A DNA stretch of 64,000 nt, taken from the NCBI GenBank assembly GCA_027488855.1, contig JAIYAV010000217.1, positions 9,197 through 73,196 on the forward strand, written 5' to 3'. The notes under the pieces were generated by a model, which saw nothing but the letters and a program-made list of their open reading frames with translations, was not told the origin of the DNA and did no database searches. Shown here piece after piece: positions 1 to 64,000 of the stretch (position 1 is its first letter; every line of letters begins with the position of its first letter). A program made the translations under genes and the position numbers. The stretch is from Saprospiraceae bacterium (lineage in GTDB: Bacteria > Bacteroidota > Bacteroidia > Chitinophagales > Saprospiraceae).

Positions 1-1557
1 GTAGAAGGTTTGTTGACTTCAGCCATCCGCAAACAACCTTTTTCAGTGCTGCTTTTTGACGAAATTGAAAAGGCGCATTCCAACTTTTTTGACCTCTTAC
101 TGCAACTGCTAGGTGAAGGCCGCCTCAGTGACAACCGGGGACGGGTGGCCGATTTTTGCAGCGCCATCATCATCATGACCACCAACCTCGGTGCCGATTC
201 CACGCGGCCAAAACTGGGCTTTGGTAACTCCAATCGCTCCGCCCAGGAACTATACCAGGAAGCCATACGCCGCTATTTCCGGCCAGAACTGGTCAACCGC
301 ATCGATCAAATCATTGCTTTTCAGTCCCTGGACAAAGAACTCATCCGGGCCATCGTTTCGCGTGAACTGGAGCAGTTCAAAAACCGCGATGGCGTCCGCT
401 ACCGCAAATTGGAATTGAGCATTCAGGACAATGCCCTGGAAAAACTAGCCGAAGAGGGTTTTCATCCCAAATACGGTGGCCGTCAATTGCAACGCGCCAT
501 CCGGGAACTGATTGCATTGCCGCTGGCCAACCAGCTGAACTTACACGACCCTACCGACAAACTCAAGGTACTGGTCAAAAGCAGCAAAGGAAAAGTAAAG
601 GTAGAAGTAGAACCCGAACCTACCCCACTGGAAGAACTCCTCGATGAATTCAACCTGCAGGATGCCGCTGATCAGGTCTCGGCCCTGCGGGCTTCGGCCA
701 TTGCTTTTAAAGAAAGCCATTTGTATACCTTGTTGTTGCAGGAATACGATGATTTAGAGGAAGAGAACAAAGAACAAGAGGGCAAAGATCCAGCTTATTC
801 TGCCCAAGCCGAAATCCGCAAAATGCAATTGATCGAGATTCGGGACAAGGTCGAAAGCCTGGTAGGCGAAGTCGAGAGCCTGGAGCAACGCTTGTGTTTG
901 GCGGTATTGGGTGAAGGAACCAGCGAAGAAGAGCTGGAACAGGTAGACCAATGGGAAGAAAAGTTTTTCCGCCTCAAAATAGAGATTTATCAGCAAGCCA
1001 ATCCTTCGGCCAACACGGCTTACCTGAGCATTTATGGCGATGCCTGCGAAAAGATGCGGCCAATTTATGCCATAATCTGCGCTGATAAAAACTTTGAAGT
1101 GACTTACACGGAAATTTGGTTCCGCGAATCCTTGTATTTCAGCCCAAATGAAGAAGGTAAAACATCGGAACAATACCTTTTGGTCGAGCAGGAAGAATTA
1201 TTTCAGTTCGCCCCTGAGTACAATGACCGCCTAGTTGGCTTAATCCTAAAAATCAATGGCCCAGCGGTGCAATTGTTTTTTAGTGGTGAAGAAGGAGTCC
1301 AAAAATGGCACAACATCCAACGTAAGGAACAATTCCAGGCCGAAATAAAAGTAAGTGAACAAAAAAACACGCCTCCACGGGGGATTCATTTGAAAAATTA
1401 TTTCAGCCGTTTGCCAGTTCGCCGTACCTTGGAGTTTCCACAAGTCAAAGACAATGTTTGGCGGATCAACCGACAAATCGTCGAAGATCAATACATCAAC
1501 TATCTCCTTTTTCAACTCGAACAGCAATTTAAATTGAATTTAGACAACCAATTTTGA
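1..1557 (+). CDS. Clp/Hsp100-type AAA+ ATPase, C-terminal part (5' end cut by the window edge) with a long non-canonical C-terminal extension
   Basis: Frame 1 is open from nt 1. 'LLFDEIEKAH..FDLLLQLLGEGRLSD..G..ADF..AIIIMTTNLG' matches the Walker B/sensor-1 region of the ClpA/B D2 module. 'LDKELIRAIV...YGGRQLQRAIRELI' matches the D2-small lid. About 330 further aa (acidic coiled-coil, then unknown) follow. Confidence 0.75.
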   Translation, partial: VEGLLTSAIRKQPFSVLLFDEIEKAHSNFFDLLLQLLGEGRLSDNRGRVADFCSAIIIMTTNLGADSTRPKLGFGNSNRSAQELYQEAIRRYFRPELVNRIDQIIAFQSLDKELIRAIVSRELEQFKNRDGVRYRKLELSIQDNALEKLAEEGFHPKYGGRQLQRAIRELIALPLANQLNLHDPTDKLKVLVKSSKGKVKVEVEPEPTPLEELLDEFNLQDAADQVSALRASAIAFKESHLYTLLLQEYDDLEEENKEQEGKDPAYSAQAEIRKMQLIEIRDKVESLVGEVESLEQRLCLAVLGEGTSEEELEQVDQWEEKFFRLKIEIYQQANPSANTAYLSIYGDACEKMRPIYAIICADKNFEVTYTEIWFRESLYFSPNEEGKTSEQYLLVEQEELFQFAPEYNDRLVGLILKINGPAVQLFFSGEEGVQKWHNIQRKEQFQAEIKVSEQKNTPPRGIHLKNYFSRLPVRRTLEFPQVKDNVWRINRQIVEDQYINYLLFQLEQQFKLNLDNQF

Positions 1558-1629
1558 CCTTTGTGCGTCTTAATTCCGTATTTGTTTTTAGACAGCCCCG
1601 AATACCCTGTTGGATCTAAAAGAATTGCA

Positions 1630-4173
1630 ATGAGATTGGAGTTGAAAATGATGGCGTGGAAAACGTATGTCCACCTCTTTAGTACCCTGGTATTGTTTTT
1701 GTTTGCACTGTGCAACCTGAGCGCACAAAACAAAACCTATGTCGGCAAAATCCAGGATGCCAAAAGCCTGGAGGCGCTCGCTTTTGTTAGTGTAGGCATC
1801 AAAGGCAATACCCAAGGCACCACCACCGACCTCGACGGAAATTTCTCCATCGTCGCGCCCAGCACGGCTACTTTGGTCATCAGTTATGTGGGATACAGCA
1901 CCAAAGAAGTTCCACTTAAAGACGCTGGTTCTGTTTTGTTGATCGCCTTGAGTGAAGATGTACTCAGTTTGCCCGAAGTCACCATTCGGCCCAAAGAGAA
2001 CCCTGCCTGGGGCATCATCCGCAAAGTGTTGGCGAATCGTCCCCAAAACAATCCCGAAGAATACAAGACCTATCAATATACTTCCTACAACAAATCATCT
2101 TTCACGGTAGGCAGTTTCAGCAGTTTTAAAGAGTCGCTCAAAAAAGACAAAAAAGACAAAAGCGACAAAAGCGAAAAGCCCAAACAACGCTCGCCTGAAG
2201 CCATCCGCCGCGACTCCATCATCAGCGATGCGCTCCTTAATAAAATGTACCTCTGGGTGAAAGAGTCCGTTGTAGAGGTATTCCACAAAGAACCTACCCA
2301 GGATAAAGAGCGGATCATTGCGAGTAAATCCTCCTTGCCCGGCGATTTTTCCATGGGTTTTGCGGCCAGTGATTTCCAACCCTTTGGTTTTTACAAAGAA
2401 GTGATGTCCCTGAGCCTGGCCAGTCTGAATTTTGTGAACCCGATTAGCGACGGCACTTTTAATCGTTACGATTTCCAGATTCAGGACACCATCTATCAGG
2501 GCGAAGACAGCACTTTTGTCATTTTTTACCAACCCTTCAAAGGCAAAAACTTCGATGGCATGCGCGGGGTGCTGCACATCAATTCCAATGGTTACGCCAT
2601 GGAAAATGTGATCGCCAGCCCTGCCGATCCCAGCCTCCATATCCAATTTCGGGTACAGCAGCAATACAAATTCAACGGCAAGTTTTGGTTTCCCGAAATC
2701 CTGCAAACCGAGCTGAACATGCCCGTGGGCAACGAGGGCAGTACTTTTGAATTGCAAATCCGCAACCGCACCCAGGTGAAAAATCCCCGGGTCAATGAAG
2801 AAATTCCGGCCAGTGTGTTCAACTATGCCACCCGCGAGCAGGAAGTCGACGCCAAACGCCTGAGTGAAGAAGAATGGAAAGCGCTGCGGTTGGACACCCT
2901 CAGCGAACGGGAGCAAAACTCTTATTCCATGTGGGATTCCATCCCGGAATTGAAGGGGCCGCGCAATCTTTTCCGGGCATTGGGCAACACCGCCAAAGCC
3001 TATTACACCGGGATGTTGCCCATTGGCCAGTTTGAAATCCCCCTGCGGGATGTGATTGGGCTGAATGGTTATGAGGGCTATCGCTTGGGATTGGCGCTGC
3101 GCAGCAATTTTAAAGGTTGGTCCTGGTTGCAACTGCGTGGTTACGTGGCCTATGGCCTCAAAGACGAAGCCTGGAAATACGGGCTGCGGTCGGAGGTCTT
3201 ATTGAGCCAAAACAAAGATTTGCGCATGCGTTTGTCCTACCGCCGCGATGTCAACGAACCAGGGTCATTCAACATTCTTTCGGATCAAACCACACTGCTG
3301 GGCCGCATTGTGCCGCGCAACTGGATTCGCAACCGCATGGACAGCATCGAATCTTTCCGCGCCGAGTTGTTCTACCGCCCCAGCGCACACCTGCAACTCA
3401 ACCCCTACTGGCGGCGCGAAAGTCGGCAAACGACCTATCCCTATTCTTTTGTACAGGACGAAAGTGTGTCCAAAAGCACGTTCCAAATGCAGGAAGTAGG
3501 ATTCAACCTGCGCTTTGCCCCCAAGGAATGGCTGCACAAAGACGGCATCACCGAAACGATCTATTACTTTACCTACCCCGTCTTCGACTTTCAGGCGGCT
3601 CAGGGTAGAATCACTGGCGTACCCGATCCGATCAATTACACCCGCTTGATCCTGAGCATGGAAGGCGAAAACATCTCCAAGGCCTTGGGCCGAACTGTAT
3701 ACCGCATAATGGGTGGAATGATGTTGGGCAATGTGCCATATCCCTACTTGTTCAATGCCCCTGGTGTGCGGCGCGAGGGTGGATCACCTGTCTTTAGTTA
3801 CCACGTATTTCAAACGATGGGTTTGTATGAGTTCGCCGGGGATCGTTTTGCCTACCTCTTTTTTGAACACAATTTTGGTAAACTACTGCTCAAAATCAAC
3901 TCCAAATACAGCCAACCCGAAATTGCCCTGGCCCAAAACATCGCCTGGGGAAGTTTGATGCATCCCGAGGCGCATCAGGGACCGGATTTTAAAACCCTGG
4001 ACAAAGGTTTTTATGAAACGGGCGTTTATTTACGTAACTTGTTGTTGATACCGATCTTGAAAGCAGCAAAGTTCAGTGCGGGCGTAGGTGCTTTTTACCG
4101 CTGGGGGCCATATAGTTTGGAAAATGAACGGCGTAATTTTGCCTATCAGGTGAATTTTTATTTCACGCTTTAA
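1630..4173 (+). CDS. DUF5686-like protein with an N-terminal carboxypeptidase-regulatory-like domain (secreted or outer membrane)
   Basis: The ORF runs 1561..4173. The ATG at 1630 (or 1648) precedes a signal-like 'LVLFLFALCNLSAQ'. 'GKIQDAKSLEALAFVSVGIKGNTQGTTTDLDGNFSI...ISYVGYSTKEVPL' is a CarboxypepD_reg-type motif. The ~850 aa length is typical of the Bacteroidota DUF5686 family. Confidence 0.65.
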   Translation: MRLELKMMAWKTYVHLFSTLVLFLFALCNLSAQNKTYVGKIQDAKSLEALAFVSVGIKGNTQGTTTDLDGNFSIVAPSTATLVISYVGYSTKEVPLKDAGSVLLIALSEDVLSLPEVTIRPKENPAWGIIRKVLANRPQNNPEEYKTYQYTSYNKSSFTVGSFSSFKESLKKDKKDKSDKSEKPKQRSPEAIRRDSIISDALLNKMYLWVKESVVEVFHKEPTQDKERIIASKSSLPGDFSMGFAASDFQPFGFYKEVMSLSLASLNFVNPISDGTFNRYDFQIQDTIYQGEDSTFVIFYQPFKGKNFDGMRGVLHINSNGYAMENVIASPADPSLHIQFRVQQQYKFNGKFWFPEILQTELNMPVGNEGSTFELQIRNRTQVKNPRVNEEIPASVFNYATREQEVDAKRLSEEEWKALRLDTLSEREQNSYSMWDSIPELKGPRNLFRALGNTAKAYYTGMLPIGQFEIPLRDVIGLNGYEGYRLGLALRSNFKGWSWLQLRGYVAYGLKDEAWKYGLRSEVLLSQNKDLRMRLSYRRDVNEPGSFNILSDQTTLLGRIVPRNWIRNRMDSIESFRAELFYRPSAHLQLNPYWRRESRQTTYPYSFVQDESVSKSTFQMQEVGFNLRFAPKEWLHKDGITETIYYFTYPVFDFQAAQGRITGVPDPINYTRLILSMEGENISKALGRTVYRIMGGMMLGNVPYPYLFNAPGVRREGGSPVFSYHVFQTMGLYEFAGDRFAYLFFEHNFGKLLLKINSKYSQPEIALAQNIAWGSLMHPEAHQGPDFKTLDKGFYETGVYLRNLLLIPILKAAKFSAGVGAFYRWGPYSLENERRNFAYQVNFYFTL

Positions 4174-4181
4174 ATACAGTT

Positions 4182-4898
4182 ATGATCATACCGACCTTGC
4201 AAGGTACCATCGATCGCAGAATCCTCATCAATTTCCAGGTTGAGCAGGAAGTTCTGAACAATTTTTTGCCCAAACCCTTCAAGGCGAAATTGGTCAATGG
4301 GAAAGGAATGGCGGGCATTTGTTTGATCCGACTAAAGGAAATCCGGCTCAAAGGTTTTCCGAAACAATTGGGAATAGCTTCAGAAAATGGTGCCCATCGC
4401 ATTGCGGTGGAATGGATTGAAAATGGGGTTCAAAAAGAGGGTGTCTACATCCCTCGTAGAGACACTTCATCCAAATTAAATGCTTTTGCCGGCGGAACCT
4501 TGTTTCCAGGAGTCCACCATTTGGCACAATTCGTAGTCAATGAATCGGCTGGAGCTTACGAAGTAGCCTTCAAAAGCGACGATGACACTACTCTATCGAT
4601 CAAAGCCCAAGAAACCCAAACCTGGCCTGCAGATAGTATTTTTGAGAACCTCTCTTGCGCTTCCGCCTTTTTTCAAAATGGCGCCTTGGGTTACTCGCCC
4701 GGCGGCAGTAATTTCCAGGGGATTGAGCTCAAAACCAATGACTGGAAGGTTCATCAATTAGCAGTGGTAGATGTTCAATCTAGTTTTTTTGAAAACGAAA
4801 AAGTTTTCCCCAAAGGTTCCGTAAAATTTGACAATGCCTTATTGATGAAAAACATTGAACACGAGTGGGTTGGACTAAAATCGATCGCTAAATCCTGA
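4182..4898 (+). CDS. Conserved hypothetical protein, possibly DUF2071 / acetoacetate-decarboxylase-like fold
   Basis: 238-aa ORF 8 nt after the upstream stop. The N-terminal pattern 'RILINFQV..EVL..FLP.PF.A.LVNGKGMAGICLIRL' resembles DUF2071. The family call is tentative. Confidence 0.4.
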   Translation: MIIPTLQGTIDRRILINFQVEQEVLNNFLPKPFKAKLVNGKGMAGICLIRLKEIRLKGFPKQLGIASENGAHRIAVEWIENGVQKEGVYIPRRDTSSKLNAFAGGTLFPGVHHLAQFVVNESAGAYEVAFKSDDDTTLSIKAQETQTWPADSIFENLSCASAFFQNGALGYSPGGSNFQGIELKTNDWKVHQLAVVDVQSSFFENEKVFPKGSVKFDNALLMKNIEHEWVGLKSIAKS

Positions 4899-5003
4899 TT
4901 GTCTCCTTATCTTAGACATAGCTAAAGTTTCCCCAAAAGGTGATTTATTTCCTTTTTGCTAGTATTTTGGCCTAAAGTTTCCTCAACAAATCAACCCATT
5001 GCC

Positions 5004-5261
5004 ATGGCCGCTAAAAAAATTGAAGAACAAACTACCGCCGAGTTGCGAAAATTGGCGAAGACGTACAAAATAATCACAGGTGTATACCTTGGAGCCTTCA
5101 TTGTATACATCGCAGCAATGCTTTATTCCGTCTCTACAGGTAAAGTAAGTACTGTACTGGTCGTGGTCATGGTGGCACTCATTACTACTTCGTTGCCCGT
5201 GAATATGATGCGGGCTAAGGTTAGTGCTGAATTGAAGCGGCGGGAGGAAGCGGCGGGATGA
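5004..5261 (+). CDS. Small membrane protein (two predicted TM helices)
   Basis: ATG at 5004 within ORF 4956..5261. The hydrophobic stretches 'ITGVYLGAFIVYIAAMLY' and 'VLVVVMVALITTSLPV' are flanked by charged ends. It is the last gene before the AT-rich island. Confidence 0.45.
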   Translation: MAAKKIEEQTTAELRKLAKTYKIITGVYLGAFIVYIAAMLYSVSTGKVSTVLVVVMVALITTSLPVNMMRAKVSAELKRREEAAG

Positions 5262-5392
5262 TGGTTGTAAAAAGGCAACTATCATTATGGCTACGGAACT
5301 CAGATAATTCTATAGCTATATCATTGGGTATATCTGCCTAAATGAAATTAATAAAAATAATTATTCATACAAGAAAAGACAAAATATTGCTC

Positions 5393-6580
5393 ATGGCGAA
5401 GTTCTTATCTTCATTTGCGTTCAAAAAATGTAAGCATCCTAATTATGAGTATATTTATCAAATTAACGCTTCATCGCTATTTCCAGATATAAATTTATTG
5501 GGAAAGCAGGTCACAGTCGCAGGATTGTCCATTAAACGATGCCTTGACTGTGGTACATTCCATTGGACAGAAGGCAATGAAGAACTAAAGCCCATTGTTC
5601 AAGAACAAATTATGTCTTTTTTAAAAGCATCTGATGATTTTTTAGATCAATCCTTGATATTTGGTGATTTTAAAAAGGCAAATCTACAGGTTATTGAACC
5701 GCCCACATCTTTTAAAAAGGTACTAGCAGAGGAAGCTGTCTTTACAATAAGCTCAACCAATATAAATCTTGTCGATGTAATTCTTCCTCACAATACAGAA
5801 CAAGGAATAAAACAGATATTCGCAAGTATCAAATATCAACATATAGTGAATGATGAATGGGGGTTCAACAAAGTAGATCCTGTAGGAACTGGAACAGTAA
5901 TATTGTTTTATGGACCATCAGGAACTGGAAAAACCCGATCAGCAGGAGCTATCGCCAATGAATTAGACATGCCCATGATTTCTGTCTCGCTAAAAGATTT
6001 GGAAAGTAGATTCATGGGGCAAACCCCAAAAAACATCGCTAAAGCTTTTGAGGAGGCAAACAAACAAAATGCTGTACTGTTTTTTGATGAAGCTGATACC
6101 GTTCTAGGAAAAAGGTTATCTTCAGTAACTACGGGAGTGGATAACGAAATAAATATGGAACGTTCAACTCTGCTCAAAGAACTTGAAGCGTTCTCAGGCA
6201 TTTGTATTTTCGCAACAAATTTTCAAGAGAATATAGATACCGCATTTCAAAGAAGAATTAATTATCACGTTTCATTTGAATTGCCTGATCCAATCACTCG
6301 AAAACGACTTTTAAGTTATTTCCTTATCGATAGCATTCCTCTTTTAGAGACAAAAGAGCATATTACTGATCAGATTGTGGAAGAAACTTCTGAATTTAGC
6401 GGAGGGGATATTGTACAGGCACTTCGACAAGGTTTCATTATTGCTTTAATGGAAAACCCCACTACCCCAAAGGTCAGTTTAGCCCATTTTATTGAAGGCA
6501 TAGCCAACTTAAAAAAAATAAAGCAAGCAATTGCTCAAAGAATGACTCAAACTATTTTTAACATCAAAAACAAACAATAA
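5393..6580 (+). CDS. Classic-clade AAA+ ATPase with a ~170-aa N-terminal Cys/His-containing domain (island gene 1)
   Basis: Walker A 'GPSGTGKT' (nt 5912-5935), Walker B 'VLFFDEAD', second region of homology 'FATNFQENIDTAFQRRI', and lid 'LPDPITRKRLL...FSGGDIVQA'. The N-terminal region has C-x-H ... C-x2-C-x3-H. An alternative start lies at 5342. Confidence 0.85.
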   Translation: MAKFLSSFAFKKCKHPNYEYIYQINASSLFPDINLLGKQVTVAGLSIKRCLDCGTFHWTEGNEELKPIVQEQIMSFLKASDDFLDQSLIFGDFKKANLQVIEPPTSFKKVLAEEAVFTISSTNINLVDVILPHNTEQGIKQIFASIKYQHIVNDEWGFNKVDPVGTGTVILFYGPSGTGKTRSAGAIANELDMPMISVSLKDLESRFMGQTPKNIAKAFEEANKQNAVLFFDEADTVLGKRLSSVTTGVDNEINMERSTLLKELEAFSGICIFATNFQENIDTAFQRRINYHVSFELPDPITRKRLLSYFLIDSIPLLETKEHITDQIVEETSEFSGGDIVQALRQGFIIALMENPTTPKVSLAHFIEGIANLKKIKQAIAQRMTQTIFNIKNKQ

Positions 6581-7590
6581 TGAGTTTAATGAACTGGATT
6601 AGACAAATAGCCATAAAAGTTAGAGATGTCGTTGTCTCAGCAGTTGTTGCAGCTTATGAAATAGGCAAAAAGGTTGTACATTATGTAAAGGAAGCAGTAA
6701 GGGCGGTTGTTGATTTTGGTGCCGAGTTGATAGAAAGATTTCTTAAAAAATTGGAAAAATTTGATATTTCCATACGTGTAGGAAATATTGAAATATCCTT
6801 CAAAGATAAAGGAATCCATGTGAATTCCTTCCAAATAGGGCTAATTGAAAAAATCTTAGAAACTATCAAGCTATTGGAAAGTGTAGAGACTTCAGAAATT
6901 TCTACAATTGAAGATTATTCAAGGATTAAAGTTTCAAGACAATTCTTGATGAAAATGATGCAGAAAACAGCCAGAGAGCTTGAAAGTATGAATGATACTG
7001 ATAAAGAATTTCTTGATTATGTTTACCAATTTTTAAAAGGCGAAATGGATTCACATTCATTGGAAGCTTTTGAAAAAAGTGTATTTGAAAGATATGGGAG
7101 AACCCTTCTTGAATTTGGCCTTGAGAAGATAAATAATTATTGGAAAAAACGTTACAGGAATATTGACCAGCGCATCGATATGTTGAGCACAGAACTCCGA
7201 AGAATAAAGCAAGAGTTCAGGGCTATAAATACCCTAATCAAAGCTGGTGCAGAAATTGAAGATCAAGACCTAGCTCGATTGGAACAACTTAAAACAGAAA
7301 TACCACAAAAAGAACAAGAAAAAGTAAAGCAAGAAGCGCATCTTGCTAAAACATATAAAATAACTTCCGTGATGGCCGGTTTATTAAAAATGGCAGATCG
7401 AGAGAGTAATATTCCTGATCATTTACGTACTTATTTTAAACCAGTTGCAGATATTATGGTGCGTTGGCAACAAAATGAAAATTTGAGCCTTGAAGAAGAA
7501 AACCTTCTTGATAATTTTGCTCAACTTTACTGGAACAGCAACGAAAATTTAAATTCGTTTGAAGAAGATGAACCTTTAGAATTTCATTAA
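6580..7590 (+). CDS. Hypothetical coiled-coil protein (island gene 2), translationally coupled to the AAA+ gene
   Basis: The start ATG (6580-6582) overlaps the upstream TAA (6578-6580) by 1 nt. The 336-aa product has an amphipathic N-terminus and a K/E/L-rich helical composition. I recognise no family. Confidence 0.7.
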   Translation: MSLMNWIRQIAIKVRDVVVSAVVAAYEIGKKVVHYVKEAVRAVVDFGAELIERFLKKLEKFDISIRVGNIEISFKDKGIHVNSFQIGLIEKILETIKLLESVETSEISTIEDYSRIKVSRQFLMKMMQKTARELESMNDTDKEFLDYVYQFLKGEMDSHSLEAFEKSVFERYGRTLLEFGLEKINNYWKKRYRNIDQRIDMLSTELRRIKQEFRAINTLIKAGAEIEDQDLARLEQLKTEIPQKEQEKVKQEAHLAKTYKITSVMAGLLKMADRESNIPDHLRTYFKPVADIMVRWQQNENLSLEEENLLDNFAQLYWNSNENLNSFEEDEPLEFH

Positions 7591-7613
7591 ACAACCATTA
7601 AAAATCTTAGGAT

Positions 7614-9005
7614 ATGAATAAGGTAAGTGCAATTGGCTATCTTATACCGAAAACGTCTTTTGAGTATCTTTTTTTTATTTTACCGCTGGTTTTATTTTTA
7701 ATAGGGTACTCTTATCGGTCTAAATTAGGTATTCTTTGGGAGCAAAAATTCAAAAATATTGGTCTAAAAAGCCGTGTATTAGGCATTATAAGTAGCCAAG
7801 AAATCATTGAAGCGACTACCCCGTCCCAGCAAAAATTTATCTATTCCCTCCCTGGTATGTTTTTAATAATCGGTCTTTTAGGGACTTTCTGGGGCCTTGG
7901 ACTGGGAATGGTAAAGATGGATGCAGCAATTAATTCAAGCGGAGAAGACATGATGTATAATTTAAAATCATCGCTGGCTGATCTAAGTGTTCAATTTAAA
8001 TCAAGTATTTGGGGGATATTATTCAATTTATTGACAAAAGTATTTTTTGGGAATATTCCCCAAATGCATCATGCATATATATTGCTTAAGCTAGACAAAC
8101 TAGCAGATGAAAAAGAGAGGCTTGAAAACGCTCACAAGGCTGGTCTTTTGGAAAAACTGTCCAATAACAATGCTCATTTACAAGAAGTAATAACAAATGG
8201 CTCTCTAAGTGTTCAACAAATTAAGGAACTCAATTCAAAGTATCAAAGTACAGTGGACGCCATAAATAATTTTAAAGAAGAGAATTCAGAAATTACTTTA
8301 AAGTTAAAAATCGCTGCGGAAGAGTTTACAGAAGGAGCAAAAAGCATGAACACCAGCATTGAATCCTATAAAGATGAAATGTCAATTGCATTTGGTAAAA
8401 TTGGTAGAATTATTTCAGACATTAAAGGGTTCATCGAAGCATCAAGATCTGCAATTGACACAAGTGTCCAAGCGTTAAAGGATGAGATAAAATTATCATT
8501 AAGCGATTTTTCAACAAGCATTTCTGGCACCTTAGGACAAGTTTCTCAAAGTTTAATGATTGCAACTGGGAGTATAGAAAGAGCTATTGAAGATTCTATG
8601 AAAATGGTCGGAGAAACATCTAAGACTAGCTCAGAATCTATTGAGATCGCAACATCCAGCTTAAAAGATCAAGTTGGAACCTTATCAAGCGAGCTTTCAC
8701 GTAACTTAGCTGAAGTAACCAGAATATTAAATGCATCACAAAAGCAAATGGACAGTCAAACAAGAATTCATGCAGAAGTAGCTTCATGGTTGGGCGGGTT
8801 AAACGAGAGCACAAATCGATATTATGACGACCTCGAAAAATTGCGGACGATAATCACCACTATGTCTAACGAAAAGGCCAATTTAATTGGAAACATGGCT
8901 TCGTTATTAGGCGCAACTGGAATAGTTTCAACTAGACTAGGCGAAATGGTTGAGGAACAAAAGAATTTAAATAGAATTTTATCCGACAAAAAAGATAATG
9001 AATAA
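7614..9005 (+). CDS. MotA/TolQ/ExbB-family channel-like membrane protein with a ~310-aa helical C-terminal tail (ZorA-like; island gene 3)
   Basis: Three N-terminal hydrophobic segments (aa ~17-34, 75-100, 128-146). 'LPGMFLIIGLLGTFWGLGLGM' resembles the MotA/ExbB 'GLLGTV.G' signature. The rest is a long S/T/E/K/I-rich predicted helix. The gene starts 23 nt after gene 2. Confidence 0.65.
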   Translation: MNKVSAIGYLIPKTSFEYLFFILPLVLFLIGYSYRSKLGILWEQKFKNIGLKSRVLGIISSQEIIEATTPSQQKFIYSLPGMFLIIGLLGTFWGLGLGMVKMDAAINSSGEDMMYNLKSSLADLSVQFKSSIWGILFNLLTKVFFGNIPQMHHAYILLKLDKLADEKERLENAHKAGLLEKLSNNNAHLQEVITNGSLSVQQIKELNSKYQSTVDAINNFKEENSEITLKLKIAAEEFTEGAKSMNTSIESYKDEMSIAFGKIGRIISDIKGFIEASRSAIDTSVQALKDEIKLSLSDFSTSISGTLGQVSQSLMIATGSIERAIEDSMKMVGETSKTSSESIEIATSSLKDQVGTLSSELSRNLAEVTRILNASQKQMDSQTRIHAEVASWLGGLNESTNRYYDDLEKLRTIITTMSNEKANLIGNMASLLGATGIVSTRLGEMVEEQKNLNRILSDKKDNE

Positions 9006-9011
9006 GCAGTT

Positions 9012-9617
9012 ATGGAAGATAATAACGAATGGATTTCCGTTGGTGACTTAATGGCAGGGGCAGTAGCAGTTGTAGCTATGATGTTTGCCATTACTTTGTT
9101 GCAAAACAAATTTAGCAATTTGTCATTTGACCCAACTGAGAGGAAAGAGCTAACCACATTTTTAAAAGATTTTTCCACCGAAATACAAGGAAGCCCTGGT
9201 CTAAGTGTAAACATTGAGCAGTTTAAGCTACACTTAGATGGTGAAGGATTTAACTCAGGGAGGTCATGCCTTTTATGGGGTGTATCAAATGCTTTGGAAA
9301 ATCTAAATAATAAATTAAGCGAGTTTATGCTTAATCACCGAGGTATAATCATTATAATTGAAGGGCATTCAGACACAACACCTATAAACGACGAAGTTAA
9401 GGATGATTGTAGGTGTAAAAAGCCATGCAAAAGTAACATAGAACTTTCCCTTGCTCGTGCTTTAGTGGCAAGAGATATTATCACAAATAACTGGAATACG
9501 TCAATGAAAGAACGTGTTCTAGTTCACGGTTATGGCTTCCATCACTATGATAAGAGTAAGTCTATGTCTGAAAATCGACGGGTGGAAATTTCATTTAATT
9601 TTTCACGAGTAAAATAG
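9012..9617 (+). CDS. MotB/OmpA-like peptidoglycan-binding membrane protein (ZorB-like; island gene 4)
   Basis: An N-terminal Asp precedes a single TM helix ('WISVGDLMAGAVAVVAMMFAITLL'). The C-terminal OmpA_C-like motifs are 'IIIIIEGHSDTTP', 'NIELSLARALVARD' and 'NRRVEISF'. The gene starts 6 nt after the MotA-like gene. Confidence 0.75.
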   Translation: MEDNNEWISVGDLMAGAVAVVAMMFAITLLQNKFSNLSFDPTERKELTTFLKDFSTEIQGSPGLSVNIEQFKLHLDGEGFNSGRSCLLWGVSNALENLNNKLSEFMLNHRGIIIIIEGHSDTTPINDEVKDDCRCKKPCKSNIELSLARALVARDIITNNWNTSMKERVLVHGYGFHHYDKSKSMSENRRVEISFNFSRVK

Positions 9618-9880
9618 CAGAATGACAAGAGGCGAAAGTCTGCTTCACCATTTGAGTCCAGATTTTAGCTGCAAGATGGCAAACACGTTTCGTCATACGC
9701 TATAATGATTTCACATTTCTCTCTAATAACAAAGAGTAACAGCCAAAAATTAACTCTAATCACCTTACAAAAAGGTATTACTGAAAATAAGTACAGTATT
9801 TTTTTGTTACTTAATGCCAAATGGGTTAACTTTACCTATCTTAAATATTATTGTTACAACCTATATCAAATCACTGGTAA

Positions 9881-10966
9881 ATGATAAATTTTGCTTTCTC
9901 AAGGTTCAATAGGATAATAATCCATAGAGTACACCAAAAACAACGAGCTGATGACCACTCATTTGTAGAGCATGAAGATCAACTAGTCATCGCAGATTCA
10001 GAAGCCCAAGACATTATAAAACGTCGTGTAACCGATGCGTGTGGTCGGCAGTCCAGATCTTTTAAACTTCAAATCTCGCAAGTTGAAAATGGCTCTTTTT
10101 TTAGTTTAGCCAAAGATATATTTAGTTTAAATGATCAAGATTTTATAACTAGAAGTAAAGAGGTTGCATCACTTTTAGGTAGTGCTCAAAAAAGGGCTAA
10201 TATTCCAGGTGGTGTTCTGATTGTCATTGATGGTGTAACAGATGATAATCTGAATTTCATTTTAGTTGTAAAAGCGGAATTGCAGGAAGCCTTCAAGACA
10301 AGTTTAGATTCATCTACTAATCAACGGCAAATTGAGGTCTTGAAAGAGATTTTTCTTTCTCCCGCTGAAAAGTTCTTTAAAATTGGTTTGCTTAGGCAGG
10401 CAATAAACGAAAATGAAACCTACCCAAATAACGATTTTTCTTCCATGATTTATGATGACCAATTTAGACCAGGTGGAGAACCTGCCGAGTTTTTTTACAA
10501 AGATTTTTTAGGCTTTAGTATCGATAAAAATGAAAAAATACTTACGAAAAGCTTCTTTGAGGACACAAAGAATATTATCCTAAGCCATGCGGAATCCCCT
10601 GAAGTAAAAAGAGATTGTTTGTCTGCATTGCGAACACTTTATAAGCAGGACCAAACTGGAATAATTGATCCTATCGATTTCGGGGCCCGCTATCTGCCAG
10701 ATGGAATAAAGGGACAGTATTCGGCAAATGTTTTGAGCCATCCGAAATACAATCGACCATTTACCAAAGATTTAGCTCTTATGGGCCGAGAATTGACGAA
10801 ACGAATAATGTCATTTCGTAACAAAGTTAACGTGACAGCCCCTGAAGAGCTATTTGATGAAAATGTAACTGTAATAAGAACAATTGAGGAAGCTACTGAA
10901 GCATTGAGTGAGAATGAATTATTCACTTTACTCAAAATAAAAGGCATACCCTACGACAATGATTGA
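9881..10966 (+). CDS. NA37/YejK (NdpA)-like nucleoid-associated protein
   Basis: 'FSRFNRIIIHRVHQK' N-terminus, 'ANIPGGVLIVIDGV...NFILVVKAEL', 'KFFKIGLL' and 'FFYKDFLGFSI' match landmarks of the 37-kDa nucleoid-associated protein family. The ~360 aa size fits. Confidence 0.6.
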   Translation: MINFAFSRFNRIIIHRVHQKQRADDHSFVEHEDQLVIADSEAQDIIKRRVTDACGRQSRSFKLQISQVENGSFFSLAKDIFSLNDQDFITRSKEVASLLGSAQKRANIPGGVLIVIDGVTDDNLNFILVVKAELQEAFKTSLDSSTNQRQIEVLKEIFLSPAEKFFKIGLLRQAINENETYPNNDFSSMIYDDQFRPGGEPAEFFYKDFLGFSIDKNEKILTKSFFEDTKNIILSHAESPEVKRDCLSALRTLYKQDQTGIIDPIDFGARYLPDGIKGQYSANVLSHPKYNRPFTKDLALMGRELTKRIMSFRNKVNVTAPEELFDENVTVIRTIEEATEALSENELFTLLKIKGIPYDND

Positions 10967-11963
10967 TTTCCGGACTAAAGAGGAGGATCTCATTTCAGAG
11001 TATAGCGCTTTGAAGCCACTGCTTATTAGTTGGGGCGAGTTTGTCGATAAAACAATTCTCCAAATATTAAGCGATAATGGCTTTGATCTGTCAAGATTGC
11101 AAATATATCCTAAACATAGAATAAAAACTGATAATTCATTAATCAGACGAGCTTTTTATAGAGACATTGAAAGTTCATCTGATCCATTAAGAAAAATAGA
11201 AGACAAGTTAGGAACGAGATTAGTTGTTACAACTTTAGATGATGTAATGAAAATTCGTGAGATAATCACAGAACACGATGTTTTTTGGAAATCTAGAGAA
11301 AGTAGAGGGGTTGATAAGCACCTTTCCAAACCTAAGGAGTTTGATTACCAATCATTACATCTTAACTTAACTCCAAATAATTCAGTAATTGGTTTTGAAA
11401 AAAAACCTAAATCTGAACGAGAGCGTTATATTTGTGAATTACAAGTGAGAACTTTACTCCAACATGCTTTTGCTCAAGTCGCTCACGATACTATTTACAA
11501 AGGGGTTTTTGGCTCAGATAGCCAGTTAGTAAGAATTTTAAGTAGGGGAGCTGCATTAATGGAAGTCACTGATGAACATTTTTGTCAAGCTTATAAAATC
11601 ATGGAGAGAGAAAAAACTTATGAAAAAAACTATGTAAAACAACTCATCACATTATCAAAAGAAAGACTTGACTTTGAATTCCAAGCAAAGCAAGTTGATA
11701 CTGTGTTGACAGATGAATTATTTCAGATTTTTGATGCAAAAAACATTGATATCGCAGAGGTGGAGCGCACTATAATAACTAATAAAGATTTAATAATCAA
11801 CACCTTAAACAAAATAGACTCTTACATGAAAACGCAACCCGTTTTGCTTTTTGTTATTCATTTAATTTTTTCAAATGCGTACAAAATTAAAAACAGTTGG
11901 CACCTTGAAGAGGACATTTTGAAGGATCTTTTCTTTAAATTAGGCTTTTCATACCTGCGTTAA
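10959..11963 (+). CDS. Stand-alone RelA/SpoT-domain nucleotidyltransferase (small alarmone synthetase / toxSAS-like) with a ~120-aa C-terminal extension
   Basis: Synthetase motifs 'HRIKTDNSLIRR', 'KLGTRLVVTTLDDV', 'FDYQSLHLNL' and 'ELQVRTLLQHAFAQVAHDTIYK'. There is no HD, TGS or ACT domain. The ATG at 10959 overlaps the upstream TGA (10964-10966) by 8 nt. Confidence 0.85.
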   Translation: MIDFRTKEEDLISEYSALKPLLISWGEFVDKTILQILSDNGFDLSRLQIYPKHRIKTDNSLIRRAFYRDIESSSDPLRKIEDKLGTRLVVTTLDDVMKIREIITEHDVFWKSRESRGVDKHLSKPKEFDYQSLHLNLTPNNSVIGFEKKPKSERERYICELQVRTLLQHAFAQVAHDTIYKGVFGSDSQLVRILSRGAALMEVTDEHFCQAYKIMEREKTYEKNYVKQLITLSKERLDFEFQAKQVDTVLTDELFQIFDAKNIDIAEVERTIITNKDLIINTLNKIDSYMKTQPVLLFVIHLIFSNAYKIKNSWHLEEDILKDLFFKLGFSYLR

Positions 11964-12013
11964 CCGTTTAATCTCATTAAAAATTTGGCTACGCAGGCGA
12001 TGATCCATCAACA

Positions 12014-12625
12014 ATGGCAAGACTTACTTTTAATCTTGCCAAAATAAATCACCAAAACATGTCTCTGAATAACAATTGGAATCGAGATATTTTGGCTAAA
12101 GCTTGGCACTTTGCAACTATTAAACATAGTGGGCAAACCTATGGAGGGCGTATCCCTGATCAATACATAGAATACATAAATCATCTGAGCAGTGTTGCAA
12201 TGGAATCAATGTGGGTTTTAGCTAACTCAAATGATGACTATAATGCAGACCTTTTGCTCCAATGCGCTCTTTTGCATGATACTCTAGAAGATACACCAAC
12301 CGAATATCACGAATTATTAGTAACGTTTGGGCCAGATGTTGCTAATGGTGTACAGTCCTTGACAAAAAATAAAACGCTTATCAACGACCAAGACCAAATG
12401 CTCGACAGCCTTCAACGCATCCAAGCCCAACCCAAAGAAATCTGGATGGTCAAAATGGCCGACCGCATCACCAACCTGTACCACCCACCTTATTATTGGG
12501 ACAAAACCAAAATCGCCGCTTATCGCAGCGAAGGCCAGGTTATTTACGATCATCTGGCCCCAGCCGATGCGCTCATGGCCCAGCGTTTGGCCGATAAAAT
12601 TGAAGCCTACCAACAATTTTTGTAA
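12014..12625 (+). CDS. HD-domain (p)ppGpp-hydrolase-like protein (small alarmone hydrolase, SAH/Mesh1-like)
   Basis: 'AWHFATIKHSGQTYGG..P..YIEYINHL', 'ALLHDTLEDTPT', 'FGPDVANGVQSLTK' and 'KMADRITNL' match the SpoT/Mesh1 HD hydrolase fold at single-domain size. An alternative start lies at 12059. Confidence 0.8.
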   Translation: MARLTFNLAKINHQNMSLNNNWNRDILAKAWHFATIKHSGQTYGGRIPDQYIEYINHLSSVAMESMWVLANSNDDYNADLLLQCALLHDTLEDTPTEYHELLVTFGPDVANGVQSLTKNKTLINDQDQMLDSLQRIQAQPKEIWMVKMADRITNLYHPPYYWDKTKIAAYRSEGQVIYDHLAPADALMAQRLADKIEAYQQFL

Positions 12626-12735
12626 TTTTTTGAGTTTTTTTCATTTCTGCGGAACGCTTTTTCGAACCCAACACACATAGGTATGAATGCAGATTTATCC
12701 CACTGCATGATCCATTAACCTAAAAACCTGTTGAA

Positions 12736-13236
12736 ATGAAAAAGTTATTTTTCCTGCTTGTATTGGCCATCAGTGCCAGTTTTGTATCTGCCCAAACTCA
12801 ATTCTTCAGTCCCCTAAGCGCTGTTCCGGTAGGCCCCAACGGCCCTGCCTCCAACAAGGTAAAAGTAAGTGCCTATTGCTGCCCCAGTGCGGCCCTCGAA
12901 ATTTCAACCAATGTACCAGTTGGTGAAAATGACTTCCAATGGGTCAATATTCCACTGGATGGGCTGAATGCAGGTATGATCGGCAAACTGGTGGTTTGCT
13001 ATCAAATCCAGGGAGCAGGTGGTTCTTACATATCACAAGTCCGCTTGACTGAGATGATGGCGCCCAATGCTGCTGCAGTAAAAGTTGAGGATGGCACAGA
13101 TCTGAACTCCACCGTCCCTACCTGTTTTTCGATTAAAGCAGGCTACGCCGTGAATGGTACTACTACCTTAGCCCTTAAAGTTGTAATGCGCCCCGGTGAC
13201 AAAATCATCATTGGAGGCATCACTATTGCTAGATAA
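12736..13236 (+). CDS. Secreted hypothetical protein
   Basis: Signal peptide 'MKKLFFLLVLAISASFVSAQ'. The composition matches the host. I recognise no family. Confidence 0.6.
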   Translation: MKKLFFLLVLAISASFVSAQTQFFSPLSAVPVGPNGPASNKVKVSAYCCPSAALEISTNVPVGENDFQWVNIPLDGLNAGMIGKLVVCYQIQGAGGSYISQVRLTEMMAPNAAAVKVEDGTDLNSTVPTCFSIKAGYAVNGTTTLALKVVMRPGDKIIIGGITIAR

Positions 13237-13399
13237 TCCCAAACTTCTTATTCCCCATCCCATTTGCATATCCATGCACTGCGCAAGCATTTTGCTTACC
13301 CGCAGTGCATTTTTTTTGCACCTAGTGAAAAAGGAGCTGTTTTTTGTACTATTTTTCCATCTGAATTAATCCAACCTATAACTTACTTATATCTACCTG

Positions 13400-14836
13400 A
13401 TGAAACAGCTGCTCAGCTTTGGCTTCTGTCTACTTTTTGGCCAAATTTTATTGGCCCAACAACACGCGGAGCAAAACCACTCCAAATACGTGCCACCCAG
13501 CGACCCGCAGGTGCAACAAAAACTGCAACAATGGCAAACGGTAAAATTCGGCCTCCTGATGCACTGGGGCACCTACAGCCAATGGGGAGTTGTGGAAAGT
13601 TGGAGCCTCTGCCCCGAAGATGAAGGCTGGTGCGAACGCCGTGGGCCTTACGCCAACGATTGGTATGGCTACAAAAAAGCCTACGAAAACCTGCAATCCA
13701 CTTTTAATCCGACTGATTTTAACCCCGACAAATGGGCCACTGCCGCCAAAGCAGCGGGCATGAAATACCTGGTGTTCACCACCAAGCACCACGATGGTTT
13801 TTGTATGTTTGATACCAAGCAGACCGATTACAGCGTGATGAATAGCCCTTTTGGCAAAAGCCCTCGGGCCAACATTGCCAAGGAGGTCTTTAAGTCCTTC
13901 CGCGATCAGGATTTTATGATTGGGGCTTATTTTTCCAAACCAGATTGGCATACTCCGGATTATTGGTGGCCCTATTTCCCACCCAAGGATCGCAATTCAA
14001 GTTATCCTCCGAAGAAATATCCTGAAAAATGGGAGAAGTTCAAAACCTTCACCTACAACCAGATCGAAGAGCTGATGCGGGATTACGGGAAGATGGACAT
14101 CCTTTGGCTCGATGGTGGTTGGGTGCGCCCATTCAGTACGATCGACACTACGGTATCCTGGCAAAAAACCATTCCTTTTGATCAGGACATTGATATGCCC
14201 AAAATTGCGGCTATGGCGCGTACGCATCAGCCAGGTTTGTTGGTGGTCGACCGCACAGTGACCGGCCCGTATGAAAATTACGTAACGCCCGAGCAACAAA
14301 TCCCCAGTCAATACATGCCCATTCCCTGGGAAACTTGCCTGACCATGGGTGATTCATGGAGTTACATCCCCAAAGAAAATTTCAAGCCCGCCCGCAAATT
14401 GATTCACATCCTGGTTGATGTGGTCTCCAAAAATGGCAACCTTTTGCTCAACATTGCGCCCAGCCCGCAGGGTGATTTCCACCCCGAGGCTTACGATCGT
14501 TTGAAAGAAATTGGCAACTGGATGGGCGTCAATTCCGAAGCGATTTATGGAACGACTGGCGACAAAGACCTTGGCCCACAAGGCAAATTGGTTTTTACCC
14601 ATAAAGGCAAAACCGTTTATGCCATTTACCGAGCGGATGAAGGTGAAGCTTTGCCAACAAAAATTGACATTAAAAACCTGCCCCTGGGCAAAAAAGCCAC
14701 CGTCAATCTCTTGGGCCATAAGGATGCCTTGCGCTGGAGTACTGAAAATGGCACTACGAGTATTGTGGTTCCTGAAAAAACTGCTAAACTTGTGTCCAAC
14801 AGCTACGCCTACGTGTTTAAAATTACCGATTTTTAG
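13400..14836 (+). CDS. Alpha-L-fucosidase, glycoside hydrolase family 29
   Basis: A signal peptide is followed by 'KFGLLMHWGTYSQWG', 'YLVFTTKHHDGFCMFDT' and 'ILWLDGGW', which are typical GH29 motifs. Confidence 0.85.
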   Translation: MKQLLSFGFCLLFGQILLAQQHAEQNHSKYVPPSDPQVQQKLQQWQTVKFGLLMHWGTYSQWGVVESWSLCPEDEGWCERRGPYANDWYGYKKAYENLQSTFNPTDFNPDKWATAAKAAGMKYLVFTTKHHDGFCMFDTKQTDYSVMNSPFGKSPRANIAKEVFKSFRDQDFMIGAYFSKPDWHTPDYWWPYFPPKDRNSSYPPKKYPEKWEKFKTFTYNQIEELMRDYGKMDILWLDGGWVRPFSTIDTTVSWQKTIPFDQDIDMPKIAAMARTHQPGLLVVDRTVTGPYENYVTPEQQIPSQYMPIPWETCLTMGDSWSYIPKENFKPARKLIHILVDVVSKNGNLLLNIAPSPQGDFHPEAYDRLKEIGNWMGVNSEAIYGTTGDKDLGPQGKLVFTHKGKTVYAIYRADEGEALPTKIDIKNLPLGKKATVNLLGHKDALRWSTENGTTSIVVPEKTAKLVSNSYAYVFKITDF

Positions 14837-14867
14837 CTTGTTCCGAACCAAAAAACACTATTAACCG

Positions 14868-15914
14868 ATGCAAACTAGAAGAAATTTTTTGAGGTGGTCA
14901 GCACTGGGCCTACCTTTCGTCTCATTTAGCCAAACCCTGGCCAAAAGTAAAGTATCAGCCGCCACAAAGCCAATCGTCGTGTCGACCTGGGACAGCGGAC
15001 TGCCCGTCAATGCGGTAGCCTGGAAAGTTTTGCGCGAGCAAAACGGTCGCGCCCTTGATGCGGTAGAAGCTGGGGCACGCTCTATCGAAGACAGCATCAA
15101 TTGCTGCGTAGGCTTGGGCGGCAACCCCGACCGCGACGGGATCGTCACCCTCGATGCTTGCATCATGGATGAAAAAGCCAATTGTGGGTCAGTGGCTGGC
15201 TTGTCTTACATCAAACACCCCATTTCCGTAGCGCGTAAATTGATGGAAACCACTCCCCACGTGATGCTAGTGGGTGAAGGGGCACTGCACTTTGCCTTGG
15301 CCAATGGCTTTCCCAAGGAGTCGGGAAAATTGTCGAAAGATGCCGAAAAGGCCTACAAAGCCTGGCTAAAAAAATCGGAATACAAACCGGTCATCAACAT
15401 AGAACAGCAACAAATCAACGCCAAGAAGAACAAGGGAAATGGCCCATTTGCGCCCAACAGATTCGAAGATGGCAGCCCCAACCACGATACCATGGGCACC
15501 ATTGCCATGGACGCCGCTGGAAACCTTTCGGGTGCTTGTACCACCAGTGGGATGGCCTTCAAGCTCCATGGCCGGGTCGGTGACTCACCGATTATTGGTG
15601 CAGGTTTGTTTGTAGACAATGAAGTGGGTGCTGTAACTGGCTCAGGACAAGGGGAAGAGGTGATCCGCGTAGCGGGTGCAGCCCTGATCGTGGAAATGAT
15701 GCGAATGGGTAAATCACCCAAAGAGGCTTGTAAAATCGCGATTGAAAGAATTGTAAAAATCAACCCGGAAAAGGCTAAAACCTTCCAGGTTGGTTTCATC
15801 GCCATCAATAAAGCGGGTGAATACGGTGCTTATTCGATTCAACCTGGCTTCAGCTATTCGGTGACGATGGCTGAAGATGGAGGGAAGGTGTATATGGCGG
15901 AGAGTCAGCTATGA
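14868..15914 (+). CDS. N4-(beta-N-acetylglucosaminyl)-L-asparaginase (glycosylasparaginase, Ntn hydrolase)
   Basis: Twin-arginine-like leader 'MQTRRNFLRWSALG'. Autoprocessing/nucleophile region 'HDTMGTIAMD', then 'HGRVGDSPIIGAGLFVDN...GAVTGSGQGEE'. Confidence 0.85.
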   Translation: MQTRRNFLRWSALGLPFVSFSQTLAKSKVSAATKPIVVSTWDSGLPVNAVAWKVLREQNGRALDAVEAGARSIEDSINCCVGLGGNPDRDGIVTLDACIMDEKANCGSVAGLSYIKHPISVARKLMETTPHVMLVGEGALHFALANGFPKESGKLSKDAEKAYKAWLKKSEYKPVINIEQQQINAKKNKGNGPFAPNRFEDGSPNHDTMGTIAMDAAGNLSGACTTSGMAFKLHGRVGDSPIIGAGLFVDNEVGAVTGSGQGEEVIRVAGAALIVEMMRMGKSPKEACKIAIERIVKINPEKAKTFQVGFIAINKAGEYGAYSIQPGFSYSVTMAEDGGKVYMAESQL

Positions 15915-16024
15915 GCTATCAGCAGTCAGCAGTCAGCAGTCAGCGAAGTCATTACGTGGCTCATAGCTGATTGCTCATTGCTGATTGCTCATAGCTGATT
16001 GCTCATAGCTGATTGCTCATAGCT
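15911..16024. repeat. Low-complexity intergenic repeat block with partial self-complementarity: CAGCAGT x~3.7 (15920-15945) and GCTCATAGCTGATT x~4.7 (15959-16024)
   Basis: Read directly from the sequence. It fills the whole gap between two convergent stop codons (15912-15914 and 16024-16026). The left part pairs imperfectly with the right part, with several G-T pairs. Confidence 0.85.
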
Positions 16025-17043
16025 CACAAATACTGGTTTTTCACCAAAATCATCTGCGCCAAAATACTCAAAGCAATCTCTGCCGCCGTTTTGGACTTGA
16101 TGGAAATGCCCACTGGCGCGTGAATGCGTTTGAATTCTTCCTCAGTATAACCAGCAGCCATCAGTCTTTCCCGGCGTTTTTCATTGGAGCCCTTGCTGGA
16201 CAGCGCTCCGATGTAGGCTACTTTGGAGCGCAGCAAAAGATGCAATGCCTGATCGTCAATTTTGGGATCATGCGCCATCATTACTGCAAAGGTATATTCA
16301 TCGATTTCGTATTCGGGCAATACTTCCGCCGGGTAATCCTCGTACATTTTATCCGGAGCGGTTGGAAAATGGGTATTTTGGGCAAAAGTACCCCGCGGAT
16401 CAATGACAATGGTTTCGAAATCAAAATACTTGGCCAGATGCACCAATTCGGCGGCTGCATGTGCTGCCCCGATGATGAAGAGCTGGTGCTTTTTCGGAAA
16501 AACGCGGAAGAACCACTTTTCGCCGTCTACTTCTACCAATTGGCTTTTGCGTTCCTGATAGGCTTTTGCCGCCGCTGCAACCAATTCAGCAGGTGTTTCG
16601 CCTACTGTGGTACCATTTGGGTGTACTAGATAATGGTGAGCTTTTTCACCTGACAATTTGGAGATCAGCACACAACTTTTGTTCTCCAATAAATTGCTTC
16701 GTAGGGTTTGCCAAACCGCAGGAGCGTCAAAAGCGACAAATTTTTCCAGAAAAATTTCGATCGTACCTCCACAAGTCAACCCAACTGACCAAGCGTCGTT
16801 GTCGGATACCCCGAATTTGAGGTTTTTGATTTTGGTGCTTTGGCTGGTTTCATCCGCTTCCTTGAGCACTACTCCTTCCACACAGCCCCCAGATACCGAG
16901 CCCAACATTTCCAATTCTGGGCCAATGAACATCATGGTGCCAATGGGGCGTGGGGCACTGCCCCAGGTATTGGTTACGGTAGCCGCACTAAAGGCTTTGC
17001 CTTCCGTGATCCAGCGATCTATTTCGGTGATGTATTCGCGCAT
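16024..17043 (-). CDS. XdhC/CoxI-family accessory protein
   Basis: 'GSAPRPIGTMMFI...GSVSGGCVEG' (XdhC_CoxI N-domain) and Rossmann-like 'LFIIGAAHAAAELVHLAKYFDFETIVIDPR' (XdhC_C). Confidence 0.8.
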   Translation of the reverse strand: MREYITEIDRWITEGKAFSAATVTNTWGSAPRPIGTMMFIGPELEMLGSVSGGCVEGVVLKEADETSQSTKIKNLKFGVSDNDAWSVGLTCGGTIEIFLEKFVAFDAPAVWQTLRSNLLENKSCVLISKLSGEKAHHYLVHPNGTTVGETPAELVAAAAKAYQERKSQLVEVDGEKWFFRVFPKKHQLFIIGAAHAAAELVHLAKYFDFETIVIDPRGTFAQNTHFPTAPDKMYEDYPAEVLPEYEIDEYTFAVMMAHDPKIDDQALHLLLRSKVAYIGALSSKGSNEKRRERLMAAGYTEEEFKRIHAPVGISIKSKTAAEIALSILAQMILVKNQYL

Positions 17044-17147
17044 GCTCTATTTTTTTGATCGAATGCAATAAGATTCCACGCACAATTAACCGCAATTGTG
17101 ATACAGAACGCAATGATAAATAGCAATTGGAAAGATAAAGTTTAACC

Positions 17148-18014
17148 CTATGCTTCAGTTTGTGCGTGAACCACAGCAAATAGTTGAAGCATTGTAGACA
17201 TTTGATCCTTCAAATCTTTGCGGTCGACGATAAAATCGAGAAAGCCGTGTTCGAGCAAAAACTCCGAAGTTTGAAAACCTTCGGGCAACTCGCGCTTGAT
17301 TGTTTCTTTGATGACCCGGGGGCCAGCAAAGCCAATCAAAGCTTCGGGTTCCGCAAAGTTGACATCGCCCAACATCGCAAAAGAGGCGGTAACGCCACCC
17401 GTGGTCGGATCGGTCAACATGGAAAAGAAGGGCAACTGAGCTTTGGCCAAACGGGTGAGTTTAGCCGAAGTTTTGGCCATTTGCATCAAGGAAAAAGCGG
17501 CTTCCATCATGCGCGCACCTCCGGTTTTGGAGATGATCATGAAAGGAAACTTTTCTTCGATACAAAAATCAATGGCTTTGGAAATGCGCTCGCCAACCAC
17601 TGAACCCATCGACCCACCGATAAACTTAAAGTCCATTGCAGCAACCACCAAGGGTAAGTCATTGACTTTTCCAACGGCTACCGTAATGGCATCGGTAACG
17701 CGATTTTTTTTGTAAGCATCGGCAAGGCGATCGGGATACGGCTTGAGATCGGTGAATTGCAGCATGTCCTTTGAGCGCAATTCCTCAAAGAGCAAACCGT
17801 ATTCCTGCTCATCGTAGAGCAGATCGAAATAATCGTAGGACCCAATCCGGGTATGATAATTACACTTTGGACACTTGTGAAAATTCTCCCGCAATTCCTT
17901 CATCGTACTTGCTTCTTTGCAGCGTACGCACTGATGCCAAAGCCCCTCTGGAGCTTCTTTTTTATTGCGGGTGGCGGTCTGTATACCGTCCTTCAATCGT
18001 TTGAACCAACCCAT
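17148..18014 (-). CDS. accD: Acetyl-CoA carboxylase carboxyltransferase subunit beta
   Basis: N-terminal zinc ribbon 'CVRCKEA...CPKCNYHTRI', then carboxyltransferase core 'FIGGSMGSVVGE', 'SGGARMMEA' and 'TDPTTGGVTASFA'. Confidence 0.9.
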   Translation of the reverse strand: MGWFKRLKDGIQTATRNKKEAPEGLWHQCVRCKEASTMKELRENFHKCPKCNYHTRIGSYDYFDLLYDEQEYGLLFEELRSKDMLQFTDLKPYPDRLADAYKKNRVTDAITVAVGKVNDLPLVVAAMDFKFIGGSMGSVVGERISKAIDFCIEEKFPFMIISKTGGARMMEAAFSLMQMAKTSAKLTRLAKAQLPFFSMLTDPTTGGVTASFAMLGDVNFAEPEALIGFAGPRVIKETIKRELPEGFQTSEFLLEHGFLDFIVDRKDLKDQMSTMLQLFAVVHAQTEA

Positions 18015-18098
18015 GAGCGATCGTTACTTTTTTGGCTGGCGGTAAAGGTAGGAAAAAAATTGAATGGGACAAGTTTGAAGATTTCCTTTTCGTTGGGG

Positions 18099-18168
18099 CA
18101 TCGTAGGGGCACCCCTCGCGGGTGCCCTATTTCATAATGGGACACCCGCGAGGGGTGCCCCTACGATG
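18099..18168. repeat. GC-rich ~29-bp-stem palindrome with nested sub-palindromes; terminator-like for the gene ending at 18170
   Basis: Left arm 'catcgtaggggcacccctcgcgggtgccc' and right arm 'gggacacccgcgaggggtgcccctacgatg' are near-perfect complements. Each arm itself contains gggcaccc/gggtgccc. Confidence 0.8.
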
Positions 18169-18169
18169 A

Positions 18170-18904
18170 TCAACCGAACATATCGATCAATTTCTTTTTC
18201 ATCGTGGCAAATTCCTCTTCTGAAAGTACCCCACTATCACGCATTTCGGCCAATTCTTTCAATTTGGCCAAAATTTCCTGCCCATTGGGTTGTTGTGGAG
18301 CTTTTTCAGCTACAGGTGCAGGAGCTTCGCTGGGTTGTTTGGCTTCCTGAGGCACATCGCTGCTTTCACTTGGTCCTTTTTTGCGAATTTTTTCTTCTTT
18401 CGCCCATTCTTCAGTCACCTTTTTACCCTTTTCGAATTTTTCCTTGTAGAGTTTTTTTGCTCTCTCCATTTCAAAATCTAGGATGGTACCGCCTCTTTCA
18501 AAATGAATTTTGAACACTTCGCCAACCGCATAGGTAGATGCACCGGCGAAAATGGCGTTGGGAATTGCACTGACCAAATTGAGGATGGGTATAAATTTGA
18601 TGGCGCTTCCAGCAATCGCTTTGCCTAAGGTGGCACTGGTGATGGAAGAAACCACGGCCTTACCTTGAGCCTCAGCAAATTCAATATTGTACACCCGGCA
18701 CAGTTGCCGAATCATATCCAGTTGAACGGCGCCAATAGCCAGGATGTCAGCTACGGGAAGGCGGACAAAACCACCCGCAGCGGCAGCAGCTAAGGTGTGT
18801 GTACGAATGACGGTTTCAGCGTGTTTTGAACGCTCCACATTTGGTTCACTCATAAAGCTATTTTTAAGCGTGTTTTTGGCAAAATCGAACAATTGCTTTT
18901 TCAC
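18170..18904 (-). CDS. Hypothetical protein with a C-terminal SHOCT-like domain (N-terminal part possibly DUF697-like)
   Basis: The C-terminus 'LAEMRDSGVLSEEEFATMKKKLIDMFG' is SHOCT-like. A central K/E/P-rich linker is present. The hydrophobic, A/G-rich N-terminal domain resembles DUF697 (tentative). Confidence 0.5.
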   Translation of the reverse strand: MKKQLFDFAKNTLKNSFMSEPNVERSKHAETVIRTHTLAAAAAGGFVRLPVADILAIGAVQLDMIRQLCRVYNIEFAEAQGKAVVSSITSATLGKAIAGSAIKFIPILNLVSAIPNAIFAGASTYAVGEVFKIHFERGGTILDFEMERAKKLYKEKFEKGKKVTEEWAKEEKIRKKGPSESSDVPQEAKQPSEAPAPVAEKAPQQPNGQEILAKLKELAEMRDSGVLSEEEFATMKKKLIDMFG

Positions 18905-18923
18905 TGTGGTAAAAATTTAGTTT

Positions 18924-18931
18924 CAAAACTA
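18924..18931 (-). promoter_or_regulatory. Candidate Bacteroidota -7 promoter box (TAnnTTTG)
   Basis: The minus strand reads TAGTTTTG, 20 nt upstream of the start at 18904. This is a motif match only. Confidence 0.3.
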
Positions 18932-19024
18932 AGGCTTTCTCCAGCCTCGTGCTGAAAATATCGACAAGTGGAGAAAGTTCTGAGATTAAACCGTGAATGA
19001 AGCACGTATTTCTAAAGTCTTCCT

Positions 19025-19032
19025 TAATTTTG
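19025..19032 (+). promoter_or_regulatory. Candidate Bacteroidota -7 promoter box (TAnnTTTG)
   Basis: TAATTTTG lies 21 nt upstream of the TTG start at 19053. This is a motif match only. Confidence 0.3.
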
Positions 19033-19052
19033 TGCCCTAATATCTGTGGCAA

Positions 19053-19898
19053 TTGAGCAAGCAATACATCAATTTAGACGGCAAGCTGATTGAATCCAAT
19101 CAGGCCTGTCTGAGTGCCAACAACCGAGCCTTCCATTATGGAGATGGCTTATTTGAAAGCATTCGCATGATCAACCAGCACATTCCTCTGCTTCAACTAC
19201 ACTTGCAGCGCCTGCACATCGGTATGGCTGCACTGGAGATCAAACCTCCGGTGGACTGGAACCTGGAGTTTTGGAAGGAACAAATCGCCAAGGTTTGTCA
19301 CAAGTGGCAACATGCCCGCATCCGCATCACCGTTTTTCGGACTGAAGGTGGCTTGTATACCCCCAATTCCCACGATGCCCGATTTTTGATCGAGGCTGAA
19401 AAACTGGAGGACGAACAATACCATTGGAATAAGGATGGACTGAGTGTAGCGATTTGCAACATCGCTCAAATCCACGCGGGCTCACTTTTGTCCAACCTAA
19501 AAACCTGCAACGCGCTACCTTATGTATTAGGAGCCATTTTTGCCCGCAAGCACCAATTGGGCGATAGCCTTTTACTCAACCAACACGAACGTTTGGTAGA
19601 AAGCTCCAGCTCCAACTTGTATCTGGTGCGAGAAGGAATCGTGGTCACTCCTCCCCTTTCGGAGGGTTGTGTGGACGGCGTTTTTCGCAAATTTTTGCTC
19701 CGGGAAATGCCCAAAGCGGGCTGGAACATCCAGGAACGCCCAATCCGCCCCGCTGATTTGCGGCAAGCTGAGGAGGTTTTTTTGAGCAATGCCGTGCGGG
19801 GGATCCGTTGGGTAAAACTGTTTGGCGACCGCAACTTCAGCAAAAAGCAAAGCAAAAAACTTCACGATTGGGTCAACGAAACTTTAGCTAAACAATAA
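19053..19898 (+). CDS. Class IV aminotransferase-fold protein (aminodeoxychorismate lyase-like)
   Basis: 'NRAFHYGDGLFESIRM', 'SNLKTCNALPYVLG' and 'NLYLV..G.VVTPPLSEGCVDGVFR' are typical of fold-type IV PLP enzymes. The start codon is TTG. Confidence 0.75.
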   Translation: MSKQYINLDGKLIESNQACLSANNRAFHYGDGLFESIRMINQHIPLLQLHLQRLHIGMAALEIKPPVDWNLEFWKEQIAKVCHKWQHARIRITVFRTEGGLYTPNSHDARFLIEAEKLEDEQYHWNKDGLSVAICNIAQIHAGSLLSNLKTCNALPYVLGAIFARKHQLGDSLLLNQHERLVESSSSNLYLVREGIVVTPPLSEGCVDGVFRKFLLREMPKAGWNIQERPIRPADLRQAEEVFLSNAVRGIRWVKLFGDRNFSKKQSKKLHDWVNETLAKQ

Positions 19899-19986
19899 AA
19901 AAGGTATCGATCTATGTAACCTTTTTCTAAAAATGGGGGTCATTAGGGGATTCTTACATCTTTGAAGCAAAACAAAGCAATACCTA

Positions 19987-21222
19987 ATGACCCAAAGTCT
20001 ACCTACCACTACACCTACCAAACGGATTTTAACCGTTGATGCCTTGCGCGGTTTTGCCCTATTGGGCATCATGATCGTACACATGATCGAGCAATACCTG
20101 GGTTCTGGAGCGCCCAAGGAGCACCAAAATTATGCCGCACACCACGATGTGGATCAGGTCTTTATGGCCATTTCTGGCATTCTGCTGCAAGGCAAGTTTT
20201 TCGCCATTTTTTCTTTCCTGTTTGGTCTGAGTTTTTTCCTGCAAATGGAAACTGCACGCCGCAAAGCTGAACCCTTTATTGGTCGTTTTGTCTGGCGTTT
20301 GTTGCTCCTGTTTGTCATTGGTTTTATCCACAGCCTCTTTTATGCAGGTGATATTTTGAGCATTTATGCAATGGTTGGTTTAGGGCTGGTGCTTTTTTAC
20401 CGCGCTTCGAATCGAACCTTGTTGATTTTTGCAGGCATTTTTATGTGTGGGGTGCCCAGGTTGATTCTTTGGGCATTCCGGGCAGCCTACGACATTCCGC
20501 CAATGGATTGGGAATCCCTCGATCCTCAGAATGCCTGGTATTTTGACACGGTAAAAAATGGCTCGCTGTGGGAAATTTTTAAAGCCAATGCCACCAGAGG
20601 ATTTAGCATGAAACTCTTTTTTCAGTTTGACACCGACAGTCGGGGTTACATGACTTTTGGGCTTTTTTTGCTGGGCATCTGGGTAGGTCGAACTGGTTTT
20701 TTTGAAAATTTAGCGCAGCATCGGCGTTTGTTGATCCGCCTGATTTGGGGTAGTTTAGCTGTGATTGTGACCTTGGCTGTTGGCTTGACTTTTATGTTCA
20801 GCCGCATTACAGATTACAACAGTTTGCCAGCCATGATCGGGAGGTCTTTGGGCGATATTGGCAATTATTTGATCGCCTTATTTGAGGTGAGTATTTTTCT
20901 CCTGTTGTGTTTGGGCAAACGAGGGCCGGGCATGATTGGCGCATTGGCTCCTTACGGCAAAATGGCCCTGACCAATTACGTGATGCAATCCTTGATTGGC
21001 ACCTTTATCTTTTTTGGTTGGGGGCTTGGGCAAATCGGGGCCTGGGGTGCCAGCATCAACTTTGGACTGGCAATTCTTGTGTACATCCTGCAAGTGCAGT
21101 TCTGCAAATGGTGGTTGAAAAAATACCAGTACGGGCCGCTGGAGTGGTTGTGGCGGAGTGGGACGCAGTTGCGCTGGGCGCCTTTGCGGCGGGAAGCGAC
21201 GATAGAAATTGCTGCGAATTGA
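19987..21222 (+). CDS. DUF418 (YeiB-like) multi-pass membrane protein
   Basis: 'VDALRGFALLGIM', 'PYGKMALTNYVMQS' and 'YGPLEWLWRS' are hallmark motifs of DUF418/YeiB. Confidence 0.8.
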   Translation: MTQSLPTTTPTKRILTVDALRGFALLGIMIVHMIEQYLGSGAPKEHQNYAAHHDVDQVFMAISGILLQGKFFAIFSFLFGLSFFLQMETARRKAEPFIGRFVWRLLLLFVIGFIHSLFYAGDILSIYAMVGLGLVLFYRASNRTLLIFAGIFMCGVPRLILWAFRAAYDIPPMDWESLDPQNAWYFDTVKNGSLWEIFKANATRGFSMKLFFQFDTDSRGYMTFGLFLLGIWVGRTGFFENLAQHRRLLIRLIWGSLAVIVTLAVGLTFMFSRITDYNSLPAMIGRSLGDIGNYLIALFEVSIFLLLCLGKRGPGMIGALAPYGKMALTNYVMQSLIGTFIFFGWGLGQIGAWGASINFGLAILVYILQVQFCKWWLKKYQYGPLEWLWRSGTQLRWAPLRREATIEIAAN

Positions 21223-21232
21223 TTAGCGCCCT

Positions 21233-21326
21233 CTAAGGTGATTCTTGAGTGCCTTAGGTTTCTTAGGTGGTGAAAAAAAATTGGTCCACCACCTAAGAAA
21301 CCTAAGGCACTCAAGAATCACCTCAG
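21233..21326. repeat. CTTAGGTG-word palindromic element, subtype 1 (40-bp arms, 1 mismatch, 14-nt loop)
   Basis: The left arm 'ctaaggtgattcttgagtgccttaggtttcttaggtggtg' equals the reverse complement of 21287-21326 except for one base. It lies between convergent genes. Confidence 0.9.
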
Positions 21327-21331
21327 TCGCT

Positions 21332-21853
21332 TTATTTTAAGCCCATCTCCACATTCCGCTGATGGTGCTCAGCATGGTAAATCGTAAAATACATCAACTC
21401 CCGCAACGTCAATTTCCCCAACAGCGGATGGGGTGCCTGCAAAGTATCCAGGTCCGACTCACTCAGGGAATCCAACAATCGATCCAGACCAGCGATCATT
21501 TGCAACAATCTTTCAGCTCCATAACTTTGAAAACCTTCGCCCGGAACTTTGGGTTCATAAGCCTTGGGGGATTTTCCACCCTTTGCCAGGGCATCCTGAT
21601 AAGTCTTGACCAGGGTGTCATAGTCCAGGGAAGCATGTTTGGCACGCCCAAAAACCAGGCGCAGCAAAAAACTCGGTAAACTCAGTCCCAATACAACAGG
21701 CCGCACGCTGCGGATCAAGTGATCAAGTTGCTGCGCAGCCGACCATTTTCCTTCGGGATGAAAAACAAAAGCCTCGGGGCTCAGGTTTTGAACCAATTCG
21801 CAAAACTGGCCGTATTGCGCATGAAGCCTTTGGATGATTTCCTGCTTGTCCAT
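21332..21853 (-). CDS. DinB-superfamily protein
   Basis: The 173-aa helical-bundle-type sequence ends in 'FTIYHAEHHQRNVE', typical of DinB_2. Confidence 0.65.
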   Translation of the reverse strand: MDKQEIIQRLHAQYGQFCELVQNLSPEAFVFHPEGKWSAAQQLDHLIRSVRPVVLGLSLPSFLLRLVFGRAKHASLDYDTLVKTYQDALAKGGKSPKAYEPKVPGEGFQSYGAERLLQMIAGLDRLLDSLSESDLDTLQAPHPLLGKLTLRELMYFTIYHAEHHQRNVEMGLK

Positions 21854-21872
21854 TTTTTAAGTTTGATCATGA

Positions 21873-22439
21873 CTACCCTAGTCCCAAATTCGATTTAAAA
21901 ATCTTCACCGCCACTGCCAATAAAATCACGCCCATAAATTTGCGGATGACCAGCAGGCCACCTCTCCCGAGTAATTTTTCGAGTAAGCGTAAAGAACGCA
22001 GGACGATGTAAATGATCAGTAAGTTGAGCAGGATGCCAATAACAATCGTCAAGGAATCGAAATTGGTTTTGAGTGAAATAACCGTAGTCAAGGTCCCTGA
22101 ACCCGCAATCAGTGGAAAGGCTACTGGCACCAGGCTCCCCGTTTGGTTTTCATCTTCGGATTTAAAAATGTCAATCCCGAGGGTCATTTCCAGGCCCATG
22201 ATGAAAATCAGAATGGAACCTGCTACGGCAAAAGATTTTAAATCCACGCCTAAAACGTGCAAAAAGGCTTCACCGATAAACAAAAAAACCAGCATCAACA
22301 AGCCAGCAAAAGTGGTGGCTTTCCAGGCCTGAATTTGCCCAATGCGCTCACTGATCGAAATGAGGATGGGAATATTGCCCAACATATCGATGATGGCAAA
22401 AAGGGTAAAAGTGACAGTAAAGATGTGGTCGAAATTCAT
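21873..22439 (-). CDS. MarC-family (UPF0056) integral membrane protein
   Basis: 188 aa with six hydrophobic segments. 'FAIIDMLGNIPI' and 'VAFPLIAGSGTLTTVI' are MarC signatures. Confidence 0.75.
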   Translation of the reverse strand: MNFDHIFTVTFTLFAIIDMLGNIPILISISERIGQIQAWKATTFAGLLMLVFLFIGEAFLHVLGVDLKSFAVAGSILIFIMGLEMTLGIDIFKSEDENQTGSLVPVAFPLIAGSGTLTTVISLKTNFDSLTIVIGILLNLLIIYIVLRSLRLLEKLLGRGGLLVIRKFMGVILLAVAVKIFKSNLGLG

Positions 22440-22474
22440 AAGGGCAGGTGTTGAAAAAGTACTTGGGAAAGATA

Positions 22475-22963
22475 CTACTTCCCTTTCAATTTTTCAATCG
22501 CCTTCAACACATCCTGCCTATTGTCTGCTGCGGTCATCCAGCGGGGTAACCTTGCGCCAATGCTCCGGCTCATGCGAGGACTGGTGTTTCGTTCCCGGAG
22601 TTTGGCACCCACGTGTTCCGCCAAAAACTCCAGGTGTGCGAGGTTATAGGCCCAAAGGGTATGGCCGGAAAAATCGGCTTGCAGCCATACGGGCAGGTGA
22701 AAAAACGGATCGATGGGGGCACCAAAAATCAATACATTGCCCCGTTTCTGCTTCGGTTCCTGACGGGGAGAGATTTTTTCCAGGGTTTTATTGTAGCCAC
22801 AGCTTGTACATACAACCTTAATGTCGTACTGCGATTTTTTCAAGGCTTCAAAATCGCCAGTATGTACGATTGCCTGCTCCGAACACTGGGGGCAAACCAC
22901 CAGAATGTCTTTGGCAAATTGGTAGAGGAGGGTTTCGTAAGTATGTTTGCTGCGCTCTTCCAT
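22475..22963 (-). CDS. Hypothetical protein with two CxxC zinc-ribbon-like pairs
   Basis: 162-aa ORF with 'CPQCSEQ' and 'CTSCGYN'. It is the last gene of a three-gene same-strand cassette. Confidence 0.55.
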   Translation of the reverse strand: MEERSKHTYETLLYQFAKDILVVCPQCSEQAIVHTGDFEALKKSQYDIKVVCTSCGYNKTLEKISPRQEPKQKRGNVLIFGAPIDPFFHLPVWLQADFSGHTLWAYNLAHLEFLAEHVGAKLRERNTSPRMSRSIGARLPRWMTAADNRQDVLKAIEKLKGK

Positions 22964-22968
22964 GGTAT

Positions 22969-24234
22969 TTAGTTTAATCCGTGAAGTTTACGAAGATGGC
23001 TGATGATGCGTCCGAAATGCTCCTGGTGTTTTCCAGCGCTGAGTTCCTGGTCAAATGCGCCAGCTATTTTTTCAACCAACTCAATGTATTCAGGACTAGA
23101 TTGGGCATAAAGGTGTTTGCTAAAGGTCAGTTTTTGTTCATCTTCTTTAAAGTTGATGTCCAATTTTAGCTCACCTGAGGCCAACAGCAGGCTTCTCCCG
23201 GTATACTCCCCGGTTTTGTCTTCCAAAATATTGGCCTCGGAACCTCCTATCTGGTTCAAAACAAATTTTAAAAACACGGGTAACATGCCAGGTTTTACCG
23301 GGTAGAGGGTGTAATAATGATCTTCAGGGTTGTAGGTGCCTTTCCAGGGAGGGAGTTTTTCGAGTTGACGCAATTGCAATTGTAGTTTGCCCTTTTTATC
23401 CTGTTTCCATTCAAAAAAGGTGTTTACCCAATCATTGTCAATGTTTTGGACATTGATCATCCGGGTTTCGGTATCATTATAAGGTACTGCGTAGCCATCG
23501 TCATTCAAATAGTTGTACACCACCAGGCCATGCTCTGTTTCGGGAAGGTCTTCTTTCTGAGTATCCCAATTTTCAAATTCTGCATGAAAAACCAGGCTTG
23601 TCCGATCAGGAGAGAACGCCAGGGCTCCGTGAGGGTAGGGAAAGGAATAATTGTCCAGGCTCTCGTTTTTGGTGTTGAATCGCTTGATTTCTCGCGTCTG
23701 TACGTCCAAAACAGCGTGTTCGGTAATCATCAAAAAGCGCCCACCTTCCAATTGATCGAGGGTTTCCATTTCGGCTGGATCATCTTCTATAAAAACTTCG
23801 GTATAAGGCCCGGGTTGCCCATTTTCACTGTCCAAAAATTGCAAAGAGGCGGATTCTGAACTTTGTTCTACCAGGGGTTCCATCACCAAAGTTTTATCCT
23901 TTACGTAAATGAGGTACAAGCTTTGGCTGCCTGCGATGAGGCTTGGACTCGGAGTCCCTGGCAATGCAAAAACTCTCCATAAAAAAGGCAGGCCAGTGTT
24001 GGTTTCCAGCTTTTTTGGGAACTGGATAGCCTTTCCTTCATAAAAAATGGAGTAGACTACATCGGTTTGTTTGATATAACCATGGTTCAAATTAAACCCA
24101 TAACCAGAATTAACAACTGCTTTGATGGTAAAGGGACCATAAGTGAATTCCTTTTCTATGTTAGGGCGTTTGCCAAACCACAGGTAAAGCAATATTGAAG
24201 CGACGATTAAAGCCAAAAAAATTGCTACTTTCAT
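22969..24234 (-). CDS. Hypothetical membrane-anchored protein
   Basis: 421-aa ORF with an N-terminal TM helix 'VAIFLALIVASILLYLWF'. It lies 5 nt upstream of the next gene. I recognise no family. Confidence 0.55.
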   Translation of the reverse strand: MKVAIFLALIVASILLYLWFGKRPNIEKEFTYGPFTIKAVVNSGYGFNLNHGYIKQTDVVYSIFYEGKAIQFPKKLETNTGLPFLWRVFALPGTPSPSLIAGSQSLYLIYVKDKTLVMEPLVEQSSESASLQFLDSENGQPGPYTEVFIEDDPAEMETLDQLEGGRFLMITEHAVLDVQTREIKRFNTKNESLDNYSFPYPHGALAFSPDRTSLVFHAEFENWDTQKEDLPETEHGLVVYNYLNDDGYAVPYNDTETRMINVQNIDNDWVNTFFEWKQDKKGKLQLQLRQLEKLPPWKGTYNPEDHYYTLYPVKPGMLPVFLKFVLNQIGGSEANILEDKTGEYTGRSLLLASGELKLDINFKEDEQKLTFSKHLYAQSSPEYIELVEKIAGAFDQELSAGKHQEHFGRIISHLRKLHGLN

Positions 24235-24241
24235 TATTAAT

Positions 24242-25246
24242 TTAGGATTTTGATGCGTTTTGTTTGCTTAACAACTCCTCCCGCCATTTGGCCTCTTCAG
24301 CCGGGGTAGCGGAGTACCGATCGCCATTTCCATCCAGGTAAATGTAGTGGATTTGGCCGCCACTGTCCATAAAAAGTTGTTTGGATTCGGCATTGTCAAC
24401 AACCTGGGCTAGGGTAGATTTTTCGGAGTAGTGTTCCCCCGAGTAAGTCAATCCTGCTATCGATTCTTCTTCATTTGGCCTGGCAGTGGCTGCTTTTTCA
24501 GCCGCAATTTGAGCACTAATCAGGGCATTGATTTCCGAGCGCATTTCGGGCGTGATGGGGACATATTCTGGCAGCGGCACATTTAAAAAATGCTCAAAAG
24601 AAAGAAAATTCAGGTAAACCAGCCCGTCGTGCCAGTTGCTGCGCCCCCATTCGATGCCGAAGTCCCGTACGGTGACAAAATCACTCACCTTATCGTCTCC
24701 ATCCGTCCATTGCAAAGGTGACACAGGAAAGTTTGGGTATTCAAAAAACTGAAAATGCTGGTAAGAGGCCGGACTGCCTGCCTGAATAAACGCATTGCGG
24801 ATTTTGGCGATGATCCACTTGCGGGTATGTAAGTCAGGCAAGGGCATGAGTGGGCCATAAAACCAAAAGTCACTGAATAGTTGCTCGTAAACCTTGTCCG
24901 GGGCAGGGCTAAACTGGCCGGAAATGTCTTTGTAAAAAAGGCCTTCCGCGTTGATGGTCAAAGCCCATTGGTAAGTATTGGTGATCTTGACGGAGTATAC
25001 AAATTCTTCTGGTTCAATTCTTTCGGGGCGCAGTTGTCTCCAAAAATCGTAGCGCAAACGGGCGGTTTCGGAAAGTTCATTGTAAAGCTCCGAAGCCATT
25101 TCTACACCGCGGCGCATGGCGTCGTTGCGAACGGAGAGGGCTTCGCCGGATAGAGGGTCGTAGGTTTCGAAGAGTTCGGGAATGCTCCAGTTTTTTTCAA
25201 AGCTGGGAGTGTGTTGCTGGATGGTATTGCTGGTGAATTGTAGCAT
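24242..25246 (-). CDS. Hypothetical protein
   Basis: 334-aa ORF, first gene of the cassette, 7 nt from the next gene. I recognise no family. Confidence 0.55.
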   Translation of the reverse strand: MLQFTSNTIQQHTPSFEKNWSIPELFETYDPLSGEALSVRNDAMRRGVEMASELYNELSETARLRYDFWRQLRPERIEPEEFVYSVKITNTYQWALTINAEGLFYKDISGQFSPAPDKVYEQLFSDFWFYGPLMPLPDLHTRKWIIAKIRNAFIQAGSPASYQHFQFFEYPNFPVSPLQWTDGDDKVSDFVTVRDFGIEWGRSNWHDGLVYLNFLSFEHFLNVPLPEYVPITPEMRSEINALISAQIAAEKAATARPNEEESIAGLTYSGEHYSEKSTLAQVVDNAESKQLFMDSGGQIHYIYLDGNGDRYSATPAEEAKWREELLSKQNASKS

Positions 25247-25386
25247 TTTTTGCAGGGTATGACATGGGCGTATGCACAGGCTAAAGTGTCTGACTGCAAG
25301 ATAATGTGCCGTTTTTTGGCATGCTATTTTTTTCGTTGATTAAAATTTCACATATTGTATGCATATTTATCCATTTAACTTGAGCT

Positions 25387-25734
25387 ATGGATACCTTAAT
25401 CGATGCAAAAAGTAAAAAATTGATCGTCCGGCAAATTGTGGAGCAACTTGCAAAAGTTGACTCACATGAGCCTGCCGATGCAACCATCAAAATTCTGGAT
25501 GAAGCAGGTGGTCACTACCTCTTGTTCAACAATACCTGGAAAGATGGCCGCAGGTATTATGGCTGTTTTTTGCACATCGATATTCATTCCGACGGCAAAA
25601 TCTGGATTCAACACGATGGCACTGACTTGAATGTAGCGGAGCAGCTACTTGAGGCTGGCGTGGCTAAGGAGGAAATTGTGCTGGGGTTTCAGCCGCCTGC
25701 GGTGAGGGGGGTGCTGGGGTTTGGGATTAGTTGA
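25387..25734 (+). CDS. XisI-family protein
   Basis: 'ILDEAGGHYLLFNNTWKDGRRYYGCFLHIDIHSDGKIWIQHDGTDLNVAEQLLEAGV.KEEIVLGF' matches the XisI (fdxN-element excision controlling factor) family almost along its full length. Confidence 0.8.
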   Translation: MDTLIDAKSKKLIVRQIVEQLAKVDSHEPADATIKILDEAGGHYLLFNNTWKDGRRYYGCFLHIDIHSDGKIWIQHDGTDLNVAEQLLEAGVAKEEIVLGFQPPAVRGVLGFGIS

Positions 25735-25759
25735 GTTATATGTCCGGGTGCCGAGGTTT

Positions 25760-27109
25760 TTATTTCAATATTTCACCCTGCATTTGAACTAACCCGGTCA
25801 ATTTCATTCCTTTTTCAAGTTCTTTGAATCGCATGTTTTCAGTCGTAACATACATATCAATGGTAAAAAAATTTTCTTCATCTGGCTTGGTTATTAACCT
25901 CATTTTTAAAATATACCCAAGCAAACTATTGTCTTGTAACAATTTGGTTTCCCTGTAGTCTTCCAAATGCCCAATAAAATCAAAACATGCATAATCGGGA
26001 AGATCCTGGCTTGGCATATAACCAGTGAAGTCTTCACTATATTTTATTTCCCCATCAGGATTTTCCTTAAAGACATCCAAAACAAAAACAATTCCACTGA
26101 TTTTAACATTCAGTTTCTTTTTTGTCAAATACAATTCTCTGTTTTCTGCATAATCGGTTGCGTAGTAATCTAGCCCAAATGTATCCCTACCTCTTGCTCC
26201 AATGATGGCTTCTGTTCCCTTAACATTTTCCAGTTCTTCAATTTCCAGGTTTTCAACGTCTACAACATAATCTGTTTTGACTAAGGGAAGGATGGAATGG
26301 GGCTTGCCGTTTAGTTTAATGGATTTAAAAACAACATCTTCAAACTCTAATTGCGAAACGATAACAAGCTCGTCCTGATACACAGGCTTCTTCACCAAAG
26401 CAAGTGCAAAGTGTTTATTCAAGATTTGGTTGGTATGCTCTTGCCGATAATTTTCAAAACCAAAAATCCCACTCCAGGTATTGCTCAGGTGCTTGTTATT
26501 GGATTTTTTGATCTTCAAACCGATGTTGTTTTCAAAAACTGGCATTTTGATTTCTTCCCAATCTTGAAAGTAATTTTTACCCTCTTGAAGTTTTGTGGCA
26601 AAAATGATGTTATTTTCTTCCTGGGTAAATCCCACAAACCCTTGGTAGCTGATATCCTTTTCGCTAAAGGAATAGGGAAGTCCTATTTTCCCTTTTTGGC
26701 CATTGCTAAAGTGATAAGTGGCCGATATGGCTTTTAGCTCTTCGTCGGAACCAGCAACCTGATGGTTCTCATCATTTGCAAAAGCAGAATGATAATAAAT
26801 GACATAGGATTTGATTTCACCTTGAAGCAGTTTTTTCTCAAAGTTTTCTTCCATTCGCCTAACAACCTCTTCTGCGGACAATGTATAGGACTTGTCTTCT
26901 CCTACGATATACAAAAAGCCAGTTATTTCTCCATCCAGTTTTTCATAAGCTGAAATTGGGGCATAATTGCCATTTTGCTGCATGATAATGAAGCGGATTG
27001 TGTATTCATTATATTTGCTGATCTCTGAAAAAAGAGCATTTGGCTTTGGCTCATTAGGTGTTATTTTTTCTTCTGTGTTCTTTTTCTTAAAAAAATCAAA
27101 TAATCCCAT
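25760..27109 (-). CDS. Hypothetical protein on a low-GC single-gene islet
   Basis: 449-aa uninterrupted ORF. A spot count gives about 28% GC against about 50% in the flanks. I recognise no family. Confidence 0.55.
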   Translation of the reverse strand: MGLFDFFKKKNTEEKITPNEPKPNALFSEISKYNEYTIRFIIMQQNGNYAPISAYEKLDGEITGFLYIVGEDKSYTLSAEEVVRRMEENFEKKLLQGEIKSYVIYYHSAFANDENHQVAGSDEELKAISATYHFSNGQKGKIGLPYSFSEKDISYQGFVGFTQEENNIIFATKLQEGKNYFQDWEEIKMPVFENNIGLKIKKSNNKHLSNTWSGIFGFENYRQEHTNQILNKHFALALVKKPVYQDELVIVSQLEFEDVVFKSIKLNGKPHSILPLVKTDYVVDVENLEIEELENVKGTEAIIGARGRDTFGLDYYATDYAENRELYLTKKKLNVKISGIVFVLDVFKENPDGEIKYSEDFTGYMPSQDLPDYACFDFIGHLEDYRETKLLQDNSLLGYILKMRLITKPDEENFFTIDMYVTTENMRFKELEKGMKLTGLVQMQGEILK

Positions 27110-27187
27110 TATGCTGTTTTTTTGGAGTAAAAATAGATAACCATATTCATACTAAAGGGTTTCTTCTACATTTTCCCAATTAATTCC

Positions 27188-29782
27188 TCACTTCACCCCA
27201 TACACCCCTCCCTTCTTCGTCTCAAAATCCACCACAACCCCCTCATTCACAATCATTTTACCCATCACCTCAGGCGCCTTAACCAACACTTTCCCAGGCG
27301 CAACCACTCCAAACAGCCGGTTCCCATTTTCCCCCTTTGCCTGTACGATTTGTACATTTTGCACCTCCACCTGCCTATTTATCCGCAACCTGCAATTCCC
27401 TCCCAAAGTCGAGCGGATCGTTGCCTGCACTAGCACTCCATCCTTCCATTCCATGTCCACCTCAAAACCGCCCCTGGCTCGCAAGCCCTTTACTTTCCCC
27501 GTATGCCAAGGCTTCGGCAAGGCAGGCAACAAGTGAATTTCACCCGCATGACTCTGTAGCAATAGCTCCGCAATGCCCGCCGTAGCCCCAAAATTCCCGT
27601 CGATTTGAAAAGGAGGATGCGCATCAAAAAGATTTGGATAAGTGCCGCCGCCCTGCATGGTGGTGACGTTGGTGCGCACCAGTTTAAAGAGGTTCGTGAT
27701 CAGCTTCAGTGCATGATCGCCATCGAATAGCCGCGCCCAAATGTTGACTTTCCAACCCATCGACCAACCCGTGGCAAAATCGCCCCGGCGCTCCATAACC
27801 CGCTGTACCGCAGCCATCAATTCCGGTGAACTTTGTTGGGTGATTTGATTGCTGGGGTGAATGGCGTAGAGGTGAGAGATGTGACGGTGCTGTACATCTC
27901 CATCTTCAAAATCTTCGGACCATTCTTGTAATTGCCCGTATTTGCCGATTTGGTACGGCAACAGCTGACTCAGTTGTTGCCGTACGGAATCCACCATTGG
28001 GTCTTTCAATTGCAAAAGCTGTGCTGCTTCAAGGTAGCGGGCTAAGGCTTCCCGTACAATCGCCATATCCATCGTTGGGCCTGGGCTGAAAGTAGCTTGC
28101 TTGTTGTCTTCGTACACAAAGTTTTGCTCGGGCGAATGCCCAACTGGAGTAAGCAGATAGCCTTGCTCGTTTTTGACCAACCAGCCTTGATAAAATTCCA
28201 CCACCCCTTTGAGCAATGGAAACACCTCGTTTTTCAAAAATTGCTGATCGCCGCTGAACAAGTAGTGTTCCCACAAATGACTCGTCAACCAACCGCCGCC
28301 CATCGGCCAAAAGGAACAAGCGCAGTTGTCCACGGGTTCGGCATGTCGCCAGATGTCCATGTTGTGGTGGGCAACCCAGCCGGAGTTGCCGTACATGTTG
28401 CGCGCGGTTTCGCGACCATTGATGGCTAGTTCTTTGATGGCGCGAAAAAAAGGCTCCTGGCATTCGGCAAGGTTGGTGATCTCAGCGGGCCAGTAGTTCA
28501 TTTGGGCATTGATGTTGATGGTGTAGGCCCCATTCCAGGGTGGAGTCATTTGGTCGTTCCAGATACCCTGTAAGTTCAAGGGTTGTCCACCGGGGCGAGA
28601 GCCAGCAATCATCAAGTAACGTCCATATTGGAAATAGAGTGCCGCAAAAGCAGGGTCCTGCCCATTTGCGAACAGTTCCACCCGCCGATCAGTGGGCAGT
28701 TTGGATTGCTCCGTTTCTGCTGCCAGATTGATGGCTACTCGTTTGAACAAGTTTTGGTAATCCAACAAATGCCGCTGGTACAAATTGGCAAAAGACCTTG
28801 GTTCAACGGCTTTAAAATACGTGTCCAGCAGTACAGCGGGGTTTTTACCTTCGGTAGCCGGGCTTTTGTCAAATCCATTGTAACTGGTCGCTGCACTCAG
28901 GACGATGGTCAATTCACTAACATTTTGCACCTTGATTTTTTCACCTTGCTGGCTAATGGCACCTCCCGCATGGAGCACCTTCAGGCGGGTTTCAAAGGCC
29001 ATACCCAGGCCATTGACTTGATCCTGGTACAAAAAATTGGCGGCCTGGGGCTTACGCTGCCCACTTTTTTCATACAACTCGGGATACTTGTGCTGATCGC
29101 CCAGTTTTTCCACCAAATCAAAATTGCGGCGCAAGGCAAAACCTGGAGCACGGCCCAAGAGGCGCAACACATTTCCATTGCCACGCTGCTGCGCAGTAGC
29201 CTGATGGGGAGTAGAAAGTTGAACGGTGCAGTTGATTTTATCAGGACCAGTTGCACTGATTTTCAGTACCACCATATGATCAGGATAGCTGGCGAAATAG
29301 CTGCGGCGGTAGGTAGTTGCACCTATTTTGTATTCCGTGTGAGCGGTGGCAGTATTCAAGTCCAGACTGCGTTTGTAGTCCTTGATTTGGCTTGAGTCGT
29401 GGGCAAAATCCAGCCACAAATCGCTCATCGGTTGGTACATCTGGTGGTTACGGCCCAGCCATTCTTTGGTGATGAGGGCTTGAGCTTCCTGGTATTTTTT
29501 GGCCTTGAGCAACTCCATCACCTGTGGATAAGCCCGGCGTACGTTGATGTTGGTAAAAGTGCCATTGGGGTCGCCAGAGTAGAGGGTGCCTTCGTTCAGT
29601 TGCACATGTTCCCGCATGGGGCCACCGAAAACCATCGCCCCCATGTAGCCATTGCCAAGTGGAAGTGCCTCCGACCAGAGTTTGGCGGGCTGGTCATACC
29701 ACAATTGCAAGGCATTGGTTTGCGCTGTAAGGCCAACCGGGATCAGCAAAGCCCAAAGCTGAATACGCAGGAATTTTTTCAT
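27188..29782 (-). CDS. Glycoside hydrolase family 95 (alpha-L-fucosidase-type)
   Basis: A signal peptide is followed by '[28 protein letters not shown]...[12 protein letters not shown]', and later 'NLQGIWN' and '[12 protein letters not shown]', typical of GH95. Confidence 0.85.
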
Positions 29783-31248
29783 CTTTTTATGAGGCTCAGT
29801 TGCAGTTGTTGTTCAAATTTGGCCAGCTGTTGTTGCAGATTATGCGTCAGTTTCAGTTTCAGTTTTTCTTCCTTGATGAAACTGAATTTAATGCTATTCA
29901 GGATGTACTGCTTGATTTCTGCGTAAGAGATGTTTTTGTAGCGGTTGGCCAACAACACAAACTGCTCGGTGAGGTTGCTGCGCAAAATGCCCGCATCGTC
30001 GGTCGAAATGACGATGGGTACTTTGGCAGAGCGATATAGGGTGATGGGATGCTGATCGTCTTTAACTTTGAGGATGTATTCGTTGCTGGTCAGGTTGATT
30101 TCCACAGCCACTTGTTGGGTTTGCATCAGTTTCAGCAGGTCGTACACCTTGTTTTCGTAGGCCAAGTCAACGCCGTGACCGATGCGGTGGGCTCCAGCGT
30201 CCCGTACTGCTGCATTGATGTGCCAGTTTAACTCTTCTGGCTTGACCAGTCCCAAAGTCAATTCACCCGCGTGCATCGAAAACTTCACACTGGGAAAACG
30301 TTTTTTGCACCACTTAAAAAATTCCATGTGTAGCCAATAATTGCGCATGGAAGCGGGATTGTCTTCGGGCGCTACGATGTTGACGCCGACGATCAGGCTA
30401 CTGCGCTCCGCCGAAAGGAAAGATGCTACTAGATTGCCATACAAGGTGACTTGATCTTCCAAAACCCGGGTCACATAGCCCTGAAAGCGCATGGTGAAGG
30501 TCGAATCGTCGAGCTGCAATTCCCGATGGGTCTTTTCAATGGTTTGGGTGTAATCGAGCACTTTACTTTCGATGCCTTTGCGGATGAACCTGGCGTAGAG
30601 GGTGTCCAGCACAATGGCCAGGCCAGCACTGTTTTTTTGTCGCTGCAAGGAATCAAGGATTCCGGAATAAATCTTAAGATCCGATAAATCCAGTCCATGT
30701 TTGGCGGAGCGGTACATCAATTCGATGTACTGCACATTTTCTGCTTTGGCGCGTTGTTTGAGTTCCAGGAGGCCTTCTCGGGCCAGCCCTTTACTGGCCA
30801 AATCGAATTTATCGAAGGCATCAAAGAAGTGTTTGTCGCTGGCTTCATCGCCTAGGAAATAATCCTTGATGGACCAAAACCTCAGGAGTTGGTAACGCAA
30901 GTCGGGTAAGCCTCCGGCAGCATTCACTTCGCTCATTTTTTTGATGTCGGAATTGAGATTGAGCGTAGGCGCTTTGTCGAACAATTCCAGGGTTTTGAGG
31001 TTCACCCAAAAATCGGATTTGAGCGCGTAATCAAAGTAACTTTCGGCGTAAATGGAGCCGGAAAAGTGGTTGTGCAAGTCGCCGCCTTTGGGCATTTGTT
31101 GGAAAAAGGCGGTGAGTAGGGCGCGGTTGTCGCGGATGGAATTGAGGTAATCGGAGCAATATTTGTCGGCGCTAACCTGGCCAAACAAAGCAGTCCCAGG
31201 TAAAATGAATAGCGCCAATAATAGCCAGGTGGAAGTGTATTTGATCAT
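29779..31248 (-). CDS. Secreted adenosine/AMP-deaminase-family metallohydrolase
   Basis: Signal peptide. Metal-ligand motifs are '[11 protein letters not shown]', 'HAGE', 'RIGHGVDL' and 'ISTDDAGI'. The stop overlaps the GH95 start (ATGA at 29779-29782). Confidence 0.65.
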
Positions 31249-31264
31249 GTTTCAGGTGTTTATG

Positions 31265-31303
31265 CTTAGGTGTAGCTTGAGTATATATGGTTTCTTAGGT
31301 GGT
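31265..31303. repeat. Degenerate half-copy of the CTTAGGTG palindromic element (subtype-1 left arm only)
   Basis: 'cttaggtgtagcttgagtatatatggtttcttaggtggt' aligns with the left arm at 21233-21272. No convincing right arm follows. Confidence 0.5.
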
Positions 31304-31342
31304 AAAAAACTTAGTCGTTTTTCATCGTTCCTAGGATAGGGT

Positions 31343-31924
31343 TTACATCAAAAACACGGTCATCGTCCGCGCACCATGTGCACCCAAGACCAGTGACTGT
31401 TCAATATCGGCAGTTTTGGAAGGCCCGGCGATGAACACCCCGAATCCATACTCCTGCCCCTGCAAACGTTCATAGGCCTGATGCATGTTGGCGACAATGG
31501 CATCTGCTGGCAGGACGATGGCGAGGTGTTGGCAAATAAAAGGCACTGCCCGTTGTTGGTAATTGGCTTCGGTGACCCAAATGGCCGAGTTTTCCGCCAC
31601 CCCAAAGGTTCCGGTGATGATGGCCAGTTCTACGTTCTCTAACTCATGCGGGTCGGCATTTTCGGGAATGGGTTCGGCTGGGTGTTGCAACGCGGGAATG
31701 GAACTGATGATGCGTCCCGGATATGGATTTTCTTGCAGATAAGCTTCAATTTCCGCATGATTTTTTACCCGGACGGGTTTTCCACCAATGGTGCTCAACA
31801 CGGTCATAAACTGATCCAAGACCTCGCTGGTGCGCACCGGGAATGCAGTCAAATCCGGCAAGGGCCGTTCATCTATGGGTTGATTGGCTCGCACTTTGGC
31901 CAATATTTGCTCTCGAACTGACAT
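31343..31924 (-). CDS. lutC: LutC/YkgG-family (LUD domain) lactate utilization protein
   Basis: The start was moved to 'MSVREQILAKVRANQP' (ATG at 31924), 11 nt after the lutB stop. The ~193 aa size and 'GVAENSAIWV' / 'GPSKTADIEQ..V.GAHG' are LUD-domain-like. Confidence 0.65.
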   Translation of the reverse strand: MSVREQILAKVRANQPIDERPLPDLTAFPVRTSEVLDQFMTVLSTIGGKPVRVKNHAEIEAYLQENPYPGRIISSIPALQHPAEPIPENADPHELENVELAIITGTFGVAENSAIWVTEANYQQRAVPFICQHLAIVLPADAIVANMHQAYERLQGQEYGFGVFIAGPSKTADIEQSLVLGAHGARTMTVFLM

Positions 31925-31935
31925 ATTGCTACAGT

Positions 31936-33309
31936 TTAGCTTCGGTTTTTTAGATACCAATCTCTGAACGATTCTTTAGGTGGTTCAGGCATTTCCCGTT
32001 GTTTGAACCAAGGATTGAAGGAATTGCTGACCATTCCGGGGATGACACGCATGGTCCAACGCCCCATTTTCCCCATACTTCGGTACACCATTGGGCTGGA
32101 CAATACCGTAGACATCATTTTGAGACCCATTTTTTTGCCAAAATCAACTTTCCCCTGCCGGGTCAATTCCTGACGCCATTCGTACAATTGCTCGTGGATG
32201 TTGATCTTCACCGGACAAACGTTCGAGCAGGAACCACAGAGAGTTGAGGCAAAAGGTAAGTCTGCATTTTTGGTCATGTCCAGGTTGGGGGCCAAAATGG
32301 CACCAATTGGCCCCGCTACGGCATTGTGGTAAGAATGCCCACCGCTGCGGCGATAAACAGGGCAAGTATTCATACAAGCGCCACAACGGATACACTTGAG
32401 CGAATTGCGGAAGGCTTCGCGACCCAACTGCTGGCTACGGCCATTGTCTACCAGTACGATGTGCATCTGCGCGCCTGCGCGTGGGCTTTTGAAATGGCTG
32501 GAATAAGTGGTGATCGGCTGCCCAGTAGCGCTGCGGGCCAGAAGGCGTAAAAATACGCCGAGGTGCTCCCGGCGAGGAATGATTTTTTCGATGCCCATAC
32601 AGGCGATATGCACATCGGCGAGGTGAACGCCCATGTCGGCGTTGCCCTCGTTGGTACACACCACGAATTCTCCTGTTTCGGCTACGGCAAAATTGACGCC
32701 CGTCAAAGCCACCCGACGACTGAGGAACTTATCCCGCAAGTGCTGTCGGGCTGCTTCAGTCAACAATTGCGGATCGGCATTCCCCTTGGGTGTGCCCAAA
32801 TGCTGGTGAAACAATTCACCAATTTCCTCTTTTTTCCAATGGATGCAGGGCATTACGATGTGGCTGGGTGGCTCATCGGCCAGTTGTACAATGCGTTCAC
32901 CCAGGTCGGTATCCACTACTTCAATGCCATTTTCGGCCAGGTATTCATTGAGGTGACACTCTTCGGTGAGCATGGATTTGGACTTGACCATGCGGTTGGC
33001 ACCCGCTTGTTGCAGCAGGGAAAGGACGATTTGATTGTGTTCTGTTGCATCGGCCGCCCAGTGTACGATGGCACCATTGGCGGTAGCTTGGCGTTCAAAC
33101 GATTCGAGGTAATCCGCCAAATTGCCGAGCACATTGTCCTTAATGGCCGAGGCGGTATTGCGCAGGCTTTCCCAGTCTTCGTAGAGGGTATGTGCGGCTT
33201 TGTCCCGCTTTTGGCGAATCCACCAGAGGGTGGCATCATGCCAGTCCACGCGGGGTTCATCCGCGTTGAAACGTTCAGATAATTCGGGATGTTTGGGTTT
33301 GGTAGACAT
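31936..33309 (-). CDS. lutB: LutB/YkgF-family iron-sulfur lactate utilization protein
   Basis: Two ferredoxin-type clusters, 'CIRCGACMNTCPVY' and 'CGSCSNVCPVKI', sit after a LUD-type domain. The 457 aa size fits. Confidence 0.75.
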   Translation of the reverse strand: MSTKPKHPELSERFNADEPRVDWHDATLWWIRQKRDKAAHTLYEDWESLRNTASAIKDNVLGNLADYLESFERQATANGAIVHWAADATEHNQIVLSLLQQAGANRMVKSKSMLTEECHLNEYLAENGIEVVDTDLGERIVQLADEPPSHIVMPCIHWKKEEIGELFHQHLGTPKGNADPQLLTEAARQHLRDKFLSRRVALTGVNFAVAETGEFVVCTNEGNADMGVHLADVHIACMGIEKIIPRREHLGVFLRLLARSATGQPITTYSSHFKSPRAGAQMHIVLVDNGRSQQLGREAFRNSLKCIRCGACMNTCPVYRRSGGHSYHNAVAGPIGAILAPNLDMTKNADLPFASTLCGSCSNVCPVKINIHEQLYEWRQELTRQGKVDFGKKMGLKMMSTVLSSPMVYRSMGKMGRWTMRVIPGMVSNSFNPWFKQREMPEPPKESFRDWYLKNRS

Positions 33310-33404
33310 TGCTTGCAGTTTACGGACTAAAGTAACTGCTTTCTTATAAAAAATCCTACTGGTAGTCTCCTGTGTATTTCAATTTTTGATTAAAACAGAC
33401 TATC

Positions 33405-33500
33405 CTGAGGTGAATCTTAAGTGCCTTCGGATTCTTAGGTGGTGAAAAGAATCATTATTTCACCACCTAAGGAACCTAAGGCACTTAAGAAACACCTAAG
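33405..33500. repeat. CTTAGGTG-word palindromic element, subtype 1 (43-nt arms, ~6 mismatches)
   Basis: The left arm 'ctgaggtgaatcttaagtgccttcggattcttaggtggtgaaa' pairs with the reverse complement of 33458-33500. It is homologous to the element at 21233. It lies immediately 3' of the GH51 stop. Confidence 0.85.
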
Positions 33501-33506
33501 AGGCTT

Positions 33507-35042
33507 TTATTTCAAGGCCAGCACTACCACTGAAAATGGCGGCACCTTAACTTTCAACTGCCCGCCGCTCAAAGTTGCACCATTGTACGCAGTGGGCTTG
33601 ATTTTTTCAGGATTTTCAAAAGTATTGTGATCCTGCAAGGTAGGCGCTGTCAACACCCGACCGTTCACACTGGCGTACTTGGCACCACGCAAATCGATGG
33701 TGATTTCTTGAGCTTCACGAGCGTGAATATTGGTCAATGAAATGTGCGTGACGCCCTCCTTGTTTTTGGAAGCAGAACAAGTCAAGGCAGGCAATTGGCG
33801 ATTGTCCAGTTTGTACTGGTTCGTCTGAATCGTCAAAGGCAACATCGTAGCCTCCTGATGCACATTGTACATTTCCATCACGTGGTAAGTCGGCGTCAGG
33901 ATCATTTTTTCCTCCTTGGTGAGGATTACTGCTTGCAGCACGTTGACGATTTGGGCCAGGTTCGCCATTTTCACCCGGTCGCAGTGGTTTTGGAAAATGT
34001 TAAGGGTCATGCCCGCCAGCACCGCGTCGCGCATGGTGTTCTGCTGGTACAAAAACGCGCCGTTGGTACCTGGTTCTACGTCGTACCAGCCACCCCATTC
34101 ATCCACAATCAGGTCGACCCGCTTGTTGGGATCGTACTTGTCCATGATGTTGCTGTGGCGAGTCACCAGTTCTTCCATCTGATAAGCCCGCTGCATGGTG
34201 GTGAAGTACTGATCTTCGGAAAAGGTGGTAGAAGGGCCTTTTTTATTCCAATCGATGACGGAATAGTGGTGCAGCGCCACGGCATCGAGCATGTTGTGGG
34301 GAATGTCGCGCATCAAGACCTCCGTCCAGTTGTAATCCGCATCGCTGGCACCGGAGGCGATTTTGTACAAGCGCGTATTGCCCGTTGAAGTCATAAAGGT
34401 GGCATATTGGCGATAGATGTTGGCGTAGTACTCGGGTTTCATGTTGCCGCCACAACCCCAGGCTTCGTTGCCCAAGCCCCAAAAGCGGACTTTCCAGGGC
34501 TGCTCACGGCCATTTTCCTTGCGGAGTTTGGACATGGGGCTGACTCCGTCAAAATTGGTGTACTGCACCCAATCGGCTAATTCCTGAACCGTGCCACTGC
34601 CTACGTTTCCAGACAGGTAGGGTTCGGTGCCCAGTTTTTCGCACAGATTCAAAAAATCGTGGGTACCAAAACTGTTGTTCTCGGTTACATTCCCCCACCA
34701 GGTGTTGACAATCGTGGGGCGATTGGCGAGGGGGCCAATGCCGTCTTTCCAGTGGTAAGTATCGGCAAAACAACCACCTGGCCAGCGCAGGTTGGGGATT
34801 TTGAGTTTGATCAAAGCGTCGATCACGTCTTTGCGCACCCCGTCTACCGTAGGGATTTTGGGATTGTTTGTCCCTACGTAAAGCCCATCGTAGATGCACC
34901 GGCCCAGGTGTTCAGAGAAATGGCCGTAAATATGCTTGCTAATGGTGTGTTTGCCGAGGTCGGCATTGAGGACTATCTGGTTTTGAGCAAATAGGCTCAG
35001 GCTGCCAATAGTCAGCAGCAGCGTCAGATGCAGGTTTTTCAT
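33507..35042 (-). CDS. Alpha-L-arabinofuranosidase, glycoside hydrolase family 51
   Basis: A signal peptide is followed by 'IYGHFSEHLGRCIYDG', 'LRWPGGCFADTYHWKDGIG', 'WGLGNEAWGCGG' and 'VDEWG'. Confidence 0.85.
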   Translation of the reverse strand: MKNLHLTLLLTIGSLSLFAQNQIVLNADLGKHTISKHIYGHFSEHLGRCIYDGLYVGTNNPKIPTVDGVRKDVIDALIKLKIPNLRWPGGCFADTYHWKDGIGPLANRPTIVNTWWGNVTENNSFGTHDFLNLCEKLGTEPYLSGNVGSGTVQELADWVQYTNFDGVSPMSKLRKENGREQPWKVRFWGLGNEAWGCGGNMKPEYYANIYRQYATFMTSTGNTRLYKIASGASDADYNWTEVLMRDIPHNMLDAVALHHYSVIDWNKKGPSTTFSEDQYFTTMQRAYQMEELVTRHSNIMDKYDPNKRVDLIVDEWGGWYDVEPGTNGAFLYQQNTMRDAVLAGMTLNIFQNHCDRVKMANLAQIVNVLQAVILTKEEKMILTPTYHVMEMYNVHQEATMLPLTIQTNQYKLDNRQLPALTCSASKNKEGVTHISLTNIHAREAQEITIDLRGAKYASVNGRVLTAPTLQDHNTFENPEKIKPTAYNGATLSGGQLKVKVPPFSVVVLALK

Positions 35043-35173
35043 TGTTTACGTTTACGTCAGAATAATTGTAAAAATAACTTTTAAAGGGGAAGTGGCAAAA
35101 ATTTTGGGGGAATTTTGAAAAAAGGGGATTGCACCTAGGCTTATGTTCTAACCTGAATGGTTTTGAAAACCAA

Positions 35174-35479
35174 CTAAAGCACCCATTCTCTGCTTAAATG
35201 GATGTTTTGGGTTATCGTGTCCCTTTTTAGCCAATTGTACAGTTGAAAATTTATCTTTATTAGGTCCTTTTCATTTTTGGGAATTGCCACTTTTATTTCC
35301 CCTAAATATGGCTCAATAATTTTCATGCCACTGCTTGGAATCAGTTCCAATTGATGGCTATGCAAATCATAGTTCTTTAAGATTCTGATCATGAACACCG
35401 TAGTGTCACCAGGGTACAAAATTCGATTATTGGTTTGTTCCCAAATATCAAAGTCCTGGGAATACATGCACTTGGTCAT
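35174..35479 (-). CDS. Hypothetical small protein (low-GC islet)
   Basis: 101-aa ORF 3 nt downstream of the 35483..35920 ORF. A spot count gives about 30% GC. Confidence 0.4.
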   Translation of the reverse strand: MTKCMYSQDFDIWEQTNNRILYPGDTTVFMIRILKNYDLHSHQLELIPSSGMKIIEPYLGEIKVAIPKNEKDLIKINFQLYNWLKRDTITQNIHLSREWVL

Positions 35480-35482
35480 GAA

Positions 35483-35920
35483 CTAGGGGCTGAGTATACT
35501 TTCAAGCCTTTGAAGCAGCTCCAATTTTGTGCCTTCAAACATTTGAGCTACGGATTTCACCTTTAGTCTTTGCAAAATCTCAGCCTTGCTAATAAATCCC
35601 TTTGCGGCCATCTGTTTGAAAATAAAGCTGCGTAAATAATTTTTATCCGCTTCGGCCAAATCCTTTTGACTGCTTATCACTCGGAGTTTATCATAACTTA
35701 CCATCAAACTATCGAAAAAGCTTTTCATAAATTCTGAATCACGATAGTTGACATTAACTTTAAATTGGTAGTCAGCGATTTTTTCGTCCCATAAACGGAA
35801 AACTTCAGCTTCGGCAGCTTTTATTTTTTGATTTTTCTGTTCAACCAACTTGAACAAGTAAATGAAACTTAATCCGCAAACTGCGATGGCTGTTAGCGGC
35901 AATAGTATTTTCCTTTTCAT
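35483..35920 (-). CDS. Hypothetical membrane-anchored protein (low-GC islet)
   Basis: 145-aa ORF with an N-terminal TM helix 'ILLPLTAIAVCGLSFIYLF', then a helical region. Confidence 0.45.
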   Translation of the reverse strand: MKRKILLPLTAIAVCGLSFIYLFKLVEQKNQKIKAAEAEVFRLWDEKIADYQFKVNVNYRDSEFMKSFFDSLMVSYDKLRVISSQKDLAEADKNYLRSFIFKQMAAKGFISKAEILQRLKVKSVAQMFEGTKLELLQRLESILSP

Positions 35921-36091
35921 CTTTTATTCATTTGTTCAAGTCATTTATTTAACGGAAGTACCCCGTTTAGTTACTGAGTAATGGAAAAAAATCCAAATGG
36001 ACTATTTACAATTCAATCAGCAGGGAGCCCAAGCAGATTCCTCTCAAGGATTCTCCTATCTTTAAACCTCCCCTTTCAAAACCTACATCGC

Positions 36092-37291
36092 ATGAAAACA
36101 AACCATATTTTTCTATTGATATTCATGGTATGGGCAAATATTGCATCCCTGACCGCCCAAATCCCCACCCTGGAAACTGGCTCCCAAAAACCGATGCCCG
36201 CCGAATGGATCGATCGCAGCACCGGGCACCGCATCAAACGGCTCACACCCATCGACCAACCCAACGAGAGTTTTTATTTCCACAACAATCCCTTCCTCAA
36301 AACGCCGGATGGCAAAGCGGATTTGATGATTTATTACCGGGGACCACAATTGTATGTACTCAATTTAAAAACGATGGCGCATACCCAATTGACACACAAG
36401 CTGACCCGCAAATCCGGGGAAATTGTGGGGAAAATCCGTCGGGAAGTTTTTTATCAAGTCAAGGACAGTGTGTTTGCCACCCATATTGATCGAGCCCAAA
36501 CCCGCCTGGTTTGTGTTTTTCCACCCGATTTTAAAGGGTCGATTACCACACTGAACGCTAATGAGACCTTACTGGCAGGTAGTTGGGCTGCTCCGGCCAA
36601 GGATTCTATTTACAAACGCTATCCTGCTAAAGGGGAATATTTCGACCGGATTTTTGACGCCAAAATCCTCCATACCTTGTTCACCATCAACCTAAAAACC
36701 GGAGCATTGGAAAAAATCCACAGCGAAAATACCTGGTTGGGCCACATTCAATTTTCGGTCACCGATCCCAATATTCTGATGTTTTGCCACGAAGGCCCCT
36801 GGCACAAGGTGGACCGCATCTGGAACATCAACCTCAAGACCAAAGTGATCCAAAAAATCCATACCCGTACCATGGAGCGTGAAATTGCGGGCCATGAATT
36901 CTGGAGCTGGGACGGCAAAACCATCTGGTACGACCTACAAATGCCGCGTGGGGAAAGCTTCTACCTGGCTGGCTACCGCGTGGCGGATGGCCAACAAACC
37001 CGCTATCAATTGGTGCGAGATGAGTGGTCGATCCATTTCAACATTTCCCGGGATCAAAAATTGTTCTGTGGGGATGGCGGGAATCCGGGCCAGGTTGCAA
37101 AAGCGCAGGATGGCATGTGGATTTACCTTTTTCACCCCGGAAAAGACCATTTGAGGTCGGTAAAACTGGTGAACATGAAGCAGCACGATTATCGGCTGGA
37201 GCCGAATGTGCATTTTTCGCCGGATGGAAAATGGGTGATTTTTCGGGCGAATTTTGAGGGAATGAGTCAAATTTATGCGGTGGAACTTTAA
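36092..37291 (+). CDS. Oligogalacturonate-lyase-like (PL22-like) beta-propeller protein
   Basis: The ATG at 36092 gives the signal peptide 'MKTNHIFLLIFMVWANIASLTAQ'. 'FYFHNNPF', 'HEFWSWDGK' and 'HFSPDGKWVIFRAN' resemble the PL22/TolB-like propeller family. The family call is moderate. Confidence 0.55.
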   Translation: MKTNHIFLLIFMVWANIASLTAQIPTLETGSQKPMPAEWIDRSTGHRIKRLTPIDQPNESFYFHNNPFLKTPDGKADLMIYYRGPQLYVLNLKTMAHTQLTHKLTRKSGEIVGKIRREVFYQVKDSVFATHIDRAQTRLVCVFPPDFKGSITTLNANETLLAGSWAAPAKDSIYKRYPAKGEYFDRIFDAKILHTLFTINLKTGALEKIHSENTWLGHIQFSVTDPNILMFCHEGPWHKVDRIWNINLKTKVIQKIHTRTMEREIAGHEFWSWDGKTIWYDLQMPRGESFYLAGYRVADGQQTRYQLVRDEWSIHFNISRDQKLFCGDGGNPGQVAKAQDGMWIYLFHPGKDHLRSVKLVNMKQHDYRLEPNVHFSPDGKWVIFRANFEGMSQIYAVEL

Positions 37292-37303
37292 GCAGAATCA
37301 ACT

Positions 37304-37411
37304 CTAAGGTGCACTAAGGTGTCTTAGGTGGTTCAAATAAAATATGCCTAAATTTTTTAGAATCAAACTAGACTCATATTGAACCACCTAAGGCACCTAA
37401 GGACACCTTAG
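37304..37411. repeat. CTTAGGTG-word palindromic element, subtype 2 (33-nt arms, 4 mismatches, ~42-nt loop)
   Basis: The left arm 'ctaaggtgcactaaggtgtcttaggtggttcaa' pairs with the reverse complement of 37379-37411. It lies between convergent genes. Confidence 0.85.
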
Positions 37412-37474
37412 TAGTGGGGCAAATAACGAGAACTTATTTTTAAAACTGAAATTTGGCCTAAAAACAAGTCTGTA

Positions 37475-38779
37475 TTATTTCTTCAACGTCCCCAAAAGCC
37501 CCGCAAATTCTCCCGCCAAATGCCTTCTCGTAAACTGCTGAATTCCTTCCGCACTCCCCTTCAATTCCCCCTTTTGATACGCAGTAAAAAACGCCAAAAT
37601 GCTGTTTTTCAGCCCTTCCACATCCTCGTAATTGTGCAGCGCCCCACCTTTGGTCAATTCTACCACTTTCGCCGAGTCACTATCTTTGGGGCCAATGGCC
37701 AGCAAAGGGCGGCCCGATCCAAGGTATTCGTACAATTTGCCCGGAATGATGGTGCGGGCATTCGGAGAATTGTTGATCAACAGGAGCAATACTTGAGATT
37801 GCTGTTGGTACAAAACCGCTTCCGAGTGGGGTACAAAGTCGATGAATTCCGTATTCGCTTCCAGACCGTATTTTTGCACCGATTCCCGCACCGAAAAATC
37901 GGTCGGACCAATCAGGCGAATTTTTAATTTTTGTTGCAATGCTGGCGCCTCAGCCAAAGCGGCTTGTACCGCTTGCCAAAATACTTCGGGGTTGCGGTCT
38001 TTGTTCATTGAACCAATGTGGGCAATGGAAAATTCAGCATCCAGTTTGGCCGTTTCCGCTTGCGCAAAATCGGCATCGTCAAAACCATTGGGGATGACAG
38101 CGATGTCTTTTCGGCCACAAAGTTCCACAAATTCATCCCGCGAACGCCAGGTAACGGCCACTACTCGTGAGGCTTTGCGGAGCACCTTTTGCTCCAGTGC
38201 TTTGTGCCGTGCATCCGCCCAGGAAGTCAGGCGCAGGTCTTTGTAAAAATCAATATTGGTCCAGGGATCCCGGAAATCAGCCACCCAGGGAATACCTGTC
38301 GCCTTGTGCACTCCTTCCGCAATCAGGTGCATGCTGTGCGGCGGCCCGGTGGATACGATGGCATCAACCGGGTGCTCTTGCAGGTATTTAGTCAGGTATT
38401 TGATTGAGGGTTTGATCCAAAACATGCGGGCATCGGGGATAAAAAAGTTGCCCCGGATGAAGACGGATACCTTTTGGGCCAGGCTTTCTTTTTTCCCCTC
38501 GTTGATAAAACCTGAATAGATTTTTTCTTCCTTTTTTCGCCCTAAAAATTGCTTATACAATTGATAAGGCTCCCAAATCGGCGTTTTGACCACTTGCAAA
38601 TCGGGCGCAACTTCCTTGGCAAGGCTTTCGTCAAAGGCAGCTGTTTCGCCGTTTTCGGGTGTATACACGACAGGTTCCCAGCCGTACTGCCGGATGTATT
38701 TGGTCATTTTGACCCAACGCATTACGCCGCCGCCGCCAGCGGGGGGCCAGTAATAGGTGATGAGTAGGAATTTTTTCAT
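37475..38779 (-). CDS. Glycosyltransferase (GT4/GT1-like, GT-B fold)
   Basis: The start was moved to 'MKKFLLITYYWPPAGGGGVMRW' (ATG at 38779). The longer ORF to 39001 would overlap the upstream gene. The C-terminal half has a GT-B 'E..G' region, 'KLYEYLGSGRPLLAIG'. Confidence 0.7.
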   Translation of the reverse strand: MKKFLLITYYWPPAGGGGVMRWVKMTKYIRQYGWEPVVYTPENGETAAFDESLAKEVAPDLQVVKTPIWEPYQLYKQFLGRKKEEKIYSGFINEGKKESLAQKVSVFIRGNFFIPDARMFWIKPSIKYLTKYLQEHPVDAIVSTGPPHSMHLIAEGVHKATGIPWVADFRDPWTNIDFYKDLRLTSWADARHKALEQKVLRKASRVVAVTWRSRDEFVELCGRKDIAVIPNGFDDADFAQAETAKLDAEFSIAHIGSMNKDRNPEVFWQAVQAALAEAPALQQKLKIRLIGPTDFSVRESVQKYGLEANTEFIDFVPHSEAVLYQQQSQVLLLLINNSPNARTIIPGKLYEYLGSGRPLLAIGPKDSDSAKVVELTKGGALHNYEDVEGLKNSILAFFTAYQKGELKGSAEGIQQFTRRHLAGEFAGLLGTLKK

Positions 38780-38811
38780 AAGGCTGCAAAAGTAAACAAT
38801 TATTGGAACCC

Positions 38812-39732
38812 CTAAAAGTAAAGCATGGCTAATGAGCCACAGACTGCCTTGACCAACAATAAACCATCGATTACGATGAGATAGTACAAAATGGAGCGCC
38901 TTTTTTTGAGGGCCTGTACTGCAAAGAGCATAGCTATGAAAGGCAGGGTATTCAAGCCGATTTTCATCATCGAAAAATTGTGGGAAAAACTGTACATCCA
39001 AAAAGTCGCCAGGCCGATGATGCTCAAGGGGAGTAAAATGCTGAACAGGGTATTCCGCAGTCCCCGCCGCACCACAAAGGTATTCAAACGCTGTCGGGCA
39101 TCACTGGCATAATCCTTGATGTCGAACATGATGCCAATCAAGGCAATGAACATCAGGTTTTTGATGAACAAACGATAGCCAACGCCATCCAGTGCGCCTG
39201 GTTCTGCATGGGTAATTTTGTGCCACAAAATGGGATACATCGTGCAAATCCCCGCCCAACAAAAGCCTATGATGAAGGGCTTGAGCACCCCGATTTTGCG
39301 CAGGTTGTACTGCTCATTGAAACTGATGCCGTAATAACAAATGCCGAGGAAGGGTATGGACAAGCTCAAGGCCCATTGTAGGGCACTCATTTGCAACATC
39401 GCCCGGCCATAGGTAAGCACAAAATAAAGGGCATATCCGCAACAGATCAACAACAAAACGGCCTGACTAAATTGAACAAAAGACTTGTGCTTCAAATACC
39501 AACTTGCCCTTAAATCTGGTACAGTCGCCGTTTTGTCCAACAGGTAAGGTAAGGTGTAAAACCAGGTGGTCAGGGCAAAAACGGCCAGATAATAGGCCCA
39601 ATCCGCCAGCGGATATTCTTGCTGCAAGGTCGCTTCGATGGAGAGGGCTACCGCACACAATCCATAAAAGTAATTGCCGTAAAAAAAGCCATGAACAATG
39701 GAGCGAATTTGCATGGAGCCCTGCTTGTACAA
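38812..39732 (-). CDS. UbiA-prenyltransferase-like polytopic membrane protein
   Basis: Eight to nine hydrophobic segments. 'FDIKDYASDARQRLNTF' fits the second Asp-rich DxxDxxxD motif of the UbiA superfamily. The first motif is not clear. Confidence 0.45.
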   Translation of the reverse strand: MYKQGSMQIRSIVHGFFYGNYFYGLCAVALSIEATLQQEYPLADWAYYLAVFALTTWFYTLPYLLDKTATVPDLRASWYLKHKSFVQFSQAVLLLICCGYALYFVLTYGRAMLQMSALQWALSLSIPFLGICYYGISFNEQYNLRKIGVLKPFIIGFCWAGICTMYPILWHKITHAEPGALDGVGYRLFIKNLMFIALIGIMFDIKDYASDARQRLNTFVVRRGLRNTLFSILLPLSIIGLATFWMYSFSHNFSMMKIGLNTLPFIAMLFAVQALKKRRSILYYLIVIDGLLLVKAVCGSLAMLYF

Positions 39733-39767
39733 CCTTATTCATTCCATGTAAAATTACAGCAACTGGA

Positions 39768-40445
39768 TCAAAAATGAAACGATTCAACCTTATCACCCAG
39801 TACAAATTGCCGCATTTCTTCATCTAGTTGTTGAAAATCCTGCTTTTCTACCTTTTGAGCAATTTCGCCGCCCCGCAATACGTAGATTTGGTCGCAGGTA
39901 TCATTCAAGGTGGAAAATATATGCGAGGAAATCAGGATGGTTTTCTGCGCAGCCTTTAAACGTTCAATGATCGCCGTGATGAGCATATTGCTTTGGATGT
40001 CTACGCCGTTGAAGGGTTCGTCCAGAATAAAAAAATCGTTCTTTTGGAGCAAAATTCCAGTGAGCGCCAACTTCTTTTTCATACCCGTTGAATAAGTTTC
40101 AGCGTACTGGCTCAGGGGTAAATCGAAAATGTTTTTTTCAGCAAAATTGCTCAGTGGAATATTCCGGGCATTGCACAACAATTGGAGGTATTCTGATCCA
40201 GTGATTTTGGGCAAAAAATAGGGATTGGTGGGCAAAAAGCCCAACTGGTTTTTCAAAATCGGATAGGGACTACTGATGCTCCCAGAGCACGGCTCCAAAC
40301 CCGCAATACACTTGAACAAAGTGGTTTTGCCTGCGCCGTTTTCGCCCACCATGCCGTATACCTTTCCGGGTTCCAGCTCGAAGTTGATTTGTTTCAAAAC
40401 AGTTTTTGAGCCGTAATTTTTACTCAAATTTTCAATCTGGATCAT
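39768..40445 (-). CDS. ABC transporter ATP-binding protein
   Basis: The start was moved to 'MIQIENLSKNYG' (ATG at 40445). Walker A 'GENGAGKTT', signature-like 'YSTGMKKKLAL', Walker B 'FFILDEPFNGVD', and H-loop 'ISSH'. Confidence 0.85.
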   Translation of the reverse strand: MIQIENLSKNYGSKTVLKQINFELEPGKVYGMVGENGAGKTTLFKCIAGLEPCSGSISSPYPILKNQLGFLPTNPYFLPKITGSEYLQLLCNARNIPLSNFAEKNIFDLPLSQYAETYSTGMKKKLALTGILLQKNDFFILDEPFNGVDIQSNMLITAIIERLKAAQKTILISSHIFSTLNDTCDQIYVLRGGEIAQKVEKQDFQQLDEEMRQFVLGDKVESFHF

Positions 40446-41359
40446 TGTAGATAAGTATTTAATTGCTGTACAGCTCGTTTGTAAAACAGGGGCATCACAA
40501 TCAGCAACAAAGGTGGAAACCACATCGCAAGGCCAAAAAACAGCGCCTGAGGCAAACTCATCTCCCGAGGGTAAGCGGAGTATTTGGCCAAAATCATCGC
40601 CCCAATCAGAAACAAGCCCAATCCTAAAATCAGGAATAAAATCCAGTTTTTGTCCCAGAAAAATAGGCTCAGCACCACAACCAAAGGCAGCGTCAGCGTA
40701 CTGAGATAGAGCCAGGCTGTTGCCGTTTTTTTGAGCAAAAATTGCCGTGGCGTGCAGTTGTACATCCACACGTAATAGTCGTTTTCCGGCAGGGCGTAAT
40801 GGCTCATGGCCAACAAACATACAAAGGCTAGACTCCCCGCACCAAGGTTAAAATTGTCCACCTCAATGGCTTTCCAGGCTACAAAATAGGCAATCAAATA
40901 AAGCAACCAGTATTTGCGAAACCCAGTGGTAAACTCAAACGGGAAGCGAAAAAAGGGCGTGAGAATGGTCATATTCAAGCGACTGCCTGAGTTGAACAAG
41001 CTGAGTGCCAAAGCCCCCAGCAATAAGCCAAGTGCCAATAAAAATTCGGTTTTGCAACACAACAAAACGACAAATGGCAATACGCGTAGGCCATTTTCGG
41101 CAGCCCGAACTTGTCGATAGATTGCTAGCGGGAAGGTCGTTTTTAAAAAGTCGTTCCGCTCCTTTTCGCCAAAACTCAATACCAGGCTAAGCCCAGTGGC
41201 AGCATAAATGTAGCCGGCATAAGTCGTTTTGTAAAATAGGTAGAAGGATAAGCCGAGGAACAAAAGTACGCCAAGGATGTAACCCAAAACAGGGTGCAGC
41301 CCCAGCGCTTCCATTTTTCGGCTCAGGATCCGTTGTTGAAGGATAAAATAGTAGTACAT
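40442..41359 (-). CDS. Polytopic membrane protein coupled to the ABC ATPase (putative permease partner)
   Basis: 305 aa with about 8 hydrophobic segments. The stop overlaps the ATPase start (ATGA at 40442-40445). Confidence 0.55.
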   Translation of the reverse strand: MYYYFILQQRILSRKMEALGLHPVLGYILGVLLFLGLSFYLFYKTTYAGYIYAATGLSLVLSFGEKERNDFLKTTFPLAIYRQVRAAENGLRVLPFVVLLCCKTEFLLALGLLLGALALSLFNSGSRLNMTILTPFFRFPFEFTTGFRKYWLLYLIAYFVAWKAIEVDNFNLGAGSLAFVCLLAMSHYALPENDYYVWMYNCTPRQFLLKKTATAWLYLSTLTLPLVVVLSLFFWDKNWILFLILGLGLFLIGAMILAKYSAYPREMSLPQALFFGLAMWFPPLLLIVMPLFYKRAVQQLNTYLQ

Positions 41360-41402
41360 GCGCCGATTAGTTGCCTATAAAACTAAAAAATTACAATAGG
41401 GG

Positions 41403-42371
41403 TTATTTTTCCAACACCTCCACTGTATTCAACTCCGGCCCACCGCCCCGGTTTTTTGATCCAGCACCGATGTACAATTTTCCTTTGACCTGCACAACCT
41501 GAGTGCCGTGGCGGGTCGTGTTGAGTTTGGCCCATTTTTCCCACACATTCTTTTTCACATCATAAGCTTCCACCTCATTGTGCGCCTCCACGTGGGCAGT
41601 CGATTCGCCGCCGATAACGACTACCTTACCTTTGTACGCAATGGCAGTGGCTCCGGCCCGTGGCGTAGGAATGTTTTTGCTGGCGTCCAAAGTTGTCCAG
41701 GTATTGGTTTTGAAGTCGTAAACGTCCACCTCGTTCAAGGTGAGTTGTAACACCTGGTTGGTTTTGGCCCAGGAAGTGCGGCCACCAGCCACCACCAGTT
41801 TGTCTTTGACCACGGCTACGGAAATGTGGTCGCGGGCATGAGGCGCATCGGGGAGTTTGCGCCAGGTATTTGTAGCCGGGTCGTATTCGTCAAACCAGCC
41901 TACAAAACCATCCCAATGTCCATCCTGAATGCCACAAACGATGTAAAATTTGTCATCGCGAATGACAGTTCCAGCGGCACCACGCAGGCGATCTTTAGGA
42001 ATTTCGGGGCCTTTGCGCCAGGCATTGGTTTTGGGGTTAAAAATGTAAATGTTTTCGATGGGCTTCTCGTGTGGATAGCTGCCAGTAAAAGCCCCCATTA
42101 CATAAATTTCCCCTTTGTAACTCAGTGCCTGAAAATGACTCATTTCCATCGGCGTTTGTTGCAAAGCCTTCCAGGTTTTGGTCGACAAATCGAGTTCATC
42201 CACGGGCCGCATGCCCCTTCCACCCAACAAATACAGGCGATTGCCGATAGCAGCCATCGCGTTTTCGTGGCGGGAGCTACACTCGTTTTGGGTGGGTAAA
42301 ATCTGCCAGTTTTGAGCTGTAATAACCCCGCTGAGGCACAGCACGCTGAGAAAAAGAAGACAAATGCGCAT
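41403..42371 (-). CDS. Secreted Kelch-repeat beta-propeller protein
   Basis: Signal peptide. The repeated 'Y..GG' / 'W..L..P..R' units include 'LYLLGGRG', 'IYVMGAF', 'LVVAGGRT', 'VVVIGGES' and 'LYIGAGS'. Confidence 0.7.
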   Translation of the reverse strand: MRICLLFLSVLCLSGVITAQNWQILPTQNECSSRHENAMAAIGNRLYLLGGRGMRPVDELDLSTKTWKALQQTPMEMSHFQALSYKGEIYVMGAFTGSYPHEKPIENIYIFNPKTNAWRKGPEIPKDRLRGAAGTVIRDDKFYIVCGIQDGHWDGFVGWFDEYDPATNTWRKLPDAPHARDHISVAVVKDKLVVAGGRTSWAKTNQVLQLTLNEVDVYDFKTNTWTTLDASKNIPTPRAGATAIAYKGKVVVIGGESTAHVEAHNEVEAYDVKKNVWEKWAKLNTTRHGTQVVQVKGKLYIGAGSKNRGGGPELNTVEVLEK

Positions 42372-42494
42372 GTTTGTTCAAGTTTGGGTAAATATAAGCA
42401 AGAGGAAAGTTAGCGCTACATTTTTGGTAGAATTATGTCGCAATTGCCACACAAGCTGTCGCTTTTGAACCACATTTTGTTTTCGAAATAAAAC

Positions 42495-42502
42495 TATCTT
42501 TG
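42495..42502 (+). promoter_or_regulatory. Candidate Bacteroidota -7 promoter box (TAnnTTTG)
   Basis: TATCTTTG lies 65 nt upstream of the ATG at 42567. This is a motif match only. Confidence 0.3.
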
Positions 42503-42566
42503 TGTTGTCAAACTTTTTTTAATACATTTATCAGTCACAAAAATTGAAAACCCAAAAACAGTCCTG

Positions 42567-43811
42567 ATGCAAAATAAAATTTATCCTTGCCTTTGGTTTG
42601 ATGGCCAGGCCAAGGCAGCCGCCGAGTTTTACTGCTCCGTTTTTGGTGAGGGTAAAATTACGACCGACAGCCGCATGGTGGTCAACTTTGAACTGAGTGG
42701 CCAAAAATTCATGGGCCTCAATGGCGGACCTCAGTTCAAAATCAATCCTTCCATTTCTTTTTATGTGGTTTGCCAAAGCGAGGCCGAAATTGATAGTGTG
42801 TGGGCACAACTCAGCAATGGTGGTATGGTGATGATGCCTTTAGATGCTTACCCCTGGAGCCAAAAGTTCGGGTTTTTACAAGACCAATACGGAGTATCCT
42901 GGCAATTGACTTGGGGAAAATTGGAGGATGTTGGTCAAAAATTCACGCCGCTGATCCTATTTGCCAATGAGCATTTTGGCAACGCCGAAGCGGCCATCAA
43001 TGCTTATACCAGTTTGTTTCCTGAATCTTCTCTTGTAGGTATCGCCCGTTTTGAAGAAGGAGAACCCAGCCCCGGTATGATCAAACACGCCCAGTTCAAA
43101 CTCCATGGCCAGGTCTTCATGGCCATGGACGCTCCGGGCAACCATAATATAAATTTAAATGAAGGGGTATCTTTGGTGGTGGATTGCCAGGGCCAGGAGG
43201 AAGTTGACCATTATTGGAATGGCTTTACAGCCAAAGGTGAAGAGAGCATGTGCGCCTGGTTGAAAGATGAGTTTGGGGTATCCTGGCAAATTGTGCCTCG
43301 GGAATTGATGCATGCTTTGGCAGATCCTGATCCCGATGCAGCCCAATACGCGATGAATGCGTTATTTCAAATGCGTAAAATCGAAATTGCCAAACTCAAA
43401 CCACCTACCTTCATTACCGTAAAAAGCACTGTCAATGTACCTGTAGAAAAAGCGTGGGAATACTGGACTACCCCGGAACACATTGTACAATGGAACAATG
43501 CTTCCGACGATTGGCATACGCCCAAAGCTGAAACCGACCTGCGCCCAGGTGGCCGTTTTGTATACACCATGGCGGCTAGGGATGGCAGCGTGAGCTTTGA
43601 TTTTGGGGGTATTTTTGATGAAGTGGTTCCCAATGAACGCCTGACTTACACCATCGACGATGGGCGCAAGGTGGAGGTGACTTTCAAGGAAAATGGCCAG
43701 AGTACCGAAGTGATTGAGGCTTTTGAAGCGGAAAATATCCATAGCCATGAGTTGCAGGAAGCGGGGTGGCAGGCGATATTGGATAATTTCAAGCGGTACG
43801 CTGAGGGATAG
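42567..43811 (+). CDS. Fusion protein: two VOC/PhnB-like (3-demethylubiquinone-9 3-methyltransferase-type) domains plus a C-terminal SRPBCC/AHSA1-like domain
   Basis: 'IYPCLWFDGQAKAAAEFY' and a second 'ILFANEHFGNAEAAINAY' repeat, each followed by 'GVSWQ'. The C-terminal 'PVEKAWEYWTTPEHIVQWN...' is AHSA1/SRPBCC-like. Confidence 0.6.
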   Translation: MQNKIYPCLWFDGQAKAAAEFYCSVFGEGKITTDSRMVVNFELSGQKFMGLNGGPQFKINPSISFYVVCQSEAEIDSVWAQLSNGGMVMMPLDAYPWSQKFGFLQDQYGVSWQLTWGKLEDVGQKFTPLILFANEHFGNAEAAINAYTSLFPESSLVGIARFEEGEPSPGMIKHAQFKLHGQVFMAMDAPGNHNINLNEGVSLVVDCQGQEEVDHYWNGFTAKGEESMCAWLKDEFGVSWQIVPRELMHALADPDPDAAQYAMNALFQMRKIEIAKLKPPTFITVKSTVNVPVEKAWEYWTTPEHIVQWNNASDDWHTPKAETDLRPGGRFVYTMAARDGSVSFDFGGIFDEVVPNERLTYTIDDGRKVEVTFKENGQSTEVIEAFEAENIHSHELQEAGWQAILDNFKRYAEG

Positions 43812-43851
43812 ATAATTTTCGCCTTTGACCTAATAAACATAAGTCATCTCG

Positions 43852-43990
43852 AATTCCAAAGCGACATAATTTTCACAGAGAAAGCACAAAGAAGCACAAA
43901 GGACACAAAGTCAGACGTAGACGACGCTTCGCTTTGTGTCCTTTGTGTCCTCTTTTTTTCTTTGTGATAAAGAAATGTCGCTTTGGAATT
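43852..43990. repeat. CACAAAG-word palindromic element (copy 1)
   Basis: The outer arms 'aattccaaagcgacat' / 'atgtcgctttggaatt' are perfect. The inner arms are built from cacaaag/ctttgtg words. The central loop is 'tcagacgtagacgacgcttcg'. Confidence 0.85.
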
Positions 43991-44042
43991 TTGGGATGAC
44001 GAACTGTTCTATTTGGCGGTTTGATTTTATGCCAATTCCGGC

Positions 44043-44050
44043 TATCTTTG
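44043..44050 (+). promoter_or_regulatory. Candidate Bacteroidota -7 promoter box (TAnnTTTG)
   Basis: TATCTTTG lies 22 nt upstream of the ATG at 44072. This is a motif match only. Confidence 0.3.
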
Positions 44051-44071
44051 TAGAAACCAGTTTGAACAATT

Positions 44072-44701
44072 ATGCCAACTGTACTCGAATCTCAGGCTGT
44101 TGTTGCCAATGTTTTCAAGGTGAAGTTTCACCTTGAAAAACCCTTGCGCATGGATGCAAAAGACATGAGCAGTGAGGAGTTTTTTGCCTTCTGCCAACTC
44201 AACGACGACCTGCGGATTGAACGTGCTGCGGATGGCCAAATGATTATTATGGCGCCAACGGGATCAGAAACTGGAAACAGAAATTCAGAAATCAATGCTG
44301 AAATAGTTTTTTGGAATCGCATACATAAATTAGGGGTTACTTTTGATTCTTCCACTGGTTTCACACTACCCAATGGAGCTGAGCGTGCCCCCGACACTGC
44401 CTGGATTCGCAAAGAGCGCTGGGATGCCCTTGGCATTCAGGAAAAGAAAAAATTTGCTCCGATTGCCCCGGATTTCATACTCGAACTGCGCTCTGAAAAC
44501 CAAAGCCTCAGCGAACTCCGCGAAAAAATGGACGAATACATGGATTGTGGCTGCCGCTTGGGTTGGCTAATCGATCCACAAAACCGGCGTACCTATGTGT
44601 ACAATGAAAATGGGGAAATTCAAACGGTGCCGTTTGAAGAGAAATTGAGCGGAGGTATGGTAATGCCAGGGTTAGAGGTAGTCTGGGGGGAAGTGATTTG
44701 A
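44072..44701 (+). CDS. Uma2-family (DUF820) PD-(D/E)xK endonuclease-like protein
   Basis: 'EEFFAFCQLNDDLRIERAADGQMIIMAP', 'APDFILELRSENQSL' and 'KMDEYMDCGCRLGWLIDP' follow the Uma2 pattern. Confidence 0.8.
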   Translation: MPTVLESQAVVANVFKVKFHLEKPLRMDAKDMSSEEFFAFCQLNDDLRIERAADGQMIIMAPTGSETGNRNSEINAEIVFWNRIHKLGVTFDSSTGFTLPNGAERAPDTAWIRKERWDALGIQEKKKFAPIAPDFILELRSENQSLSELREKMDEYMDCGCRLGWLIDPQNRRTYVYNENGEIQTVPFEEKLSGGMVMPGLEVVWGEVI

Positions 44702-44757
44702 GAATATATGAGGGAATTTTCGGGGTATGGTGTGCAAAATGGTAACATGGTAACGTT

Positions 44758-45633
44758 TCATTTGACCTTTTTCATCAAACTACCTTTATCGTCATAGTAC
44801 TCCTCCACCTGCAAAGTATGATCAACATTATAAACAAGCCACTTTCCTAATTTGATGTAATCGTAATTTGTATCCTTGCCCAACGAAACAAACTCAGTAA
44901 TTTTTGCAGCCAAATCTGTTCTTTTTTTCATAACGTAAGCATTGACGTGTGTTTCTGATAATGGGGCATAAATCGGTCGTTCATAAAAAATACCATCTTT
45001 TATATCGGGAAGGTGCATACCAAAACATGATATGACAATGTCAATTCCTTCAATAGATCTGTCAAGATGTAGCCTAGGGTTTACTGGTTTGTTATCGGGG
45101 GATTTGTCCAGTTTAAAATAAAAATAAAGGGTATCATTGTTGTAGCTCCAGTACTCTGCACATTGTCGGGAGGAAAATTCAAAATTGGGGTACATTGAAA
45201 GTACATCTTTCAATTTCAGGTCTGCCACCAAGATTTCTTTTCCGTTTGGCAATTTCCCACTAAAATCCTTATTCAGGTGAATTTTCGCTAAATATTCATA
45301 GCCGTTTTCTTGTTGAAAAACCATACCTTTTTGTGTGGTAAGCTGGTATCCAATTCCATTTTCAAAGCGCCCATCTTCTCCTATGCACCCACTACCTGCA
45401 TCCATGTTTTCAACAGTAACTTGTTTTAATTCACTGTGCTTAGCGATCTCTGGCATAGTGGTTTTGCATGGACAAAAATCATTTATCGTAGATTTCACCA
45501 CAAAAGAACTATCTATTTGTAAAGACCTTGACTCAAAGGAATAGCTCTCTTTGTTTTGATTTGAAGTATTGGCACAACCCAGCGTAAAAAGACAGAGTGC
45601 ACTATAAATGCTTAATTTTAAATTCATGCGCAA
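44758..45633 (-). CDS. Hypothetical lipoprotein (lower-GC gene)
   Basis: Lipobox-like 'LCLFTLGCANT'. The 291-aa ORF has about 37% GC by spot count. I recognise no family. Confidence 0.5.
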   Translation of the reverse strand: MRMNLKLSIYSALCLFTLGCANTSNQNKESYSFESRSLQIDSSFVVKSTINDFCPCKTTMPEIAKHSELKQVTVENMDAGSGCIGEDGRFENGIGYQLTTQKGMVFQQENGYEYLAKIHLNKDFSGKLPNGKEILVADLKLKDVLSMYPNFEFSSRQCAEYWSYNNDTLYFYFKLDKSPDNKPVNPRLHLDRSIEGIDIVISCFGMHLPDIKDGIFYERPIYAPLSETHVNAYVMKKRTDLAAKITEFVSLGKDTNYDYIKLGKWLVYNVDHTLQVEEYYDDKGSLMKKVK

Positions 45634-45682
45634 TCTTTTCGAATTGTGATTAATGCCACTCTTCCCAACAGATATTACCCCC

Positions 45683-47161
45683 CTAAAACAAAACCTTCAC
45701 ATCCTTTTTCGTCACCTTCCCCATCGCATTGCGGGGCAATTCCTCCACCAAAAGATACTGCCGGGGCACCCGATAAGCAGGCATTCGTTCCCGCATCCAG
45801 GTATTGAGCGCTTTTAGGTCAATTTCTGCTTTGGTGACCAGCGCAGCCGCTACAGTTTCCCCCCATTCTTCACTTGGCAAGCCCACTACAGCACAATCGG
45901 CAATGGCCGGATGGGTGCGCAGGACTTCTTCTATTTCCAGCGCGGACAATTTATAGCCCCCCGATTTGATGATGTCCATCGAAGTGCGGCCCAGGATGCG
46001 GTAATAGCCTTCCTCCACCACGGCAGTATCGCCCGTCATAAACCAGTCATCGGCAGTAAAACTTTGCGCGGTAGCCTCTAGCCGTTGCCAGTATTCCAAA
46101 AATACATTGTCGCCTTTGATTTGAATTTCTCCAACTTCACCGAGGCCGATTTCTTGTTGTTGATCATCTACCAAACGTACTTTTACTCCCGGCAGCGGCA
46201 TGCCAATGTAGCCAGCCCGGCGCTCGCCAGCGTAGGGATTGCTGATGGCCATACCAATTTCCGTCATGCCATAACGCTCAAGCAAGCGGTGCCCACTGAT
46301 GCCTTCCCATTTTTCCATCACGGATACAGGCAGTGCCGCCGAACCCGAAATCATCAACCGAAAAGCTTGCAGGCGATTCTTCAATTGCGCTTGCGGCTCC
46401 GTTGACATCGCCTCCACGGCCTCAATCAACTTGAAATAAATGGTGGGCACGGCCATAAAGACGTTCAAATCACCATGCAAAAAGATGTCCAGCACTTTTT
46501 GAGCGTCGAAATGGGGTATAAACTGCACTTTTCCCCCAGCCCACAAGGTGCAGGATACTACGTTGATGATGCCATGCACGTGATGCAAGGGCAGAATGCA
46601 CAAGGTGTGATCGGTATCGGCATAAGCCCAGGCTTCCAGCAAAGATTCAATTTGCGCCGCGATATTGCGGTGGGTGGTCACAACTCCTTTGGGCAAATTG
46701 GTCGTACCACTGGTGTATAAAATCATGGCTCGGCGACTCATTTCGATTTGGGGCAAAATTCCTTTTGCTTCTGGTTCTTCTTTGCCCAGAACAATCAAAC
46801 GAAGTCCTTTTTCACGGCAATAAGCACCAAGTATGGGCTCAAATTCCGGCGAAACCACCACAATCTCTGCTTGAGTATCCTCCAACACATACTGTAAAGA
46901 TGGCAAAGGATAGGTGATGCACAAAGGCACGGTAATGCCACCCGCCAACCAGATTCCCCATTGGGTACGCACATAGTCGAAGCCGGGTTTGACCATGAAG
47001 GCGACCCGGCGCTCGGCAAGATCGGCTTCGTTTTGTAGTAGAGTATGGGCAAAAATTTCGGCGGCGTTTAAGAGATTGCCGTAGGTATACGATTGATTTT
47101 CCTCTTGGATAGCAATTCGGTCTTGATGTGTTTTGGCGTAGTTGAAAATGGGTAGTGACAT
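45683..47161 (-). CDS. AMP-dependent acyl-CoA synthetase/ligase
   Basis: AMP-binding motif 'ILYTSGTTNLPKGV', plus 'YGMTE', 'TGD...EGYYRILGR' and 'GGYKLS..EIE'. Confidence 0.85.
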   Translation of the reverse strand: MSLPIFNYAKTHQDRIAIQEENQSYTYGNLLNAAEIFAHTLLQNEADLAERRVAFMVKPGFDYVRTQWGIWLAGGITVPLCITYPLPSLQYVLEDTQAEIVVVSPEFEPILGAYCREKGLRLIVLGKEEPEAKGILPQIEMSRRAMILYTSGTTNLPKGVVTTHRNIAAQIESLLEAWAYADTDHTLCILPLHHVHGIINVVSCTLWAGGKVQFIPHFDAQKVLDIFLHGDLNVFMAVPTIYFKLIEAVEAMSTEPQAQLKNRLQAFRLMISGSAALPVSVMEKWEGISGHRLLERYGMTEIGMAISNPYAGERRAGYIGMPLPGVKVRLVDDQQQEIGLGEVGEIQIKGDNVFLEYWQRLEATAQSFTADDWFMTGDTAVVEEGYYRILGRTSMDIIKSGGYKLSALEIEEVLRTHPAIADCAVVGLPSEEWGETVAAALVTKAEIDLKALNTWMRERMPAYRVPRQYLLVEELPRNAMGKVTKKDVKVLF

Positions 47162-47225
47162 GGCGGTGCTAATAACAGATGTGAGGTGAGTTGATTATCA
47201 AGTAAGGGGGTGATCTTAGGCATAA

Positions 47226-47388
47226 CGACCAGCGGCAGCGCCGCCAAAACGTCTGTAGATCAAGGAACAAATATAGATTTTGAGGTACGTAGTACCGTAA
47301 CTGTTGCCTTTTGTTCCGGTGCTCTGCACCTTAAAGACACAGCTTGGTCTAAATGCTACAGACGTTTTGGCGGCGCTGCCGCTGGTCG
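47226..47388. repeat. MITE-like element: perfect 33-bp terminal inverted repeats around a 97-nt core
   Basis: 47226-47258 'cgaccagcggcagcgccgccaaaacgtctgtag' is the exact reverse complement of 47356-47388. There is no coding capacity beyond artefactual ORFs. Confidence 0.85.
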
Positions 47389-47448
47389 CTGACTCTAAGT
47401 TTGCAACTTGTTGATAATCCAATCGCCTCAAGTCTAGTAACACTTTCA

Positions 47449-47676
47449 TTAGGCAGCCAATACTTTTGTGCGAGCCTCTCTATGTGCAGCATATGCTAAA
47501 GCAGCTCTAATTTTTTCCATATCCAATTCAGGGAAATCTGCAATAATTTCCTCAAAAGACATCCCTGAAGCCAACCATTCCAAAATACCTTGAACCGTGA
47601 TTCGGGTGCCAATCACACAAGGTTTTCCAAAACGAATGCTTGGATCAATCCCAATAAAGTCATTCAATTTAAACAT
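47449..47676 (-). CDS. DUF433-domain protein (antitoxin-like, homeodomain-like fold)
   Basis: 'IGIDPSIRFGKPCVIGTRITVQGILEWLASGMSFEEIIADFPELDMEKIRAALAYA' matches the DUF433 pattern over the full 75-aa length. Confidence 0.8.
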   Translation of the reverse strand: MFKLNDFIGIDPSIRFGKPCVIGTRITVQGILEWLASGMSFEEIIADFPELDMEKIRAALAYAAHREARTKVLAA

Positions 47677-47833
47677 CTCAGATCGTGTTTACTTATTCAA
47701 AGATAGGGAAATAATTGCTAAAAAAACAGCTCAGGAAATTCGGTCTAACCCTCCTGATAAAATTCAGGCTTTGGGAAGTACTGAAATCCACCCAAAATCG
47801 GCTAACTTTCCCACAAACAATCACGGATTCCGT

Positions 47834-50800
47834 ATGAAAACCAATAAAACCATTCAACTTTTACTTTTTTCCCTCCTGGTGTTTTTCCAGGCACAGGCGC
47901 AACCCTTCGATGCCAAATTGTTCAACGCCATGCGTTGGCGCATGATTGGCCCACACCGGGGAGGCCGTACCGTGGGTGCAGTTGGCGTTCCCCAACAACC
48001 CAACGTTTTTTACATCGGGGTCAACCACGGTGGGGTTTGGAAAACGACCGACTATGGCCGTACATGGGTACCCATCTTTGACGACCAGCCTACCGGGTCA
48101 ATCGGCGATGTTGGCGTTGCACCTTCCAATCCAAATGTGCTCTATGTCGCCAGCGGCGAAGGTCTCCAAAGACCCGATTTGTCGGTCGGTGATGGCATGT
48201 ACAAATCCCTCGATGCAGGCAAAAGCTGGCAACACATCGGCCTACGCGAAGGCCAGCAAATCGGTGGCATCGACATCGATCCCCGCGATGAAAACCGCGT
48301 TTTTGCCGCTGTGCTCGGCCACCCTTACGGCCCCAACACCGAACGCGGCGTGTACCGAACCACCAATGGCGGCAAAACCTGGGAACGGGTATTGTACAAA
48401 GATGAAAACACCGGGGCGATCCAGGTGACCATCGACCCTAGCAACTCCAATATCGTTTACGCAAGTTTGTGGGCTGCCCGCCAAGGCCCTTGGGAAAATG
48501 GTGCCTGGCAAGGGCCGGAAACGGGGTTTTACAAATCCACCGACGGCGGAACTACCTGGCAAAAAAAGGTCAGTGGTTTGCCCACTTTTGCCGAAGGTTT
48601 GGGCCGCATCGGTTTTTGCATCGCGCCCAGTCAAACCCAACGACTTTACGCCACCGTTGACGCGCCGACAAAAGGTGGCATCTACCGCAGCGACGACGGT
48701 GGAGAATCCTGGACATTGATGAATCCCGATGCCCGGCTTTGGGGTCGCGGCAGTGATTTTGCCGAAGTAAAAGTAGACCCGAAAAACCCCGACATCGTTT
48801 ATTCCGCCAATGTGGTAGCTTGGAAATCAACGGATGGTGGAAAAAACTGGGCTGCCTTTCGCGGCGCGCCCGGCGGCGACGACTACCACCGCATCTGGAT
48901 CAACCCCAGCAACCCGGACATCATCCTGCTGGCTAGCGACCAAGGGGCCATCATCACCGTCAATGGCGGTGAAACTTTCAGCTCCTGGTACAATCAGCCC
49001 ACTGCGCAGTTTTACCACGTGAGTACGGATAATGCCTTTCCTTACAACGTGTACGGCGGGCAGCAGGAAAGTGGCTCGGTGGGGATTACCTCGCGAGGGA
49101 ATGATGGCCGCATCACTTTTCGGGAATGGCATCCAGTGGGTGTGGAAGAATATGGCTACGTGGCCCCCGATCCACTCGACCCCAACATCATTTACGGCGG
49201 CAAAGTCACCCGTTTTGACAAACGTACGGGTCAAAACCAAAACATCGCTCCAGAAGCAGTTCGATCGGGTAAATACCGTTTTATCCGTACTGCCCCTATC
49301 CTATTTTCGCCCATCAACCCTAAAACATTGTATTACGCAGGAAATGTGCTGTTCAAAACCCAAAATGGTGGCAACTCCTGGGAAATCATCAGCCCTGATC
49401 TGACTCGGGAGACTTACGATGTACCAGAGAGCGTGGGCGTCTACACCAGTGCCGACATGAAAACCATGCCCCGGCGAGGCGTCATTTACACGATTGCGCC
49501 ATCGCCACTAGATTCCAATCTCATTTGGGTGGGTACCGACGATGGTTTCATTCAAGTAACAAGGGATGGTGGCAAAAACTGGAGCAATGTCACTCCACCT
49601 GCGATCACCTCCTGGAGCAAGGTTTCAATCATGGAGGCTAGTCATTTTGACAAAAATACCGCTTATGCCGCCGTCAACCGCATCCGTTGCGACGACTTGC
49701 GTCCCCACATTTACCGTACCCGCGACGGGGGCAAAACCTGGCAGAAGATTGTCACGGGTTTACCGGATGACCCAATCAATGCGGTCAAAGAAGACCCCCT
49801 AAAAAAAGGCCTACTTTTTGCGGGTTCAGAACGAATGGTTTCAGTGTCCTTTGATGATGGAGAACACTGGCAATCCTTGCGGTTAAACATGCCCGCTACT
49901 TCGATTCGCGATTTGGTGATCAAAGACGATGACATCGTGGTGGGTACCCATGGGCGTTCTTTCTGGATTCTGGACGACATTACTCCACTGCGGCAATTGA
50001 CTCCAACACTGGCCGCCCAAAATTCAATTTTGTACAAACCCCAATTGACTTACCGGGTACGCTGGAACATGAACACCGATACCCCCATCCCGCAGGAAGA
50101 ACCCTCAGGCGACAACCCACCCGATGGCGCAATCCTCAATTATTACCTAAAAGAAGCGGGAACCGTGAGTTTGGAAATTCTGGATGCAGCCGGGAATCTG
50201 GTGCGCAAATTCACGCCCAATGACGCACCTGACAACATCCCCCCAAACAACGTTCCAGATTATTGGATTCGCCCTCAGCAGATTTTGTCAGGAGCAGCGG
50301 GGTCGCATCGTTTTGTTTGGGATTTGCACTACGCGCCGCTGCCTGGGCCGGCCAATTTCCCGATTGCAGCTACTTTTCGCAATACTGCTCCTCGGCCTAC
50401 CGGGCCTTGGGTCATGCCGGGCAATTATACCGTGCGCCTGACGGTCAATGGTCAAAGTTTTACTCAGCCTTTAGTGATCAAGATGGATCCTCGGGTGCAA
50501 ACCAGTACTGCACAATTGCGACAACAGTTTGACTTGTCGATGACTTGTTATGATGGGCAAAAAAAATTAAACGCCATGCTCAACCAGACGGTTGGTTTGC
50601 GTGCGCAAATTAAAACGAATTTGGGCTTGCTTAAAAATGGGGTATTGGCCCCAAAATTGCACGATTTGAGCGAATCCCTGGTCGCCTTGGAAAAAGAATT
50701 TGGGCCAGTGAGTCGCAATTTTGCTGGGGTTTTTGGGGTGTTGCAGGATGCGGATATGCCACCTACCAGACAGGCTGTTGAAGCGGTTTCAGCGGCTCAG

Positions 50801-50902
50801 ACAAGTTTGGATGCCATTAATAAAAAAATGGAAGCCATCAAGGGTACGCTGCCAGATCTGAATACTGCCTTGAAAAGAATGAATTTGAAAATCCTGGAAT
50901 AA
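47834..50902 (+). CDS. Secreted BNR/Asp-box repeat protein (sortilin/VPS10- or GH74-like twin propeller)
   Basis: The ATG at 47834 gives the signal peptide 'MKTNKTIQLLLFSLLVFFQAQA'. The many S/T-x-D-x-G-x-T/S-W boxes include 'TTDYGRTW', 'SLDAGKSW', 'TTNGGKTW', 'STDGGTTW', 'SDDGGESW', 'STDGGKNW', 'TRDGGKNW' and 'TRDGGKTW'. Confidence 0.75.
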   Translation: MKTNKTIQLLLFSLLVFFQAQAQPFDAKLFNAMRWRMIGPHRGGRTVGAVGVPQQPNVFYIGVNHGGVWKTTDYGRTWVPIFDDQPTGSIGDVGVAPSNPNVLYVASGEGLQRPDLSVGDGMYKSLDAGKSWQHIGLREGQQIGGIDIDPRDENRVFAAVLGHPYGPNTERGVYRTTNGGKTWERVLYKDENTGAIQVTIDPSNSNIVYASLWAARQGPWENGAWQGPETGFYKSTDGGTTWQKKVSGLPTFAEGLGRIGFCIAPSQTQRLYATVDAPTKGGIYRSDDGGESWTLMNPDARLWGRGSDFAEVKVDPKNPDIVYSANVVAWKSTDGGKNWAAFRGAPGGDDYHRIWINPSNPDIILLASDQGAIITVNGGETFSSWYNQPTAQFYHVSTDNAFPYNVYGGQQESGSVGITSRGNDGRITFREWHPVGVEEYGYVAPDPLDPNIIYGGKVTRFDKRTGQNQNIAPEAVRSGKYRFIRTAPILFSPINPKTLYYAGNVLFKTQNGGNSWEIISPDLTRETYDVPESVGVYTSADMKTMPRRGVIYTIAPSPLDSNLIWVGTDDGFIQVTRDGGKNWSNVTPPAITSWSKVSIMEASHFDKNTAYAAVNRIRCDDLRPHIYRTRDGGKTWQKIVTGLPDDPINAVKEDPLKKGLLFAGSERMVSVSFDDGEHWQSLRLNMPATSIRDLVIKDDDIVVGTHGRSFWILDDITPLRQLTPTLAAQNSILYKPQLTYRVRWNMNTDTPIPQEEPSGDNPPDGAILNYYLKEAGTVSLEILDAAGNLVRKFTPNDAPDNIPPNNVPDYWIRPQQILSGAAGSHRFVWDLHYAPLPGPANFPIAATFRNTAPRPTGPWVMPGNYTVRLTVNGQSFTQPLVIKMDPRVQTSTAQLRQQFDLSMTCYDGQKKLNAMLNQTVGLRAQIKTNLGLLKNGVLAPKLHDLSESLVALEKEFGPVSRNFAGVFGVLQDADMPPTRQAVEAVSAAQTSLDAINKKMEAIKGTLPDLNTALKRMNLKILE

Positions 50903-50945
50903 ACTAAAGGATAGCCGCTTTTATCCAGGTCTGTGCGGTACAGAA

Positions 50946-51044
50946 CCTTCCGAAAGTGAAAAACTTTCGGAAGGGCGCTTCTAGTTTTGAGCGTATAGCC
51001 CAGATCTAGAGGCCCCTTCCCGAAAGTTTTCCACTTTCGGGAAG
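50946..51044. repeat. Twin mirrored hairpins (12-bp stems) forming a larger imperfect palindrome; bidirectional-terminator-like
   Basis: h1 is 50946-50974 'ccttccgaaagt-gaaaa-actttcggaagg'. h2 is 51016-51044 'cttcccgaaagt-tttcc-actttcgggaag'. They lie between convergent genes. Confidence 0.8.
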
Positions 51045-51099
51045 TTCATTTAGCGCAAGATTTTATACACAAAGTTCCAATCGACATCCTTTAGCCCAA

Positions 51100-52032
51100 T
51101 CACCGTAGCCCCAATAAAACCACTACGCCCCACATCAAGCCAAAACTGATCAACAAAGAAATATTCAGCAGCGTCCCCGCAATTCGGGAATCAAAATTCA
51201 TTTCATCGGAAAAAGGCAGAATGGTCAACCCAATGGGCAGCAACACACAGACGATCAACACGCTGCGCATCTGCGAATCAGCAGGCAACAGAAAATACAA
51301 AGCTGTTACAGCAACAAAACCTACGCCATACCGAATGGCCAATACTTTAGAAATGGCCTTCAACTTATTTTTATCCAGGGCAAAACTCAGGTAAAGGCCC
51401 ATGAGCAACAGCACCAACGACTTATTGGCTGAGGCAAGAATATCCAGACCATCCATCATCAACTTTGGCATTGGAATGTTCAAAAGATTGATCGACAGCC
51501 CTACAAACATGGCCAAAAAGGGCGGCAAACTAAAGACCCGTTTGAGAATCATCCGCCAATAGACCGCTTTGGCTCCACTTGAGGCGATGTAGCTCCCCAG
51601 TGGATAGACAATCCCAAAAGCAATGATGGTGTTTCCAATATCGTACATCACCGCGTAAACCAGGGCTTCTTTGCCAAAAAGTCCTTCGATAATTGGAAAA
51701 CCAAATAAGCCCACATTCGCTGTACCTGCTCCCATGGTGAGGACGCCGCGTAGTTCAGTTGAATAATTGCCAAACCAAAACCAGGCAACCGTCAGCATCA
51801 GGCTACAAAAGCCGATACAAAACAGCGGCAGTAGAAATAGGGATGGAGTCAATTCTACCCGTACCATAGAAACCAGCATCAAGGCAGGAAAAGTGGTGTG
51901 CATCAAAAACTTGGAGATGGTTTTGCCCTCCTCTTCTTTGACGAAACCGTATTTTTTCAACAAAAAACCGAGGGCGATGATGCTGAGGGTGATGATGAAG
52001 ACGTGGTTGGCTTGGGTCATTGAACTGTTCAA
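51100..52032 (-). CDS. AEC-family (auxin efflux carrier-type) membrane transporter
   Basis: 310 aa with about 10 hydrophobic segments and a central loop, typical of the Mem_trans family. Confidence 0.65.
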   Translation of the reverse strand: MNSSMTQANHVFIITLSIIALGFLLKKYGFVKEEEGKTISKFLMHTTFPALMLVSMVRVELTPSLFLLPLFCIGFCSLMLTVAWFWFGNYSTELRGVLTMGAGTANVGLFGFPIIEGLFGKEALVYAVMYDIGNTIIAFGIVYPLGSYIASSGAKAVYWRMILKRVFSLPPFLAMFVGLSINLLNIPMPKLMMDGLDILASANKSLVLLLMGLYLSFALDKNKLKAISKVLAIRYGVGFVAVTALYFLLPADSQMRSVLIVCVLLPIGLTILPFSDEMNFDSRIAGTLLNISLLISFGLMWGVVVLLGLR

Positions 52033-52063
52033 TAATGAGCGAATGGATCGAATTTAGGAGGTG

Positions 52064-52071
52064 CAAAAGTA
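52064..52071 (-). promoter_or_regulatory. Candidate Bacteroidota -7 promoter box (TAnnTTTG)
   Basis: The minus strand reads TACTTTTG, 32 nt upstream of the start at 52032. This is a motif match only. Confidence 0.3.
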
Positions 52072-52208
52072 TTAAAAAATATATTCGGCAGTGGTAAATT
52101 GGCTGAAGATTCAGTTGTTTCCAAAATGGAAAATACTGCCCAAGAAGGAAAGATTTACAAAAAGCGACAATCCATTTAGCTGTGCTAATGAGCATCGTAG
52201 ATGAGTAA

Positions 52209-52316
52209 CTAAGGTGTTCTAAGGTGCCTTAGGTGGTTCAAAAAATCTTTAGCATGGCTCAGAACCACTCTAAGTATTTAAAATTGAACCACCTTAGGCA
52301 CCTTAGAACACCTTAG
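52209..52316. repeat. CTTAGGTG-word palindromic element, subtype 2 (33-nt arms, 1 mismatch, ~42-nt loop)
   Basis: The left arm 'ctaaggtgttctaaggtgccttaggtggttcaa' pairs with the reverse complement of 52284-52316. It is homologous to the element at 37304. It lies 3' of the gene ending at 52358. Confidence 0.9.
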
Positions 52317-52357
52317 AAACAAAACCAAGCAGCGAAGCTGCTTACTCGTATTGTAAA

Positions 52358-55300
52358 TTATTTAAACTCAAACTTCTCCACGCCTCCCAAGAAATTCCCC
52401 TTCGCATCCGCATTCCGGAATACAATGAAAATATCCTGTTTCCCAGCAGGAGCAGCAGCAGTGAATTTTAAGGGCACATCCTTTTTGTCTCCTTTGGGGA
52501 AACTGGTCTCAGCCAGTAGCGTCCCTTCCGGCGACCCCGTGCGCAATTCAATTTTCCCACCGACGCCATAACCTTTGGTGTAGACCGTGATTTCGGAAAC
52601 ACCCGTCAGGTCAATGCCGTTGTAGCGCAGGTAAGCATTGTCGTTCGCTACTTGCATCGGACTGTTTCCCCTTGCACGCATCATTTCCCGGTGGGCATCC
52701 GCTTCGGTGGCGTACAGCAATGGAGAACGCAGCGAAATGGTTTGACTAGCGATCAAAGCACCCACCATGGGGATACCTTTATCCGTGTAGCTGGCACTCA
52801 GGATGTACATCCCAGGTTGCTTTTTCTCGTGCTCGCTCAGGTTGACGGAAGCTGCAAGAGGGCGGTTTTCCGGTTTTTTATCCTTAGCCAATGACAAGAT
52901 GTATTCAGCCATCGATTCGGCTTCCGACTTGGTCAATTGAGGGTGGGCATTCATGGCTTGTTCGCCCCAAACACCTTTGCCACCCTTGAGGATTTTATTG
53001 GCCAAAATCCCGGCAACGGGTTCCCAACTGTCCTTGTATTTTTTGGAGATATCCATGAAAGATGGGCCAACTGATTTTTCGCTCATCTGGTGGCAAGACT
53101 TACAATCCGAGAGTTCGATCAGGCGTTTGCCCGCCACAAAACCAGAGTTGGTTTGGTGCCCTTGAGCCACCCCTGTACGGTCAAAGCCTTCGATGTAGTT
53201 CAAACTCACCGCCACATCTTCGCTGCTGATGCCTTTGCCTACTTCACCATCTTCCTTGTCACTCACCTTGATGGCGTAATCGAGTGGTTTGCCAGGGAAG
53301 AAGAAGGTTTGGTTGCCTTTAACCGTCAAATCCAGTTTTGGCATTTCATTGCCTACCCGGATGCCCACTTTAGAGCTGGAGGCTTTGCCCTGAGCATCGG
53401 TTACGGTCAATTCAGTTTCATAAAACCCTGGCTTTTTGTACTTCGCCACCGCATTGGGCTGGGTACTGCCTTTGCCATTGCCAAAGTCCCAGGCGTAAGT
53501 CAGAGCTTGACCTTCGGGGTCTTTGGAGGCAGAAGCATTCAAGGTTACACTAAGCGGTTTTTTGCCCGCCGTAGTGCTAGCTTCCAGCTTTGCCATCGGA
53601 GGCAAATTGCCCGGGTTGTATTCAATTTTGAACAAAGTAGCGTCTTCGTTCGCCGAAAACCACTTTTTGCCATACTCCAACATGTACAAGGTTCCATCGG
53701 TGTGGAAAGCCATGTCCATGGGGTTGGACAAAGGGACATTGGGCGCAAAACGCTCCATGTCGGCGTACTTGCCGTTTTCATCCATCGTAATCACCATGAT
53801 CCAATCGCGGATCCAATCGTAGGCGAAAAACTTGCCATTGTAATAGTTGGGGAAACGATTGGGGGCATTTTTGAAATCGTCGGCGTAATAAACAGGACCA
53901 GCCATGGGGTTGCGGCCACCTTTGCCCATCAACGGAAATTCGGTGGATGTCACATAGGGATACCACACCAGTGGCGGCTGGGCAGCGGGCAATTCAATCA
54001 AACCCGTGTTGTGCGCACTTTCGTTCATTGGCGCTTTGGGGTCGTAGGCGACACCGGCAGTTTTGGTATCAAAATCCCAGCGGCGATAAGGTTTATTATT
54101 GGCTACAAAAAGTGGCCAACCAAAGTAACCCGCTTTTTGCGCCTGATTGAATTCACAATGACCTCTGGGGCCACGCTCGGCACTGTCTTCGCCTGCATCC
54201 GGACCTACATCGCCCCAATACACGAAGCCAGTGTGTTTGTCTACCGAAATGCGATAAGGATTGCGGCAGCCCATCACGAAAATTTCCGGGCGGGTTTTGG
54301 CAGTACTTGCCAGATACATGTTGCCCTCCGGAATGGTGTAAGTGCCGTCGGGTTGTACTTTGATCCGCAGAATTTTACCCCGCAAATCGTTGGTATTGGA
54401 GGAAGTATATCGGGCATCAAAACCGCTGCGGCCAGGACGACCATCCATCGGACCATAGCCGTCTGACTCAAAAGGATTGGTATCGTCTCCGGTACTCAAA
54501 AATAGATTGCCTTTGCCATCAAAATCGATGGAGCCACCCGTGTGGCAGCAGCCGTCTTTTTTAACTTGAACGCGCAAGACGACTTTTTCAGAAGCAAAAA
54601 CCAGCGTATCCTTGGCCTCGTCATAAGTAAATTGCGAAAGGCGATTTTCCTTTGAGTTGTCGTTGGGTGTGTAATACAAAAACAGGCGTTTGCTCTGTGC
54701 GTAGTTGGGATCAGCACCCAAGCCCATCAAGCCATACTCGTTACCGGTAAAGACGGGCATATTGGCCACTACTTTTATATTGCCGGTAGCCGGGTTCCAC
54801 ATTTTCAGTTTGCCCTTGCGCTCGGTGAACAACACTTTACCATTTGGCAAAACGGCCAACTCGGTTGGCTCATCGAGGTTGTTAACCAGCACGGTTTTCG
54901 AGAAGCGAGCTTGATCGGGTACTTGTTCACTTTTGGCTTTGCTGTAGTCCAGTTTTTCGGACATGGCCCAAGTCAAGCCACCGATGAAGTGTTTGGCAAT
55001 TTTAGGGTCGGAAAAAGACTCCCAGGTGTGGCCATAGTTGGAATAAAAGGACTTGCCGCCATCAAATTCATGGTACCAGGCCATTGGGTGAAAATCGCCC
55101 ATCTTGCCATCCTTGTACGATTTTTCATCCACTTTAATGAGTGGCTTGATCAAATCAGTACGCAGGGATTTGAAGTCGTAGAATTCGTCCGTATGGTCAA
55201 ACGTGGCATCGAGGTGCTGGGTAGAAGGGTGGTTCCTATCCATTACGGTCATCGTCCCTTTTTGCACGTTCGGATTGCCAGGGTGACTGGCAAAATACCC

Positions 55301-55675
55301 GCCCATCAGTTTGTTGTACCAGGGCCAACCGTATTCCGTATCGGACGCAGCATGGATACCCACATAAGAACCTCCCGCCTGAATGTAGCGCTCAAAGTTG
55401 ACTTGTTGCGCCGGGCTCAATACATCGCCAGTGGTGTTTAGCCATACCACAGCGTTGTAACGCTTGAGGTTTTCTTCGGTAAATTTGTTGCTGTCTTCGG
55501 TGGTGTCCACCGCCACTCCAGCAGTTTTGCCCCACTCCTGAAAGAATTGGATGCCGCGCTGAATGGAATTATGGCGCCAACCCATGGTTTTGGAAAAAAC
55601 CAAAACCCGCTTTTGGGAAAAAGCGCTCAATGAAAAAAGACAGAGCGACAGTAGTATGATGTGATCTTTGCGCAT
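52358..55675 (-). CDS. Large secreted multidomain protein: ThuA-like + PQQ/sorbosone-dehydrogenase-like propeller + PKD + cytochrome c + C-terminal carbohydrate-binding-like domain
   Basis: 'RVLVFSKTMGWRHNSI' (ThuA). 'GLMGLGADPNY', 'GGSIDFDGKGNLF' and 'GCRNPYRIS' (propeller dehydrogenase). 'PLSVTLNASASKDPEGQALTYAWDFGNG' (PKD). 'CKSCHQ' (haem c site). Confidence 0.75.
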   Translation of the reverse strand: MRKDHIILLSLCLFSLSAFSQKRVLVFSKTMGWRHNSIQRGIQFFQEWGKTAGVAVDTTEDSNKFTEENLKRYNAVVWLNTTGDVLSPAQQVNFERYIQAGGSYVGIHAASDTEYGWPWYNKLMGGYFASHPGNPNVQKGTMTVMDRNHPSTQHLDATFDHTDEFYDFKSLRTDLIKPLIKVDEKSYKDGKMGDFHPMAWYHEFDGGKSFYSNYGHTWESFSDPKIAKHFIGGLTWAMSEKLDYSKAKSEQVPDQARFSKTVLVNNLDEPTELAVLPNGKVLFTERKGKLKMWNPATGNIKVVANMPVFTGNEYGLMGLGADPNYAQSKRLFLYYTPNDNSKENRLSQFTYDEAKDTLVFASEKVVLRVQVKKDGCCHTGGSIDFDGKGNLFLSTGDDTNPFESDGYGPMDGRPGRSGFDARYTSSNTNDLRGKILRIKVQPDGTYTIPEGNMYLASTAKTRPEIFVMGCRNPYRISVDKHTGFVYWGDVGPDAGEDSAERGPRGHCEFNQAQKAGYFGWPLFVANNKPYRRWDFDTKTAGVAYDPKAPMNESAHNTGLIELPAAQPPLVWYPYVTSTEFPLMGKGGRNPMAGPVYYADDFKNAPNRFPNYYNGKFFAYDWIRDWIMVITMDENGKYADMERFAPNVPLSNPMDMAFHTDGTLYMLEYGKKWFSANEDATLFKIEYNPGNLPPMAKLEASTTAGKKPLSVTLNASASKDPEGQALTYAWDFGNGKGSTQPNAVAKYKKPGFYETELTVTDAQGKASSSKVGIRVGNEMPKLDLTVKGNQTFFFPGKPLDYAIKVSDKEDGEVGKGISSEDVAVSLNYIEGFDRTGVAQGHQTNSGFVAGKRLIELSDCKSCHQMSEKSVGPSFMDISKKYKDSWEPVAGILANKILKGGKGVWGEQAMNAHPQLTKSEAESMAEYILSLAKDKKPENRPLAASVNLSEHEKKQPGMYILSASYTDKGIPMVGALIASQTISLRSPLLYATEADAHREMMRARGNSPMQVANDNAYLRYNGIDLTGVSEITVYTKGYGVGGKIELRTGSPEGTLLAETSFPKGDKKDVPLKFTAAAPAGKQDIFIVFRNADAKGNFLGGVEKFEFK

Positions 55676-55685
55676 TTGAATAAAA

Positions 55686-55761
55686 GTTGAGGGGTTGAGG
55701 GGTTGAGGAGTTGAGATGTCGTTGCGGTAGCCTCAACTTCTCAACCTCTCAACTTCTCAAC
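55686..55761. repeat. GTTGAG-word hairpin (30-bp stem with 4 G-T pairs and no other mismatch, 16-nt loop containing gcggtagc)
   Basis: Base-by-base pairing of 55686-55715 with 55732-55761 gives 26 Watson-Crick pairs and 4 G-T pairs. Confidence 0.9.
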
Positions 55762-55762
55762 C

Positions 55763-56437
55763 CTATTTGACAATCATTTTTAACAATAAATCAGCCACCA
55801 ACTGATTGCCTGCATCATTCAAATGTACCCGGTCGGTGGTCAAAATACCCGATTCCTGGTTCTTCGGATTGCTCTTCAGGTTGTAGGCCAGGAATTCTTT
55901 GCGTAAGTCAGCCAAGGGGCAATCGAATTTGGAAGCAAGGGTCCGAATCATGTTGGAGTAATGATTGAGATCGCCGTCTTGTTGGTTGCTATGATCGGTG
56001 CGTTCACCAATCACGGCTGGGGTACAACAAATGACCTTGATGCCATTGGACTGAAACTTTTTGATCAGGGCGACGTAGAATTTTTCGAACTTGTCTGGAT
56101 CAGTGCCAGTTTGATGGCTGGTTTTGTGCCACACGTCGTTGACTCCCACATAAATCACCACGATATTGGGTTTGTGGACCAAAACATCCTCTTCCAGGCG
56201 GAGGTACAAGTCGTAAACTTTGTTGCCGCCAATGCCCGCACCAATGAGTTGATACTTGTCCTTGATGCCCTGTTTGATCAGTGCATCTTTCATTTTGGTG
56301 ATGTATCCTCCGGGTTGCACCCCTGCTTGGGTGATCGAATCTCCAAACAATACGACTTTCACTACTTCGTCTTTGGTCACGGCCAAGGAGAGCAAACTCA
56401 AGGCCAGGGTAAACAATAAGGTACTAGATTTTAACAT
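55763..56437 (-). CDS. SGNH/GDSL-family hydrolase
   Basis: Signal peptide. Block I 'VVLFGDSITQAG', block III 'GVNDVWH', and C-terminal 'DRVHLN'. Confidence 0.8.
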   Translation of the reverse strand: MLKSSTLLFTLALSLLSLAVTKDEVVKVVLFGDSITQAGVQPGGYITKMKDALIKQGIKDKYQLIGAGIGGNKVYDLYLRLEEDVLVHKPNIVVIYVGVNDVWHKTSHQTGTDPDKFEKFYVALIKKFQSNGIKVICCTPAVIGERTDHSNQQDGDLNHYSNMIRTLASKFDCPLADLRKEFLAYNLKSNPKNQESGILTTDRVHLNDAGNQLVADLLLKMIVK

Positions 56438-56473
56438 CGTTGCTACTTTATTAAAGCGTTGAGTAGTTTTCGT

Positions 56474-57394
56474 TTAAAAATTGTCACTTTCTTCATAAGC
56501 CTTGATCAGTGCCATTTCGCCGTCTTTACCGGGCTTGGCATTGCCGTGCTCCATTCCAAATACACCTTTGAAACCTTTGTCATGGACGAATTTAAAGACG
56601 TTTTTGTAGTTGATTTCCCCGGTGGTGGGTTCCTTGCGGCCTGGGTTGTCACCGATTTGAAAATAAGCGATTTCGTCCCAGGCGCGTTCGATGTTCGGGA
56701 TGAGGTTGCCTTCGGTGATTTGTTGGTGGTAGATGTCGAAGAGGACTTTGCATGAAGGACTATCTACCGCTTTACAAACCTCGTACCCTTGGGCCGCTTT
56801 GGTGAGGAACAGACCGGGGTGATCCCGGAAATTGAGTGGCTCCAGTACCATGATGATGCCATGTGGCTCCAGAATGTCACAAGCCTGTTTGAGCGATTCC
56901 ACCACATTGGCGGTTTGGTAGCCCATCTCCTGGCGCAAATCCACAAACCCAGGCACAACCGTCATCCACTTGGCGTTCACCCGTTTGGCAACTTCGACCG
57001 ATTCTTTGATGTGCTTGAGGAATTCATCCCGTTTGTCTTGTTTGCCGCTGGTCAAACTTGGTTCCGACCAATAAATTTTATGTGCCACAAAAACCCCCAT
57101 TTCCATGCCCAATTTGCCCATGGTATCGGCGATTTTGCTTTGCAATTCGACGGTTCGGTCCTTCATGCCATTGTCTTCCAAAGCCATAAAACCCTGATCG
57201 ACCATGAATTTCAATTGATCAATCGGGTCTTCGCCTGCGCTGTTTTTGAACATCCCAAAATGTGGCGCATATTTCATTTTGAATTGACGCTTCGATGAAG
57301 CTGGACTATTTGGAGTGGCGGCATTTAAAGTGGCACCAGAGGCGATGGCCGCAGAGGCAGCAAAAGCTGATTGAACGAATTTCCTTCTAAGCAT
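56474..57394 (-). CDS. Xylose-isomerase-like TIM-barrel protein (hydroxypyruvate isomerase / sugar phosphate isomerase-epimerase family), Tat-type leader
   Basis: 'MLRRKFVQSAFAASAAIASGA' leader. 'VLEPLN', 'KVLFDIYHQQ' and 'HFQIGDNPGR' are typical of the Hyi/AP_endonuc_2 family. Confidence 0.75.
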   Translation of the reverse strand: MLRRKFVQSAFAASAAIASGATLNAATPNSPASSKRQFKMKYAPHFGMFKNSAGEDPIDQLKFMVDQGFMALEDNGMKDRTVELQSKIADTMGKLGMEMGVFVAHKIYWSEPSLTSGKQDKRDEFLKHIKESVEVAKRVNAKWMTVVPGFVDLRQEMGYQTANVVESLKQACDILEPHGIIMVLEPLNFRDHPGLFLTKAAQGYEVCKAVDSPSCKVLFDIYHQQITEGNLIPNIERAWDEIAYFQIGDNPGRKEPTTGEINYKNVFKFVHDKGFKGVFGMEHGNAKPGKDGEMALIKAYEESDNF

Positions 57395-57478
57395 TTGTAC
57401 TTTTGTTTGTTCGGTACAAAATAAGGAAAAGACTTTGAGGGATAAAATGTTATTTGTAAATTTTCGGAATCCAAATAC

Positions 57479-58420
57479 TTAATCTTTTGATTCATACACT
57501 TCTAGCGTATAACGGGAAAATTTTTTCATCAATATTTTTCTGTCTTCAGCCTTCAACACATTTATTGCAGTAGCCAGTGCATCGGCCAAAGTTGATCTTG
57601 GTCCAGCCAATCGACTGAACTGGCGATGCTGAATACCAAGCCCCGTACGAGGGTCGATGATGTGCGAATAGCGCTGACCCTCCCAATCCAAAAAGCGATA
57701 AGTATCTCCAGAGGTAGAGACTGCTTCACGCTTCAATGACAGTTCCACATCTACCGTTTCCCCTTTTTCATTGAGCCCTTTGCTGGCAATGGTCCAGGCT
57801 GCTTTATCGGGCGGTGCAGCCCCTACCCTGATGTCGCCTCCCGCAGCCACTAAAGCGCTACTTACTCCCGCTTTGCGTAGGATTTTGAAACATTCATCCA
57901 CCGCAAAACCTTTGGCAATGCCTCCTGCATCCAGGCGCATACCGGCTTTAGTTAGGCGAATTTTTTTAGTCAAAGGATAGCGCTGGATGAAGCGGTAATT
58001 GACTTTTTCTTTGGCTGTTTTGATTTCTGCCAAAGCCGGAAATTGAGTTTGCCGAAAAGCCCGGCGCCACAGCTTGCTCAAAGGGCCAATACTGAGGTCA
58101 AAGGCTCCGTCACTTTTCCGCGAAACTCTTTGGGACACTGCGATCAAGCGCCACATTTCAGTACTAACTTTTATTTTTTGACCAGTTCCCGCCGAGGCCG
58201 AAATTCGATTGATTTCGCTATTTTCTAAATAGTCACTAAAAATGGCGTTAAGGGTATCAATGCGGTCGAATAACTCTTGAGCAATAGCCTTGCCTTGAAC
58301 AGTATCTTCGGCGTACAAAATGACCTGAAACAAAGTCCCCATTTGGGGATGAAAAAATTCCTGCCTTTGCCCACAAGCCAAGACAGGAATCAATGATAAA
58401 AACCAACAAAAAAATCGCAT
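57479..58420 (-). CDS. apbE: FAD:protein FMN transferase (ApbE family)
   Basis: 'MGT.F.V', 'FDLSIGPL', 'LDAGGIAKGFAVD', 'VSTSGDTYR' and 'SHIIDPRTG' are ApbE hallmarks. Confidence 0.85.
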   Translation of the reverse strand: MRFFCWFLSLIPVLACGQRQEFFHPQMGTLFQVILYAEDTVQGKAIAQELFDRIDTLNAIFSDYLENSEINRISASAGTGQKIKVSTEMWRLIAVSQRVSRKSDGAFDLSIGPLSKLWRRAFRQTQFPALAEIKTAKEKVNYRFIQRYPLTKKIRLTKAGMRLDAGGIAKGFAVDECFKILRKAGVSSALVAAGGDIRVGAAPPDKAAWTIASKGLNEKGETVDVELSLKREAVSTSGDTYRFLDWEGQRYSHIIDPRTGLGIQHRQFSRLAGPRSTLADALATAINVLKAEDRKILMKKFSRYTLEVYESKD

Positions 58421-58438
58421 TCGATGTGTTATTGTAGC

Positions 58439-58551
58439 TGAAAAGTTGAAGGATTGAAGAGTTGAAAAGAAGCTACCGCAGCGTTTTTGACAAGGTCATT
58501 GTCTAAGTTTCTGCGGTAGCTTCTTTTCAACTCTTCAACTCTTCAACTTTT
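58439..58551. repeat. GTTGAA-word hairpin (42-bp stem with 1 A-C and 1 G-T mismatch, 29-nt loop; inner stem gctaccgcag/ctgcggtagc)
   Basis: Base-by-base pairing of 58439-58480 with 58510-58551. It shares the gcggtagc motif and word style with the element at 55686. Confidence 0.9.
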
Positions 58552-58562
58552 CAACCTTTCAT

Positions 58563-60119
58563 CTAAATTTTCACCATCCTCACCGTCTGCACCTCACGGC
58601 CGACCTGGATGCGGCAAAAATAAATGCCAGCGGGCCATTGTTCGCCAAGAAATTCTACTTGATGATCACCCGCTCCCAATTGTTGACTCATCAACACCTT
58701 CAACTCGCTGCCGATGTTGTCAAACACGCTGATGCGCGTCCAGGCAGAGCCGTTGAGGCGGAAACTGATGCGGGAAATGTCCCGGAATGGGTTGGGATAG
58801 GCCTTAACCGAAGTCGCTTCGAAGCTCAGGTCATCCGTATCTGTAGCCACTGAACAGTTTTTGACAATGGGCAAACGGGTGTAATTGGCAAACAAGTAAT
58901 CTTTGATTTCAGCTTGACTGACGCCGAACCAATCCTGCAAAATCGAGCCGTATACATCGCGGAAGTCAATTTGCATCGGCACTCCGGTTTGATCGGGCAC
59001 TGTAGCCGGAATTTCCGGGTTTTTGCCCACGATTTGTTTGCCTACACAGGAGCCAAATACAAAGAGCGGCGCAGCAGTACCATGGTCGGTACCCATACTC
59101 AAATTGGACTTGATTTGGCGGCCAAACTCGGAAAAGGTCAAACCTAAAACCCTTTCTTCCAATTTCATCAAGCGCAAATCTTCCTGGAAGGCTTTGATCG
59201 CTTCAGATAATATCAGCAGCAATTCGCGTTGGGTGCCTAGTGTCGTATCGCCGGCTTGAACCTGATTTGCGTGGGTGTCAAAACCACCCAAGTTGGCAAC
59301 AAATACTCTGGTTTTGATGCCTCCGGAAAGCATTAATGCGACATTTTTCAATTGTGATGCCAGGTTGGAAGTCGGGTAGGTAGTCAGGTTTTTCCCTTTC
59401 TTCGACGCGGCGGTAATTACGTCTGCATACTGATTGGTCTGCGAAATAGAGGTGCGCAAAAAGGACAACTCCTGACCGTAGGGCGTTCCTGGAAACAGGG
59501 TTTCTTTGCCTTCGGTCAATTTACCGAAGTTGAAGGGATCGGTCAGGGTCAAGCTGAAGTTACCCACCGTGCCCTGACAGGTTTCCGATACCGTACTGCC
59601 CAAGGTAATGGCAAATGGATCTGGAAACTCCCTATTCGGAAAACCATCTGGATAACGAGGATGATCGTCCTCAAAATAACGACCTACCCACCCAGTATTC
59701 ACGTATTCATTGGCACTTGAAGCCGATTGCCAGATGTCGGTAGAGCGAAAATGGGAGCGGTTTTGGTTGGGGTATCCAACACTGTGTACCACGCTCAATT
59801 TTCCGTCCTGAAACAATTTCTGAAAACCCGTCATGGACGGATGCAAGCCTGTTTCAGTCGAGATTTTTATTGCTTTGGCTTCAGGAATCAAGATATTTGT
59901 CCGCAACTTGGATAAATTGCTGTATTGATCCAGCGGCAGCACTACGTTTAGCCCATCATAACCTCCGCTCAAACGAATGATGACCAGCACTTTATCAGAG
60001 TAGGGATCAACGCTACTAAAAAGTGGGCTCATGGGCGAAGCGGAAATTTTCATCCCGTTCAATACCATTGGAACCGTTGCAGCTACCCCCGCCGTTTTGA
60101 TGAAATTTCTTCTTTTCAT
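58563..60119 (-). CDS. DUF1501-family (sulfatase-like) protein with a Tat-type leader and a C-terminal T9SS sorting domain
   Basis: 'MKRRNFIKTAGVAATVPMVLNG' (twin-arginine). 'GGFDTHANQ' and 'GTDHGTAAP' (DUF1501). The C-terminal 'AYPNPFRD.SRISF.L......ISVFDNIGSELK....Q.LGAGDHQVEF.....PAGIYFCRIQ' resembles a Por secretion tail. Confidence 0.8.
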   Translation of the reverse strand: MKRRNFIKTAGVAATVPMVLNGMKISASPMSPLFSSVDPYSDKVLVIIRLSGGYDGLNVVLPLDQYSNLSKLRTNILIPEAKAIKISTETGLHPSMTGFQKLFQDGKLSVVHSVGYPNQNRSHFRSTDIWQSASSANEYVNTGWVGRYFEDDHPRYPDGFPNREFPDPFAITLGSTVSETCQGTVGNFSLTLTDPFNFGKLTEGKETLFPGTPYGQELSFLRTSISQTNQYADVITAASKKGKNLTTYPTSNLASQLKNVALMLSGGIKTRVFVANLGGFDTHANQVQAGDTTLGTQRELLLILSEAIKAFQEDLRLMKLEERVLGLTFSEFGRQIKSNLSMGTDHGTAAPLFVFGSCVGKQIVGKNPEIPATVPDQTGVPMQIDFRDVYGSILQDWFGVSQAEIKDYLFANYTRLPIVKNCSVATDTDDLSFEATSVKAYPNPFRDISRISFRLNGSAWTRISVFDNIGSELKVLMSQQLGAGDHQVEFLGEQWPAGIYFCRIQVGREVQTVRMVKI

Positions 60120-60136
60120 GGTTTTGAAGGTTTGAT

Positions 60137-61822
60137 CTAGCTTAGGAAAAATTCAGGCAAACTCAAAATGGCTTTCACCAAATTCCGCAACTTGGTTTCC
60201 GCACTTGAACGCGCGGTGGCGTTGCTAGGGTTTTTGGTGTAGTTCGTCCAAATGGTATTCCATTCGTAGTCCGGTGTTCCCGCCAGAAAAGCATTCATCA
60301 AATCAGTCATTTGTGGCTCGGTCAAAGACTGAGGCAGCAGTACACTCACCATGTCTTCGACCAATAAGTAAGGGTCATTGGGATTGGGCATGGTGTTGGC
60401 AAAATTCAACACATTCAGGCCAGTTCGCACCCCTGCGGTATAATTGTTGGTAGCCATGCGGTCGGTCAGGCGCATCCGGGCTTGCAAGGTGGTCGCATTG
60501 ACCCAAATGCGGTAAAAGGCTGGCTCCTGGTAATAAGGTTTCCATCCTGCCACATCTGGTGGGTCAAAGTAGACCATTTGTTGGTTGTTCACTTCTCTGA
60601 TTAAAATAGCCAAGGCCTTGTGTCGAGTGGCCAAATCCGAAGCTTCCATGGCACTCCAGCCAATTTGTTTGAGCAAATTCAGGCTAAAAACGAGGGGGTT
60701 TTTGATCATCGGCCCCATGTTCAACACGTCAAAAAAGTGTTCACTTTTGAGCAGTGCCATCAAAGCAGGCTTGATTTCGTAGTTGTTTTGCACCAAAATA
60801 TCGGCCATAGGCGCAATCACATTCTGCTCTACGGCCGTACTGATCTCGTAATACACAAACCAGCGGTACAACTTGCGGCATATGAATCGCGCTACTTCTT
60901 TTTTGGTAAAAATGATGTCCACCACGGTTTCATGCTCCTTGTCAAAACCGTTGTTGATCACCGTTTCGTCGAAGCGGGGCGAGAGTTTTTTGGACTTGGT
61001 ATCGTGCGAAGAAATGCGGAAAAAAGAGCCTACTTTGGTAGTGGCATCGGTAGTATTGTAACCCTGGTCGCGCCAGCCCGTGAGCGCACGGGCAAACTCC
61101 CGAATGTCAAGCTCCGTGTAATTGGTATAATCGCCAGGACCAACCAAGGGCCCTTTGCCAATGGTGAACAATTCCAGCACTTCCCGTGCGTAGTTTTCAT
61201 TGGGCGCGTTGACCGTGTTTTGGTTGCTGTTCAAAAAGCGCAACATCAGGGGATCGATGTTGATTTTTTTGATCAATTCTTTAAAATTGCCCCAGGCATA
61301 AGTGCGCAAAAGGGTGATGTGGCGGTACCAAAACTTAGGGTCATCGTTGTCGCCAATCCCGAAATGATTGTGCCAAAACAAGGTCAACTGCTCGCGGATT
61401 GATACGGCTTCATTGAAGATGTTCTCGTAAGTCCAGGTACGCAGCGCGGTGTTGCGGTAACCTTGGTGCAAAATGCCGCCGTTTGTTGCATCTCTTACAT
61501 AAGGCGCATCGATCCAGGTAGAGCCTACGGGCACATTGGGATCAGTGGTGTAATCGTAATTGAGTGGAGGATTCGGCAGCGGATTGTCTTTGAACAATTC
61601 ATTCAGGGTAGCATTCAAACCCTTGCTTGCCGCATCTTTAATTTGGGCGTATTTCGGCCCAAAAGTCGTACGGCGTAAGAGGTGAGCCGCCTGGTCAAAC
61701 CCAAAAGTGCCAGCGTAAGGAGCGAGCCCTAACACGGGTGGCTTGAGGGTTTCGAGGGGGGAAATTGCTTTCGTAGCATGGGTTCGTCCCAACAGAGTAG
61801 AAAGCGTTGCTCTTCTATCCAT
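60137..61822 (-). CDS. DUF1800-family protein
   Basis: 561 aa with 'AAHLLRRTTFGP', 'LTLFWHNHF', 'NENYAREVLELFTIG' and 'GW' motifs typical of DUF1800. It lies directly upstream of the DUF1501 partner, the canonical pairing. Confidence 0.8.
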   Translation of the reverse strand: MDRRATLSTLLGRTHATKAISPLETLKPPVLGLAPYAGTFGFDQAAHLLRRTTFGPKYAQIKDAASKGLNATLNELFKDNPLPNPPLNYDYTTDPNVPVGSTWIDAPYVRDATNGGILHQGYRNTALRTWTYENIFNEAVSIREQLTLFWHNHFGIGDNDDPKFWYRHITLLRTYAWGNFKELIKKINIDPLMLRFLNSNQNTVNAPNENYAREVLELFTIGKGPLVGPGDYTNYTELDIREFARALTGWRDQGYNTTDATTKVGSFFRISSHDTKSKKLSPRFDETVINNGFDKEHETVVDIIFTKKEVARFICRKLYRWFVYYEISTAVEQNVIAPMADILVQNNYEIKPALMALLKSEHFFDVLNMGPMIKNPLVFSLNLLKQIGWSAMEASDLATRHKALAILIREVNNQQMVYFDPPDVAGWKPYYQEPAFYRIWVNATTLQARMRLTDRMATNNYTAGVRTGLNVLNFANTMPNPNDPYLLVEDMVSVLLPQSLTEPQMTDLMNAFLAGTPDYEWNTIWTNYTKNPSNATARSSAETKLRNLVKAILSLPEFFLS

Positions 61823-61944
61823 AGGTTAAGCGTTTGGTTGTGAGGTGGAAAATGACCGTGCCAGATTAGACGACACAAGTTAATAAAAGTTTAATGGACT
61901 TGAAAAAAGATTATAACTGCATGGATGATGATAAATTTAAGGCT

Positions 61945-61952
61945 TACTTTTG
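61945..61952 (+). promoter_or_regulatory. Candidate Bacteroidota -7 promoter box (TAnnTTTG)
   Basis: TACTTTTG lies 28 nt upstream of the ATG at 61980. This is a motif match only. Confidence 0.3.
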
Positions 61953-61979
61953 CAGCATCACCAAAGCACCAAATGGTTT

Positions 61980-62645
61980 ATGATCAAAGCCTGTATTTTT
62001 AACCTGGAAGGGGTCATCGTAGATACGCAGCGCATCTTTTATGAAGCTTTGGACGATTTGGCGCTGCGCTGGGGCGTAGATCCAGTGGCTCACCCCGCTG
62101 AAAACGAGGTCACCTACGGCGAAGCCCGGAAAATAGCTCTGGAGGAGTTAATCCTGCGCAGTGGCAAAATAATTGATTCCGCGCAACGTTCCGACATTAT
62201 GGAAGCCATTGATGCAGAAATTGCTGCCCACATTGCTGGCCTTACCCCTGATGACATTGAAGACGACGTTTTTGTATTCATCAAAGAGCTCAAAAACAAG
62301 GGCCTCAGTTTAGGCATCGTCTCTACCTATCCCAATACAACCAAAGTCCTCAATCGATTAAAGATTACCCACCTTTTTTATTCCATCGTTGAAATTGAAG
62401 GTACCGGGTTTTCTTCTATTTCGTCCGAGGTATACCTTAGCGTAGCCAAAGAATTGGGCATGGTTCCCGACGAAGTCATCGTGTTTGAACACACCAAAGA
62501 TGGTGCTGCCGCAGCGGGAGAAGCCGATTTTTTTGTAGTGGGGGTTGGCAAAGCCGATGATCTACAAGACGAATCTGATTTGGTGATTCCAGATTTTGAC
62601 AGCGTGCGGTTTCGCAAGATCATCACTGCATTGGGCACTGAATAG
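61980..62645 (+). CDS. HAD-superfamily (beta-phosphoglucomutase-like) protein with a substituted catalytic motif I
   Basis: The ATG at 61980 gives 'MIKACIFNLEGVIVDT', which aligns with the HAD motif I 'FDLDGV..DT' but has N and E in place of the two Asp. 'LGIVST' serves as motif II. The cap region is beta-PGM-like. Confidence 0.65.
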   Translation: MIKACIFNLEGVIVDTQRIFYEALDDLALRWGVDPVAHPAENEVTYGEARKIALEELILRSGKIIDSAQRSDIMEAIDAEIAAHIAGLTPDDIEDDVFVFIKELKNKGLSLGIVSTYPNTTKVLNRLKITHLFYSIVEIEGTGFSSISSEVYLSVAKELGMVPDEVIVFEHTKDGAAAAGEADFFVVGVGKADDLQDESDLVIPDFDSVRFRKIITALGTE

Positions 62646-62694
62646 ACTTTCTTTCTCTTAAATACCTTTTTTCTAAGACAAAAAATAATCCTTC

Positions 62695-63282
62695 ATGATC
62701 AAAAGTGTACTGCTGATTGGATTTACCGCACTGATGGCGGTATCCGCCTGCAAACCAGAAAAGAACAATTCCAGCGGCTCTGAGGACTTGAGCCCAATAA
62801 CCGGTTTGGCCAAAAAAGGTAGCGCGGCTGCGCCCGTAGCGCCCCCCAATCATCCGGTCATTCAAAGACTACAAATGAACTATTGGGTTTTTGAACATTA
62901 CCTAGTGCCTACCGGCCAAGAGAGTTACATCCGCCAACGGACCAACAAAGGGGTTTGGTTCCAGTTCCATTCCGATGGTACTTACATCTCTGGACAATGG
63001 GGCAAAACCCTGGACGAAGGGACTTTCTTCGTGCACGAAGAAAAAAACCCCTACATGGGCCGCATCATGCAAAACGTTTACCTGGACTCAGCTATCGACG
63101 ACAATCGGGACGTAGAATGGCAAATTCAGGGAATGTCGGAAGATGGTGGCTACATGTCCTGGGTGAAAATGACCGAAAACTCTGCGAATCCTGAGCCGGG
63201 TATGGCTAAGGCGATTTCGATGATGACTTTGCCGACTCCGGCATCGTTGAGGGTGGATTCGTTGGGGAATCCCGTGGAGTGA
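62695..63282 (+). CDS. Hypothetical lipoprotein
   Basis: Lipobox 'LMAVSAC' in a 195-aa ORF. I recognise no family. Confidence 0.55.
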   Translation: MIKSVLLIGFTALMAVSACKPEKNNSSGSEDLSPITGLAKKGSAAAPVAPPNHPVIQRLQMNYWVFEHYLVPTGQESYIRQRTNKGVWFQFHSDGTYISGQWGKTLDEGTFFVHEEKNPYMGRIMQNVYLDSAIDDNRDVEWQIQGMSEDGGYMSWVKMTENSANPEPGMAKAISMMTLPTPASLRVDSLGNPVE

Positions 63283-63310
63283 GGTAGTGGTTTTACCACA
63301 AGGTTTAGCT

Positions 63311-63434
63311 AAAGCGACATTTTTTAAGCACAAAGGACTCAAAGGCAGCACTATGGACACAAAGCGTCGTCAACGTCTAACTTTGTGATCTTTGTGCTGC
63401 CTCTGAGTCCTTTGTGCTTAAATAGTGTCGCTTT
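63311..63434. repeat. CACAAAG-word palindromic element (copy 2, opposite orientation to copy 1)
   Basis: The arms 'aaagcgacattttttaagcacaaaggactcaaaggcagcac' and 'gtgctgcctctgagtcctttgtgcttaaatagtgtcgcttt' pair. The central 'cgtcgtcaacgtct' resembles the reverse complement of the copy-1 loop. Confidence 0.85.
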
Positions 63435-63438
63435 GGTG

Positions 63439-63807
63439 CTATTTCAAAAAATCGCCATCTACAATCAACAACTTCACCCCATTCTCCGTGACAGAGCGAT
63501 GAGAACTCAACTCATCTGACACAATGTAACTCATGCCTTGGCTCAGCGCAAACTGCTCACCGTCTTCCATTTCGCTGACAAATGCACCTTCTAAGCAATG
63601 TACCAAGTGCCCTTTTTGGCACCAGTGATCGGCGATGTAGCCTGGGGAATATTCCACGATGCGGATGCGCAGGCCGGGCAGTTGGAGGGTTTGCCAATAG
63701 GCGGTGCCGGATTCGCCGGGGTGCTCGGTTTTGGGGATGAGGGACCAGTCGATGGATTGGAAAGGGATGGGTGGCATGTATGTTTTTTTTTCAAGATTAG
63801 CATTCAT
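63439..63807 (-). CDS. DHCW-motif cupin-fold protein
   Basis: 'IADHWCQKGHLVHCLEGAFVSEMEDGEQF' contains the name-giving D-H-W-C motif. The 122 aa size fits. Confidence 0.75.
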   Translation of the reverse strand: MNANLEKKTYMPPIPFQSIDWSLIPKTEHPGESGTAYWQTLQLPGLRIRIVEYSPGYIADHWCQKGHLVHCLEGAFVSEMEDGEQFALSQGMSYIVSDELSSHRSVTENGVKLLIVDGDFLK

Positions 63808-63832
63808 TGTTTAGTGCAGTTCAAATGCCAAC

Positions 63833-64000
63833 TCACCCCAGCAACTCTTCCACCTGATCCACAAAAAAGCAATACTCATGCCGTCTCATCCCGATCTTCG
63901 GATAATATCCAATTGCTTTGGGCGCTGACAAAAGGATCAATTTCGCTTGTGGACTCGCCAGTTTGGTTTGCCGGATCAATTCCGTCCCAATGCCTTGGTG
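63833..64000 (-). CDS. GNAT-family N-acetyltransferase, C-terminal fragment (5' end beyond the window)
   Basis: My manual minus-strand translation reads '[55 protein letters not shown]'. It contains the Q/R-x-x-G-x-G/A acetyl-CoA loop and an 'A..FY.K.G' ending. The stop TGA is at 63833-63835. Confidence 0.55.

Follow-up and report, generated by a model that had tools for sequence, protein, structure and literature searches.

Few immune systems are believed to detect infection at the cell envelope, and Zorya, with its rotary motor, is one of them. Type I comprises ZorABCD, type II comprises ZorABE, and type III comprises ZorABFG, in which ZorF and ZorG are DUF3348 and DUF2894 proteins, respectively. 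In the literature searched, types I to III were the only Zorya types found, and the four-gene architecture analyzed here was not found described. The solved ZorAB complex is proton driven and has 5:2 stoichiometry, and the ion filter of Escherichia coli ZorA is formed by Thr147 and Ser184 (PMC11946911). A second described system, IetAS, was first reported as a plasmid-stabilizing toxin-antitoxin pair in which the ATPase is the antitoxin (PMC13069673).

The operon analyzed here lies in a 64,000-nucleotide stretch of DNA (the window) and is probably a new type of phage defense system. Four ORFs were found on the + strand where the original prediction had placed them. ORF1 (5342-6580) was predicted to encode a classical-clade, IetA-like AAA+ ATPase, ORF2 (6580-7590) an all-alpha protein of an uncharacterized family (protein X), ORF3 (7614-9005) a ZorA-like subunit of 463 aa, and ORF4 (9012-9617) a ZorB-like subunit of 201 aa. 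The TAATG at 6578-6582 and the subsequent gaps of 23 nt and 6 nt were confirmed in the sequence, as was an AT-rich island (GC of 0.30 to 0.40 over about 5300-12200 versus 0.45 to 0.52 outside). The 1-nt overlap of ORF1 and ORF2 that had been read from the TAATG is, however, probably not the true junction, because public gene calls place the start of ORF1 at 5393 (5393..6580, + strand; M18, 395 aa, the form on record) and that of ORF2 at 6589 (6589..7590, + strand; M4, 333 aa) and the family alignments agree with these calls. Both starts are thus probably to be preferred over 5342 (412 aa) and 6580. No terminator-like site was found on the + strand within 5342-9617, which fits a single transcription unit. 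The intergenic stretch 5' of the operon (5262..5392, + strand) is, as read from the sequence, the presumed promoter region; no promoter element was identified in it, and a sigma-70 scan was uninformative, with 25 sites observed versus 27.3 expected.

ORF3 and ORF4 appear, by homology, to encode a ZorA/ZorB pair, as originally proposed, but a very divergent one, with ZorA and ZorB being the only families matched in PADLOC, NCBIfam, and PDB. ORF3 matched PADLOC ZorA1 (3.7e-10), NCBIfam ZorA_2 (3.4e-8, under the cutoff), and ZorA chain 8vvn_C in PDB (1.3e-5). The ORF3 family profile matched only ZorA chains in PDB (1.9e-6) and aligned with canonical ZorA over TM2-TM3 (hhalign probability, 94.6%; E, 6.4e-8). 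Pfam MotA_ExbB gave nothing for ORF3 at an E value of <0.1 and matched just 2 of 35 family members. Of the three N-terminal transmembrane (TM) segments claimed for ORF3, a hydropathy scan returned TM1 (residues about 13-34) and TM2 (about 75-102, with about 79-100 as its assigned extent), while the third (about 126-146) is conserved in the family and fell just below the threshold of the scan. T91 (nt 7884-7886) lies in the conserved motif PGxxLIIGLLGTFxGLG and S131 (nt 8004-8006) in FKsSxWGI; both residues are invariant across the family and correspond in alignments to Thr147 and Ser184, the ion filter of E. coli ZorA (PMC11946911). The helical-type tail of about 310 aa that had been predicted corresponds to 313 residues after TM3, free of proline, predicted to be helical and cytoplasmic, and with weak coiled-coil-type Pfam matches. 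This tail is shorter than that of E. coli ZorA, as tails in the ORF3 family (total length, 380 to 790 aa) often are compared with canonical ones. About 55 N-terminal and loop residues of canonical ZorA are also absent from ORF3, so that its channel motif lies at residue 80 rather than at about 135. Relatives of ORF3 numbered 274 at an E value of ≤1e-3 among 1.84 billion representatives.

ORF4, which starts 6 nt after ORF3, was predicted to encode one N-terminal TM segment (residues 7-32 in the hydropathy scan) and, beyond a periplasmic linker, an OmpA-like peptidoglycan-binding domain (residues about 101-193, nt 9312-9590). The aspartate noted originally is Asp12 (nt 9045-9047), which is family invariant within the motif I-S-D-L-M-A-G, and the OmpA/MotB-type motifs (EGHSD, LSLARA, and NRRVE) are likewise present and invariant across the family. 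PADLOC ZorB1 was matched over the full length (residues 2-198; 1.1e-13), and BLASTP against canonical ZorB (3e-5) aligned the N termini and the aspartate. The match to Pfam OmpA (1.4e-5, 25.7 bits) fell just under the cutoff of 27.2. Profile matches were obtained for ZorA and ZorB, not for MotA_ExbB, and for OmpA only just below its cutoff. The similarity of the pair to ZorA and ZorB is remote, at 37 to 49 bits where a canonical pair scores 755 and 339 bits, a point that the original prediction had missed.

The locus thus resembles Zorya in having a three-TM subunit of the MotA/ExbB superfamily with a long helical tail directly before a subunit with one TM segment, an aspartate, and an OmpA-like domain; in the presence of the TM2 Thr, TM3 Ser, and TM Asp; and in its operon with soluble partner genes and its mobile, patchy distribution. 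It differs in the partners, which are here an AAA+ ATPase and X, both encoded upstream. Neither ORF1 nor ORF2 matched any ZorC/D/E/F/G or PDC model, in agreement with the original view that they are unlike the named accessory proteins, and no ZorC/D/E/F/G, DUF3348, or DUF2894 was found in ORF1, ORF2, or three downstream genes (PADLOC and Pfam), so that the partners specific to types I, II, and III are missing from this set. The same models scored 450 and 1352 bits on the genuine ZorC and ZorD of another locus (L031). No nuclease, protease, or other recognizable toxin domain was found in the operon. The absence of a nuclease, in which the locus differs from types I and II, makes a DNA-targeting end point of their kind unlikely.

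ORF1 had been described as a classic AAA+ ATPase, and both the motifs quoted for it (GPSGTGKT, LFFDEAD, and ATN...AFQRRI) and a strong match to Pfam AAA (PF00004; 5.3e-26, 92 bits; cutoff, 21.2) were found. In the numbering of the 412-aa form, the Walker A lysine is K197 (nt 5930-5932, + strand, the codon originally named), the pore loop carries F224 (nt 6011-6013, + strand), and Walker B carries D249/E250 (nt 6086-6091, + strand), with sensor-1 N293 and Arg304/305; Walker A/B, sensor-1, the SRH arginine, and pore loop 1 of the classical clade are all present. In an alignment of 24 members of the ORF1 family, GPxGTGKT, K-F-M-G, LFFDEAD, ATN, and sRI were conserved. The best PDB matches were to VCP/Cdc48 D2 (2.5e-36), and the closest solved structures are those of classical-clade unfoldases (Cdc48/p97 D2, Vps4/CdvC, PAN, and FtsH), which share with ORF1 the Walker motifs, the aromatic pore loop (F-M-G), the sensor-1 ATN, and the SRH arginine. 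These common, intact motifs imply threading of substrates through a hexamer, and the ORF1 product is therefore presumably a hexameric protein unfoldase or remodeler. Unlike those unfoldases, it has a single AAA+ module without protease, MIT, or Cdc48-N domains, a lineage-specific N-domain, and a unique genetic context. The Cys/His N-domain originally noted is present here as a putative zinc site (C30/H32...C67xxC70, 412-aa numbering), yet it is not a general feature of the family: the alignment showed C-x-H...CxxC in Bacteroidota, two CxxC motifs in Fibrobacter, and none in Proteobacteria. A likeness of ORF1 to IetA, also missed in the original prediction, was seen with PADLOC (IetA, 1.2e-35, covering the AAA+ module only).

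Protein X is not the plain coiled coil that had been described. Its predicted fold (AF2; pLDDT, 74.8) is a helical bundle over residues 80-320 that includes two 46-residue helices, with a small beta-hairpin at about 59-71 and an amphipathic N terminus (about 1-45). ORF2 matched neither Pfam nor PDB sequences, PADLOC v2 holds no model for it, and a Foldseek search of the model against PDB and BFVD returned nothing under an E value of 0.1. An HMM of the X family built with the window sequence left out matched ORF2 at 7.2e-34.

When 185,579 species genomes were searched with just the N terminus of the ZorA-like protein, 33 loci were obtained. An AAA+ gene lay 1.3 to 2.4 kb upstream of the ZorA-like gene in 28 of these, a ZorB-like gene was present in 30, and X was called in at least 26; the gene order was always the same, and overlaps of 1 to 4 nt were common. 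When loci were instead found through X, all four genes were present in the order AAA-X-A-B in every case (6/6). The four genes are thus co-conserved, and the finding of homologues of all four proteins, identically ordered, in more than 25 genomes from several phyla places the grouping beyond chance. The distribution is patchy: among complete E. coli genomes, 1 of 5,426 was found to carry the cassette (proteins WP_250192549.1, WP_134393444.1, WP_134393445.1, and WP_134393446.1), and at 90% identity the window proteins have no cluster partners among about 15 billion proteins. The flanks of the 33 loci are not conserved. Next to the E. coli copy are a tyrosine integrase gene, IS elements, and a type I restriction-modification (R-M) system, and the neighbors of another copy (L035) include integrase, IS, TIR, STAND, and PIN/MazE genes. 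One copy (L031) directly adjoins a canonical type I Zorya system, another (L025) has a type I R subunit gene directly upstream, and the window copy adjoins a RelA/SpoT-like gene matching PDC-S33. A WYL/WCX regulator is encoded directly upstream in many Proteobacteria, and an IMG/VR contig and an unverified phage record hold further copies. This context points to mobility and defense.

The reading favored here, with moderate confidence, is that the four genes form one conserved, horizontally mobile module that acts as a Zorya-kind system against phages or other mobile elements. By homology with the solved ZorAB complex, ORF3 and ORF4 would form a proton-driven 5:2 motor in the inner membrane, in which ORF4 would provide the peptidoglycan anchor, through its OmpA-like domain, and the essential TM aspartate, and ORF3 would provide the Thr/Ser channel residues and the cytoplasmic tail, a helical stretch about 310 residues long. 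Perturbation of the envelope on infection may engage the motor, and the rotating tail of ORF3 may then recruit or activate the X/AAA+ module, the target of which would be a protein rather than DNA. The module could unfold or extract a phage or host target, or it could set X free as a membrane-active effector; this effector step is conjecture, given that no nuclease, protease, or toxin domain was found. A more specific form of this reading, put forward tentatively, is a fourth, protein-targeting branch of Zorya in which a peptidoglycan-anchored, ion-driven rotary sensor would act through its rotating tail and a co-translated adaptor, X, on an AAA+ unfoldase in place of a nuclease. The unfoldase would then use ATP to unfold or extract phage or host proteins at the site of entry or, alternatively, would control the release of X to act on the membrane. 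All of the computational grounds for rejection that the original prediction had named (missing profile matches, lack of co-conservation, and matches of ORF1 or ORF2 to named Zorya accessories) were tested, and none overturned the Zorya-like reading.

An IetAS-like addiction or abortive-infection module was judged unlikely. X would then be a latent toxin, the AAA+ ATPase its antitoxin or chaperone, and the ZorAB-like complex a trigger or platform, and the primary role could be stabilization of mobile elements rather than immunity. IetA is the best family match of ORF1, and the two are alike in their single classical AAA+ module and variable N-terminal region; IetAS itself was first described as a plasmid-stabilizing pair (PMC13069673), and the present cassette accompanies integrases and IS elements. 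The amphipathic N terminus of X and a nonsignificant fold match to the alpha-pore-forming toxin AhlC (E, 0.4), among its best, would also suit a toxin. Nevertheless, fold and sequence searches detected no toxin fold in X, and the top NCBIfam match of ORF1 (IteA, IteA_antiphage) scored 110.9 bits, far under the equivalog cutoff of 510. A gene for IetS, the subtilisin-like serine protease that IetA counteracts or chaperones, is absent, and the partners are instead X and the ZorAB-like pair: no peptidase domain was found in the scanned window genes (4182-5261 and 5342-12625), and none is conserved in the 33 loci. An X homologue occurred in just 1 of 72,556 plasmid records, and an addiction module leaves the invariably attached, peptidoglycan-anchored motor unexplained.

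Next in plausibility, and improbable, is a nonimmune envelope machine in which a stator-like complex driven by proton motive force powers or senses envelope repair, secretion, or surface remodeling, with the AAA+ ATPase and X as assembly or turnover factors. The 5:2 motor family has many nonimmune roles (MotAB, TolQR, ExbBD, GldLM, and AglRQS), housekeeping genes are frequent in the flanks of the 33 loci, one cassette (L037) sits inside a type II secretion gene cluster, and the missing nuclease would fit such a machine. That cassette, however, interrupts the cluster and is not part of type II secretion clusters in other genomes. The patchy distribution and unconserved flanks also argue against an envelope machine, as do the integrase, IS, and R-M genes that adjoin several copies, the atypical-GC island that holds the window copy, and the upstream WYL regulators, which resemble those beside defense systems. 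The nearest solved relatives, moreover, are ZorA only and not MotA, ExbB, or TolQ.

A mere juxtaposition of two unrelated orphan pairs, one AAA+/X and the other ZorAB-like, is very improbable. ZorAB-like pairs without the AAA+ and X genes do occur (L010, L016, L017, and L023), but the AAA+ gene in 28 of the 33 loci retrieved with just the ZorA-like gene, the ZorAB-like pair in 6 of 6 loci found through X, the fixed gene order, and the overlap of 1 to 4 nt between X and the start of the ZorA-like gene in most loci amount to a co-conservation that effectively refutes it. That ORF3 and ORF4 encode a flagellar stator (MotAB/PomAB) or a Tol/Exb energizer is hardly credible, as originally argued, since the likeness is confined to the general architecture of three TM segments plus one TM segment with an aspartate, a predicted ion-driven 5:2 complex, and, for MotB, the OmpA-like peptidoglycan anchor, the only part of ORF4 with (weak) NCBIfam MotB matches, whereas ORF3 lacks a Pfam MotA_ExbB match and combines three TM segments with a long tail where MotA has four and no such tail, MotA, PomA, ExbB, and TolQ were unmatched in PDB by single sequence or family profile, no flagellar, TolA/Pal, or TonB genes occur among the ORFs examined, and neighboring genes with DUF5686 and CarbopepD_reg domains presumably indicate Bacteroidota, a phylum generally without flagella.

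If the protein-targeting branch of Zorya is real, a 5:2 rotary motor would in it be coupled directly, in function, to a hexameric AAA+ ring, an arrangement for which we know of no described precedent. The retention of the motor in a widespread relative, with its nuclease partners replaced by an AAA+ unfoldase and a helical protein, suggests that sensors of the ZorAB type are portable modules and may serve chemically different outputs. The locus would also offer a compact second system (ZorA-like subunit of 463 aa and ZorB-like subunit of 201 aa) in which signaling from tail to effector could be dissected, and it would add to annotation an architecture that present tools overlook.

The original prediction treated four genes of the window as one system, and these genes, which encode an AAA+ ATPase (ORF1), a protein here called X (ORF2), a ZorA-like protein (ORF3), and a ZorB-like protein (ORF4), are co-conserved elsewhere. 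A search of 185,579 species genomes with the ZorA-like N terminus as the only bait (a trimmed family alignment) retrieved 33 loci. Homologues of ORF1 (38 to 52% identity) were located 1.3 to 2.4 kb upstream in 28 of these loci, and homologues of ORF4 were located downstream in 30. The gene between the AAA+ and ZorA-like genes encoded 345 to 447 aa and belonged to a single family, that of X, in 26 of the 33. An HMM of this family built without the window sequence matched ORF2 at 7.2e-34, and still did so at 1.7e-19 when Bacteroidota members were also left out. The reverse search via X homologues recovered the order AAA-X-ZorA-like-OmpA in all six distinct contexts. The gene order of the cassette was invariant, with an overlap of 1 to 4 nt between the X and ZorA-like genes in most loci. 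Hosts included Bacteroidota, Alpha-, Beta-, and Gammaproteobacteria, Fibrobacterota, and a Bacillota MAG fragment. The cassette was also present on an archaeal contig (L009, Methanomethylophilaceae MAG) whose flanks are collinear with those of a Fibrobacterota contig (L014, Hallerella MAG); mis-binning of a bacterial contig is the probable explanation for L009, not presence of the cassette in an archaeon.

In the window, the ORF listing placed the four genes on the + strand at 5342-6580, 6580-7590, 7614-9005, and 9012-9617, with the predicted intergenic gaps of 23 nt and 6 nt and no terminator-like site on the + strand within the block. The TAATG at the ORF1/ORF2 junction is present, but the 1-nt overlap read from it is probably not the true junction, because the recorded gene calls, backed by family alignments, start ORF1 at M18 (5393; 395 aa) and ORF2 at M4 (6589; 333 aa). 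Every motif originally quoted was found in the four proteins, including the Walker A lysine of ORF1 (K197, nt 5930-5932); Asp12 of ORF4 corresponds to nt 9045-9047. The AT-rich island proposed around the block (~5300-12200) is real, as the GC fraction was 0.30 to 0.40 inside and 0.45 to 0.52 on both sides. No convincing direct repeats flanking the island and no tRNA genes in the window were found, and the number of sigma-70 promoter sites (25 versus 27 expected) carried no information. All four proteins were singletons at 90% identity among ~15 billion proteins. The genes around the operon and the closest relatives both point to a source in Bacteroidota.

Directly upstream of the operon, at the island edge, a gene (4956-5261) encodes a 101-aa protein with two predicted transmembrane (TM) segments, for which no family was found and no counterpart was present in related loci. 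Downstream, the island contains an NdpA/NA37-like gene (9881-10966) that shares 8 nt with a gene for a RelA/SpoT-type nucleotidyltransferase (10959-11963; PADLOC candidate defence model PDC-S33, 9.8e-12), followed by an HD_4 SpoT-hydrolase-like gene (12014-12625) straddling the island edge. The genes at 9881-12625 may represent an alarmone-synthetase toxin with its hydrolase, or another defence module. The window begins within a gene for a ClpB-like ATPase (10-1557), of which the C-terminal part is present (AAA_2 and ClpB_D2-small), with an extension of ~330 aa after ClpB_D2-small that has no family assignment.

As predicted, ORF3 contains three hydrophobic segments followed by a tail, which spans 313 residues without proline. 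A flagellar, Tol, or Exb stator had been considered unlikely, and the profile matches agree, since ORF3 had no Pfam MotA_ExbB match and matched ZorA models and structures only (PADLOC ZorA1, 3.7e-10; NCBIfam ZorA_2, 3.4e-8; PDB 8vvn_C, 1.3e-5, plus four Escherichia coli ZorA constructs, the best being 8qyh). ZorA chains were likewise the sole PDB matches of a profile of the N-terminal 160 residues of the ORF3 family, which aligned with canonical type I ZorA over TM2-TM3 (hhalign probability 94.6%, E 6.4e-8). Thr91 and Ser131 of ORF3 are invariant in the family and align with Thr147 and Ser184, to which the ion selectivity of ZorA in E. coli is assigned (PMC11946911). ORF4 matched ZorB1 over its full length (PADLOC, 1.1e-13), with a Pfam OmpA match slightly under the gathering score; its TM aspartate aligns with that of canonical ZorB, and at least 20 homologues all retain Asp12 and the OmpA-type motifs. 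At the level of sequence the similarity to Zorya is remote, with scores of 37 and 49 bits for ORF3 and ORF4 versus 755 and 339 bits for a genuine ZorA and ZorB under the same models.

Word-indexed homologue searches with ORF3 and ORF2 returned essentially the window's own proteins alone, and an exhaustive HMMER search of 1.84 billion representatives with ORF3 returned 274 relatives (E <= 1e-3), most of which are 400 to 700 aa long and carry the channel motif in the same place near the N terminus. ZorAB-like architectures without the AAA+ and X genes were also observed (L010, 19-9795; L016, 4408-9877; L017, 4857-9862). A Bacteroidia MAG carried two tandem ZorAB-like pairs of this kind, whose partners measure 1113 and 719 aa, and in Psychrobacter the genes before the pair encode 235, 477 (or 332), and 432 (or 428) aa.

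ORF1 is a classical-clade AAA+ ATPase (Pfam AAA, 5.3e-26) whose best solved relatives are VCP/Cdc48 D2 domains (2.5e-36). Walker A, Walker B, sensor-1, an SRH arginine, and an aromatic pore loop (K/R-F-M-G) were conserved across 24 family members; together with general knowledge of classical AAA+ proteins, these motifs imply a substrate-threading hexamer. The N-terminal domain is lineage dependent, with C-x-H...CxxC in Bacteroidota, including the window, two CxxC motifs in Fibrobacter, and no Cys motifs in Proteobacteria in the 24-member alignment. Among named families, that of IetA, a defence ATPase, comes closest (PADLOC, 1.2e-35). Because the top NCBIfam match, IteA, reached 110.9 bits against a cut-off of 510, ORF1 is IetA-like rather than IetA, and this shortfall, with the absence of a protease, rules out IetAS as the identity of the cassette.

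No family assignment was obtained for X in Pfam, PADLOC, or NCBIfam, and no relatives were found among PDB sequences, including with the X profile. The AF2 model of ORF2 (pLDDT 74.8, pTM 0.67) is an all-alpha bundle that includes two helices of 46 residues each and a small beta-hairpin; its N terminus is disordered. Foldseek searches with this model and with that of a 441-aa Haemophilus homologue (pLDDT 66.2) gave no PDB or BFVD match below E 0.1. The long helical hairpin of X and the resemblance of the ATPase to Vps4 prompted an ESCRT-III/PspA-like reading, which was dropped because no match of any kind supported it. Across the family, the N-terminal 50 to 60 residues are consistently amphipathic, and most members begin with M-G-F/W-W/F.

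The cassette is mobile and, though rare, has a broad distribution. In E. coli it occurred in 1 of 5,426 complete genomes (NZ_LR536430.1, 1802308-1807162), where it adjoins a type I R-M system as well as a tyrosine integrase, IS elements, and CP4-57-type genes. The only annotations of its four genes are "ATP-binding protein" (one gene), "OmpA/MotB family protein" (one), and "hypothetical protein" (two). Other copies neighbored integrase, IS element, TIR, STAND, and PIN/MazE genes (L035) or a type I restriction subunit (L025), or interrupted a type II secretion cluster (L037), and further copies were found on an 85-kb IMG/VR contig and in an unverified phage record. Many other neighbors were ordinary housekeeping genes. 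The sole conserved neighbor was a WYL(+WCX/HTH) regulator in Proteobacteria, often encoded immediately before the AAA+ gene and on its strand (L012, 4454-5356; L018, 780-1682; L026, 4659-5666; L035, 8150-9061; L039, 3360-4271; L040, 7834-8727; L041, 7770-8981), which makes a de facto five-gene unit there; the window copy lacks it. The same trio of genes precedes both Spirosomaceae copies (L002, 640-5477, Fibrella; L008, 739-5575, Larkinella) and may be a linked module; its products are a 410-aa dynamin/AIG1-like GTPase, a 772-aa WG-repeat protein, and a 388-aa protein with a phage-lysozyme domain. A 77-aa ORF ~1.7 kb downstream of the L035 cassette (15211-15444) had a precomputed match to PF28082 'ZorA-like_t1'; this entry is newer than the Pfam copy used here, which suggests that ZorA-like models have since entered Pfam.

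In Alishewanella jeotgali (L031, 1349-15238), a canonical type I Zorya (ZorA 755, ZorB 339, ZorC 450, and ZorD 1352 bits) lies immediately downstream of the cassette, placing two paralogous ZorAB-type systems side by side in one genome; in this cassette, a 395-aa gene on the reverse strand separates X from the ZorA-like gene. The model set that scored strongly on this positive control found no named Zorya partner (ZorC/D/E/F/G) among ORF1, ORF2, and the three downstream genes of the window. The cassette thus shares with the Zorya core, at the sequence level, a 3-TM A subunit with Thr/Ser and a long tail and an adjacent gene for a B subunit with an Asp-bearing TM helix and an OmpA-like domain, but it lacks the ZorC/D, ZorE, and ZorF/G of types I to III. 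The literature searched, which is not exhaustive, recognizes three Zorya subtypes up to 2026. No AAA+-linked ZorAB-like system was found in it, and it describes neither ZorH/I/J nor a fourth type of Zorya, nor ZorAB-like modules or IetA with ZorAB. Neither PADLOC v2 nor NCBIfam release 20 holds a model for X or one naming the cassette system, and the name ARMADA II was rejected because it denotes a DISARM-related system.

The original interpretation has the support that computation can give, and a Zorya-type defence module is the somewhat favored reading of the cassette; the mechanistic details deserve much lower confidence. By homology with solved ZorAB (PMC11946911, PMC11890865), ORF3 and ORF4 would form a 5:2 proton-driven motor, with ORF4 anchoring to peptidoglycan and the tail projecting into the cytoplasm. 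In type I Zorya, recruitment of ZorC/ZorD to the infection site needs motor rotation and the tail (PMC11946911), whereas the cytoplasmic partners here would be an AAA+ unfoldase and X. Envelope perturbation would engage the motor, and its tail would then recruit or activate both partners. Alternatively, the AAA+ ATPase may restrain X until triggered, as suggested by the parallel with IetA, an antitoxin to the IetS protease (PMC13069673). For the motor-driven defence module, we infer that the end-point is the remodelling of proteins or an effect on the membrane, not cleavage of DNA, since the cassette contains no nuclease. Sensors of the ZorAB-like kind seem able to pair with several uncharacterized partner sets, and we class the cassette as a Zorya-like system in which the effector module differs.

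What the first reader, a model, noticed from the sequence alone, without database searches (positions are those of the whole stretch)
9881..12625. NA37 nucleoid-associated protein coupled to a toxSAS-like RelA/SpoT synthetase, followed by an HD alarmone hydrolase
SEEN:
- The NA37/YejK-like ORF overlaps the start of the next gene by 8 nt (ATG at 10959, TGA at 10964-10966).
- That next gene is a synthetase-only RelA/SpoT protein with all core motifs intact ('HRIKTDNSL', 'GTRLVV', 'DYQSLHLNL', 'ELQVRTLLQHAFAQVAHD').
- An HD hydrolase ORF follows 50 nt downstream ('KHSGQTYGG', 'ALLHDTLEDT', 'MADRITNL').

ESTABLISHED:
- Stand-alone RelA/SpoT synthetases of the toxSAS type (FaRel, FaRel2, PhRel, PhRel2, CapRel) are toxins.
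- They either make (pp)pApp or pyrophosphorylate tRNA 3' ends.
- Some are neutralised by adjacent small alarmone hydrolases.
- CapRel-type proteins act in phage defence.

INFERENCE:
- This may be a three-part module in which a DNA- or nucleoid-binding protein senses or tethers. The synthetase would be the effector and the HD enzyme the antidote or reset.
- I am not aware of a described system that pairs NA37 with a toxSAS.
Basis: partly seen in the sequence, partly recalled or inferred. Interest (0 to 1): 0.8.

Follow-up and report, generated by a model that had tools for sequence, protein, structure and literature searches.

The report
NA37–alarmone synthetase phage-defence pair (PANGU type I)
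The nucleoid-protein gene and the overlapping RelA/SpoT synthetase gene are a genuine, widely conserved two-gene unit that matches the recently described "type I PANGU" anti-phage system, whereas the HD hydrolase next door is an ordinary resident gene of the host chromosome and not a third component.

Summary
The three ORFs, their motifs and the 8-nt overlap are real. NA37 (9881-10966) and the RelA/SpoT protein (10959-11963) form an obligate pair. In 84 of 85 loci encoding a relative of the synthetase, across at least 8 phyla, an NA37 gene lies immediately upstream on the same strand. The junction is usually a 4- or 8-nt overlap, and the two proteins' distances covary (r = 0.93).

This architecture was described in April 2026 (bioRxiv 10.64898/2026.04.06.716658) as type I PANGU. 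There, a YejK-like nucleoid protein (Pag1A) is released when phage nucleases degrade the genome. It binds the C-terminal domain of a GRel-type synthetase (Pag1B) and switches on (pp)pGpp synthesis, aborting infection.

The window's pair has the same domain layout, an intact active site (G-loop Tyr130) and homology to an E. coli SLATT–NA37–synthetase locus. It sits in a low-GC defence islet.

The HD gene is not part of the system: it is absent at all 85 loci. In a close relative of this genome it sits on the same conserved backbone next to different cargo.

A separate four-gene Zorya-like block (IetA-like AAA, coiled-coil protein, ZorA-like, ZorB-like) lies just upstream.

Verdict: a new, Bacteroidota-clade member of a known kind, of moderate-to-low interest.

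The parts
9881..10966 (+). Pag1A-like nucleoid-associated protein (NA37/YejK family), 361 aa, 41.2 kDa; proposed infection sensor and activator
   Evidence: Pfam NA37 E 4.5e-11. It is 28% identical over its full length (E 3e-44) to the annotated nucleoid-associated protein of the E. coli SCU-102 SLATT-NA37-synthetase locus. It keeps 30 of the 31 columns that are at least 85% conserved among 78 partner proteins. An NA37 gene lies upstream of the synthetase in 84 of 85 loci.
10959..11963 (+). Pag1B/GRel-like small alarmone synthetase, 334 aa, 39.3 kDa; proposed effector. Layout: synthetase core about res 45-185, linker helices 188-237, helical C-terminal domain 248-327.
   Evidence: Pfam RelA_SpoT E 6e-15. 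Invariant K56, D82, R87, Y130, H134, E160, Q162. AF2 model pLDDT 88.5. Foldseek: RelQ/RelP E 2e-8 and CapRel 3.5e-6, N-terminal part only. It is 37% identical (E 4e-34) to the E. coli SCU-102 protein. The C-terminal domain is homologous to the gammaproteobacterial type: hhalign 98.2%, E 2.7e-14.
10959..10966 (+). 8-nt gene overlap ATGATTGA (translational coupling of the pair)
   Evidence: Sequence. In 80 of 84 related loci the junction lies within -23 to +9 nt: -4 nt in 41 loci and -8 nt in 17.
9618..9880 (+). 263-nt intergenic spacer separating the pair from the upstream ZorB-like gene; presumed own promoter region
   Evidence: ORF map. No convincing sigma-70 or Bacteroidota-type consensus was found, so the promoter is inferred only. 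The upstream block occurs elsewhere without the pair, and the pair without the block.

Best explanation
Window 9881-11963 encodes a two-gene abortive-infection system of the type I PANGU kind.

Shown here:
- An NA37/YejK-family protein and a RelA/SpoT synthetase are translationally coupled.
- The synthetase has an intact active site and an extra helical C-terminal domain.
- The two genes are inherited and diverge as a unit across many phyla.
- They are homologous to an E. coli SLATT-NA37-synthetase locus.
- They lie in a horizontally acquired low-GC defence islet.

Inferred from the published Ferrimonas and Pseudomonas systems:
- In uninfected cells the NA37 dimer is bound to chromosomal DNA, and the synthetase is an inactive homo-oligomer.
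- When a phage nuclease degrades the genome, NA37 is released and binds the synthetase's C-terminal domain.
- The resulting 2:1 complex is active. It transfers pyrophosphate from ATP to GTP, GDP or GMP.
- The resulting (pp)pGpp burst and NTP drain stop transcription and translation, so the infected cell does not yield phage.

The HD_4 gene at 12059-12625 is a resident small alarmone hydrolase of the host chromosome. It happens to flank the insertion hot spot and is not a dedicated component. It could still degrade the product, as any cellular (pp)pGpp hydrolase could.
For: Domains.

Pair conservation:
- All seven distinct gene-called contexts, from 69% down to 28% identity, show NA37 then RSH.
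- NA37 lies upstream in 84 of 85 loci. These span Bacteroidota, Bacillota, Alpha-, Beta- and Gammaproteobacteria, Desulfobacterota, Campylobacterota, Spirochaetota, Verrucomicrobiota and Rhodothermota.
- Junctions are within -23 to +9 nt in 80 of 84 loci.
- NA37 and RSH distance matrices correlate: r = 0.93, Mantel p = 0.001, n = 77.

Architecture:
- The AF2 model has a synthetase core, long helices and a helical C-terminal domain.
- The G-loop Tyr is at 130, against Y129 in Pag1B(Ff).
- Protein sizes are 41.2 and 39.3 kDa, against 40.6 and 37.5 kDa for the Pseudomonas proteins.
- The C-terminal domain is homologous to the gamma-type domain.

Link to the described family:
- The preprint defines type I as NAP + GRel toxSAS, present in more than 5 phyla, sporadic in Bacteroidota, and sometimes with a SLATT gene.
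- Its E. coli construct was made from 'NA37 and gRel'.
- E. coli SCU-102 carries integrase-SLATT-NAP-synthetase, homologous to the window's pair.
- The family is dominated by Gammaproteobacteria, with at least 2536 clusters.

Defence context:
- The islet 5342-11963 has GC 33-36% against 44-51% in the flanks.
- Neighbours elsewhere include GmrSD, PLD, type I and type III R-M, MmeI, NACHT and AAA_15/RloB.

HD excluded:
- Absent at all 85 loci.
- Synteny with L093/L094 places HD on the conserved backbone.
Against: - No sequence of an experimentally tested Pag1A or Pag1B could be obtained. PDB 9UFP is not in the PDB copies, and a residue fingerprint found no match. The link to the validated proteins is therefore indirect.
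- Identity to gammaproteobacterial members is only about 30%.
- The C-terminal domain is only mildly acidic (net -4, pI 5.0; family median -3). The 'DNA-mimic' property is not demonstrated by sequence.
- The mechanism rests on a single, not yet peer-reviewed preprint and on systems tested in E. coli.
- Nothing here shows activity, product identity or trigger for this Bacteroidota clade.
- No promoter or terminator could be assigned.
Confidence: 0.8

Rival explanations
1. Three-part module. NA37 senses or tethers, the synthetase is the toxic effector, and the adjacent HD hydrolase is a dedicated antidote or reset, analogous to FaRel with its SAH antitoxin ATfaRel.
For: - The HD_4 protein has intact hydrolase motifs and lies 95 nt downstream on the same strand.
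- Small alarmone hydrolases neutralise all tested toxSAS (Jimmy et al. 2020).
- The 5' two-thirds of the HD gene is more diverged from the close relative than its 3' third (about 72% against 87% nt identity) and has lower GC. That part may have been exchanged together with the islet.
Against: - No HD gene lies within 6-9 kb of the pair in any of 85 loci, nor at the closest relatives at 69% and 57% identity.
- HD homologs at 71-80% identity lie in the same backbone (166-aa ORF, fucosidase, asparaginase) with no NA37 or RSH nearby.
- The HD family is very large and widespread as a stand-alone gene.
- The published system needs only two genes and is not toxic without an antidote.
Confidence: 0.05
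2. Classical type II toxin-antitoxin pair. The synthetase is a constitutively toxic toxSAS, making (pp)pApp or pyrophosphorylating tRNA, and the NA37 protein is its protein antitoxin.
For: - Bicistronic, overlapping genes with the upstream gene as partner are typical of toxSAS toxin-antitoxin loci.
- The synthetase fold also matches CapRel.
- There is a weak PADLOC match to the candidate PDC-S33.
Against: - For homologous gammaproteobacterial systems the preprint reports no toxicity of Pag1B alone. It also reports activation rather than neutralisation by Pag1A, no tRNA labelling, and (pp)pGpp as the product.
- The family profile scores RelQ/RelP alarmone synthetases (E 1e-12) far better than the tRNA-modifying CapRel (1e-5).
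- The same active-site constellation is invariant in both the Bacteroidota-type and gamma-type alignments.
Confidence: 0.07
3. Housekeeping stress-response pair. A RelQ/RelP-like small alarmone synthetase is regulated by a nucleoid protein for normal physiology, with no role in phage defence.
For: The best sequence and structural matches in the PDB are RelQ/RelP. NA37/YejK is a general nucleoid protein in E. coli.
Against: - The distribution is patchy: only 2 of 5426 complete E. coli genomes, on an integrase islet next to tRNA-Thr.
- The pair also occurs on plasmids.
- Here it sits in a low-GC islet that is absent from a close relative.
- Its neighbours elsewhere are restriction-modification and other defence genes.
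- It carries an extra C-terminal domain that RelQ/RelP lack.
Confidence: 0.04
4. Composite Zorya-like system. The upstream AAA, coiled-coil, ZorA-like and ZorB-like genes and the NA37-synthetase pair form one six-gene unit, with the membrane motor as sensor and the synthetase as effector.
For: All six genes are on the same strand in one low-GC islet. In known Zorya systems the soluble effector genes follow zorAB.
Against: - A 263-nt gap separates the two blocks.
- No ZorA, ZorB, AAA or coiled-coil homolog occurs at any of 85 NA37-RSH loci.
- No NA37 or RSH occurs at any of 80 ZorA-like loci. At least six of those repeat the AAA-(coiled-coil)-ZorA-ZorB order on their own.
Confidence: 0.03

Closest known systems
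Type I PANGU (Pag1A NAP + Pag1B/GRel toxSAS), bioRxiv 10.64898/2026.04.06.716658
   Same: - Two overlapping genes, with the YejK/NA37-family protein upstream of a RelA/SpoT synthetase.
- The synthetase has an N-terminal synthetase domain, a helical linker and a C-terminal partner-binding domain.
- The G-loop Tyr is at an equivalent position (130 against 129).
- Protein sizes are similar.
- The location is a defence island.
- The distribution crosses phyla, and the two proteins co-evolve.
   Different: - This is a Bacteroidota clade, only about 30% identical to the gammaproteobacterial members, and untested experimentally.
- The C-terminal domain is only mildly acidic by net charge.
- There is no SLATT gene.
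- It was not compared directly with the tested Ferrimonas and Pseudomonas proteins, which were unavailable.
CapRel(SJ46), fused toxSAS toxin-antitoxin (PDB 7ZTB)
   Same: A stand-alone RelA/SpoT synthetase fold with a regulatory C-terminal extension, used in abortive infection. Foldseek E 3.5e-6.
   Different: CapRel senses phage capsid protein directly through its own C-terminal domain and pyrophosphorylates tRNA. Here the C-terminal domain has no structural match to CapRel's, a separate NA37 partner is obligatory, and the published product of the family is (pp)pGpp.
FaRel-ATfaRel (toxSAS with a small alarmone hydrolase antitoxin), Jimmy et al. 2020
   Same: A RelA/SpoT synthetase gene with an HD alarmone hydrolase gene next to it.
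   Different: In FaRel loci the hydrolase is a conserved operon partner. Here the hydrolase is a core-genome gene, absent from all 85 related loci.
RelQ/RelP housekeeping small alarmone synthetases (PDB 5DEC, 6EWZ)
   Same: These are the best sequence and structure matches for the catalytic domain (TM about 0.8 normalised to the target). They also inactivate by homotetramer formation and produce (pp)pGpp.
   Different: They are about 210-aa single-domain enzymes of the core genome with no NA37 partner. The window protein has an additional 150 residues and lies on a mobile defence islet.
Type II PANGU (NAP + transmembrane effector) and the YejK-domain system validated by DefensePredictor (Science 2026, PMC13092281)
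   Same: An NA37/YejK-family protein is used as a defence component.
   Different: The effector is different: a membrane protein or another protein, rather than a RelA/SpoT synthetase.

Membership tests
Type I PANGU | Bicistronic operon: NAP gene and effector gene adjacent on the same strand, less than 40 bp apart | tested here: met
   8-nt overlap. The same arrangement holds in 80 of 84 related loci.
Type I PANGU | PagA is a YejK-like nucleoid-associated protein (Pfam NA37) | tested here: met
   PF04245: E 4.5e-11, 43.2 bits against a cut-off of 24.6. Full-length homology to the E. coli SCU-102 NAP, E 3e-44.
Type I PANGU | PagB has an N-terminal RelA/SpoT synthetase (toxSYNTH) domain with intact catalytic residues, including the G-loop tyrosine | tested here: met
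   PF04607 E 6e-15. K56, D82, R87, Y130, H134, E160 and Q162 are invariant. Y130 corresponds to Y129 of Pag1B(Ff).
Type I PANGU | PagB has an alpha-helical linker and a C-terminal partner-binding (DMK) domain homologous to that of other family members | tested here: met
   AF2 model: helices 188-237 and a helical domain 248-327, pLDDT 88.5. C-terminal profiles, Bacteroidota-type against gamma-type: hhalign 98.2%, E 2.7e-14.
Type I PANGU | The DMK domain is acidic and DNA-mimicking | tested here: inconclusive
   Net charge -4, pI 5.0, 15% Asp+Glu. The family median is -3 and gamma members range from -3 to +4. Net charge does not capture surface distribution, and surface electrostatics were not computed.
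Type I PANGU | PagB belongs to the GRel subfamily of small alarmone synthetases (Atkinson/Hauryliuk HMM classification) | not testable with these tools
   No GRel HMM or reference sequence is available. Indirect evidence: full-length relatives are dominated by Gammaproteobacteria. The window proteins are homologous to the E. coli NAP-synthetase pair, and the preprint's E. coli construct was 'NA37 and gRel'.
Type I PANGU | Direct similarity to the tested Pag1A/Pag1B proteins or to structure 9UFP | not testable with these tools
   9UFP is absent from both PDB copies. The residue fingerprint found no match.
Type I PANGU | Genetic linkage to known defence genes | tested here: met
   A Zorya-like block lies in the same islet. 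Relatives lie next to GmrSD, PLD, HsdR, NACHT, AAA_15/RloB, type III R-M and MmeI genes.
Type I PANGU | Both genes required for phage defence; NAP activates (pp)pGpp synthesis; triggered by genome degradation | not testable with these tools
   Experimental features. Known only for the Ferrimonas, Pseudomonas and E. coli systems.
toxSAS toxin-antitoxin module with SAH antitoxin (FaRel type) | The alarmone hydrolase gene is a conserved operon partner of the synthetase | tested here: not met
   HD is absent at all 85 loci. HD is syntenic with the backbone genes in relatives that lack the pair.
CapRel-type fused toxSAS | C-terminal pseudo-zinc-finger antitoxin domain fused to the synthetase; no separate partner | tested here: not met
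   Against 7ZTB only the synthetase core is similar in sequence (profile positions 34-168). The structural match is loose (about 235 columns, rmsd 10.9, TM 0.41). An obligate NA37 partner is present.
Zorya (ZorAB + soluble effectors) | The effector genes co-occur with zorAB | tested here: not met
   No ZorA or ZorB at any of 85 NA37-RSH loci. No NA37 or RSH at any of 80 ZorA-like loci.
RelQ/RelP housekeeping SAS | Single-domain protein of about 210 aa, core-genome gene, no dedicated protein partner | tested here: not met
   334 aa with an extra C-terminal domain. Islet-borne. Obligate NA37 partner.

The most novel reading that the evidence does not exclude
In this lineage the resident small alarmone hydrolase immediately downstream has been co-opted as a built-in attenuator or reset of the PANGU (pp)pGpp burst.

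The HD gene is mosaic. Its 5' two-thirds is islet-like in GC and in divergence. This would then reflect co-transfer of the hydrolase's front end with the defence islet, giving a locally evolved three-component variant.

A second unexcluded reading is that this Bacteroidota clade, at about 30% identity to tested systems, makes a different nucleotide product.
Probability: 0.07. Interest if true: 0.5.

Novelty: new member of a known kind. Interest (0 to 1): 0.3.

Why it matters
The finding itself was sound.

The added value here is independent comparative support for that still unreviewed description:
- The NA37-synthetase linkage is near-universal: 84 of 85 loci across at least 8 phyla.
- The two genes are translationally coupled.
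- The two proteins co-evolve strongly.

It also identifies a divergent Bacteroidota clade that nobody has tested. Such a clade could show whether nucleoid-release sensing works outside Proteobacteria.

The work also removes a tempting over-interpretation. An alarmone hydrolase next to an alarmone synthetase looks like an antidote, but here the adjacency comes from insertion at a chromosomal hot spot.

The neighbouring AAA-coiled-coil-ZorA-ZorB block may be the less-charted object in this islet.

Tried and rejected
1. **Direct comparison with the tested Pag1A/Pag1B proteins.**
   - PDB 9UFP is in neither PDB copy.
   - The paper's supplementary files are not held.
   - A gammaproteobacterial profile search returned at least 2536 clusters, but Ferrimonas and P. 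aeruginosa were not among the 120 listed.
   - A seven-residue positional fingerprint from the preprint found no match.
   - An E. coli NAP-synthetase locus was used as a proxy instead.
2. **Promoter and terminator assignment.** The sigma-70 scan gave no more hits than its shuffles, and no Bacteroidota-type TAnnTTTG element lies in the intergenic regions. The inverted repeat at 12015-12041 has no T-run on the + strand.
3. **Looking up the window's own record.** The exact-protein look-up found nothing on record.
4. **Close relatives of the ZorA-like protein.** The first metagenome scan found none. An alignment-based scan was needed.
5. **Net charge as a test of the 'DNA-mimic' domain.** It was uninformative, because the gamma-type members are no more acidic than the window protein.
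6. **Phage collection.** It contains no full-length relative of the synthetase.
7. **NA37 structure prediction.** Not attempted. NA37 homologs came from fetched loci, which the prediction tool does not accept, and a single-sequence model would be unreliable.
Full report
**Observation.** The three ORFs exist as described: 9881-10966 (361 aa), 10959-11963 (334 aa) and 12014-12625 (203 aa), all on the + strand. The first two overlap by 8 nt (ATGATTGA). Pfam assigns NA37 (E 4.5e-11, above the gathering score), RelA_SpoT (E 6e-15) and HD_4 (E 4e-7). All quoted motifs are present.

Two refinements apply. First, the synthetase has no hydrolase domain, but it carries about 150 residues after the catalytic core. 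Second, the HD gene most likely starts at Met16 (12059). The database protein is 188 aa, homologs are 184-190 aa, and homology to relatives begins there. The gap to the synthetase is therefore 95 nt, not 50.

**Surroundings.** The pair lies at the right end of a low-GC islet, 5342-11963. The islet has GC 33-36% and GC3 26-32%. The flanks have GC 44-51% and GC3 46-60%.

The left part of the islet is a tightly packed four-gene block:
- an AAA ATPase resembling the defence ATPase IetA (PADLOC E 1e-35);
- a 336-aa coiled-coil protein with no family match;
- a ZorA-like protein with a MotA/ExbB-type head and a long tail;
- a ZorB-like OmpA-domain protein.

A 263-nt spacer separates this block from NA37. 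The HD gene has intermediate GC (42%).

**The pair is an obligate unit.** The synthetase has full-length relatives only. In gene-called contexts from 69% down to 28% identity, an NA37 gene always lies directly upstream.

A scan of one genome per species found 232 species with a relative. The best 80 loci span the following groups, all matched over residues of about 5-331:
- Bacteroidota;
- Bacillota;
- Alpha-, Beta- and Gammaproteobacteria;
- Desulfobacterota;
- Campylobacterota;
- Spirochaetota;
- Verrucomicrobiota;
- Rhodothermota.

Searching six-frame ORFs of all 85 loci with the window's proteins gave NA37 immediately upstream on the same strand in 84. The exception, L034, is a 1.5-kb contig with no room for an upstream gene.

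The NA37 stop and the synthetase start lie within -23 to +9 nt in 80 of 84 loci. The commonest junctions are a 4-nt overlap (41 loci) and an 8-nt overlap (17 loci). Pairwise distances of the two proteins correlate with r = 0.93 (Mantel p = 0.001, n = 77).

**The HD gene is not part of it.** No HD, ZorA, ZorB, AAA or coiled-coil homolog occurs in any of the 85 loci. The HD protein belongs to a very large family of stand-alone HD_4 hydrolases (at least 1360 hits).

Contigs L093/L094 carry an HD that is 80% identical, and they come from a close relative of the window's organism:
- Window 1-4173 (ClpB-like, DUF5686) matches them at 90-98% amino-acid identity.
- Window 12059-15900 (HD, 166-aa ORF, fucosidase, asparaginase) matches them at 84-96%, apart from the 5' part of HD at about 70%.
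- Between these flanks the relative carries flavodoxin, WYL and Ro60/TROVE genes instead of the islet.

A second relative, with HD at 71% identity, has HD followed by the asparaginase gene and again no pair. HD is therefore a core-genome gene flanking a variable hot spot.

One nuance remains. Nucleotide identity to L093 is about 72% over 12026-12397 and about 87% from 12398 onward, and GC rises at the same place. A recombination breakpoint therefore probably lies inside HD, as expected for islet exchange by flanking homology.

**What the pair is.** A full-text search found a preprint of 6 April 2026 (bioRxiv 10.64898/2026.04.06.716658). It defines PANGU as bicistronic defence operons of a YejK-like nucleoid-associated protein (PagA) plus an effector (PagB).

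In type I the effector is a GRel-subfamily small alarmone synthetase. It has an N-terminal synthetase domain, a helical linker and a C-terminal 'DMK' domain. For the Ferrimonas and Pseudomonas systems the authors report the following:
- Both genes are needed for defence, and neither is toxic alone.
- Pag1B alone is an inactive tetramer.
- A Pag1A dimer binds the DMK domain (Kd about 9 nM), giving a 2:1 complex.
- That complex makes pppGpp, ppGpp or pGpp from ATP plus GTP, GDP or GMP.
- There is no tRNA pyrophosphorylation.
- The G-loop Tyr129 is essential.
- The trigger is host-genome degradation by T4 EndoII, which releases Pag1A from the nucleoid.

According to the preprint, type I occurs in more than five phyla, is sporadic in Bacteroidota, and sometimes includes a SLATT gene. 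DefensePredictor (Science 2026, PMC13092281) independently lists a YejK domain among newly validated defence domains.

**Membership tests.**
- The AlphaFold2 model of the window's synthetase (pLDDT 88.5) shows a synthetase core, two long helices (188-237) and a helical domain (248-327).
- Foldseek matches only the N-terminal roughly 210 residues: RelQ/RelP at E 2e-8 (TM about 0.8 normalised to the target) and CapRel at E 3.5e-6.
- Active-site residues are invariant, and the G-loop Tyr is Y130.
- The same constellation is invariant in a gammaproteobacterial alignment.
- The C-terminal domains of Bacteroidota-type and gamma-type members are homologous: hhalign 98.2%, E 2.7e-14.
- The preprint's E. 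coli system was built from 'NA37 and gRel'.
- In 5426 complete E. coli genomes the pair occurs in full in two. In strain SCU-102 it reads tRNA-Thr, integrase, SLATT, nucleoid-associated protein, GTP pyrophosphokinase.
- The window's proteins match that pair at E 4e-34 (synthetase, 37% identity over residues 20-215) and E 3e-44 (NA37, 28% identity over the full length).
- Annotated 'RelA/SpoT | nucleoid-associated protein' pairs also occur on Klebsiella, Ochrobactrum and Clostridium plasmids.

Three things could not be tested. No reference was available for formal GRel classification. No reference was available for direct comparison with Pag1A/Pag1B or 9UFP. The acidity of the C-terminal domain is only mild (net -4, pI 5.0) and no different from the gamma members.

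**Mechanism.** The best-supported reading is a two-gene abortive-infection system that works as published for type I PANGU. NA37 is a chromosome-bound sentinel. Its release on genome degradation activates the synthetase through the C-terminal domain, producing a (pp)pGpp burst and NTP depletion.

The architecture, linkage, co-evolution and homology are shown here. The biochemical steps are inferred from one preprint on relatives that are about 30% identical. The host's adjacent hydrolase could degrade the product, as any such enzyme could, but nothing indicates a dedicated role.

**The upstream block is separate.** The ZorA-like protein is rare. Among 1.8 billion representatives, 27 score at or below 1e-10 and only 2 at or below 1e-30, one of them the query itself. 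An alignment-based metagenome scan found the same order elsewhere:
- AAA, coiled-coil, ZorA, ZorB in L096 and L099, and in L113 as far as that contig reaches (it ends within the ZorA-like ORF, so no ZorB was seen);
- AAA, an unmatched ORF, ZorA, ZorB in L101, L102 and L111.

NA37 and RSH are never nearby. The Zorya papers read recognise only three subtypes, none with an AAA partner. This may be an undescribed Zorya-like variant, but I did not pursue it further.

**Verdict.** The system is a new, divergent member of a kind described months ago, and interest is moderate to low.

Noticed in passing
window 5342-9617 (+): A four-gene block in the same low-GC islet:
- IetA-like AAA ATPase, 5342-6580;
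- a 336-aa coiled-coil protein, 6580-7590, whose start overlaps the AAA stop by 1 nt;
- a ZorA-like protein, 7614-9005;
- a ZorB-like protein, 9012-9617.

The same gene order recurs in metagenome loci L096, L099 and L113 (L113 ends within ZorA). L101, L102 and L111 have AAA, an unmatched ORF, ZorA and ZorB. None has NA37 or RSH nearby. The Zorya papers I read list only three subtypes and none has an AAA partner, so this may be an undescribed Zorya-like variant.
   Followed up: partly
window 12026-12625: The HD hydrolase gene looks mosaic. Nucleotide identity to the close relative L093 is about 72% up to about 12397 and about 87% from there on, and GC rises at the same point. This suggests the recombination breakpoint of the islet exchange lies inside the gene.
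   Followed up: partly
window 4185-12390 versus L093 4780-9330: This is a chromosomal hot spot between the DUF5686 gene and the HD gene. The window carries DUF2071, a small membrane ORF, the Zorya-like block and the PANGU pair. The relative carries flavodoxin, a WYL regulator and a Ro60/TROVE-vWA gene in the same place.
   Followed up: partly
window 12015-12041: A perfect 8-bp inverted repeat, TGGCAAGA(11 nt)TCTTGCCA, lies between the synthetase stop and the likely HD start. No T-run follows it on the + strand. Its role (terminator, islet boundary or chance) was not determined.
   Followed up: no
L074 2000-4080 (-), Photobacterium sp. Alg240-V54: Two further RelA/SpoT-like ORFs (E 8e-12 and 3e-9 to the window's synthetase) lie on the opposite strand just upstream of that genome's NA37-synthetase pair.
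   Followed up: no
L042, L045, L072, L089/L090: Several related loci have the NA37 gene or the synthetase gene split into two ORFs, so they look pseudogenised. Alternatively these are assembly errors.
   Followed up: no
L176 7516-10090 (E. coli SCU-102, NZ_CP051753.1): In E. coli the NA37-synthetase pair is preceded by a SLATT-domain gene. It sits on an integrase islet at tRNA-Thr, next to DprA and RecQ-family genes. Only 2 of 5426 complete E. coli genomes carry the full pair.
   Followed up: partly
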